This document shows, one piece after another, positions 1 to 32,000 of a stretch of DNA of 32,000 nucleotides. Position 1 is the first letter of the stretch; the number at the start of each line of letters is the position of its first letter. Under the pieces are notes generated by a model. That model was not told the origin of the DNA, did not search any database, and saw only the letters and a program-made list of their open reading frames with translations. Source of the stretch: an uncultured archaeon (GTDB lineage Archaea; Asgardarchaeota; Jordiarchaeia; Jordiarchaeales; Jordiarchaeaceae); NCBI GenBank assembly GCA_964510585.1, contig CAZECW010000173.1, positions 36,256 through 68,255 of the forward strand, given 5' to 3'. The position numbers were made by a program, and so were the translations under genes.

Positions 1-1423
1 TAATCGTCATTGGCTCACTAATAGCCCTAATTGGAGTAATAATAAGAGGTATTGTATCATTAGATTCATCTATGTAGTAATCATGTAAATATTCGTATGC
101 CCTAGAAATATTTATCAGCCCAGCTCCCTGTGAAAATGGGTTCAATCCCAGATCCTTGGCAGTCATCATAAGCGCCGCCTTAATGGTGTTTGGAGAAACC
201 CAAGACACACTGGAGTTAGAATCAAGCAACAAAGCTATCGCGCCAGAAACCACAGGAGTAGAAGCACTAGTCCCACTAAAATATGGGGTAGTAATACCAT
301 CTTTTGAAAGAGTGATTAGAGATTCCCCCGGCGCTACTATGTCGGGTTTCGCTCTTTTGTCATCTGTTGGCCCCCTACTTGAAAAGGAAGAAATAGAAGT
401 ATATGAATAACCGCCTGCTGAGCCAACAGTTATAATTTGGGCTGCCAGCCCCGGAGAATTTATGGTTTCATAATAGGTGTTCCAAAAATCTCCACCCTCA
501 TTGCCAGCAGCCGCAACTACAATCACATTACTTTCCCAGGCTTTATTAACAGCATCACACATAGCATCGTTGGAACTGCCTGTCGTGCTACCCAAAGATA
601 ACGATATAATGTTCGCCTTAGGGTGCTCCGTATTATTTAACGCTTCATCTATTGCTTGTATTAACCAATTGTCTTCTCCCTCTCCATTTTTGTCCAATAC
701 TTTTAAATTTAGGAAAGTTACATTTGGCGCAACGCCCATAGCAGTCCCTCCTGATGCTCCGATTATTCCTGCTACGGCTGTTCCATGCCCATTTAAGTCT
801 GTATAGTTTTCTCTGGGCACAAAGCTCTTATTATATACTATTCGGCTTCCGTCTAGGTAGATGTGGGGGTTGATTCCAGTATCTAGGACTGCAACGACGA
901 CTCCTGTTCCACTCAAGTTATATAGTTTTTGGAGTGTGGTGGCTCCTATTGCATCATTTACGTTGGTGTCTTTTGTGTGGATTTCGTTTGCTGTTATTTG
1001 GTGGTCGGCTAGTTTTATTTTTCCGTTGTGGGATATGGATTTTATGTAGTTTTGTTGGGCGATGGTTTCAGCCATTTTTATTGGTGCCTTTATGCAGGCG
1101 CCGTTGAGTATGGTGTAGTTTGATATGATTTCGAAGTCTCCCAAGCTTTTGAGTAGGTTTATTCCTTGGGTGTGGTTGATTGCTTCTTCGAAAAAGATTA
1201 TCATTTCACACTGTGATGTGGGGTCTGAGGTTTGTAGTAGTTGTTGGAGGGATTTTCCTATTTTTGAGTTTTGGGTGGTTGTGTTGTTTTGTTGTATAGG
1301 CGTTGTTAGTGTGTTTTGAGTTAGGGGCTGTTGGTTTAATGTGAGGAACACGGTGGTCGTGAAGATTAGCGTTATTAATACTAGCAGAGTGAGTTTTTTT
1401 GTTGCTTTCCTGGACTTTTTCAT
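1..1423 (-). CDS. Secreted S8 (subtilisin-like) serine protease with signal peptide and propeptide; 3' end runs off the window
   Basis: Manual translation from ATG at 1423 stays open to position 1. It begins MKKSRKATKKLTLLVLITLIFTTTVFL (signal/anchor), followed by a Q/N/T-rich linker. Catalytic motifs are VAVLDTG, NGHGTAVAG and GTSASTPVVSG, with the oxyanion motif AAGNEG and also SSRGP and KPDIVAPG. Absent from the ORF track because no stop lies in the window. Confidence 0.95.
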   Translation of the reverse strand, partial: MKKSRKATKKLTLLVLITLIFTTTVFLTLNQQPLTQNTLTTPIQQNNTTTQNSKIGKSLQQLLQTSDPTSQCEMIIFFEEAINHTQGINLLKSLGDFEIISNYTILNGACIKAPIKMAETIAQQNYIKSISHNGKIKLADHQITANEIHTKDTNVNDAIGATTLQKLYNLSGTGVVVAVLDTGINPHIYLDGSRIVYNKSFVPRENYTDLNGHGTAVAGIIGASGGTAMGVAPNVTFLNLKVLDKNGEGEDNWLIQAIDEALNNTEHPKANIISLSLGSTTGSSNDAMCDAVNKAWESNVIVVAAAGNEGGDFWNTYYETINSPGLAAQIITVGSAGGYSYTSISSFSSRGPTDDKRAKPDIVAPGESLITLSKDGITTPYFSGTSASTPVVSGAIALLLDSNSSVSWVSPNTIKAALMMTAKDLGLNPFSQGAGLINISRAYEYLHDYYIDESNDTIPLIITPIRAISEPMTI

Positions 1424-1622
1424 TATGTTGCTTCCCTTCAGTGTAGTGTGGTTGCCTTAAAAACTAGTTGGGATAATTGTGCTTTCCTGTTTGTGTATTA
1501 TTCTTTAAGGCAGTATTATAATATATTTGTGTCGATGTCTGCAAACTTGTTCGATTTTCTAGGATTAAAAATTCTTTTTATGTTTTGTTCAGGTTATGAT
1601 TTCTGGTTTTGGATAGAGGAAA

Positions 1623-1708
1623 TGAGGGTGTAAATGTTACCCATTACAGAAACACGAGGTCATCGCTAGCCTTATACTCGCTGTGCACTATTATAATGGG
1701 TACCCTCA
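1623..1708. other. Intergenic irregular long hairpin (candidate structured RNA or DNA element)
   Basis: TGAGGGT (1623-1629) pairs with ACCCTCA (1702-1708), and ACCCATTA (1639-1646) pairs with TAATGGGT (1694-1701). An inner CAC/GTG plus GAG/CTC pairing is also possible. Function unknown. Confidence 0.3.
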
Positions 1709-1900
1709 AAAAATATCTGGCAAAATGTATTGAAATATGTTTTGGTGGGATTAAATTTTTGGGTTGTTACACCTTTCTGGGAGGGTTTTAGGTTCATGAG
1801 TTTTCTTTTTTTGGAAAGCTCCCATAAACGTAAGGTTGGTGTAGTTGGACTTAAAATTAATGAGGCGTGTTATTTAGGGTTTTGTTAATTTATGTCTTTT

Positions 1901-2911
1901 TTAATTGGTTTCTGACTTTTCTATGAGGGCGAGGATTTCTTTCACTTCTTTCTCCAGTTCTTTAGTGTCTGTGGCGTTCTTTGTGCGTGCTTTTTTGGTG
2001 AGTTGCTCTGCTTCCTTTAACCATTTTGGGGTTTTGTTTTCTGCTTTTTCTTTGCAGATGTGGTAGTTTAGTTTTGCGTAGAGGGCGCTGACTGGGCTTC
2101 CGATGCGGTTTAGTATTTCTGAGGTTTTAAGATGGTTTTTTGCTGCGATTTCCCATTTTTCCTGTTGTTCGGCGCTCCTTGCGGATGCTGTGTATGCGTA
2201 GTATTCTGCAATGAGGGCTTTCTCTTCTTGGCCTGTGAGTCTTAGGAGTTGGGCTATTTCCATCTGGTGTTTGGAGACTTTTTCCCAGTTTTCTCTATTT
2301 CCTTCGTGGAGCACTAATAATTCGTGGGCTCTTATTAATGTGGCTTCTTTGTTTTGAAATCCAGTTTTTGCAAGGATTTCGGCTATTTGGAAGTAGAGTT
2401 CGGATGCTTTTTGGAATTCTTGTTTTGAGTAAAAAATTTCTGCTTGGATTTGGAGTCTTTTCTTTTTAGCGGTGAGCGACGCCTTTTTTCCTAGTTTTTC
2501 CAGTGTTTCTTCAGCTTCACGGTATGCTGTGATTGCTCTATCAAAATCTCCTACTAGTAGATTGTCCTCAGCCTCTCTGAGTTTGCCGAGTGCTTGGGTT
2601 ATTTCAGAGAGTTTATCTTTTTTTAAATCACTGAAGATTTGAGCAGCCTTTTTCCAGTAGATGATTTCTTGGGGCGGAAAAGTGGCGGTTTCCCCTAAAG
2701 CTCTCCGCATTCTTAGATGATGCATCCAAGAGTTTACAGCTTGTCGTATTAAGGAAAAGGCGTCCTTTTCCTCTTGATTAGTGGTTTTCTCAATTATTTT
2801 TTTTATGAACCAGATGGAGTCTTCGATGATGCTTAACCCCAATTCTCCTATCTCGAATACTTGAAGTAGTAAGTCGAAAAGTCTGTCAATGTAGGGTTCA
2901 TAATCACCCAA
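1901..2911 (-). CDS. All-helical TPR/SNAP-like repeat protein
   Basis: 336 aa with a TTG start preceded by AGGTGA. It has repeats of about 40 aa with the pattern A-x-x-x-Y/H-x-x-(A/I)-x-E-(I/L)-L-x-x-x-G (RAITAYREAEETLEKLG, KASELYFQIAEILAKTG, KVSKHQMEIAQLLRLTG, IAAKNHLKTSEILNRIG). Confidence 0.7.
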   Translation of the reverse strand: MGDYEPYIDRLFDLLLQVFEIGELGLSIIEDSIWFIKKIIEKTTNQEEKDAFSLIRQAVNSWMHHLRMRRALGETATFPPQEIIYWKKAAQIFSDLKKDKLSEITQALGKLREAEDNLLVGDFDRAITAYREAEETLEKLGKKASLTAKKKRLQIQAEIFYSKQEFQKASELYFQIAEILAKTGFQNKEATLIRAHELLVLHEGNRENWEKVSKHQMEIAQLLRLTGQEEKALIAEYYAYTASARSAEQQEKWEIAAKNHLKTSEILNRIGSPVSALYAKLNYHICKEKAENKTPKWLKEAEQLTKKARTKNATDTKELEKEVKEILALIEKSETN

Positions 2912-2997
2912 AAAATTTCACCTTTAAAAATCTTAACATTATAAGAATATTTGGTGGAAACTAATTTAAGAAATTTGGTGAGCTTTATTGGTGCTTG

Positions 2998-3031
2998 TTT
3001 TTCCCCAATTTTTATTGGGCATGGGGAAAAA
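2998..3031. promoter_or_regulatory. 10-bp inverted repeat (possible operator or terminator)
   Basis: TTTTTCCCCA (2998-3007), a 14-nt spacer, then TGGGGAAAAA (3022-3031). A further half-site TTGGGGAAA lies at 3180-3188. Confidence 0.3.
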
Positions 3032-3226
3032 TTTTACATTTTTTGGGCGGAGAAAGCCGAAGATAGAAATCTATATGGCTTGGTATTATATGTGTACGCG
3101 TGTTTCAAAAAAGTTCATGCTTCTGGATGTTATTCTAGCTCGGAAAATGGAATTAAGGTAAATTTTTAATTGCCAATTGTTGGGGAAATAAATGTGCTAA
3201 ACTAAGTTTTACTTTTCTGTGCTGAT

Positions 3227-3463
3227 TCATTTGTATATTATTGAGCCGGGCTCCCTATCTGCTAATTCTTTGAGATAGTCTTCTAGTTGTTTTGCGCTCT
3301 TGAATATGTGTATGGTGTCCCTATCGACAATTCTTAGTATTGCTGATTTTTTTTGTACTGTGACGTATATTCCGCCTAGGGTTGAATCGTGTTTCAGGAA
3401 TGTGTCTCCTCCGCTTGATCTTTTACACCAAAACCCGTTTCTCCTGAGTACATTTTTAAACAT
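3227..3463 (-). CDS. Small hypothetical protein (78 aa)
   Basis: This is the C-terminal part of the 134-aa track ORF. ATG at 3463 is preceded by GAGGGTG. The sequence MFKNVLRRNGFWCKRSSGGDTFLKHD... looks protein-like, while the upstream extension does not. Confidence 0.6.
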   Translation of the reverse strand: MFKNVLRRNGFWCKRSSGGDTFLKHDSTLGGIYVTVQKKSAILRIVDRDTIHIFKSAKQLEDYLKELADREPGSIIYK

Positions 3464-3689
3464 TTGAGCACCCTCTCTTAGAGCTAAACTGTTCGCGGTA
3501 ATTTTTGAACTGTAGAATATTAGAAAGTTAATAAGATGAGGATAATATGAACGAAATATGGAACTAGACTCTAAATTATTTTGATTTTTGAGCCGTTTAC
3601 CTAAAATGCTTTGAATAGCAGAAATAACCATTGTTTTGTTATTTTTTGGTTTTGTACTGTTTTTTAATTGTTTGTAGGGCTTCTTTATA

Positions 3690-4430
3690 TTATTTTTTCA
3701 TTCTTTGGATGGCGTCTATTATTATCGAGAAGAGTATTGGTATTCTTTTGTCAATTTTATTCTTTATCTCTATCTTGTATGTTTCGGGCGAGGTTTTCAA
3801 TATAGTTGCGTAGCTTTGTTCATTTTTCACCATTGAGTATTCCTTTTTTGTCGGGTCTCCTTTTATTGAAAGTTTCATGTTGTGTTTGAGGTCTTCTATG
3901 GTGAAACTCGGTTTTAGGATTCCTTGCTGCTGCATGGTGCCAATTGTTTTGTTGCATCGGTCTTTTAGAACATAGTGTGTGTATTGAGGGGTTCCTTCGA
4001 TTGTTGCAGTAATTATTCCTTTGGCGTCTTTAAATATCATTATTAGGCCTGATTTGGTGTTTTCACATTCTGCAAACCCTTGAAACTTGTTTCCAACATT
4101 TTCTATTTCGTAGTGTATCATTTTTTCTGAGGTTACAGCGTTTATTGAAAAGCCAGATCCAAGAAAATCTGAGAACTCGGGAGTCTTTTCCAGAATTGGT
4201 TGATTTATTAGCTTGCTGGGGATGAATTCTAGTTCTTCTTTGGATTCTTTAGAGGTTCTGGCTAAAGGTATGATTAGTGTAGTATTATTCTGGGAGAGGT
4301 TTGAACTTTGGTTTTTGAGTTTCGTTTTTGGTTGGTGTGTGTAAAGTTTTCCACAGTTTGGACAGTTTTCGCGTACCGATAGGAATGTGGTTCCACAACT
4401 CTCACAACGCCTTACCTCAACTTTACTCAT
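3690..4430 (-). CDS. N-terminal Zn-ribbon fused to a LURP-one/tubby-C-like (scramblase-like) domain
   Basis: CESC-x9-CPNC is followed by a low-complexity linker. The C-terminal region (YVLKDRCNKTIGTMQQQGILKPSFTI...LSIKGDPTKKEYSM...YATI...ETYKIEI...KRIPILFSIIID) fits the LURP-one pattern. Confidence 0.7.
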   Translation of the reverse strand: MSKVEVRRCESCGTTFLSVRENCPNCGKLYTHQPKTKLKNQSSNLSQNNTTLIIPLARTSKESKEELEFIPSKLINQPILEKTPEFSDFLGSGFSINAVTSEKMIHYEIENVGNKFQGFAECENTKSGLIMIFKDAKGIITATIEGTPQYTHYVLKDRCNKTIGTMQQQGILKPSFTIEDLKHNMKLSIKGDPTKKEYSMVKNEQSYATILKTSPETYKIEIKNKIDKRIPILFSIIIDAIQRMKK

Positions 4431-4651
4431 TTCTTGTTCCCCATGTGTTTCTCCTTGGTTATAATAGTATAGATTCTATCTTATGAATATAATCCTTATC
4501 AAATTATCAAAACTTATGGTTTAAATTTAAAAATATTAAAAGTAATATCAATGAAACTTTTCATAACTCTATAATTGAAAATGAAAAGTAATAGAATACT
4601 ATGTGGGTTGTTTTTATGCTACAAAGATAATATACAGTTTGGTGAAGGTTT

Positions 4652-4999
4652 TTGGCAAGAATTATGGGCAGAATTCTCAGCTTTATTGTCCTTCTGGTAT
4701 TAGTGACCCTGATTCAGATGCCTCTAGTAATCGAATCGATAAACACCATAAATTGGTCAAGTGGATTTAAGGAGGGAGGACTGCAAATAATACTAGTAAT
4801 ATGGTTGATTGACTCCCTTCTAATCGCATTGTCTTTTGAGTGGGTTTCCCTCACCATTTCGGTGATTCCTTTTATCATAACTTTACCAATTTCTCTCGTT
4901 TACACCACTATTAATTCTGTATTTGGATGGATTGTACTAACAAATTTGGTTGTCGTTATCGTATTGATTTTAGCTAGAATGGTAGCTAATGTGCTTTAA
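4652..4999 (+). CDS. Small integral membrane protein (3-4 TM helices), unknown function
   Basis: 115 aa, almost wholly hydrophobic. TTG start preceded by GGTGAAGG. Lies directly upstream of purM. Confidence 0.65.
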   Translation: MARIMGRILSFIVLLVLVTLIQMPLVIESINTINWSSGFKEGGLQIILVIWLIDSLLIALSFEWVSLTISVIPFIITLPISLVYTTINSVFGWIVLTNLVVVIVLILARMVANVL

Positions 5000-5072
5000 G
5001 GCTTGGCCTAAATTTGGTAGTCTAGCTAGATTTTTATAAAAAAACTACCTTCTCAACTTTAGGTGTAAAAAA

Positions 5073-6146
5073 TTGAAGAGAAGAGCCTTAACTTATAGAG
5101 ATGCAGGAGTAGATTTATCTAAGGCTAGTGAGAGCCACAGAATTATTGGTAAATTAATTGAAAAAACCTTCTCATTGAGAAGTGGGAAATTCGGTGAAGT
5201 AGTGGGTGAGTACGGCCATTACGCGAATCTTATAGATATTGGTTCAGGAAGGGCTCTGGCGGTTCACACCGACGGGGTCGGTACCAAGGTATTGGTTGCC
5301 CAACTCATGGATAAATACGATACTGTTGGAATCGATTGTGTGGCCATGAATGTTAACGATTTAATTTGTATGGGCGCCGAACCTCTAGCCATTGTGGATT
5401 ACTTGGCAGTTGAGAGATCAGATCCTGAAATGATTGAGCAGATTATTCGAGGGCTTGTTAAGGGAGCGGAAATGGCGGGCGTAGCAATATTGGGTGGAGA
5501 GACTGCTACAATGCCCGATGTGATAAAAGGTGCGGTTGAAGGGAAAGGATTTGATTTAGCCGCCATGTGCATTGGAATGGTTTACCAAGATAAAATTGTC
5601 ACAGGAAGGAAAATAGTAGCTAATGATGTGGTGGTAGGCTTACAAAGTAGCGGTATTCACTCAAACGGACTTTCACTAGCCAGAAAAGCCCTTCTGGAAG
5701 AAGCAGGATTTAGTGTGTTTGACCCCCTGCCTAACTCGAAACAGAGTGTGGGTGAGGCTTTACTTGAACCCACCAAAATTTACGTAAAAGAAGTATTGGA
5801 AATTCTGGAAAAAGCGCAAGTGCATGGTCTTGCAAACATAACTGGTGGGGCGTTCTCAAAGCTCAACAGAATATGTTATGGTGAAATGGGAATGTTCCTT
5901 GACCAGTTACCAGAACCACAACCTATTTTTGAGACCATTAAGCAAGTGGGGAATATTAGTGACTATGAGATGTACCGGACATTTAACATGGGAGTGGGGT
6001 TTGTTGTAGTTACCCCCAGAGAGAGCTCTGAAACGGTCATAAAAATTTGTAAGAAAGCGGGCACCCAAGCTCAAATTATAGGCAAAATAGTCGCCAAAAA
6101 AGGTATAGTACTGGAAGTGTCTAAAGGGAATCTTTTGAAAATGTGA
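5073..6146 (+). CDS. purM: Phosphoribosylformylglycinamidine cyclo-ligase (AIR synthetase)
   Basis: Motifs LTYRDAGVD, TDGVGTK, GIDCVAMNVNDL, GGETA, SSGIHSNG, LLEPTKIY, NITGG and EMYRTFNMGVG. Confidence 0.97.
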   Translation: MKRRALTYRDAGVDLSKASESHRIIGKLIEKTFSLRSGKFGEVVGEYGHYANLIDIGSGRALAVHTDGVGTKVLVAQLMDKYDTVGIDCVAMNVNDLICMGAEPLAIVDYLAVERSDPEMIEQIIRGLVKGAEMAGVAILGGETATMPDVIKGAVEGKGFDLAAMCIGMVYQDKIVTGRKIVANDVVVGLQSSGIHSNGLSLARKALLEEAGFSVFDPLPNSKQSVGEALLEPTKIYVKEVLEILEKAQVHGLANITGGAFSKLNRICYGEMGMFLDQLPEPQPIFETIKQVGNISDYEMYRTFNMGVGFVVVTPRESSETVIKICKKAGTQAQIIGKIVAKKGIVLEVSKGNLLKM

Positions 6147-6226
6147 GATGCAGAGCTTATTGACAAGGCTAAAATTTATTTTCGACCTCTCACACTTTTA
6201 AGGTCGTGTTTTAAAAATAGAAGGCA

Positions 6227-8401
6227 GTGGTGGAAAATTTGTGCGTTAATAAGAATAGGAGAAAGCCTTCAATCCCTGAAATGGTTTCTTTGGGTGAACC
6301 TTCCATCTATGATTTTTTCCTCAGCTTATTTAACAGGGGCACCATTAAAATCTGGAAAAGAGAGGATATTAACGGAGCCGTTGCTCTGTTTGCAGATAAT
6401 TTTACCCTATTTATCTTATTAATTGGTTTACTCCCCATCCTTTGGAGCGTACAGTTTATTCCTGCATGGTACTTCTCCGCCTTAACAGGAATATACGTTG
6501 CACCAATGGATATTGTAGGTATAATTAACGTCTTAGGAAATCAGATACCCGTGATTATTCCTCAGGGATACTACTTGCCCACAGATTTACAGATATTTTA
6601 TCCCCATAAGCCTTGGGGCTTAATCTCAACTCTTCTGGGTGCGGGCGCGCTACAAGTTCTTATAGGAAATTCTGCTTACAGTTACTATGCCTATAAAAAA
6701 ACAATGGAAACAGGAAAAATTTACACTGCATTACCCTTCGGCATAAGCTTACCCGGATTGTTTCTTTTTCTTGGTGCAATAATTGGACTCTCTCAGTCAG
6801 TCCTTGGCTTTGATTTATATACCGCGATTTCCATAGCCATTTTAGCTAATATTATCAGCTCAATTGTTGAAATCATAATAGCGCTCGGCTTAATAGAACA
6901 CTTAAGAAAACACATACCCACAGCAGGGGTACTAGGCACAATTGCAGGATTAGGTTTTGCTTGGCTTATTATTAATTACCTGGGCTACATAGCTGGAGGC
7001 CCAGTAAACGGTGTGTATGGTGCTCTTAATGGATGGCCTTACCTATCGCCTACAATTGGATTTGTGGTCCTATTTATATTGCTAGCGGGGATAATTTCTC
7101 GCTTAAGGATCTTTAAAAAAATTCCCACAACTTTACTGGCAATAATTGTTGGATCCGCTCTTGTAGCAATTAACATTTTGTGGCTGGGAAACACCAATTT
7201 TGGAGATTTCTCCTTCTATTTTAAAGAGATGTGGGCCCAGATTTGGGGTGGGCCTGGCCCCCAATTTTTGTTCGCCCTAACCCTTGGGCAAGACATTACC
7301 AACTACATTTATCCACAGACCTTCAGCTTTATGTTTCCAAGTTTTAGACCGGAGCTTCTGGGCCGCGGACTACAAGCCCTACCAATGATTATAGCGGTAG
7401 TTGTTCCTTTCCAAATCTATGACTCTCTCGAGAGCTACGCCAACAATGAATCAGGAAACTTGGAAATGGCACGCAAATTCGGAATAGAGGATCCAAAGAG
7501 CTTAAAGCTTTGGTGCGACCAGTACGGGTATTCTGCAAAAACCACTATGCTCATAGATGGATGCAGCAGCCTGCTTGGAACTCCTTTTGGCGGATGGACG
7601 CCAACCGTGAATTCTGTGGGCTCAGCAAGCTTTGTCAGAATGGGGGCAGGAATCGGATACTCTCTACTCCACGGAATAATCATTGCGGCAACAGTTTGGT
7701 GTGGAATTCTATTCTTGTTGCCCATGATCATCCCCGCTTGTGTCACAGTACCAGTACTTCTGGTAATTGGAGGATTAATTGTAGTTCAATCTTTTAAGGA
7801 AGTTTATGATGAAAACAGAAAAAAGGATAGCCCAGACTACATTATTTGGGGAGACTTATTCGCGGTAATGCTGGCAATGGTTCCACATGTATTCGCGGTG
7901 TTAACCCTAATAATAATCAATAATTTTAAAAACGCCTTTACTGGAGCACTAATGAGTGCATCAATAACACCTTATCAGCTATTAGACAACACATTTTTTG
8001 TAACTGTGAGTATTGCAGGCATACCATTAAAAATACCATTTGCCCAGTATCTGGGTCTCCAAGGATACGGTTTAAATGAAACATTTAGTTATTCAAGTGC
8101 CACATTCGGCTGGTATGGAATAGTATTTTTGGGATTGGGAGCAACAACTGTGGGACTAATCTGGGGAAGTATAGTCTCAGACCTAAATCATAGACGTTTG
8201 AGAAGAGCCTTCATATTTTCTGCGGCCTCCTGCCTACTCTCACTAGTGGGGATAATTCATGCATACTCAATGCCCACAAGTATCGAAGAAGTTATTCTTC
8301 AATTCCCTTGGGCATCAATGTACTTAGCAATTGCAACATACATACTGATACTGTGGTGGCGGGACTCAAGCTTAACGGAAAAACAAAAATTTGAAAGTTA
8401 A
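6227..8401 (+). CDS. NCS2/AzgA-like (xanthine/uracil/vitamin C family) permease; true start may be ATG at 6281
   Basis: More than 12 hydrophobic segments. Family-like motifs are DINGAVALFADNF, IPTAGVLGTIAGLG and YSAKTTMLIDGCSSLLGTPFGGWTPT...MGAGIGYS. Confidence 0.75.
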   Translation: MVENLCVNKNRRKPSIPEMVSLGEPSIYDFFLSLFNRGTIKIWKREDINGAVALFADNFTLFILLIGLLPILWSVQFIPAWYFSALTGIYVAPMDIVGIINVLGNQIPVIIPQGYYLPTDLQIFYPHKPWGLISTLLGAGALQVLIGNSAYSYYAYKKTMETGKIYTALPFGISLPGLFLFLGAIIGLSQSVLGFDLYTAISIAILANIISSIVEIIIALGLIEHLRKHIPTAGVLGTIAGLGFAWLIINYLGYIAGGPVNGVYGALNGWPYLSPTIGFVVLFILLAGIISRLRIFKKIPTTLLAIIVGSALVAINILWLGNTNFGDFSFYFKEMWAQIWGGPGPQFLFALTLGQDITNYIYPQTFSFMFPSFRPELLGRGLQALPMIIAVVVPFQIYDSLESYANNESGNLEMARKFGIEDPKSLKLWCDQYGYSAKTTMLIDGCSSLLGTPFGGWTPTVNSVGSASFVRMGAGIGYSLLHGIIIAATVWCGILFLLPMIIPACVTVPVLLVIGGLIVVQSFKEVYDENRKKDSPDYIIWGDLFAVMLAMVPHVFAVLTLIIINNFKNAFTGALMSASITPYQLLDNTFFVTVSIAGIPLKIPFAQYLGLQGYGLNETFSYSSATFGWYGIVFLGLGATTVGLIWGSIVSDLNHRRLRRAFIFSAASCLLSLVGIIHAYSMPTSIEEVILQFPWASMYLAIATYILILWWRDSSLTEKQKFES

Positions 8402-8587
8402 TCGTTATATTCTCCACTTTTTTGTACTATAAAAGTATAATCTAGTTTCCAGAGCACAACATTAATAAAGGGAAATCCTTCTAAAAGTCTCCCTGAAAAA
8501 TTGGGGGATACCACTCAAACCACACTAAAAATTCAAAAACAAGTAGTATTATACTATTATTGCGGATTTGTCAGGGAGATTTGAAGC

Positions 8588-9244
8588 GTGAGAAGCAAGA
8601 TTAAAGTAATCGTTCTAGATTTGGACGGGACGCTGGTAGATGTGCCAGATGGGGATTTCTTTGACCAGTTACTTGTAGAATCACTTGAGGAGATTGGATG
8701 CCGTTTGCCTAGTCGTAAGCAGAGGGATCGTTTTTGGGATAGTGGGAAGGATTATCAAAAGATTTTAAGATCTTGGGGGGTAAAAGACATAGACAATTTT
8801 TGGAAGGTCTTTGACAGAAGAGATTTTGAAGCGCGCCTAAGTCTTATAAAATCTAATAAAATCAGGCCCTACGACGATGTGGTGGTTCTAGAGGATCTAC
8901 GCAAAGACTATGCACTGGGCGTGGTAACAAATACTCCACTAAACCTGGCACTCTTGGAACTAGACACATTTAATTTAACCCATTATTTTGGCTCCATTGT
9001 AGCCCTAGGAACTGTGGAACAAAAAAACGCCAAGCCGGAGCCTTACGGGATTCTTAAATGCATCAGGGATCTGCACGGCTCACCTAAAGAGTCATTAGTG
9101 GTAGGAGACAAGGATAGTGATATTATTGCAGGAATCAGAGCAGGTGCTTTTACCGCTGTAATAGTACGTTCAAAAATCAAAACCAAAGTTAAAGCGGATT
9201 TCGTGATAAACAGTCTTTATGAGCTTGAGAAAATCCTTAACTAA
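8588..9244 (+). CDS. HAD-superfamily hydrolase (phosphoglycolate phosphatase/nucleotidase-like)
   Basis: Motif I LDLDGTLVD, motif II VVTN, motif III KPEP and motif IV VGDKDSDI. Confidence 0.92.
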   Translation: MRSKIKVIVLDLDGTLVDVPDGDFFDQLLVESLEEIGCRLPSRKQRDRFWDSGKDYQKILRSWGVKDIDNFWKVFDRRDFEARLSLIKSNKIRPYDDVVVLEDLRKDYALGVVTNTPLNLALLELDTFNLTHYFGSIVALGTVEQKNAKPEPYGILKCIRDLHGSPKESLVVGDKDSDIIAGIRAGAFTAVIVRSKIKTKVKADFVINSLYELEKILN

Positions 9245-9255
9245 GTTATAAATGT

Positions 9256-9568
9256 CTATTCGAATTGAACATCGAGCAATTCACAGTCTTTTCTATCTTT
9301 AGTATCTATTTTTATAAGAGTGTAATCTGTTTCAAAAAAAATCGGAATCCTTTTCGATATACACCGTGAGACCCTCATCATCTCTAGCTATAGGAACCAC
9401 TTCAGCAACACTGTTTAAATCTATGATGCATGCATTTGAAACTTTTATCACTGCTCCATAACAGGATTTGTATTCTACAAAATTTATGAGCAAACCGCCT
9501 GCTCCCTGAATTTGGGATAATTTGTTTTTTATGCATTTCTTTGCTAATCGAGATATTTTCAACCCCAT
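9256..9568 (-). pseudogene. HesB/IscA-like small protein apparently frameshifted in a T8 homopolymer
   Basis: ATG at 9568 is preceded by GAGGT. The N-terminus (LKISRLAKKCIK...LLINFVEYKSCYG...EGLTVYIEKDSDFF) resembles the HesB fold. The frame stops at TGA just after GAT TTT TTT T. Removing one T gives ...FFETDYTLIKIDTKDRKDCELLDVQFE* ending at 9256 (103 aa). Confidence 0.5.
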
Positions 9569-9837
9569 TTTTAAACCTCAATGAAAATATGTAATTAGTC
9601 AAATAATTTTTATTATTAAGGTAATTATTTAGTGATCTTTACCTAATGCAGATAGGCGTCCTACAAGTTTTCCTAAAAAAGTGAATTATTTGATTACCAT
9701 TAAATCTACTAAAATTGCGATATTCACAAAATAAATCCATTTTAATGTATACTTCACAACAAAAACACAATATTTATTAGCATATTTAAGATTAACTATA
9801 ATATGTATGGTTATGCGGTTCACATTGGTGAAAAACC

Positions 9838-10332
9838 ATGATTCACAACTTTTACCTATTGAAAAGAAGCGGAGAATGCATAATCCACCGAAAATACGGA
9901 AGCCTAGAAACAGATGAGGATCTCGTATCAGGTTTTCTTAGCGCAATGTTCTCTTTTGGTAGAAACATAAGCGGCCAAAGCATAGAAAGTGTACTATTGG
10001 ATGATAAAAAATTTGTATACGTCTGCAATGATGACATTATATTTGCTGCCTACACGGATAGACATGACGAGATAAAAAGTAAACTTGAAAGTATCAGCCA
10101 AGAATTCATCAAAAATTATGGTAAGTTAGAGAATTGGGATGGGAACCGCGACAGGTTTGCAGACTTTTTGCCAGTTCTGGATAAGGTATTTGGGGTATCT
10201 GGGGAGGAAGCTTCTGACGACTTTTTAAATGGGATAATAGAAACTATAAAAATGGGGAAAAAGCCTTTAGATGTCTCTTGGGATGACTGGTTAAATAGAA
10301 TTAAAGAAAAGGTAAGAAAAATTAATCAATGA
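9838..10332 (+). CDS. Longin-like domain protein (Asgard eukaryotic-signature type)
   Basis: MIHNFYLLKRSGECIIHRKY...DEDLVSGFLSAMFSF...IESVLLDDKKFVY...IIFAAYTD matches the longin/sigma-adaptin-like pattern. A short C-terminal helix follows. Confidence 0.8.
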   Translation: MIHNFYLLKRSGECIIHRKYGSLETDEDLVSGFLSAMFSFGRNISGQSIESVLLDDKKFVYVCNDDIIFAAYTDRHDEIKSKLESISQEFIKNYGKLENWDGNRDRFADFLPVLDKVFGVSGEEASDDFLNGIIETIKMGKKPLDVSWDDWLNRIKEKVRKINQ

Positions 10333-10376
10333 ACATCGAACAGATAGAGACACCTTTTCACGTAGCTAAGCACTAA

Positions 10377-11576
10377 TTAGTTATTCAGTCTTGTTTTTTT
10401 AAACTGACTGTAAATTTTATCCGCTGCTCTTTTTGCTTTTAATAATGCACCGTTTCGTGTTGATTCATAGATTTGTATTGTACAAACTGGTTTCCCTTTT
10501 CTTATTACAGATCCAGGTTTTGTGATATCGAATACCCCGGACATAGTAATCTCAGGCATTATAAAATCGTATTTGGCGAACAAAATATTTTTCACGGCGT
10601 AACCTTTGCTTTGAGGAATACTTTTAGGCAATATCCCTTGACAAGCCTCTATGTGGGCTTGAACTATATTTAGCCCAGTTACCATTTCAACACACTCCAG
10701 CGTGCCTTGAAAACGAGGATTTATCTCTAATAAGTATGGTTCGCCCCTATGAATAACATAGTCTATTCCGTTTGAGCCCTTAAGATTTAATAATTCGATT
10801 AAGTTTTCGGAAGCATCTTTTATTTTTTTGTATACCTGTTCTGTGGCCTTTAGTGGCACAATGTTTCCACAATAAATAAAATCTTTTGCTCCCAGCTCAG
10901 ATAAACCAATTAACTGCTCATTAATAGAAACTACCCGCACCGATGTGCCATTTGAGAGAAGGGAGCAGCTCGCATCAGTCCCCCTAATGTATTCCTGAAT
11001 CATTACATTTCTTTGGTTCGATAACAGTTGAAATATTTCCTCAACTTCTTTAATATTCTTAGCTAAATGAATTCCTTGTCCTCCTCCTCCTTTCGTTGGT
11101 CTAACTACTACTGGTAAACCTATTAATTCCGCCGCTTCTACAGCATCTTCCACACTTTTTACAATAATTGAGTTTGGAGATCGGATACCCAACTTTTCTG
11201 CTTCACGGTAAATCCTTATTTTATCTCTAGATTTTTTAATATTTTCTGAAGTGTTACCCATTATAGGAGCTATTTTTTTGAGTTCTTCCCAAACCTGAAA
11301 TTGGTCATCAAGGCCGCTCCCTACCAAAATAAAATCAATCTGATGCTTTTCCGCCAATTTCTGAGCTAGTTCCAAGAAAAGACTAGCATGGTTTTTGGCT
11401 GTATTTGGTTCTTTGTCCAATTCGCTAACTACTAGAACTTCATCTGCATATTTATAGATGTCAACATCCCCCCAGTAATCCACTACCAGAACTTTTAGTC
11501 CTAATCTTTTTGCTGAAGAAACTATTGGTCTAGCATTGAATCCTAAGACAAGAACAGTTGACCGATTCTCAACCAA
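10377..11576 (-). CDS. ATP-grasp carboxylate-amine ligase (COG2232-like)
   Basis: Motifs VLVLGFNARPIVSSAKRLG..V.VVDYWGDVD, PVVVRPTKGGGG, IQEYIRG, YCGN, NGIDY and LEINPRFQGT. Confidence 0.85.
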   Translation of the reverse strand: MVENRSTVLVLGFNARPIVSSAKRLGLKVLVVDYWGDVDIYKYADEVLVVSELDKEPNTAKNHASLFLELAQKLAEKHQIDFILVGSGLDDQFQVWEELKKIAPIMGNTSENIKKSRDKIRIYREAEKLGIRSPNSIIVKSVEDAVEAAELIGLPVVVRPTKGGGGQGIHLAKNIKEVEEIFQLLSNQRNVMIQEYIRGTDASCSLLSNGTSVRVVSINEQLIGLSELGAKDFIYCGNIVPLKATEQVYKKIKDASENLIELLNLKGSNGIDYVIHRGEPYLLEINPRFQGTLECVEMVTGLNIVQAHIEACQGILPKSIPQSKGYAVKNILFAKYDFIMPEITMSGVFDITKPGSVIRKGKPVCTIQIYESTRNGALLKAKRAADKIYSQFKKTRLNN

Positions 11577-11578
11577 AG

Positions 11579-12334
11579 TTAAGTGGAGCCCTCCAAATCA
11601 CTAGTCTGTTTTTCACTTTCCTTTATAGCCTCTTTAAGCTTTTTTATAATTTCTTTTATTTTCATCTTTTTTGGGAGTGCCACCGAAAGTAATCTATCAT
11701 TATCGATTTGTAGTGTAATGATCATTCCTTCCCTACCGAAAATGACTGAGAAGTCACTATTTTCATCAGAAACCATACTGCTACTTATCATATGAATGGC
11801 GCTAATCATTCCCGAAAGAGTTATTGCTTCCTCTGCAGGGTGGACTATTAAGGGTACTCCCTCTTTAGTAAGGATAGCAATTGCCTTGGCCTCTGGTACC
11901 GCGCTTTTAACATTCATAAATAATCCTTTTTTAGGATATCCGGAGAGCTCTATCACTTCAGCTACTTTATGGGAAAAATTCTTAATTTTAATAATATAGT
12001 TTTCAACACCCCTGCTTTCAGCCTTCTCTCTATCAATAAGTGCCGAAAGAACCATACCACTATTGACGGGTAAAGTTATAACTAAGTTATTGGGCGTAAA
12101 GGAGAGTACGTAGTCTGGAGTTTGTTCTAATAGCTTTCCAATAATTTGGGAGGAAATCGAAAGTAGGGTGGCACTAGCGGCTGCTAACTTACTTTTATTA
12201 ACTTTCTCTTCTAGAATCACCATTGATTCCGATTTCCCCTCTTTGCTAATCAGAATTATCCCTTTTATCACCTCATCTCTTACTATTTCTTCCAACAATC
12301 GAGAAAGTTCATCACCACGATCCATTACAATCAC
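11579..12334 (-). CDS. Tandem roadblock/LC7 (MglB/LAMTOR-like) domain protein
   Basis: Two similar domains: VIKGIILISKEG...KLAAASATLLSIS and EAKAIAILTKEG...TLSGMISAIHMIS. Each is followed by the beta-strands typical of roadblock folds. Confidence 0.8.
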   Translation of the reverse strand: MIVMDRGDELSRLLEEIVRDEVIKGIILISKEGKSESMVILEEKVNKSKLAAASATLLSISSQIIGKLLEQTPDYVLSFTPNNLVITLPVNSGMVLSALIDREKAESRGVENYIIKIKNFSHKVAEVIELSGYPKKGLFMNVKSAVPEAKAIAILTKEGVPLIVHPAEEAITLSGMISAIHMISSSMVSDENSDFSVIFGREGMIITLQIDNDRLLSVALPKKMKIKEIIKKLKEAIKESEKQTSDLEGST

Positions 12335-12551
12335 CCTTTTCTACTCGTTTAGTTTGAAACATTTACACAATTTAGCGAAGAAAATTTAAGCATGGGATTC
12401 GCTTTCCCGCAAAAAAATTTTTACAGTTCGCTTATGTTTGATATTAAGGGATTTCGGTTTTAAAAAGGTTAGGTATTTTAGGATAGTCATTATTTTTAAT
12501 TAAGAGAATCAAAAAGGATTTTACTGCGAGCCAAAAAATGACATATGATTA

Positions 12552-13313
12552 ATGAATGCTTTGGGTGATCTTTTGAAGATAACTTTTTTGGGTACTGCTG
12601 GAAGTATGATTACAAAATCTCGAACTAACCTCGCTGTGCTGGTTGACGAGGATTTGCTTATTGATTGTGGGGAAGGAACTAGCCAAAAGCTTCTCGCAAT
12701 TTTAGGGGATTTATCCAAAATCGAGACTATTTTAATCTCTCATGGACACGCGGATCACATCATGGGTATACCCTCTCTCTTATGGGCAATGTGGCTGGTT
12801 AATAAGAGAACTAAAGACCTTAAAATAATAGGGCCAGATTATATTGAAACCTTGGTGACTTCCTTATTAAAGTTGGGGTATACTCCGCTAGATAGGTTAA
12901 CTTTTAGAATAAATTATGAATTTAATACCTACTCTTATGAAAATATTTTTTTCAAAGCTACTCTTCACTACCCTACAAATTTCGCTTACCGTATAGAAAG
13001 GAGGGGAAAAAGTCTTTGTTATACAGGAGATACTGCACCTTGCGAAGGGTTAATAGGTTTAGCTAAAAAATGTGATGTTCTTATACATGAAACAGCTTTT
13101 CCTGATGAACTATCAAATTTGGCCCACAAACTAAATCACAGCACACCCAGCGATGCAGGGCAACTAGCTTCTAAAGCTAATGTCAGAATTTTAGCTCTAT
13201 TTCACTGGCCAGACATTTTTGAAGGAAACGAGTCTATTCTTATCGATCAAGCCAGAAAAAGTTTCAACGGAGAAATTATCTTAGCTAAAGATTTAGACGT
13301 TTTAGAGTTGTAA
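12552..13313 (+). CDS. RNase Z-like metallo-beta-lactamase fold hydrolase
   Basis: Motifs ITFLGTAG, LIDCGEGT, SHGHADH, YTGDT, LIHET, HST and LFH. Orthology to true RNase Z is not established. Confidence 0.85.
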   Translation: MNALGDLLKITFLGTAGSMITKSRTNLAVLVDEDLLIDCGEGTSQKLLAILGDLSKIETILISHGHADHIMGIPSLLWAMWLVNKRTKDLKIIGPDYIETLVTSLLKLGYTPLDRLTFRINYEFNTYSYENIFFKATLHYPTNFAYRIERRGKSLCYTGDTAPCEGLIGLAKKCDVLIHETAFPDELSNLAHKLNHSTPSDAGQLASKANVRILALFHWPDIFEGNESILIDQARKSFNGEIILAKDLDVLEL

Positions 13314-13517
13314 CCAAACTTTTCAAATTTTTTCATTGACATTTAATAAATTTGAAGAAAAGGGGGTTAAATTTTTTTATTTTCGCAAAATATTTAAGGT
13401 ATTTTTGCGATAAATTAAATAGCAAAGCAACAAAATTGAAATTTATGCATGGTTTCGAAAGAAAAAGGAACCGTGAAGCTAAACCTGTTTAAAGTGCAAG
13501 TGAGCAGGGTGGCGATT

Positions 13518-13967
13518 TTGAAGGTCAAGGATGTAGATAGGAAAATACTGAAACTTCTTCAAGAAGACTCTCGGAGACCTTTTAGAAAGATTGCTACGGA
13601 TCTAAACATTTCTGAACCAACATTGTATAACCGAGTCAAAAAACTTCAGGAAGAAAGGGTTATCGAAGGGTTTACAACAATCATTAATCCTGAAGCAGTG
13701 GGTCTTACGAGTCTAGCGTTTATAATGCTTACGGTAGAGCCTTCAAAAGAGGAAGAAATTATCAACAGATTATCAATTTTTCCAGAAATTATGGAATTGC
13801 ACCTTTTATTTGGCGACAAGAATATTCTCGTTAAAGTTCGAGACAGAGACATAGAATCAATAAGGGATTTCATTACAAAAAAGCTAAAATCAATTGAGGG
13901 TTTGTTAAAAGTAGAGTGTTACCTTTCCTTAAAAACCAAAAAAGAAAGCCACACAATACCCGTTTAG
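13518..13967 (+). CDS. Lrp/AsnC family transcriptional regulator
   Basis: DVDRKILKLLQEDSRRPFRKIATDLNISEPTLYNRVKKLQEERVIEGF (HTH) plus a RAM domain. TTG at 13518 after GGGTGG is preferred over the track start at 13449. Confidence 0.93.
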   Translation: MKVKDVDRKILKLLQEDSRRPFRKIATDLNISEPTLYNRVKKLQEERVIEGFTTIINPEAVGLTSLAFIMLTVEPSKEEEIINRLSIFPEIMELHLLFGDKNILVKVRDRDIESIRDFITKKLKSIEGLLKVECYLSLKTKKESHTIPV

Positions 13968-14229
13968 AACTTGACTCTCGCAAACTAATTATCATTTTTT
14001 ATATAAAAGAGTAATATTGACACACCCTACAATTATAATCAGGGGCTGTCTCGCCAACTGTTTTGTAAACTAAACGTTTGAGATATTTCTCATTGAATTA
14101 TTTAAAACTCTCGCAATGTTTTTTTGTATAGAACGTTTTTTGTAGTTCAGAGATTTCCGAAAGTTTATTTCCTACCTATTGGTGAACCTCATTAGAATCA
14201 GTTTAAATTCGATAACATTTCAATTTTAA

Positions 14230-15210
14230 ATGCTGTTTGGAGTTGATTTGTTGATTCCAGACGAAGTTAAGAAAATTGCGAACGACATAAAGGAAATGAG
14301 AATCAGAGGCGCGGGTGAAATTGCTAGAGCAGCGGTAAAAACACTTAGGATAACTGTTCAAAATTCAAAAGCGAAAACTGTGGAGGAGCTTTTGGAGGAG
14401 CTGAGAACTACTGCTGAAATTGTTATTAATACGCGTCCGACTGCGGTTTCCCTTCCTAACGGAATTAGGTTTGTTTCTAAGAAGGTAAGAAAAGAATTAG
14501 AGAGAAACCCGAGCTTGGAAGAATTAAAAGACACTGTGGATAAAGCAGTAAAAGAGTTCATAGTAAACTCGCAGAGAGCAGTGCAGCGTATTGGAGAGAT
14601 AGGATCGAAGAGGATTAGAAATGGGGATGTACTATTAACGCATTGCAATAGCGCGGCAGCCTTATCAGTCATTTTAAATGCTGCTCACCAGAATAAGGAT
14701 ATCAGGGTCTTTGCAACGGAAACAAGACCCAAATTTCAGGGTCATATTACCTGCAAAATTTTGAGAGATGCGGGAATAGATGTGACTCTTATAATTGATA
14801 GTGCAGTTAGACTTTATATGAATAAGATAGATACTGCAATTGTGGGCGCAGATGCTATTTCATCCAATGGAGCCCTAGTTAATAAGATTGGCACGTCCAC
14901 GGTGGCTCTGGTGGCTAAAGAGGCCAGGACACTCTTTTTTGTAGCTGCAGAAACTTACAAATTTAGTCCAGAAACGTTGATAGGCGAACTCATAGAGATA
15001 GAGGAGAGAGATATTGAGGAGGTAATTGATAGGGAAGAGTTGGAAAGAATCGGAAACCCCAAAGTTTTAAATCCGGCTTTCGATATTACCCCACCACATT
15101 ACATAGACCTCATTATAACAGAGAAGGGAATAATTCCTCCCCAAGCAGCGTTCACTATTCTTCAAGAAGAATTTGGCTGGTTGTCTGGAGATAAAAAAAG
15201 CTTCTTTTAG
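14230..15210 (+). CDS. Ribose-1,5-bisphosphate isomerase (eIF-2B alpha/beta/delta family)
   Basis: Motifs MRIRGAGEIAR, TRPTAVSLPN, LLTHCNS (catalytic Cys), ETRP, VGADAI (catalytic Asp), NKIGT and NPAFDITP. Confidence 0.9.
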   Translation: MLFGVDLLIPDEVKKIANDIKEMRIRGAGEIARAAVKTLRITVQNSKAKTVEELLEELRTTAEIVINTRPTAVSLPNGIRFVSKKVRKELERNPSLEELKDTVDKAVKEFIVNSQRAVQRIGEIGSKRIRNGDVLLTHCNSAAALSVILNAAHQNKDIRVFATETRPKFQGHITCKILRDAGIDVTLIIDSAVRLYMNKIDTAIVGADAISSNGALVNKIGTSTVALVAKEARTLFFVAAETYKFSPETLIGELIEIEERDIEEVIDREELERIGNPKVLNPAFDITPPHYIDLIITEKGIIPPQAAFTILQEEFGWLSGDKKSFF

Positions 15211-15643
15211 AGACTTAAAGTAAATTTAAAAAATCTTAATTTCACAATTCAAGAGAAATTATAATCATTTCTTTCTCTCTCACAGCTATAGTTCAAAATT
15301 ATAGATTATCTTAAAAAACGTACATAAGCTGCGCTTCTTAGACAAAGAACGAAAACATGTTTTTATAGCAATAAAACGAGTGAAACAATTCTGAACATCA
15401 ATAATGCGTTTTTTAAAAATTATTATCGGCAATTTTTACTCTAACATTTATTATTGTGCTTAGAGTTTGGAAATTCGGAGAGAAATTATTTTAATTGCTA
15501 ATAGAAATACTTATCATTTTGTTTAAATAAGTATAATTTATGTCTGTTGCCCTTTTTGGAACTTAATTATCGAGAATATAGTGAATATTGCTTTGTGCTA
15601 TTGGATCTATAAATCTTGGGTAAGGTAATGGAGGTGTATTGTT

Positions 15644-16720
15644 TTGTCTGGGGAGGCTGATAGAATTATTATGGACGCCAAAGCGAAGGCGGATTCGATT
15701 TTAGAGATTGCCAAGAAGGAAGCGGAAAACATCATTATGAGGGCTAAGGAAGTTTCAGAGGAAGCTAGGAAGGAGAGAGAGAAGAATTTTCGAAGAATTA
15801 TTAAAAATCTCCTTATTGACAATCAAGATGAAGTTTTAAAGGGCTTAAAGACTATTACTGATTTGGATATTCAATCAGTATATGAGGAAACGAAGAAATT
15901 AGTGAGTGCATATAAAAATCATGATTTGATAGATAGTTTTCCTGTCATAGTAAGCTGTCCCAAATGCGGTACAGGTTTCTTTTTAGATTCTGAATTGGAG
16001 GAGGAACTTGTTGAGTTGGAAGGGAGGGTGTTTGGCGCGTTTGGCTGCCCTAATTGCAACGCTCTTTCTAAATATGAATTTTATGAGGGTAAATTTGTGA
16101 GTACTCTCGATAGAGGTTTATCTGAAAAAACTTTTTTGGGCTTTAAAGTGAATGAACTTCGAAAAAGAGTGGAGGAACTTTTGGCGCCTCTTTACAACGA
16201 GGTTATCAAGTTTGGAGAGTCAAAACATTCGGTATTAGCTATACCCATGGCTGATAAGTGTAGAATGATATTGAGGCATATGGCTAAGAAGAGAAGTGAC
16301 GAGGAAAAATGGGAAACAAGGTGGAATTGTAGATTTAAAGCCGATATAAATACCACCTATATGTGCTCTCTGGCTGGAGAAATTAATTTTGAAAGCAAAA
16401 GGGAAAGCAAAACGGGGCTTATGACTTTTAGTATGCCCTTAAAACTGGAAAAATCTTACACTTTGCCAAAGGGGGACATTGAAACCTTAGCTCATACTCT
16501 AGCTAACATATTTTCTGAGGCCGGCAAAGAGGCCACATTGCAAGTACTCAGTCTATTGGAGCATGCTCCACTGGTTTTGGAATGGATGAGACCATTGAGA
16601 AGGGTTATGGCCTTTGAAACCTCGGAAGAAATGGTTCCTTTAGTGTCTGAGCTTGAACAAAAAATCAAGGAAAGAAAGGAGAAACAGGAGAAGACGGAAA
16701 AGCAGCCTTTACGTATCTAG
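15644..16720 (+). CDS. Hypothetical protein with an N-terminal 11-residue-repeat coiled coil and a Zn-ribbon
   Basis: 358 aa with a TTG start after GGAGGTG. Repeats ADRIIMDAKAK/ADSILEIAKKE/AENIIMRAKEV are followed by CPKC...CPNC and a charged C-terminal helix. Confidence 0.7.
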   Translation: MSGEADRIIMDAKAKADSILEIAKKEAENIIMRAKEVSEEARKEREKNFRRIIKNLLIDNQDEVLKGLKTITDLDIQSVYEETKKLVSAYKNHDLIDSFPVIVSCPKCGTGFFLDSELEEELVELEGRVFGAFGCPNCNALSKYEFYEGKFVSTLDRGLSEKTFLGFKVNELRKRVEELLAPLYNEVIKFGESKHSVLAIPMADKCRMILRHMAKKRSDEEKWETRWNCRFKADINTTYMCSLAGEINFESKRESKTGLMTFSMPLKLEKSYTLPKGDIETLAHTLANIFSEAGKEATLQVLSLLEHAPLVLEWMRPLRRVMAFETSEEMVPLVSELEQKIKERKEKQEKTEKQPLRI

Positions 16721-16723
16721 GTT

Positions 16724-17782
16724 TTAGAGTAACAATTTTTCAATTGTCTTGGTAAGGATTTCGACTGTTTCCAAAAACTGCTTTAAAGATATTTTTTCGT
16801 ATTCCGTATGATCTAAGCGAGGATCACCAGGACCGTAGGTAACAGCCGCAGTTTTGATGCTGTTCCCATAAATATTCATATCACCTGTTCCAGTTTTTTT
16901 AATTAGACGGGCTTCCTCTCCAGTAACTTCCCTTATTGAACTACTTAAGGCACTGACTAATGGCGACCTTTTATCAGATTCATAAGGCTCAGTTTTATCT
17001 ATTACTCTAATTCTGCATTTTACTCCATTGTTTCCCTCTTTATGCTCTTGAAGTATGCGATTTATTACTTCATAGATTTCATCACAACTCATCTTGAATG
17101 GTATCCTAACCCTTACTTCTGCCATGCTTTGATTTTCAACACCATTCAATCGTCCTAATGACACGCTTACCGAATCCATTTTTGATTTGGATTGATACTT
17201 TCCTAATTCATTCTTGATTTTCAGCCAAACCGAAATTAGTTCTTCATTAGCGTTTTTAACGGTAGGATTTGCGGGATGGCCGGGCTCAGTTCCAACCTCA
17301 ATTTCAACGTTTAAACTTCCTTTATATCCCACCACAATAAAAACGGTGTTACAAGGTTCCCCAAAAATTGAGTAGTCTGCCTTTAAACCTTTATTTATTA
17401 TATGTATTATTCCTTCAGATGTCCCCTCTTCTTGCACTGTACCCACAACAACTATACTTCCTTTGATTTTCCTACCCACAAAATTTGCCGCAGCAAGTAT
17501 AAGGGCGGCTAAAGAGGATTTCGCGTCAACCGCTCCCCGACCAGTTAATTCACCGTTAATTATCTGTACTGGTAAGTACCCTTCCACTGTATCCATATGA
17601 CCGCAGAGTAGTAGAGTTGGATTCCCTTTTCCAATCCTACCTATGACGTTTCCAACTTCATCTATCTCTGCATCAAAACCCAATTCCTTCATCTGTTGGA
17701 AGAGAAATTTTGCAAGTTCCGCTTCTTTTCCCGAGGGACTATAGATTTCAAGCATTTTTTTAAGAAAATCTTGAGGCTCCAT
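16724..17782 (-). CDS. lysK: [LysW]-lysine/[LysW]-ornithine hydrolase (M20 family)
   Basis: Motifs IYSPSGKE, GNVIG, LLCGHMDTV, GRGAVDAK, VQEEG, GEP, TGDMN and YGPGDPRLDHT. Last gene of the lysW operon. Confidence 0.92.
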   Translation of the reverse strand: MEPQDFLKKMLEIYSPSGKEAELAKFLFQQMKELGFDAEIDEVGNVIGRIGKGNPTLLLCGHMDTVEGYLPVQIINGELTGRGAVDAKSSLAALILAAANFVGRKIKGSIVVVGTVQEEGTSEGIIHIINKGLKADYSIFGEPCNTVFIVVGYKGSLNVEIEVGTEPGHPANPTVKNANEELISVWLKIKNELGKYQSKSKMDSVSVSLGRLNGVENQSMAEVRVRIPFKMSCDEIYEVINRILQEHKEGNNGVKCRIRVIDKTEPYESDKRSPLVSALSSSIREVTGEEARLIKKTGTGDMNIYGNSIKTAAVTYGPGDPRLDHTEYEKISLKQFLETVEILTKTIEKLLL

Positions 17783-17785
17783 TCT

Positions 17786-18973
17786 TCAGGTCTCCAATAC
17801 CTCCGCCAAAATCTCCGCAGTTTTATCAACTTGTTCCTTTTCAATAACTAACGGGGGTAGCAGTCTAAGGGTGGTTAGTCCCGAAGTTAAAACCAAAAGT
17901 CCCTTTTCCAAAGATTTTACCACATAATCCTTTACTCTGAAACGTAAATCGATGCCAATCATTAAACCTAGTCCTCTAACCTCTTTTACAATCTTAGAGT
18001 TCTCCCCAATAATCTCCAACTTATTTTTTAAGCGTAATCCCAATTCCTTAGATCTTTGGGGAAGTTTCTCTTCTATTATAACGTCTATTGCAGCGTTTGC
18101 AGCAGCACAAGCAAGTGGGTTTCCACCAAAAGTTGAGGCATGTTCACTTTCTTTAAGGGAACCCATAACCTCCTCTCTAGCGATAGTAGCACCCATAGGC
18201 ACTCCACCAGCAATTCCTTTAGCCACAGCCATAATGTCAGGAGTCACCTTCCAATGCATACAGGCAAACATTTCCCCGGTTCTACCAAACCCAGTCTGAA
18301 CCTCATCAAATATTAAAAGAACATTCTTTTCATCGCAAATATCTCTTAACTCCTCCAGATAACCGTTGGGCGCAGGATTAACTCCCGCTTCTCCCTGCAC
18401 AGGCTCCACCAAGACCGCAGCAGTGTTCTCATTTATAGCCTCTCGAACTTCTTCAGCGTCACCAAATTTTACATGAGTAAATCCCGGAACCAAAGGTTCG
18501 AAAGGCTCCCTGTACTTTTTCTCCCAAGTAGCTGAGAGCGCCCCCAAAGTACGTCCATGGAATCCTTTAGTCATAGCTATAATTTCCTTCTTGCCTGTGT
18601 ATTTGCGAGCCAGCTTTATGGCGCACTCTACTGCTTCTGCTCCACTATTTGAAAGAAAAGTTCTTGTTAGGCCTTTGGGAACTATTTTTGTTATTTTTTC
18701 TACAAGTTCCGCTCTGACGTCGTTATATAGTATACCGGAGCAGGTGATAAGCTTCTCAGCCTGATTTTTTATGGCTTCTACGACTTTGGGGTGACAGTGC
18801 CCGGTGATGCCTACTCCATGTCCTGCTACACAATCTATATACTCTCTGCCTTCGGTGTCCCAGACCAGGGCGCCTTTTCCCCTCACAATTACTACTGGTC
18901 TTTTAGCGTAGGTTTGGGCTTCGTAGGTATCTTCTAGAAACATATATCTTTTGGCATTATTCGACTGACTCAT
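17786..18973 (-). CDS. lysJ: [LysW]-semialdehyde aminotransferase (class III PLP)
   Basis: Motifs YIDCVAG, GHCHP, SNSGAEAVE, FHGRTLG, EPVQGEAG, DEVQTGFGRTG, AKG and HASTFGGNPLAC, plus operon context. Confidence 0.92.
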   Translation of the reverse strand: MSQSNNAKRYMFLEDTYEAQTYAKRPVVIVRGKGALVWDTEGREYIDCVAGHGVGITGHCHPKVVEAIKNQAEKLITCSGILYNDVRAELVEKITKIVPKGLTRTFLSNSGAEAVECAIKLARKYTGKKEIIAMTKGFHGRTLGALSATWEKKYREPFEPLVPGFTHVKFGDAEEVREAINENTAAVLVEPVQGEAGVNPAPNGYLEELRDICDEKNVLLIFDEVQTGFGRTGEMFACMHWKVTPDIMAVAKGIAGGVPMGATIAREEVMGSLKESEHASTFGGNPLACAAANAAIDVIIEEKLPQRSKELGLRLKNKLEIIGENSKIVKEVRGLGLMIGIDLRFRVKDYVVKSLEKGLLVLTSGLTTLRLLPPLVIEKEQVDKTAEILAEVLET

Positions 18974-19769
18974 TAGTTATCACCGTACAGTTTTTCTCTT
19001 CCAAAGCATTAATGAGGGGGTGTTCTCCAATTCCAGAAGCTATTACCACTTCAGGTACACCTTCGCGTAGCGCTTCCAGCGCCGCAAATATTTTTCTCCG
19101 CATACCGGGGCCAACTTTTTCCATGGCTTGTTTTGCTTCCGCTATGCTTAATTTTGTTATTACCTTCTCGTTTTCGAGAACTCCGGGTACGTCTGTCATA
19201 TCTAACAGTTTATCCGCTTTTATGGCTCCTGCAATGCTTGCAGCTGCCCTGTCTCCGTCTACGTTCAGGTTTTCTCCTTCTTTACCGATTGCTACTGCGC
19301 CTATAACTGGGACATAACCTGCATTTAATAGTAGTTCTAGAAGTTTAGTGTTAACTTGCACCACTTTTCCCGTGTAGTCACCATCCATTAGGAGTACCTT
19401 GTTTCCCTCTTTAACCTTGATTCTTGGCTTCCTTTCTGCTACTAAAAGTCCCCCATCAATCCCAGACAGCCCTATGGCATTCAAACCCTCCTTTAATAGA
19501 ACTGTTACCAGCTTTTTGTTTACCGTACCTGCTATGACCATGGTGTAAATTTCTGCGGTTTCAGCATCCGTGTATCTACTTCTAAAACCCGTAGGGGAGG
19601 TGACGAATTTTTGCTCTTTACCCAGTTTTTGCGCAATTTCGGTGACAATTTTTGCTCCACCATGTATTATAACTATCTGGTGTTCCTTGGAGAGTTCTTT
19701 TACGTCGCGCGCCAAGGGGGATAAATCCTCGTCAATTAAGCTACCGCCAATTTTTACTACTATTTTCAT
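18957..19769 (-). CDS. lysZ: [LysW]-aminoadipate/[LysW]-glutamate kinase
   Basis: Motifs VVKIGGS, IIHGG, FVTSPTGFRSRYTD, GLSGIDG, LNVDGDRAA, TDVPG and GMRRK. Confidence 0.93.
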   Translation of the reverse strand: MKIVVKIGGSLIDEDLSPLARDVKELSKEHQIVIIHGGAKIVTEIAQKLGKEQKFVTSPTGFRSRYTDAETAEIYTMVIAGTVNKKLVTVLLKEGLNAIGLSGIDGGLLVAERKPRIKVKEGNKVLLMDGDYTGKVVQVNTKLLELLLNAGYVPVIGAVAIGKEGENLNVDGDRAAASIAGAIKADKLLDMTDVPGVLENEKVITKLSIAEAKQAMEKVGPGMRRKIFAALEALREGVPEVVIASGIGEHPLINALEEKNCTVITNESVE

Positions 19770-19785
19770 TTAATCGCATCCTCGA

Positions 19786-20835
19786 TTAATATGGGTGAAG
19801 TCCCGGGAAAGTTAGACCAGTAGTTTCGTCTATACCTTCCATAATGTTCATACACTGCACTGCTTGTCCCGAAGCACCCTTAATTAGATTGTCTAAAGCG
19901 GAGAGAACTACTATGCGTGGCATGTGCTCATCTAACTCGAATCCAATATCGCAGTAGTTGGTTCCAACAACAACTTTGGGATCCGGCAATCGGTAGATTC
20001 CAGTTTTCTGCTTAACCAGTCTTATGAACGGCTCATCGCCATAGAATTCCCTAAAAATACTCCAAACATCTTTTTCGGTAAGTTCATTTTCCAGAAACAT
20101 ATGTATAGTAGATAGAATACCTCGCACCATATCCACCGCATGAGCGGAGAACGCGACTTTCACTGACTTCCCAGCTACCGCACTTAGTTCCTGCTCGATT
20201 TCGGCAGTGTGCCTGTGATTAGTAACCTTATATGGTCTCACGACATTTGCCCTTTCCGGGTGGTGGGTAGACAAGGAAAATTCTCTTCCCGAGGCTGAAG
20301 AACCCACTTTTGAATCGATTACTATTCTGTTCAAGTCTACAGCCCCAGTGCTAACAAGGGGGGCTGCCCCCAGTATGGCGCTTGAAGCTAGACATCCGGG
20401 ACAAGAAACCAAGTTAGCTTTTTTAATTTCCTCTTTGTGAAGTTCGGATATTCCATATACCGATTTGCCTAGCAGTTCGGGGTGTTCATGTTTACCATAA
20501 TAGTACTCATAGACCTCTTGGCTTTTAATTCTGAAATCCGCACTCAAATCTATTACCCTTACTCCTGTTTGAAGTAGTTCAGGCACTATGTTCATAGAAG
20601 CTCGGTGGGGCACGTTGAGAAAGACATAGTCACATTTATCGGAAACCCTGTTCACGTCATACTCCTCAAACTTTATCTGGGTTATTCCTCTCAGATTCGG
20701 GTGCACACTACTCAAATACTTTCCGGAAAACTGCCTAGAAGTTACACAGGTTAACTCGGCTTTAGGGTGGAAAAGTAACAGTCTTACTAGATCTCCACCC
20801 GTATATCCTGAAGCTCCAACAACTCCAGCTCTCAT
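19786..20835 (-). CDS. lysY: [LysW]-L-2-aminoadipate/glutamate-phosphate reductase (ArgC-like)
   Basis: Motifs VVGASGYTGG, HPNLRG, DLSADFR, CPGC, GSSASG, HHPER, HRHTAEI, RGILST and DNLIKGASGQAVQ. ATG at 20835 overlaps the lysX stop (ATGA). Confidence 0.93.
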   Translation of the reverse strand: MRAGVVGASGYTGGDLVRLLLFHPKAELTCVTSRQFSGKYLSSVHPNLRGITQIKFEEYDVNRVSDKCDYVFLNVPHRASMNIVPELLQTGVRVIDLSADFRIKSQEVYEYYYGKHEHPELLGKSVYGISELHKEEIKKANLVSCPGCLASSAILGAAPLVSTGAVDLNRIVIDSKVGSSASGREFSLSTHHPERANVVRPYKVTNHRHTAEIEQELSAVAGKSVKVAFSAHAVDMVRGILSTIHMFLENELTEKDVWSIFREFYGDEPFIRLVKQKTGIYRLPDPKVVVGTNYCDIGFELDEHMPRIVVLSALDNLIKGASGQAVQCMNIMEGIDETTGLTFPGLHPY

Positions 20836-21695
20836 TTTAACATCTCCAAACAATAATCAATTAACATTCCAGGAATATCTACACCTGTTAAGGGTACAGT
20901 TGTGTGATACTCCATCGTGTGATTAACTTCATTAACAAGCATACCTCTTGGGCTTTCTAATATATCTACCCCATAAACTCCTTCCCCAATAGCTCTTGCA
21001 GCCCTTAGACTCAAATCCTCAATCTCGGGAGTTACGGGGCAAATTTCCGCTCGCCCTCCGAGGGCGGTGTTCGTCCGCCACTCACCCTGGCCGGCAACTC
21101 GATAAATGGCAGTAACGACCTCATCACCAATGATAAAGCTTCTAATATCCCTATTGTTCACCTTTTCTACAAATTCCTGAATATAATAAATCTGGTAAAG
21201 TGCTCCCATAGACTCTCTACTTTCAATTATCGCCTTTGCAGATTGGGGATCCTTTAACGGAGCAATGAGTCTTCCCCAACTGCCAAATACGGGTTTAATC
21301 ACCGCAGGATATTTCAGTTCCTCTAAAATCTGAAGAGCTGAATCTATATCAACAGCCAAAAATGTTCTTGGGCTAGGCACACCTGCTTTGGTTAGAGCCA
21401 GCGTTGTTAAAAGCTTGTCTGCGCAAATACTGGAAACCGCATAAGAATTAACCACTGGATACCCTTTACTCTCCAAAATTTTGGTGATATAGAGACCCTT
21501 AAATGTACTCACCATACGCTGAAGATAAATGTCCGCCTCTGGAATATGATCACAGTTTCCAGTAGCTTCTAAGAAAATACTTTTCGCGTCAATGACTAGC
21601 AATTTGACATTTTTATTACGCGCAGCTTGAATTAGTGCCTTCTCATCCCATCTCACTCGATCACTTATCATGCCGATAGTTACCAATTCACCCAC
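20832..21695 (-). CDS. lysX: LysW-amino acid ligase (LysX/ArgX, RimK-like ATP-grasp)
   Basis: Motifs DRVRWDEK, DKLLT, YPAVIKPVFGSWGR, YIQEFV, RDIR, AIYR, WRTNTA, GVDILE and NEVNHTME. Directly downstream of lysW. Confidence 0.92.
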   Translation of the reverse strand: MGELVTIGMISDRVRWDEKALIQAARNKNVKLLVIDAKSIFLEATGNCDHIPEADIYLQRMVSTFKGLYITKILESKGYPVVNSYAVSSICADKLLTTLALTKAGVPSPRTFLAVDIDSALQILEELKYPAVIKPVFGSWGRLIAPLKDPQSAKAIIESRESMGALYQIYYIQEFVEKVNNRDIRSFIIGDEVVTAIYRVAGQGEWRTNTALGGRAEICPVTPEIEDLSLRAARAIGEGVYGVDILESPRGMLVNEVNHTMEYHTTVPLTGVDIPGMLIDYCLEMLK

Positions 21696-21745
21696 CTAGA
21701 TCTTTTTCAACAATAACAACCTTTTTTCAAGAATGTTAGCGTTAC

Positions 21746-21919
21746 TTATTGGCCCCAATCCTCGCCTTCGATCTCTGCGACCTTAAGCTGCACCTTATTC
21801 TTTTCTATTGCCACCACTTCAAGCTCGGATCCGCAATCTGGGCACTCAACAATCTCTCTTAAAACTGGGTCTTCGAGATCCAAATCGGCACCACACTCTG
21901 GACATTTACCCTTAACCAT
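21746..21919 (-). CDS. lysW: Amino-group carrier protein LysW (57 aa) with a non-canonical EDWGQ C-terminus; missed by the ORF track
   Basis: Manual translation gives MVKGKCPECGADLDLEDPVLREIVECPDCGSELEVVAIEKNKVQLKVAEIEGEDWGQ*. RBS GAGGTGA. First gene of the operon. Confidence 0.95.
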   Translation of the reverse strand: MVKGKCPECGADLDLEDPVLREIVECPDCGSELEVVAIEKNKVQLKVAEIEGEDWGQ

Positions 21920-22263
21920 TATCCAATCACCTCTGTGATATTAACAAGAATCTTTGAACCACTTAACCGTAAAGTGGATTTAGGTATTTTTCCAATGTTG
22001 CTAAAAATTGAGCAAAAGATTGTAAAACTAAATGAACTTTTCAACACTTTTTCCATTCCAACATTATATTTAATGGTATATAATTATTAATTGTGGGATA
22101 AAAAAGATTAACTTAAATAATTTTTCCCTCCCAAAAACTATTTCTACGAAGTTCCAGATAATTGAAAACTAGCAATAAAATAATTTATTAGTAAAAAGCG
22201 ATAATGATTTAAGCCATTTTTAAAAGAATATACACCTAAATGGTTTCAAGGAAGTAAAGTGCA

Positions 22264-22458
22264 ATGAAAATCAATAAGGAACTCTGTGGAATTTGCATGG
22301 CATGTGCAACCGTATGTCCCAGAAGCGCCATAAATATCACGGAACATGAGGCAGTAGTGGATAACCAAATTTGCAATGACTGCGGTATATGTTTAAAGGT
22401 CTGCCCTGTGGGGGCGGTGAGCATTGAAAACGGCAGTACAGCTCAGCATAGCATCTAA
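22264..22458 (+). CDS. 2x[4Fe-4S] ferredoxin
   Basis: Two CxxCxxCxxxCP motifs (CGICMACATVCP, CNDCGICLKVCP). Confidence 0.92.
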   Translation: MKINKELCGICMACATVCPRSAINITEHEAVVDNQICNDCGICLKVCPVGAVSIENGSTAQHSI

Positions 22459-22653
22459 AAGGCATCTTCCAGCTGCCAAATCAGTTATCTAATTAATTCA
22501 AAAGCCCTAAAAGACCTGCTAAGACAACATAAATCATTTAAGCATATTTTACAAACTTTACAGGAACAAAAAAATAAATAATAGTAGGTATCTATTTCCA
22601 GCATCCAAAAAGGGTATCCTTTTAATACCTAATTGTTTCGGGACTATCCATAG

Positions 22654-23883
22654 GTGTTATTCATGAAAATCAAGACGGATTTACTGATTGTGGGAGCAGG
22701 CCCCGGCGGCACCGCTACCGCTATATCTGCCCTTAAAAAGGGAGGAAAGGTCTTAATTTTAGATCGTAAAATGCATGTAGGCATCCCGGTGCATTGCGGA
22801 GAGGCTATAGGGAAAACGGGGCCAGGAATTGCGGAAATCGAAATACCTCGAAATGCTATCGTTAATCCCATTCGCGGATTTCGTATCTATAGCCCTAATC
22901 TGACTCGGGTGGACTACGCTAAACCTGAACCCGATGGATATATACTTGATCGCCGTGTGTTTGACAAAGAACTCCTTGCTAAAGCTTGTGAAAATGGCGC
23001 CGAAGCCCTGTTAGGGTCAAATGTCACTCAATTAATCTACAAAGATCAGCAAATCAGAGGAGTAGTAGCTCGAAGACTCGGAGAAAAAATCGAAATCGAA
23101 GCCCAAGTAGTCGTGGGTGCAGATGGAGTAAACAGTACAATAGCCAAACTTTCCGGTCTCAGGAAAAACATTAAACTCAAAGATATAGAAACCTGCGCCC
23201 AATACGAAATGGTTAACGTAAAAATCGATGATACAGATCTTCTTGAATTCTACTTGGGAAAACAGATATCACCTAGAGGCTATGTTTGGGTATTTCCTAA
23301 GAACGAAAAACGCGCCAACATAGGACTAGGAATCGGAGGAGGAATGGGAGAAAAAACCGCATTAGAATATCTCCAAGACTTCATAAAACATAATCCTCGA
23401 GGAAAAGAAATCTGCAAAAACGCTAAAATTATAGAATTTCGAGTGGGAGCATTACCTATGGGAGGCCCCAATCCCAAGAACGTTTTAGACAATCTCATTC
23501 TGGTAGGAGATGCTGCAGGTCAGGTCCACCCAATTACGGGAGGCGGTATGGGTTATGCTATAGTTTGCGGAAGCATAGCTGGAGAGGTAGCAGTGGAAGC
23601 CATCACCGAGGGGGATACAAGCGAAGAAGCTCTCACACTATACGAAAAAAGATGGCGAGAAAAATATGGAAGAGAATTCGAACAAATGCTTAAACTCCAA
23701 AAACTACTTGCAGAAGCCGAAGATACTTTACTAGACAAGCTTGCCCAACTGCTCACTGGACAGAACATAGTAGAACTAACCGCCGGAAAAAAAATTGGTG
23801 TCTTTCTAAAAGCCGCGGCGAAAGGTGACCGACAGCTCCTGAATCTCCTCGATCAACTCAGACATCTACAACTAGTCCAATAA
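22654..23883 (+). CDS. Geranylgeranyl reductase family flavoprotein (DGGGPL reductase-like)
   Basis: Motifs VGAGPGG, CGEAI, LDRRVFDK, VVGADG, PRGYVWVFP, VGDAAGQVHPITGGG and WRE. An upstream ferredoxin fits known archaeal GGR electron donors. Confidence 0.9.
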   Translation: MLFMKIKTDLLIVGAGPGGTATAISALKKGGKVLILDRKMHVGIPVHCGEAIGKTGPGIAEIEIPRNAIVNPIRGFRIYSPNLTRVDYAKPEPDGYILDRRVFDKELLAKACENGAEALLGSNVTQLIYKDQQIRGVVARRLGEKIEIEAQVVVGADGVNSTIAKLSGLRKNIKLKDIETCAQYEMVNVKIDDTDLLEFYLGKQISPRGYVWVFPKNEKRANIGLGIGGGMGEKTALEYLQDFIKHNPRGKEICKNAKIIEFRVGALPMGGPNPKNVLDNLILVGDAAGQVHPITGGGMGYAIVCGSIAGEVAVEAITEGDTSEEALTLYEKRWREKYGREFEQMLKLQKLLAEAEDTLLDKLAQLLTGQNIVELTAGKKIGVFLKAAAKGDRQLLNLLDQLRHLQLVQ

Positions 23884-23923
23884 CCAATAAATTTTGTGAA
23901 AAATAAAAAGGGAAGTTTGAAAA

Positions 23924-24253
23924 ATGACCGTAATCACCTTTAAAGAGTTCCAAAAAATGGATTTAAGGATTGGGAAAGTATTAACTGCCGAAAAGGTACC
24001 TAATACTAAAAAACTCATCAAAATGAACGTAGACATTGGACAAGGTGAAACCAGACAAATCATAGCCGGAATGGCAGAATACTTGAAACCAGAGAACCTT
24101 ACAGGCAAAAGCGTGGTCGTACTAGTCAACCTAGAACCCAAAGAATTCATGGGGTTACAATCTAGGGGAATGATTCTAGCCGCAGATCTAAACGGCCGAC
24201 CTATACTGATAACACCAGAAGAGGAAACCCCACCCGGAACGAAAATCAGATAA
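23924..24253 (+). CDS. Stand-alone tRNA-binding OB-fold protein (Trbp111/CsaA/MetRS C-terminal-like)
   Basis: Motifs ITFKEFQKMDLRIGKV, KKLIKMNVDIG, RQIIAG, VVLVNLEP, SRGMILAA and PGTKIR. Confidence 0.92.
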   Translation: MTVITFKEFQKMDLRIGKVLTAEKVPNTKKLIKMNVDIGQGETRQIIAGMAEYLKPENLTGKSVVVLVNLEPKEFMGLQSRGMILAADLNGRPILITPEEETPPGTKIR

Positions 24254-24538
24254 AAGTCAAAAAATACCGGAATTCTAGACATGGCTAAGAAATCGATAAT
24301 TCCAAAAATAGGTTCAAGAGGTATAAAATTTTAAAAAGTAAAGGGAATTAAAGCCCGAGAAAAATTATTTTTTTATGTAAAAACGCGCCAATTTTGCGAA
24401 TCTCTCAAATATAATATACAAAATAAAACGAAAAACTAAAATATTTTTGCGAAAAATACAAAAATAGCCGAAAAATATATAAAGCCAAAAAAGAGATTGA
24501 ATGGTAAAAAAAGGCAGAGCCAACGGAAATGTGCATGA

Positions 24539-24718
24539 CTTCCCCTCCTCCCAATTTCACGCCCTCCGGGCCCGAACTTATGTTCGAGCCAGGGACTCCC
24601 CTATGTTTTATCTCCCCTCTCCCAGCATTTTTGTTATGTTGGCGATGAAGCCTCCCCTAGTTTTCAGAGTTATTACCAGTTCCTGTTTTCCCCCTCCTGT
24701 TGCTTGTGGTGGGGGAAA
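24539..24718. repeat. C-rich intergenic element with repeated (C/T)TCCCCT motifs and two hairpins
   Basis: CCCCT-containing motifs occur near 24540, 24596, 24612, 24652 and 24689. One stem is 24569-24577/24582-24590 (a mismatch on plus, G.U on minus). The other is TTTCCCCC/GGGGGAAA at 24687-24694/24711-24718. Confidence 0.5.
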
Positions 24719-24863
24719 GCGATTTTTAATCTGGCTAGAGCATTTCCTTGAGTCTTTTTGAACTTCTGAATATTTTTGGCAACCATTTGGTTCTGTTGTT
24801 TTTCAAAAGAATTATATAATTTGACTGTTTTTTTTGATTTGAATACTTCGCTGGGGTCTCTTT

Positions 24864-27125
24864 ATGGATGTCAATGAGGCTATTTTGCATTTTATGAAAA
24901 AATTTGACTTGACAGATGACGAGATTAAAGCTTACTTGGCTGTCTTGGGTGCGGGGGGTTTAGCTTTGGGTGATGTTTCTACTCTGACCGGATTACCTGT
25001 AGATGTATGTAAAACTATCTTGGATCGCCTAGTGGAATCACGTTTTGTGCGTCGAGTGCCGGGAGAGGTGGATGGTTTTGTACCTTTGAATCCTTTTTTG
25101 GCCGGGTTTTTGATTGTTTATGAGGATTTGAGTCACTTGTTAGAGGAGTTACAGAAGGTTGCAAGAACTAGGTTTGAAGAGCTTAGCAAAAAGTTAGAAG
25201 ACGGTAAACTTTTATCGGTGGAGGAGCTTTCCCGTTTGACAAGTAGCCGTGTGGAAACTTTTCGGTCTTTTGTGGAGGAATTTACTAAACTCATGAGTTC
25301 TAACTTTGAGAGAAGTGCAGATGCCTTTAGGGATTTGAGTGTTTCTGTGGAGGAGGCAATCCGCTCTTTGCTTTCCACGAGTTTTGTTGATTTTAGTGAT
25401 GTAGAGCGTTTTGAGGAGAGGAAGAGCTTCAGTCTTTCGGATCTTACCTCGGAGTTTGTTTCGGGCATAGAGCAGGATATGGTGTCTTTAGAGAATCTGG
25501 CCAGCAAAACCTTTTCTGCATATACCAAGGAGATCCGTGAGCGCCTAGATATAATTAAGCTACATTTCATTACCACTTTGAACGAACACCGGTCGAAACA
25601 TGAGAAGAATAGCTTGGAGTTGGATAGTAAGATTAGGACAACTGTGGATGAGAATTTGAACGTTTTGAAGAGTTTCATTGAACATTTGGAATCCGATGTG
25701 TTTGAGATACTTAAAATTATTTTGGAGATAGTAGGGGAAAAAGTGGAGTCCTTTAAGGCAAAGTATTTAGAGGCTATGACTGGTTTGCTCAACCATTACC
25801 TAGATGCTTTAAACTCATTTGAGCCTCGGGTGAAAGGTATTATTAGTGGATTGGAGAGTATTTCTCAAGATTTAGCTGGCTCAACCTCTATTCTATCATC
25901 GCGTAGAAAGGCTTTCACCAACGTAGTTTTGAAAGGCGACGCATTCCTAGAAGATTTGAATGAGAAAACACAGAAAATTTACGAGACTGCTAAGGGTTTG
26001 AGCGCCGACTATCAAAGCGTGGTTTCCGAACAGATAGTTACCGCGCAGGAGATTACAGACCAGATAACCAAGAGTTTATCCACCTTTGTGGACGAAAAAG
26101 CCACTCTGGTGAGGGAAGAGGTTAACAAAGTGCAGAACAAATTCAGGGAGAAGATAACACCTACAAGCTCCCTCATAGAATCCAAAATTTCCAACGCTGT
26201 TACAGAAGTCATTAAAAACAACAATGAAGACTGCGAAAACTTATGTACCCAACTTGGAAAGGATATCGGTAACTATATAGAAAACGCTTTTAAAAATTTT
26301 AGCGAAGCCCTAACCACATTCATAAACGGTTCAAGCGAACTATTCTCAACGTACAAAGATAACATCAAAAACAGAATAAAACTCCTAGAGTACAGCGTAA
26401 TTCACCTCCAGAGAAGGATAGCTCAAATGCTACAAACCAACGCCTTCGAATATGATAAAATGACTGAAGAACTTTACAACAACCTAGACAAAACCATAAA
26501 CCAAAAAGTAGGAGCACACATACAAGAGCTGGGTCCCTTCGAAGAAAAAATCGCCTACACCATATCCAAAAGCTACACCGACGCCAAAGATGTTCTCGAT
26601 AAAAACTTCCATGATCTAATCGAAAAATTCTCAAGCATTACTACTCATATAGAAAAGAAAGAAGAAATCCTAAAAAAAATTTGGGAAACATCATACAGCC
26701 TATTCGACAAGGATATAAAGACTTGGCCCCTAATAGGCGAAAAGGCAATCATAGCCCACACCAAATCCATAATTAGAAAAACCAAGAAAAACATAACCAT
26801 AATTTCCCCAGAACTCATCCCCGAAATCCTTGAAGAACTACTAAACATTAGAAACTTCAAAGCCACCATCATCTCAAACATCGATTTCAAGGTTTTCGAG
26901 TCAGTAATAAAACACTTCCAAAGACAGGGAAACGTAAAATTCCTACACTACCCCAATAAAGACCTATGGTGTGTGTTGAGAGACAGAGACGAAACCATTT
27001 TTGCGCCTGTAACCACCAAAGAGGAAGCCTACGCAATAGTATCAGAACAAGACGGATACATAAATTTCACACAAGAACAAATTATACCCATGGTTCTATC
27101 TAAAAGCAAAGAAGTAAAAGTTTAG
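24864..27125 (+). CDS. TrmB-like regulator with an N-terminal wHTH, a very long helical/coiled-coil insert and a C-terminal TrmB-effector-like domain
   Basis: The N-terminus FDLTDDEIKAYLAVLGAGG...TILDRLVESRFV...FVPLNP fits a TrmB HTH. About 550 aa of amphipathic helix follow. The C-terminus is WPLIGEKAIIAH...IRKTKKNITIISP...LWCVLRDRDETIFAP. Confidence 0.75.
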   Translation: MDVNEAILHFMKKFDLTDDEIKAYLAVLGAGGLALGDVSTLTGLPVDVCKTILDRLVESRFVRRVPGEVDGFVPLNPFLAGFLIVYEDLSHLLEELQKVARTRFEELSKKLEDGKLLSVEELSRLTSSRVETFRSFVEEFTKLMSSNFERSADAFRDLSVSVEEAIRSLLSTSFVDFSDVERFEERKSFSLSDLTSEFVSGIEQDMVSLENLASKTFSAYTKEIRERLDIIKLHFITTLNEHRSKHEKNSLELDSKIRTTVDENLNVLKSFIEHLESDVFEILKIILEIVGEKVESFKAKYLEAMTGLLNHYLDALNSFEPRVKGIISGLESISQDLAGSTSILSSRRKAFTNVVLKGDAFLEDLNEKTQKIYETAKGLSADYQSVVSEQIVTAQEITDQITKSLSTFVDEKATLVREEVNKVQNKFREKITPTSSLIESKISNAVTEVIKNNNEDCENLCTQLGKDIGNYIENAFKNFSEALTTFINGSSELFSTYKDNIKNRIKLLEYSVIHLQRRIAQMLQTNAFEYDKMTEELYNNLDKTINQKVGAHIQELGPFEEKIAYTISKSYTDAKDVLDKNFHDLIEKFSSITTHIEKKEEILKKIWETSYSLFDKDIKTWPLIGEKAIIAHTKSIIRKTKKNITIISPELIPEILEELLNIRNFKATIISNIDFKVFESVIKHFQRQGNVKFLHYPNKDLWCVLRDRDETIFAPVTTKEEAYAIVSEQDGYINFTQEQIIPMVLSKSKEVKV

Positions 27126-27367
27126 CAACCATACCCAAAAAATAATTCCAGAAAATATTTATTCCCACTTCCCAAACCTTTGGTCATTACATATTTTTAT
27201 AAAATTTGCAAACGGTGGGAGTAGGTACTAACCTTCATCAAACATAATCGGGCAGAGCCTATAAATTCCAGAAATGTATCGTTTAATAATTGTTTAGGAT
27301 ATGAAAATAAAAATATTCAAAGAGTACTGAAACTACATTCATTACCCTAATTTTTCACTTCCCTAAA

Positions 27368-27381
27368 CGTCCCGTGGGACG
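27368..27381. promoter_or_regulatory. GC-rich palindrome CGTCCC-GT-GGGACG next to an AT-rich tract
   Basis: Perfect 6-bp arms with a 2-nt spacer, immediately followed by about 100 nt of almost pure A/T. Confidence 0.4.
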
Positions 27382-27511
27382 ACGCTTAAAAATATAAATA
27401 ATATATATTTTTTAAAAAATATTGTAAAATTACGATATTCTATATGATTCTTAGGAAAAATTTATAAATAAATCTTGAAATACCTACAGTTCGTAGAAAG
27501 ATTGGATTTAA

Positions 27512-27595
27512 GCTTACCTCCCTCTCTCCCTCCAAAATCCCCCCCTCCTTAACGAGGGGGGGTTAAAATCTTATGCTTACTCCCTCTCTCCCTCC
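27512..27595. repeat. Polypyrimidine direct repeats flanking a C7/G7 hairpin
   Basis: GCTTACCTCCCTCTCTCCCTCC (27512-27533) and GCTTACTCCCTCTCTCCCTCC (27575-27595) flank CCCCCCCTC-cttaac-GAGGGGGGG (27539-27562). Confidence 0.8.
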
Positions 27596-27686
27596 TCCCT
27601 TGTCTACTATGCTAGGACTTTTTTTAAAGAGAATTCGGGTTTTAGCCTTAAAGGGGGTTTGGGCCAGTACTTTTTAGTAGTGACTT

Positions 27687-28574
27687 TCAGAATGGGGAGT
27701 TAGCATAATTTTTTATTAGTGCTCCTTGATAGATTGCGTCTAGGAAGTTTTCCATTGTGGGTTCCCATTCTAGGGCGATTATGGGTTTAGTTTTTGGCGA
27801 GTATATTTGTGTGCCTTGGATGCTTGCGCGGCAGCATCTTACTATGTAGAAGTCGTTCTTAGTGGTTTCCTTTCTTGCATAGTGTGTTGGGCATATGTCT
27901 ATTTTTTGCATGGGGATTTTTGGGTTTAATTCTTTTATAGTTTCGAAGGTTACTGGGCAGCCTATTATGGTTATTGGTTGGTTTAGATTTGTTATTTTTT
28001 GGGCATCTGCGTCTAAGAATATGAATTTTTTTCCGGTGCTAGCACTGCATGGAAAAACTATGGGGTAATTTTTTGAGGGGATTTCTTTGAGAATGTCTAT
28101 TGTTTTTATTTGGAATTTAGTTTCTTTGCGTACTAGTCCTTGTTTTTGTGCTTTTTGGACTTGGTCTTGTAGTTTGGCTGGTGGAGGGATGATGTCAATT
28201 ATTCCCACCTTAATGTTGGGAGGTTCAAATAGTGCGAGACCTATGTGTTCGAATTTGGATTTGAAGACTACACTTCTTGTTTCTTTTTTTAGATGCTTTG
28301 TGGCGTTTTTAAGTATCTCGATTTTTTCTGTAGGGTCAATGTCGGAAAAATCCAATGTTAACGTTTGGTTTTCGTCGCTTAGTTGGATATAGCTGGTTAT
28401 AGTTCTCATGAGGCTGTTGCCCGTAGTTTTGATTTGGTATACGGATAGGCCTGTGGTTGACTGGATTATGAGATATTTTGTGGTGTGAAATACATTTCTT
28501 CCTTTTAGAATTGGTTTGTTTTCGTGTTTAGTTTTTATAACGTTTACTTGTTGAGGGTGGGGTATTCTTGGCAT
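27687..28574 (-). CDS. Conserved-looking Cys-motif protein of unknown function, co-transcribed with a radical SAM gene
   Basis: 295 aa, ATG after GGTGA, 21 nt downstream of the radical SAM stop. Motifs VFHTTKYLI, FEH, DIIPP, FPCSAS, IGCP, ICP, RCC and EW resemble an uncharacterised family I recall from methanogens (not verified). Confidence 0.7.
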   Translation of the reverse strand: MPRIPHPQQVNVIKTKHENKPILKGRNVFHTTKYLIIQSTTGLSVYQIKTTGNSLMRTITSYIQLSDENQTLTLDFSDIDPTEKIEILKNATKHLKKETRSVVFKSKFEHIGLALFEPPNIKVGIIDIIPPPAKLQDQVQKAQKQGLVRKETKFQIKTIDILKEIPSKNYPIVFPCSASTGKKFIFLDADAQKITNLNQPITIIGCPVTFETIKELNPKIPMQKIDICPTHYARKETTKNDFYIVRCCRASIQGTQIYSPKTKPIIALEWEPTMENFLDAIYQGALIKNYANSPF

Positions 28575-28595
28575 GTTTTGGTCACCATTTAATTT

Positions 28596-29684
28596 TTAGA
28601 GGTCTTTTTGGGGAACTATGTCGCAGCCTGTACATTTGAGGCACATAGTTTTGAATTTGTTTACGTCTAGACCTTTTTCCTTTAGGATCTGTTTGTGTTT
28701 TGTTGCATGTTTTATTAGTCTTTGGGCGGTGGGTCGTTGTGCCTTATTGTTTAGTGTTTGTTGCAATTGTTGCTTTATTAGAGGATTTAAGTTTAGGGGC
28801 CTTAGGGATGCGATCACTCCCCAGTGTGCTAATGTTTCTGCTCCTTGGTCTATTGTTTCTTCTTTTTCCCCAAGTCCTATTATGATGTTTGAGCAGACGC
28901 AGTTTTCTCCAAAGACTTTTGCGGCATATTTGACCATTTTTAGGTTGTTTTGATAGTTGAATTCGCTACAAACTTTAGAGAAGATTTGGGGATCAAAGCT
29001 CTCAACGTTTATTTTTATTTCGTCTGCTCCAGCGTCATATAGCATATCTATGTGTTTTTCTTCTTCGACGTAGGGTTCAACTCCTATGGGTAGTCTATCC
29101 CCAAATTCTCGGCGGAGGGCTTCCACCACCTGGCACATGTGTTTTACGCTTTCGGTAGGTGTGGAAAAAACTCCTGTGGTGAGTGCAACAGCCGTTAAAC
29201 CCTTATTTGCCACCCGTTTCACGATTCTGGTCACCACTTGGGGCTGGAGGGTTCTATGAGTGATGTGAGATTGTATTAAGGGAGTTGCGCAAAATTTGCA
29301 GTGGTATTTGCAGTTTGAATCTAGATTGAGGAATGCTTGTTCTGGACAATGGAGGAGGCTTTCTACCTGCTTTGCAGGAAGCCAGTCCACCCCATCCTTC
29401 TTTATGACTTTACGTTTGGCGTCGTAAGTGTAGGGCGTTTCTGACTGTTTCTCTGTAAGAGTAAGACGCACTAATCTCTCTTGGCCTAACCTTAGAAAGA
29501 TAGAATTTTGGCCTGTGCTTGGACCTGCGGTGGAGCGATCTATGAGGAAGGGAAGCTCTTTAACCTCCTTTACAAAGATCGTTCCTTTTTCTAGGAGTTC
29601 CGCTTTCATTATAGTTATTTTTGGTATTTCCTCCTGCACCTGGAAACCCTCATATTTATATTGAAAAAATGTTTTGAGTACCAA
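28596..29684 (-). CDS. Radical SAM protein, biotin-synthase-related (COG2516/LipS2-like); true start may be internal (e.g. ATG at 29609)
   Basis: CKYHCKFC (CxxxCxxC), STAGP, HCPEQA, LTTGV, IKINVES, SNIIIGLGE and a C-terminal TMCLKCTGCD. Confidence 0.85.
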   Translation of the reverse strand: MVLKTFFQYKYEGFQVQEEIPKITIMKAELLEKGTIFVKEVKELPFLIDRSTAGPSTGQNSIFLRLGQERLVRLTLTEKQSETPYTYDAKRKVIKKDGVDWLPAKQVESLLHCPEQAFLNLDSNCKYHCKFCATPLIQSHITHRTLQPQVVTRIVKRVANKGLTAVALTTGVFSTPTESVKHMCQVVEALRREFGDRLPIGVEPYVEEEKHIDMLYDAGADEIKINVESFDPQIFSKVCSEFNYQNNLKMVKYAAKVFGENCVCSNIIIGLGEKEETIDQGAETLAHWGVIASLRPLNLNPLIKQQLQQTLNNKAQRPTAQRLIKHATKHKQILKEKGLDVNKFKTMCLKCTGCDIVPQKDL

Positions 29685-29707
29685 AGAAGTTCTCTATGTG
29701 AACAGAA

Positions 29708-30754
29708 GTGAAAGAACAGAAAAATCTTGCGGCGATTCTAGACCAAGCATTGGATAGAAAAATCACCTTTCAGGAAGCGCAAAGCCTTTTAGAAGTTGAG
29801 GGTGAAAATTTCGACAAACTATTGAAAGTGGCGCGAATAGTAACTGATCGGGAAAAGGGGCGCATTCTACACGTTTATTATCCTTCACGATTGTTCCCCT
29901 CCATATCCGTAACGGGAAGAAACTGTGAATTGAAATGTGCACACTGCAATCGCCACTATCTTCAACATATGATACCCGCTTCGACTCCTGATAGGCTTTA
30001 CCAAGTGTGCCTCGATTTGCACCATAAGGGGGCGGTGGGTTGTTTGATAAGTGGGGGAAGCACCATCCAAGGATACATTCCACTTGAAACATACTTAGAT
30101 GCAATTAGGCGCGTGAAGGAAAATACTGATCTCATTTTGAATGTTCATACAGGGTTGTTGAGTTGGGATTTGGCGGTAGGGTTAGCTAAGTCTAATATTG
30201 ATGTCGCTTCAATTGATGTAGTTGGCGATAATGAAACCATAACTAAAGTTTACGGATTAAATAAAACGGTTGAGGATTATGAGAAGGCTCTTTACACTCA
30301 TTTGCAGGCAGGAATCAGACATGTGGTTCCGCATATTTGCGTGGGTTTAAACTTTGGGAGGATAGGGGGAGAAATCAGGGCTCTGGAAATAATAAGAAGA
30401 GTGGGTACGGAATTGTTGATTTTTATTACAATTATTCCCACGAGAGGTACTCTTATGGAGAATGTTTCTCCTCCCAGCGTGGAGGCAGTGGTAAAGGTGA
30501 TTGCCATTGCACGGTTAATGTTTAGAGACGCATCCATATCCTTGGGATGTATGCGTCCCGGTGGCCTTCGTAGGAGAAGGCTGGATCATTTGGCTTTGTA
30601 TGTAGTTGATAGAATGGCAGTCCCTACACCTAGCACCTTAAGAGAAGCCGAAAATATGGGTCTAAAAATTGAAAGATATCCCTCTTGTTGTGCGTTGCCA
30701 AGTGAATTTGAATTTAAAATAAGAAACAAGCTTTCGAAGGGAAACCAGTTTTAG
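29708..30754 (+). CDS. Radical SAM protein, LipS1-type archaeal lipoyl synthase subunit (COG1856-like)
   Basis: SISVTGRNCELKCAHC, LISGG, HTG, VPHICVGL, IPTRGT, then LGCMRP and a C-terminal SCC, which are the GC(M/A)R and CC motifs I recall for Thermococcus LipS1. Overlaps the lipoate ligase stop by 4 nt. Confidence 0.78.
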   Translation: MKEQKNLAAILDQALDRKITFQEAQSLLEVEGENFDKLLKVARIVTDREKGRILHVYYPSRLFPSISVTGRNCELKCAHCNRHYLQHMIPASTPDRLYQVCLDLHHKGAVGCLISGGSTIQGYIPLETYLDAIRRVKENTDLILNVHTGLLSWDLAVGLAKSNIDVASIDVVGDNETITKVYGLNKTVEDYEKALYTHLQAGIRHVVPHICVGLNFGRIGGEIRALEIIRRVGTELLIFITIIPTRGTLMENVSPPSVEAVVKVIAIARLMFRDASISLGCMRPGGLRRRRLDHLALYVVDRMAVPTPSTLREAENMGLKIERYPSCCALPSEFEFKIRNKLSKGNQF

Positions 30755-31518
30755 CGTAAAAAGTTCCATTCTCTGGTTGAGTACTTTTCAGTGACGAGTT
30801 TACGAGTCAACTTTTTTTCGTATTCTGTGAGTTCTCCGGATACTAATTCTATGTCCAGAGCCTTTTCAAATCCTTTCTTTAAGATATTTTTAATGGCTTC
30901 TATGTCTGGCTTCTTCTTCAATGCTGTTTCAAGATTGATTACTCTTTCTTCAATGGATTTAGCGACTTTATCGCTCATCTTTTCTTTGGACACTTTTAAT
31001 ACTTTTGACATGGTTTTTATGTCTGTTTTTATGAGAAGTGTTCCGTGATGTAGTACCACCTTTTTCCTTCTAGTCTGGGAGCTTCCACTAATCTTTTTCC
31101 CATCAACCAGAATATCGTTAACAGGCTTGAATGACGCGTTTAATCCCAACATCTTTAGACTTTCCACAACTCCCCGACAAAGTACCTCATAGGACTTTAG
31201 AATATCTTGGGGTACTTTCTTATTATTCTCATGTACAACAATATTATATGTGAGATTATCTTTATCTGAGTAAATTGCGCCCCCACCGGTTATTCTCCGG
31301 GAAATGTCTACACCTAATCTTTTGCACTCTTCAACATCCACCACATTTTCTACTGCTTGAAAGTAACCAATGGAACATGCAGGAGGATCCCTCTGGTATA
31401 GAAAGAGCGTATCAGGAACGAGATTTTTTGAGCGTGCTATAAGAATCGCTTCACCTACCGCACCACTGGTAGGAGGATCAATTACCCCTAAATCCAAAAA
31501 GCGCCAGACTTCCCTCAA
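30751..31518 (-). CDS. lplA: Lipoate-protein ligase/octanoyltransferase, catalytic domain only (no LplB domain)
   Basis: Motifs WRFLD, TLFLY, CSIGYFQ, RRITGGGAIYSD, NDILVDGKKISGSSQ, HHGTLL and YSTREWN. TTG at 31518 after AGGTG is preferred over the track start at 31551. Confidence 0.9.
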   Translation of the reverse strand: MREVWRFLDLGVIDPPTSGAVGEAILIARSKNLVPDTLFLYQRDPPACSIGYFQAVENVVDVEECKRLGVDISRRITGGGAIYSDKDNLTYNIVVHENNKKVPQDILKSYEVLCRGVVESLKMLGLNASFKPVNDILVDGKKISGSSQTRRKKVVLHHGTLLIKTDIKTMSKVLKVSKEKMSDKVAKSIEERVINLETALKKKPDIEAIKNILKKGFEKALDIELVSGELTEYEKKLTRKLVTEKYSTREWNFLR

Positions 31519-31775
31519 TTCAAACACCTTACTAAAATACACAATCCACACTCAGATAAACTTCAAATATAAACTAGATTTAAGATTAACCATTAAACAG
31601 CATACGTCCAAAATTTTTCTATAAATATTCTATTTATGCAAAGGATAGGGTATTTAGTTAAAATAGTTTTAATTATTGCTAGTTATGTCTATTGGGTAAG
31701 GAGGTGTGGTTTGCAAGTTTTGCTTTAAAAAGCTAACAAAAAAATAATAGGAGTTATCAGCCGGTAGTACGAATT

Positions 31776-31952
31776 TTAGAAGGGGAAGGGTAACATTGGG
31801 AATATCCAGCCAAAAATGGTTGGCCAGCCAAACCAAGAGCCATAAGGCATCAGTGCCCAGCTGACAACTCCTGCGCTTATGGTTGTTCCTACGACTGCTG
31901 TTAGTAATACTGCGGTGAGTAAGACTGCTATAAGGGATTGTATTTTGGGCAT
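31776..31952 (-). CDS. Small hydrophobic protein (58 aa) with an aromatic/Pro-rich tail; missed by the ORF track
   Basis: MPKIQSLIAVLLTAVLLTAVVGTTISAGVVSWALMPYGSWFGWPTIFGWIFPMLPFPF*. GGTGA lies 4 nt upstream of the ATG. Confidence 0.65.
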   Translation of the reverse strand: MPKIQSLIAVLLTAVLLTAVVGTTISAGVVSWALMPYGSWFGWPTIFGWIFPMLPFPF

Positions 31953-32000
31953 TATATCACCATAATTTTAATTTGAGTTTAGTATAAAAACTAAGCGAAT

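What the first reader, a model, noticed from the sequence alone, without database searches (positions are those of the whole stretch)
21746..21919. LysW carrier ends in EDWGQ, lacking the glutamate that carries the substrate
Seen: the last codons are GAT TGG GGC CAA TAA, giving D-W-G-Q-stop, within an otherwise complete and intact lysWXYZJK operon. Established: LysX/ArgX activates the gamma-carboxyl of the C-terminal Glu of LysW (EDWGE) to attach aminoadipate or glutamate, and a Gln side chain cannot form that acyl-phosphate. Inference: the carrier needs prior deamidation, the ligase uses the terminal alpha-carboxyl or a different chemistry, or this is a one-base (G to C) error or inactivation. 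I have an unverified recollection of EDWGQ in some other archaeal LysW entries, which would argue against an error.
Basis: partly seen in the sequence, partly recalled or inferred. Interest (0 to 1): 0.7.

Follow-up and report, generated by a model that had tools for sequence, protein, structure and literature searches.

The report
Glutamine-capped LysW lysine carrier, recently arisen
The small carrier protein this hot-spring Asgard archaeon uses to build lysine really is encoded with a terminal glutamine where the known chemistry needs a glutamate. The change is inherited, kept by selection and recurs across many microbes, so an undescribed uncapping or attachment step must exist.

Summary
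The 57-aa LysW at 21746-21919 (-) ends EDWGQ (CAA TAA) and heads an intact lysW-X-Y-Z-J-K operon.

It is not an error. Contigs from four hot-spring studies and three sister species genomes carry the same CAA. Two other species of the genus, and every outgroup examined, have Glu.

After the single G-to-C change, lysW shows 8 synonymous and 1 non-synonymous variable sites, and the five enzyme genes have dN/dS of 0.02-0.19. No enzyme was retooled: at conserved sites the stem of the Gln clade has 0 changes in LysK and 1 in LysX.

Each genome of the genus also has a second, Glu-ended carrier in an arginine cluster.

Gln-ended LysW is widespread: ammonia-oxidising archaea, Heimdallarchaeota, Ignavibacteriota, Gammaproteobacteria and Chloroflexota. 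It made up 12 of 136 diverse cluster representatives, and no third terminal residue was seen. It is the only LysW detected in two cultured organisms.

This scan has found the Gln variant before on other DNA. Here it sits with the ordinary metal hydrolase LysK, not a cysteine hydrolase, and it arose within one genus.

My best reading (about 0.5) is a capped pro-carrier whose side-chain amide is converted once, after which the normal cycle runs. The converting enzyme is unknown. No paper in the searched library mentions EDWGQ.

The parts
21746..21919 (-). lysW, a 57-aa zinc-ribbon amino-group carrier protein ending EDWGQ (stop codon included)
   Evidence: TIGR01206 62.3 bits, cut-off 53.2. 81-88% identical to Glu-ended proteins, one of them named Freyarchaeota LysW by NCBI.
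21749..21751 (-). Terminal Gln57 codon CAA. The Glu-type sisters have GAA or GAG, so the change is one G-to-C step at 21751.
   Evidence: No variant in contigs of four runs.
21926..21933 (-). Shine-Dalgarno-like GAGGTGAT, 6 nt upstream of the lysW ATG
   Evidence: Read directly. The same upstream reading GDWIM is present in the sister genomes.
20832..21695 (-). lysX, the ATP-grasp ligase that loads the carrier. It has the GSWGR motif and the LysX-type WRTNTA signature.
   Evidence: TIGR02144 314.5 bits, cut-off 275.6. (3VPD 5.9e-71, 1UC8 1.4e-66; motifs visible in the alignment). Motif meaning from PMC10433800.
19786..20853 (-). lysY (argC-type reductase)
   Evidence: TIGR01850 429.1 bits, cut-off 233.6.
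18957..19769 (-). lysZ, [LysW]-aminoadipate/glutamate kinase
   Evidence: NF010662 262.6 bits, cut-off 194.
17786..18973 (-). lysJ aminotransferase
   Evidence: TIGR00707 485 bits, cut-off 410.
16724..17782 (-). lysK, an M20 metallohydrolase that releases lysine from the carrier. It is a candidate uncapping enzyme (inference).
   Evidence: TIGR01902 287 bits, cut-off 163.1; NF003367 310 bits, below its cut-off of 363.

Best explanation
Gln57 is a genuine, inherited cap on a working lysine carrier. A single GAA-to-CAA change arose in the common ancestor of four Jordarchaeia species, in the carrier of an ordinary lysWXYZJK operon. The carrier is still used. I infer that its side-chain carboxamide is converted once per molecule into the normal gamma-linked state. 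This could happen by hydrolysis to Glu (by LysK, by one of the two stand-alone class-II-amidotransferase-like hydrolases, or by another amidase). It could also happen by ATP-driven activation of the amide in LysX. From the first release by LysK onward the carrier is the ordinary Glu form and cycles normally. Because the carrier is recycled, a very weak side activity would be enough. That would explain why Glu-to-Gln is tolerated without any retooling of the enzymes and why it has arisen repeatedly. Shown here: the Gln is real, it is inherited, selection on the operon continues, the enzymes did not change with it, the variant is widespread, and the terminus is only ever Glu or Gln. Inferred: the conversion itself and which enzyme performs it.
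For: Real and inherited:
- The same CAA is present in G000, G001, G003 and G004, and in four metagenome assemblies.
- G002, G005 and all outgroups examined have GAR.
- The LysX tree places the Gln clade (support 99/94) inside the genus (100/99).

Still selected:
- Within the Gln clade, lysW has 8 synonymous and 1 non-synonymous variable sites (binomial P = 2.6e-5 under neutrality).
- dN/dS is 0.02-0.09 for lysX, lysY, lysZ and lysJ, and 0.09-0.19 for lysK.

No retooling:
- At sites invariant in the outgroup and both Glu-type sisters, the Gln-clade stem has 0 changes in LysK, 0 in LysY, 1 in LysX (F115V), 3 in LysZ and 2 in LysJ. This is no more than on the Glu-type sister branches.
- No LysX column separates Gln-type from Glu-type across lineages, and GSWGR is kept.

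Gln-type carriers work elsewhere:
- The only TIGR01206 match in Ca. Nitrosocosmicus agrestis SS and in Stygiobacter electus 09-Me ends in Gln.
- Gln-type carriers sit in full operons in many lineages.

The side-chain carbonyl matters:
- Among the 150 best 50%-identity representatives, 136 end in [ED]W[GA]X. Of these, 124 are Glu, 12 are Gln and none is anything else.
- With the last codon left open to any codon not starting with G, 79 of 80 metagenome loci end in Gln (77 full-length, using both CAG and CAA, plus 2 truncated copies) and none in another residue.

Precedent:
- Pup is encoded with a C-terminal Gln in some actinobacteria and is deamidated by Dop, the same enzyme that removes Pup from its targets.
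- The Gln amide oxygen is proposed to attack ATP in Dop (PMC8599861).
Against: - No deamidase is identified.
- LysK-family enzymes recognise the amino-acid leaving group; they also take N-acetyl-lysine and N-acetyl-ornithine (PMC12998189). Ammonia would therefore be a poor leaving group for LysK.
- The stand-alone Ntn hydrolases are also present in the Glu-type sister species, so they are not specific to the Gln clade.
- If Gln matters only for the first turnover, its long conservation with synonymous CAA/CAG variation in ammonia oxidisers and Heimdallarchaeota needs a further advantage that I cannot name.
- All genomes of this genus keep a Glu-ended second carrier that could mask a defect.
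- There are no protein-level data of any kind.
Confidence: 0.5

Rival explanations
1. Alpha-carboxyl route. LysX, a RimK-family ligase, attaches aminoadipate to the free alpha-carboxylate of the terminal Gln. The carrier then stays Gln permanently, and LysZ, LysY, LysJ and LysK work on an alpha-linked conjugate.
For: - RimK relatives ligate to alpha-carboxylates; one search shows family matches to the RimK, MptN and CofF alpha-L-glutamate ligases.
- LysK and LysJ accept other N-acyl groups (PMC12998189), so an alpha-linked N-acyl-lysine could be released.
- A permanent role for Gln would explain its long conservation with both codons in other lineages.
Against: - LysX and all downstream enzymes are essentially unchanged on the branch where Gln arose.
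- Gln is isosteric with Glu, so an unchanged pocket should place the amide, not the alpha-carboxylate, at the phosphorylation site (inference).
- If the alpha-carboxylate were the handle, other terminal residues should occur. Only Glu or Gln is seen: 136 of 136 representatives and 79 of 80 loci in the open-codon scan.
Confidence: 0.15
2. The Gln carrier no longer carries anything. The Glu-ended second carrier from the arginine cluster serves LysX as well, as one LysW serves both ligases in Sulfolobus. LysW-Q57 is kept for another role, or has not yet decayed.
For: - Every genome of the genus has a second carrier ending EEDWGE next to argG, argH, a second ligase, a kinase and a hydrolase.
- E54A in a haloarchaeal ArgW abolishes function (PMC10433800).
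- The enzymes did not change with the Gln.
Against: - lysW stays under purifying selection in four species (8 synonymous, 1 non-synonymous), with its ribosome-binding site and its place at the head of the operon intact.
- An unreactive look-alike would compete for LysX and should be selected against (inference).
- Elsewhere, Gln-type LysW is the only LysW detected, so Gln does not in itself mean a dead carrier.
Confidence: 0.15
3. A sequencing or assembly error, or a rare allele picked up by the assembler.
For: The genome is a metagenome-assembled genome, and the difference from the canonical motif is a single base.
Against: No variant at 21749-21751 in contigs of four runs from four studies, including a strain about 97.6% identical. 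The same codon is present in three other species genomes.
Confidence: 0.01

Closest known systems
LysW/ArgW amino-group carrier proteins of Thermus thermophilus, Sulfurisphaera tokodaii and Thermococcus kodakarensis (PDB 3WWL, 3VPB, 5K2M), with the LysX, LysZ, LysY, LysJ and LysK enzymes
   Same: Zinc-ribbon fold signature, acidic tail ...EDWG-, position at the head of a lysWXYZJK operon, and a LysX with GSWGR and the LysX-type signature.
   Different: All three solved carriers end in Glu, whose gamma-carboxyl is the attachment site (PMC10433800). Here the residue is Gln, which has no such carboxyl.
Pup, Dop and PafA of actinobacteria
   Same: A small protein whose C-terminal Glu side chain is activated by phosphorylation for amide-bond formation. 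In some lineages it is encoded as Gln and in others as Glu. The enzyme that removes the conjugate (Dop) also deamidates the Gln form (PMC8599861).
   Different: The proteins and enzymes are unrelated (glutamine-synthetase-like versus ATP-grasp and M20). Pup tags proteins for degradation, whereas LysW is a recycled biosynthetic carrier. Deamidation of LysW has not been shown.
Gln-ended LysW in operons with a Cys-nucleophile (class-II-amidotransferase-like) hydrolase in place of LysK. These occur in bacteria and Heimdallarchaeota and were noted earlier in this scan.
   Same: The same terminal EDWGQ on a LysW that heads a LysX-LysY-...-LysZ-LysJ operon.
   Different: Those operons lack M20 LysK, and their LysX forms a separate clade (100/100). 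The window's operon has the ordinary LysK and a LysX of the Glu-type clade. Its Gln arose separately and recently.
Gln-ended LysW of ammonia-oxidising archaea (Nitrososphaera, Nitrosocosmicus, marine relatives)
   Same: Gln-ended carrier combined with M20 LysK, for example lysW(Q)-lysX-lysK in Nitrosocosmicus.
   Different: A separate origin on the LysX tree and evidently old there. In Nitrosocosmicus it is the only carrier found, whereas the Jordarchaeia keep a second Glu-ended carrier.
RimK and ribosomal protein S6
   Same: LysX belongs to the RimK family.
   Different: RimK extends the alpha-carboxylate of a C-terminal Glu. There is no evidence that LysX does so here.

Membership tests
LysW/ArgW amino-group carrier protein | Small zinc-ribbon protein matching the curated LysW model | tested here: met
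   TIGR01206 62.3 bits against a cut-off of 53.2. The archaeal domain model NF041070 scores 64.7 against 75, below its cut-off. Two CxxC pairs are present. PDB LysW 3WWL matches at 8.2e-14.
LysW/ArgW amino-group carrier protein | C-terminal EDWGE motif whose last Glu supplies the gamma-carboxyl for attachment | tested here: not met
   The tail is EDWGQ. EDWG is kept and the terminal Glu is replaced by Gln.
LysW/ArgW amino-group carrier protein | Encoded next to its ligase LysX/ArgX and the LysZ, LysY, LysJ and LysK enzymes | tested here: met
   The order lysW-X-Y-Z-J-K on the minus strand, with all genes intact. The same order and intact genes are found in five sister genomes.
LysW/ArgW amino-group carrier protein | Covalent loading with aminoadipate or glutamate by LysX and release by LysK | not testable with these tools
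   Needs biochemistry or mass spectrometry.
LysX (lysine-type ligase, as opposed to ArgX) | GSWGR motif that binds the carrier tail, and the Asn-Thr signature of aminoadipate-specific LysX | tested here: met
   GSWGR and WRTNTA are seen in the alignment to 3VPD and 1UC8. The meaning of the motifs comes from PMC10433800. The second ligase, on contig C84, reads WRSNAT.
Pup-like pro-form (Gln-encoded, deamidated before use) | Demonstrated conversion of the terminal Gln to Glu by a dedicated or pathway enzyme | not testable with these tools
   This is an analogy only (PMC8599861).
Gln-LysW operon type with a Cys-hydrolase | A class-II-amidotransferase-like hydrolase inside the operon in place of LysK | tested here: not met
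   The window operon has M20 LysK and no such gene. The Heimdallarchaeota hydrolase has only a weak match elsewhere in the genome (E = 0.004). That match is to a stand-alone GATase_4 protein also present in the Glu-type sisters.

The most novel reading that the evidence does not exclude
LysX itself handles the Gln. The ATP-grasp ligase would phosphorylate the side-chain amide oxygen, giving an imidoyl phosphate as proposed for PupQ in Dop. It would then pass the acyl group to the amino group of aminoadipate with loss of ammonia. This would be an ATP-driven transamidation not known for ATP-grasp enzymes. It would make Gln-ended carriers directly competent in every lineage, whatever release enzyme is present.
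Probability: 0.12. Interest if true: 0.85.

Novelty: new variant of a known kind. Interest (0 to 1): 0.62.

Why it matters
The LysW pathway is the textbook case of a protein used as a protecting group in amino-acid synthesis, and its chemistry is defined by the terminal Glu. About one in eleven diverse LysW clusters, including carriers of the globally abundant ammonia-oxidising archaea, encode Gln instead. No paper in the searched library mentions this. Either there is an unrecognised maturation step, a biosynthetic parallel to Pup deamidation, or there is new ligase chemistry.

This window offers the cleanest natural experiment found so far. The switch happened within one genus. Glu-type sister species serve as controls, the operon is unchanged, and the enzymes did not co-change. 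A direct swap experiment (Q57 against E57 with the same LysX and LysK) should therefore be informative.

Tried and rejected
- Sequencing error: rejected.
- RNA evidence: no RNA holder was listed, so expression could not be examined.
- Co-variation of the terminal residue with LysX: no discriminating column in 89 LysX sequences. F115V on the Gln-clade stem is not shared by other Gln lineages, and Thermus LysX has Thr there.
- Co-variation with LysK: no conserved-site change on the stem.
- A Gln-clade-specific amidase: the operon-type Cys hydrolase of Heimdallarchaeota has no close homologue in this genome. The two stand-alone GATase_4 proteins were considered, and the one tested (C187) is also in the Glu-type sisters.
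It was replaced by patterns anchored on the zinc knuckle. These sample only CAA-TAA ends or TGTCC-type knuckles with a last codon not starting with G.
- A protein search with the Heimdallarchaeota LysW returned only 3 hits.
- Whether all Cys-hydrolase operons have Gln could not be judged, because my census loci were chosen for Gln.
- DAP-pathway absence is only suggested: the lysA and dapA matches are below their cut-offs, while homocitrate synthase is above its cut-off.
- No complex or structure prediction was run, because it could not distinguish Glu from Gln chemistry.

Full report
**1. What is there.** The minus-strand ORF 21746-21919 encodes a 57-aa protein with two CxxC knuckles. Its tail is EDWGQ, and the last codons are GAT TGG GGC CAA TAA. 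It passes the curated LysW model (TIGR01206, 62.3 bits against a cut-off of 53.2). It is followed on the same strand by LysX, ArgC/LysY, LysZ, LysJ and LysK, all intact. A GAGGTGAT ribosome-binding site lies 6 nt before the ATG. LysX has the GSWGR motif said to bind the EDWGE tail, and the Asn-Thr signature of aminoadipate-specific LysX (PMC10433800). The closest database proteins carry names such as Freyarchaeota. Sister contigs are titled Candidatus Jordarchaeia, and the DNA occurs in hot-spring metagenomes.

**2. It is not an error.** Contigs of four runs from four studies cover the codon without a variant. One run, at depth 56, may be the source sample. Another holds a strain differing at 24 of 1001 bases. 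Three further species-representative genomes of the genus (G001, G003, G004) have the same CAA TAA, each with its own nearby differences. G002 and G005 of the same genus have GAG and GAA. All outgroup Jordarchaeia and other Asgard LysW examined next to LysX of this clade end in Glu. On a maximum-likelihood LysX tree the four Gln genomes form one clade (99/94) inside the genus (100/99). So this was one G-to-C change in a recent common ancestor.

**3. The gene and the operon are still under selection.** Among the four Gln genomes, lysW has 8 synonymous and 1 non-synonymous variable sites (P = 2.6e-5 if neutral). Pairwise dS within the clade is 0.03-0.45. dN/dS is 0.02-0.09 for lysX, lysY, lysZ and lysJ, and 0.09-0.19 for lysK. 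All six genes are intact in all six genomes of the genus.

**4. Nothing else changed with it.** I used three genomes of the neighbouring family as outgroup. I counted replacements on the stem of the Gln clade at sites that are invariant in the outgroup and in both Glu-type sisters.
- LysW: 1 (E57Q itself).
- LysX: 1 (F115V).
- LysY: 0.
- LysZ: 3.
- LysJ: 2.
- LysK: 0.

These counts are no higher than on the two Glu-type sister branches. Across 89 LysX sequences from Gln-type and Glu-type operons, no column separates the two types.

**5. A second carrier exists.** Contig C84 of the same genome carries argG, argH, a LysW-like gene ending EEDWGE, a second RimK-family ligase (WRSNAT signature), a second kinase and a second M20 hydrolase, with a further gene I read by context as argF on the opposite strand. 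The C84 genes other than lysW2 were named from neighbourhood and ORF sequence, not scanned against family models. All six genomes of the genus have this Glu-ended carrier. Homocitrate synthase is present above its cut-off, while lysA and dapA matches are below theirs. The window's operon is therefore probably the lysine route, and the C84 cluster the arginine route.

**6. Gln-ended LysW is common.**
Of the 80 loci fetched, 79 encode a zinc-ribbon protein ending EDWGQ. They come from Nitrososphaera, Nitrosocosmicus, Nitrosopumilales, Heimdallarchaeota, Jordarchaeia, Ignavibacteriota, Gammaproteobacteria, Chloroflexota and others.
- Among 400 Asgard genomes, Gln-ended LysW occurs in this genus, in one Heimdallarchaeota family (three genera, using both CAA and CAG) and in one further genome.
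- In an unselected sample (the 150 best 50%-identity representatives found with a LysW profile), 136 end in [ED]W[GA]X. Of these, 124 are Glu, 12 are Gln and none is anything else.
- A metagenome scan with the last codon open to anything not starting with G gave Gln in 79 of 80 loci (61 CAG and 16 CAA among the 77 full-length matches, plus 2 truncated copies) and no other residue. This sample is dominated by ammonia oxidisers.
- The LysX tree needs at least two, and most simply three, changes of type.
- Within ammonia oxidisers, one locus carries a Glu-ended carrier whose tail matches the Gln-ended Nitrosocosmicus carriers.

**7. Operon types.** Bacteria and Heimdallarchaeota have lysW(Q)-X-Y-[Cys hydrolase]-Z-J without LysK. 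Nitrosocosmicus has lysW(Q)-X-K with the M20 hydrolase. The Jordarchaeia have the full canonical operon with M20 LysK. So Gln is not confined to operons with the Cys hydrolase, contrary to two earlier notes of this scan.

In Ca. Nitrosocosmicus agrestis SS and Stygiobacter electus 09-Me, the only LysW-family match is the Gln-ended one. I infer that Gln-ended carriers function in vivo. A very divergent second carrier could have been missed.

**8. Mechanism.** Established chemistry needs the gamma-carboxyl of the terminal Glu, and E54A in a haloarchaeal ArgW gives an arginine auxotroph (PMC10433800). Three lines of evidence bear on what happens to the Gln:
- Only Glu or Gln is ever found at the terminus.
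- Gln is isosteric with Glu.
- LysX did not change when Gln arose.

From these I infer that the side-chain carbonyl remains the point of action. The amide is converted once, and after the first LysK release the carrier is Glu. A recycled carrier needs only one conversion per molecule, so a very weak amidase side activity would do (inference). The Pup system is a precedent. Pup is encoded as Gln in some actinobacteria, and the de-conjugating enzyme Dop also deamidates it. The amide oxygen is proposed to attack ATP there (PMC8599861).

Weak points of this reading:
- No deamidase is identified.
- LysK-type enzymes recognise the amino-acid leaving group (PMC12998189).
- The stand-alone GATase_4 hydrolases are not specific to the Gln clade.
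- Long conservation of Gln elsewhere suggests a benefit I cannot name.

The rivals are alpha-carboxyl ligation and a retired carrier backed up by the second LysW. Both are less well supported, for the reasons given under the rival explanations.

**9. Novelty.** No paper in the searched library contains EDWGQ, and papers on LysW describe only the Glu form. This scan has reported Gln-ended LysW before in other genomes. This window adds three things. It is a recent, within-genus origin in a canonical LysK operon. Selection on the operon continued after the change. And the enzymes did not co-change with it.

Noticed in passing
G000 contig C84 (L058 about 3139-10557; lysW2 at L002 1501-1674): A second carrier cluster: argG, argH, a LysW-like gene ending EEDWGE, a second RimK-family ligase (WRSNAT signature), a second kinase and a second M20 hydrolase, with a likely argF on the other strand. 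It lacks its own reductase and aminotransferase, which are presumably shared with the window's operon. Genes other than lysW2 were named from context, not from family scans.
   Followed up: partly
L036 (G059:C8) 6313-13589: The Heimdallarchaeota operon is lysW(Q)-lysX-lysY, then a 216-aa protein starting Met-Cys with weak class-II amidotransferase matches, then a 669-aa fusion of an amino-acid kinase domain with a LysJ-type aminotransferase. An 811-aa penicillin-amidase-family protein and a GNAT gene follow.
   Followed up: partly
G038 (L024 and L052): One Asgard genome has three LysW-like genes: two Glu-ended copies in tandem and a third, Gln-ended copy with its own ligase. That ligase groups with the LysX clade of the Cys-hydrolase operons.
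   Followed up: partly
L090 1353-1550 and 7210-7407: A Nitrososphaeraceae contig carries both a Gln-ended and a Glu-ended LysW, each next to its own ligase. The Glu-ended tail (PAQSVGEDWGE) matches the Gln-ended Nitrosocosmicus carriers, which shows Glu/Gln switching within one lineage.
   Followed up: partly
window 18957-19769 (lysZ): Two of the three conserved-site replacements in LysZ on the stem of the Gln clade are also Glu to Gln (E47Q, E138Q). This may be chance, a mutational bias, or a change of the surface that meets the acidic carrier.
   Followed up: no
window 10377-12334: An ATP-grasp protein (399 aa) lies directly next to a Roadblock/LC7-domain protein. Their function is unknown and they are unrelated to the lysine operon.
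   Followed up: no
window 27687-30754: A DUF7714 protein lies next to two radical-SAM proteins and a lipoate/biotin ligase-family gene. This may be a cofactor or modification cluster.
   Followed up: no
G000 C145:7116-7901 and C187:85126-85899: Two stand-alone class-II-amidotransferase-like (GATase_4, Met-Cys start) hydrolases. The C187 copy sits beside a gene that looks like a prephenate dehydratase (pheA; not scanned), and it also occurs in the Glu-type sister species.
   Followed up: partly

Follow-up and report, generated by a model that had tools for sequence, protein, structure and literature searches.

[quoted passage not shown] Systems of this type have been described for Thermococcus kodakarensis, in which LipS1/LipS2 (TK2109/TK2248) operates with an LplA-type ligase (PMC9585515), and for bacteria, as sLpl(AB)-LipS1/S2 (PMC10332631). 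Given that LipS1 takes only the 8-mercaptooctanoyl form as substrate (PMC9585515), it needs a partner that thiolates C8. The LipS2 sequences that we retrieved contain the motif T[SQR]GCxGCNRP or the variant GCPGKTLDVACNRP, and the third ligand of the LipS2 auxiliary cluster is a Cys residue located ~39 residues past CX3CX2C (C85 in the T. kodakarensis protein). Formation of a terminal thiol has also been described for bacterial coenzyme M synthesis in Xanthobacter autotrophicus Py2, the last step of which is catalyzed by XcbA, a [2Fe-2S] thioaldehyde reductase that forms the coenzyme M thiol from a thioaldehyde with sulfur derived from cysteine (PMC9457059).

The locus described here lies within the window, the 32,000-nucleotide stretch of archaeal DNA that we analyzed; the source archaeon is a hot-spring Asgard. 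An earlier note on this DNA had pointed to four packed genes, all of which were confirmed as open reading frames with profile matches. The reverse strand encodes a DUF7714/XcbA-like Cys-rich protein of 295 amino acids (27687–28574; Pfam PF24830) and, separated from it by 21 nt, a radical SAM enzyme that we designate rSAM-X (28596–29639, reverse strand; Pfam Radical_SAM). The longest open reading frame of rSAM-X extends to 29684, and the likely initiation codon is the GTG at 29639, which yields a protein of 347 amino acids, as in homologues. The DUF7714 gene is located downstream of and co-transcribed with that for rSAM-X, and one contig of an RNA library spans the junction between them (28461–28664). 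Head to head with rSAM-X, at a distance of 68 nt, lies the gene for LipS1 (29708–30754, forward strand, 348 amino acids), the 3' end of which overlaps by 4 nt that of a gene for an LplA-type lipoate/octanoate-protein ligase consisting of the catalytic domain only (30751–31551, reverse strand, 266-amino acid open reading frame). The divergent intergenic region (29640–29707), as read from the sequence, contains a TATA-like palindromic A/T-rich element at approximately 29650–29665 and is probably a bidirectional promoter shared by rSAM-X/DUF7714 and LipS1; an RNA-library contig ends within it at 29651, a weak hint in the same direction.

The LipS1 gene scored 277.3 bits against the NCBIfam equivalog model NF053742 (cut-off of 230; model positions 1–268) and encodes the motifs CELKCAHC, GCMR, and SCC. 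The CX3CX2C motif, G280-C281-M-R283 (GCMR), and C327-C328 (CC) were invariant among 21 LipS1 sequences. The ligase exceeded the cut-off for PF21948 (184.6 vs. 27 bits) and was below that for the NCBIfam LplA_large "exception" model (233.6 vs. 480 bits).

The earlier note had described the second radical SAM enzyme as lacking the LipS2 signature, and this description was borne out: no T-x-G-C-x-x-C-(N/D)-R-P motif was found in rSAM-X in the hhalign alignment, with NRP being absent, and the score against the LipS2 model of NCBIfam (NF053743) was 65 bits, below the cut-off of 270 and covering model positions 20–199 only. With hhalign, rSAM-X matched LipS2 over 234 columns (99.4%, E of 1.1e-21), much more closely than it did LipS1 (E of 2e-7); by these comparisons, its homology to LipS2 is distant but clear, and it lies outside the LipS2 family. 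The nearest family was that of the uncharacterized MSMEG_0568 radical SAM proteins (hhalign, 100%, E of 4.6e-47, full length). Against the corresponding model TIGR04043, rSAM-X scored 71.3 bits, below the cut-off of 303.7, and the true member of the family in this genome is a paralogue on contig C25 (356.8 bits).

The rSAM-X protein comprises a beta-rich NH2-terminal domain (about residues 20–115), a radical SAM motif of the CX3CX2C type (CKYHCKFC; C125, C129, and C132), and a COOH-terminal end, TMCLKCTGCD, that forms a TMCxxCxxC motif (C348, C351, and C354). The three Cys residues of the radical SAM motif as well as C239 were invariant among 74 homologues. The suggestion that the COOH-terminal motif occupies a position comparable to that of LipS2 was borne out for two of its three Cys residues. 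Residues C351 and C354 align by hhalign on the GCxxC ligands of the LipS2 auxiliary cluster, whereas the column for the third ligand is occupied by a nearly invariant Ala167. The additional C348, located three residues upstream of C351, and the invariant C239 are possible stand-ins for this ligand. We obtained a structure model of rSAM-X with AF2 (pLDDT of 93.4), for which the best folds according to Foldseek were BioB, HydE, and LipA; the enzyme possesses both the CX3CX2C motif and the BioB/LipA-like barrel expected of a LipS2-type protein.

The reading that we favor, with modest confidence, is that the four genes together provide for lipoyl-cofactor assembly as a self-contained module, of a not-yet-described type, with rSAM-X in place of LipS2; nothing on an rSAM-X/DUF7714 lipoyl module was found in the searchable literature. 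LplA would place octanoate on GcvH-type carrier proteins. In the role of LipS2, rSAM-X would abstract a hydrogen from terminal C8 by means of its radical SAM cluster, with an auxiliary Fe-S cluster on the COOH-terminal CxxCxxC, perhaps together with C239, as the sulfur donor, and LipS1 would then insert sulfur at C6. The DUF7714 protein would assist rSAM-X specifically, in an Fe-S or redox capacity, perhaps as a source of electrons or sulfur or as the reductant of a sulfur intermediate. Weighing against this reading are the LipS2-like gene elsewhere in the same genome, the closer relation of rSAM-X to the MSMEG_0568 family than to LipS2, the occurrence of the pair in methanogens without lipoylation genes, the pairing of DUF7714 with the MSMEG_0568-type paralogue in some genomes, the cys-gene neighborhood of rSAM-X in Methanomassiliicoccales, and the phylogenetic clustering of the co-occurrence pattern, all of which are described below.

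Genes for DUF7714, rSAM-X, LipS1, and LplA were all adjacent in 8/8 Jordarchaeales loci, and rSAM-X, DUF7714, and LplA formed one operon, without LipS1, in 4/4 Bathyarchaeia loci. Given this recurrence, the arrangement is not due to chance, and the linkage of the pair to lipoate genes that the earlier note had proposed for checking was found in two phyla (lipS1 in Jordarchaeales, lplA also in Bathyarchaeia). In a tree of LipS1 proteins, the rSAM-X–linked clade of Jordarchaeales was nested among Asgard LipS1 proteins whose genes adjoin a canonical LipS2 gene (SH-aLRT of 90). According to this tree, rSAM-X–linked LipS1 is an orthologue of the Asgard LipS1 genes found elsewhere beside canonical LipS2, a topology that suggests in-place displacement of LipS2.

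Presence and absence of the genes were compared across 352 genomes (201 Thermoplasmata and 151 Asgard). Among genomes with LipS1 and without rSAM-X, LipS2 was present in 139/142 (42/42 for Thermoplasmata, 97/100 for Asgard); the three Asgard exceptions are MAGs with a completeness of 85–96%, and the converse gap was apparent in three genomes. LipS2 was detected in only 9 of the 45 genomes with both LipS1 and rSAM-X, being missing in 33/37 such Thermoplasmata genomes. Genomes that retain LipS1 without LipS2 thus nearly always contain rSAM-X (36/39, two samples). In the 11 Jordarchaeales genomes, LipS1-rSAM-X and LipS1-LipS2 behaved as separate modules that were gained or lost independently: the former occurs alone in G246 (closed chromosome), G237, and G263, and the latter alone in G226, from which rSAM-X is absent. 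The complete relative G246 contains LipS1, LplA, and five GcvH genes, and neither LipS2 nor LipA was found in its closed genome; in G246, G237, and G263, no lipoyl synthase besides this module accompanies the GcvH genes, of which there are two to five per genome.

The genome to which the window belongs contains a LipS1–LipS2-like–LplA operon on another contig, and the module described here is therefore an additional, second system rather than a replacement. The notion that rSAM-X replaces LipS2 accordingly fits the genomes in which LipS1 and rSAM-X coexist, most of which lack LipS2, but not the present one, with its LipS2-like gene. Five GcvH-family genes are available as lipoyl targets in this genome, and no E2 lipoyl domain was found there; the two systems probably serve different carrier proteins or conditions.

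The DUF7714 protein scored 120.1 bits against PF24830 (Pfam cut-off of 25) and 65.5 bits, below the cut-off of 150, against the NCBIfam XcbA family NF052538. It contains PC, GC, CP, and CC motifs, with C176, C206, C228, C247, and C248 being invariant among 22 homologues from three phyla. A search of PDB with its AF2 model (pLDDT of 90.3) revealed no clear match. The idea that this Cys-rich protein supplies or regenerates a sacrificial cluster received no direct support. Its characterized relative XcbA is a [2Fe-2S] thioaldehyde reductase (PMC9457059).

This relationship also bears on a second reading, which we consider rather unlikely, in which rSAM-X/DUF7714 is a general thiol-forming or sulfur-mobilizing module that does not itself act on octanoyl-protein. 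The product of the pair might be a free acid bearing a thiol (8-mercaptooctanoate, for example), to be ligated by LplA and completed by LipS1; alternatively, radical SAM enzymes that insert sulfur might obtain their sulfur or clusters from the pair. In methanogens without lipoylation, its role would lie with a different thiol cofactor or pathway. Among 59 Thermoplasmata genomes with the pair, 22 contain neither LipS1 nor LipS2 nor any LplA/LipB-family gene, and all 22 encode methyl-CoM reductase. Given that these methanogens keep the pair, lipoyl synthesis is not its sole function. The formation of the coenzyme M thiol by XcbA with cysteine-derived sulfur (PMC9457059), the operon of Bathyarchaeia with a ligase and without LipS1, and the pairing of DUF7714 with the MSMEG_0568-type paralogue instead of rSAM-X in five Thermoplasmata genomes point in the same direction. 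In Methanomassiliicoccales, moreover, rSAM-X lies not with lipoate genes but in a cysK-cysE-cysS block, with rSAM-X and DUF7714 bracketing the three cys genes. The same block also contains the unrelated housekeeping genes pyrD, pyrK, TBP, and GluRS, however, and the linkage may therefore be mere inherited gene order. Also against this second reading, Thermoplasmata without methyl-CoM reductase never possess the pair without LipS1 and LplA (23/23), as is also the case for all Jordarchaeales; rSAM-X retains Cys positions of the LipS2-type auxiliary cluster; and methanogens already have COG1900 enzymes that turn aldehydes into thiols (PMC12068725).

A broader idea, to which we assign little probability, is that medium-chain acyl groups have their terminal methyl converted to a thiol by a general two-protein machine composed of rSAM-X and DUF7714, with the substrate split by lineage. 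If so, this machine would generate the C8 thiol of lipoate in non-methanogenic archaea, as a third kind of lipoyl synthase, and the thiol of another essential cofactor in lipoylation-free Methanomassiliicoccales, with cysteine providing the sulfur; candidates are coenzyme B (in its 7-mercaptoheptanoyl part) and coenzyme M.

It is similarly improbable that the pair is unrelated to lipoate and a mere neighbor of lipS1 and lplA, with LipS1 genomes that lack LipS2 scavenging lipoate or relying on an unrecognized partner. Thermoplasmata loci showed no linkage of rSAM-X to lipoate genes, the 22 genomes mentioned above contain the pair without lipoylation genes, and the co-occurrence pattern is phylogenetically clustered and did not reach significance when independent pairs were compared on the LipS1 tree. 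Adjacency to LplA nevertheless recurs in two phyla with differing gene orders, the presence/absence pattern in Jordarchaeales is strictly modular, LipS1 has been kept and LipS2 lost in 36 genomes with rSAM-X and in only three incomplete MAGs without it, and rSAM-X is homologous to LipS2. Least probable of all is that the module, with LipS1 and LplA as recruited specialized paralogues, makes an acyl-thiol modification other than lipoate on one GcvH paralogue, as the two ligase/LipS1 sets, the five GcvH-family genes without an E2 lipoyl domain, and the departure of rSAM-X from LipS2 in its NH2-terminal domain and auxiliary-cluster motif might allow, since ordinary lipoylation would then be left unexplained in G246, G237, and G263, and the LipS1 of this locus both exceeds its equivalog cut-off and is an orthologue of canonical Asgard LipS1.

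Considered as a lipoyl-assembly module, the locus shares the same LipS1 and the same ligase type with both the T. kodakarensis and the bacterial systems. It also resembles LipS1/LipS2 systems in the clustering of its genes, in a second radical SAM enzyme from the same branch of the superfamily (hhalign, 99.4%), and in the presence of GcvH-type acceptors in the genome. It differs from them in that rSAM-X has CxxCxxC instead of TxGCxxC(N/D)RP, lacks the midsequence ligand Cys, and contains an additional NH2-terminal domain of ~95 residues, as well as in the accompanying DUF7714 protein (found in 50/59 Thermoplasmata genomes with rSAM-X), which LipS1/LipS2 systems do not have. The MSMEG_0568 family possesses both an NH2-terminal domain and a COOH-terminal CxxCxxC like those of rSAM-X, but its radical SAM motif is Cx8CxxC rather than the standard CX3CX2C, and the MSMEG_0568-type gene of this genome adjoins an ADP-forming acyl-CoA synthetase-like gene, neighbors that differ from those of rSAM-X. 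XcbA, the sole characterized relative of the DUF7714 protein, belongs to the same Pfam family (similarity being weak, at 65.5 vs. 150 bits), is likewise Cys-rich, and acts in terminal-thiol formation; its partners are aspartase/fumarase-type and PLP enzymes rather than a radical SAM enzyme. BioB and LipA, for both of which the inserted sulfur comes from a sacrificial auxiliary cluster, gave the best structural matches to the model of rSAM-X (1r30 and 5exk; Foldseek E of about 1e-9), although sequence identity is 16–19%, the auxiliary-cluster motifs differ, and the NH2-terminal domain of rSAM-X is without a counterpart in these enzymes.

The module occupies positions 27687–31551 of the window, on both strands, and consists of four tightly packed genes in a metagenome-assembled genome (G000; 3.78 Mb, 96% complete) of the Asgard order Jordarchaeales; matching DNA is present in hot-spring metagenomes. 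The minus strand encodes a Cys-rich 295-amino-acid protein that matches Pfam DUF7714 and, below threshold, the XcbA family and, 21 nt upstream, the radical SAM enzyme that we refer to as rSAM-X. LipS1 (277 bits for the NCBIfam equivalog, cut-off 230) lies head to head with rSAM-X on the plus strand, 68 nt away, and a minus-strand gene for an LplA catalytic-domain ligase, which passes Pfam PF21948, converges on LipS1 with a 4-nt overlap. The earlier note had described these genes correctly, and every motif that it quoted was found in them. rSAM-X likely starts at the GTG at 29639, giving 347 amino acids, a length like that of its homologues. The 68-nt spacer contains a palindromic A/T-rich element that could serve both divergent units. 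Five short contigs from one metatranscriptome library, 95–99% alike, were found only over DUF7714 and rSAM-X; one spans the junction of the two genes and another stops at 29651. Being contigs only, with DNA carry-over possible, they are weakly compatible with co-transcription of the pair, and their absence over LipS1 and LplA carries no meaning.

A gene-free gap of ~560 nt (27125–27687) separates the DUF7714 gene from a convergent TrmB-like gene, and contigs of two runs filed as metatranscriptomic but probably DNA (X11 and X15) part from the window there by small indels (27628–27675). The TrmB-like gene (24864–27125, plus strand) encodes a 753-amino-acid protein with a TrmB wHTH at its NH2 terminus and an extended helical central region, and the other family of Jordarchaeales has a 756-amino-acid counterpart in the same place beside its lipoate module (locus L013:3812–6082). 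An FAD oxidoreductase of the geranylgeranyl-reductase family (409 amino acids) is encoded at 22654–23883 on the plus strand, a relative position upstream of the module that is also seen in the second Jordarchaeales family (L013/L014). In bacteria, LipS1/LipS2 clusters contain a GGR-like ‘LipT’; the enzyme encoded here could equally be a lipid-saturating one.

rSAM-X scored only 65 bits against the LipS2 model (cut-off 270), with similarly weak matches to ‘variant_rSAM’, MSMEG_0568, BioB, and LipA. At E ≤ 1e-10, rSAM-X had 760 homologues in the database searched, which belong to Jordarchaeia, Bathyarchaeia, Thermoplasmata/Methanomassiliicoccales, and one Thorarchaeote. Features invariant among 74 sequences were an NH2-terminal KKAELL...STAGPGAG domain, CX3CX2C, C239, and a COOH-terminal TMCxxCxxC...P..D motif containing C348, C351, and C354. 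The AlphaFold model (pLDDT 93.4) best matched biotin synthase, HydE, and lipoyl synthase in the PDB. Profile-profile comparison aligned rSAM-X with the MSMEG_0568 type over 319 columns, full length at both ends (100%, E 4.6e-47), with LipS2 over 234 columns (99.4%, E 1.1e-21), and with LipS1 over 168 columns (93.6%, E 2e-7); LipS2 and LipS1 aligned with each other over 198 columns (97.1%, E 5.9e-11). In the alignment with LipS2, C351 and C354 coincide with the GCxxC of the LipS2 auxiliary cluster, the ligands of which have been defined (PMC9585515). The third LipS2 ligand corresponds to Ala in rSAM-X, which has an additional Cys three residues before C351. Judged by sequence, rSAM-X is a distant relative of LipS2 and not a LipS2, and it plausibly retains a putative auxiliary-cluster site at the same location. 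G000 separately encodes a true MSMEG_0568-family radical SAM protein (contig C25, L003:1393–2475, minus strand; 357 bits) with Cx8CxxC and a COOH-terminal GCVRCGACS; its gene overlaps one for an ADP-forming acyl-CoA synthetase-like protein, and the family is widespread among the Asgard genomes sampled.

The earlier note had proposed that rSAM-X replaces LipS2. Given that contig C212 of G000 carries an LplA-LipS1-LipS2-like operon (L001:3–2538), the module in the window represents a second system in this genome rather than a replacement. The LipS2-like protein scored 212.6 bits, under the NCBIfam cut-off of 270, and its auxiliary-cluster motif has an insertion, reading GCPGKTLDVACNRP instead of GCxGCNRP. 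This variant forms a recurrent subfamily, always beside its own type or clade of LipS1; it was seen in many Asgard and some Thermoplasmata and Bathyarchaeia genomes, often alongside the canonical pair. With regard to the other lipoylation genes named in the earlier note, LipA was not found in G000, and the lipoyl carriers comprise five GcvH-family genes (contigs C72, C193, C137, C94, and C206; L095–L099), with no PF00364 lipoyl/biotinyl domain or E2-type lipoyl domain detected in this 96%-complete genome. One of the GcvH genes lies inside a 303-amino-acid open frame and may be part of a fusion.

Across 11 Jordarchaeales genomes, rSAM-X-adjacent LipS1 and LipS2-adjacent LipS1 constitute two independent modules. 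Five genomes, checked for all three genes, have both modules; the rSAM-X module alone is present in G246 (closed 3.6-Mb chromosome), G237 (99% complete), and G263 (94%), and the LipS2 module without rSAM-X in G226 (92%). G246 has five GcvH genes and lacks LipA. In a sample of 201 Thermoplasmata genomes at least 90% complete, rSAM-X was present in 59, LipS1 in 79, and LipS2 in 47. LipS2 accompanied LipS1 in all 42 genomes without rSAM-X and in 4 of the 37 with it. Asgard genomes (n = 151) with LipS1 and without rSAM-X had LipS2 in 97 of 100 cases; the three exceptions are MAGs of 85–96% completeness, and three other Asgard genomes have LipS2 and no LipS1, which suggests assembly gaps at a similar rate. 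With Thermoplasmata and Asgard pooled, LipS2 accompanied LipS1 in 139/142 genomes without rSAM-X versus 9/45 with it. rSAM-X was present in only 3 of 151 Bathyarchaeia genomes, all already known, too few for statistics. The co-occurrence is clustered in the phylogeny, and testing independent pairs on the LipS1 tree gave no significant result; the test was uninformative, rSAM-X being already present on both sides in six of the seven LipS2-loss contrasts. The rSAM-X-linked clade of Jordarchaeales LipS1 (support 99) lies inside the Asgard LipS1 that adjoin canonical LipS2 (SH-aLRT 90), a placement that fits displacement of LipS2 in place. One Bathyarchaeial LipS1 linked to rSAM-X falls in a different part of the tree, which implies repeated origins of the linkage. 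We rejected one clade uniting rSAM-X-linked LipS1 across phyla: the linkage has at least two origins, and Thermoplasmata LipS1 track their own lineages.

LplA, LipS1, rSAM-X, and DUF7714 occur together, in two arrangements, in all eight Jordarchaeales loci, and rSAM-X, DUF7714, and LplA form an operon with overlapping genes in all four Bathyarchaeial loci, one of which has LipS1 3.6 kb off. No lipoate genes were found near rSAM-X in ~68 Thermoplasmata loci, where it follows cysK-cysE-cysS, with DUF7714 just upstream of the block in many. A link with lipoate genes, which the earlier note had proposed to test by co-occurrence and synteny, was supported by the rarity of LipS2 in genomes with both LipS1 and rSAM-X and by synteny in Jordarchaeales and Bathyarchaeia, but not by the Thermoplasmata loci. 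In Methanomassiliicoccales (L030–L094) the order is pyrD-pyrK, an isopropylmalate/homocitrate-synthase-family gene, DUF7714, and TBP, then cysK-cysE-cysS-rSAM-X, with cysS overlapping rSAM-X, and last an iron-dependent repressor/FeoB, GluRS, and a UbiD-like gene. The idea, drawn from this neighbourhood, that cysteine donates the sulfur was downgraded, since the block also holds pyrD, pyrK, TBP, and GluRS and may be mere inherited gene order.

The pair was also found outside lipoylation. Twenty-two Thermoplasmata genomes have rSAM-X and DUF7714 without LipS1, LipS2, or any LplA/LipB-family gene, and all 22 have methyl-CoM reductase. LipS1 and LplA are present in all 23 Thermoplasmata with rSAM-X and no methyl-CoM reductase, and no genome with rSAM-X lacks both methyl-CoM reductase and these lipoylation genes. 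The pair therefore either has another role in these lipoylation-free methanogens or provides a general activity on which LipS1 depends. In the latter case the pair would handle thiols or sulfur in a more general way, as a module that LipS1-based lipoylation needs without rSAM-X acting on protein-bound octanoyl groups; we regard this, the main rival reading, as rather unlikely. The mechanism of the earlier note is partly supported by the homology with LipS2 and by the presence/absence pattern, but the LipS2-like protein of G000 and the 22 genomes lacking lipoylation genes speak against it. DUF7714 is missing from nine Thermoplasmata genomes with rSAM-X, exactly those nine that have an extra, basal LipS1-like paralogue; seven of these genomes also lack LipS2, and the paralogue may be another partner or a substitute in the rSAM-X system. 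Its clade (~200–217 bits) comprises L124, L134, L138, L141, L143, L146, L149, L153, and L155. In five Thermoplasmata genomes DUF7714 lies 2–11 kb from an MSMEG_0568-type paralogue, in place of rSAM-X.

Five Cys residues of DUF7714 are invariant over three phyla. Its predicted structure (pLDDT 90.3) had no match at E ≤ 0.001 in a Foldseek search of the PDB and only generic alpha/beta matches by VIA-align (Z ≤ 8.2), among which HypD (Z 7.4 across 165 residues) is no more than a weak lead. Prediction of a complex with rSAM-X scored 0.00, which is evidence neither for nor against one. XcbA, the sole characterised relative, is a [2Fe-2S] protein (potential –372 mV) that catalyses the reduction of sulfoethanethioaldehyde to coenzyme M, a step in the bacterial synthesis of this cofactor (PMC9457059). 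The name ‘DUF7714’ was absent from papers in the literature searched.

LipS1 acts on no substrate other than the 8-mercaptooctanoyl form (PMC9585515), so a genome with LipS1 alone needs a C8-thiolating partner, for which rSAM-X is the only candidate from these data. We lean toward the module being a previously undescribed form of two-enzyme lipoyl synthase, with a distinct, LipS2-related rSAM-X and a dedicated DUF7714 Fe-S helper, in which rSAM-X together with that helper would supply the step required by LipS1. No publication on the module, and none treating Methanomassiliicoccales together with lipoyl synthase, was found in the literature searched. Such a variant would explain lipoate synthesis in at least 36 sampled archaeal genomes with LipS1 and without LipS2, among them many Methanomassiliicoccales, some Bathyarchaeia, and a closed genome of the Freyarchaeum type. 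It would also provide the first pathway context for the rSAM-X family, with its several hundred members, and for DUF7714, and the lipoylation-free methanogens with the pair point to a second role in sulfur or thiol metabolism. With a defined candidate helper, the electron and sulfur supply of LipS-type enzymes becomes testable. A 2026 review gives LipA and the LipS1/LipS2 pair as the routes to the lipoyl cofactor, with no others (PMC13692748); if our reading is correct, the module would constitute a third configuration.
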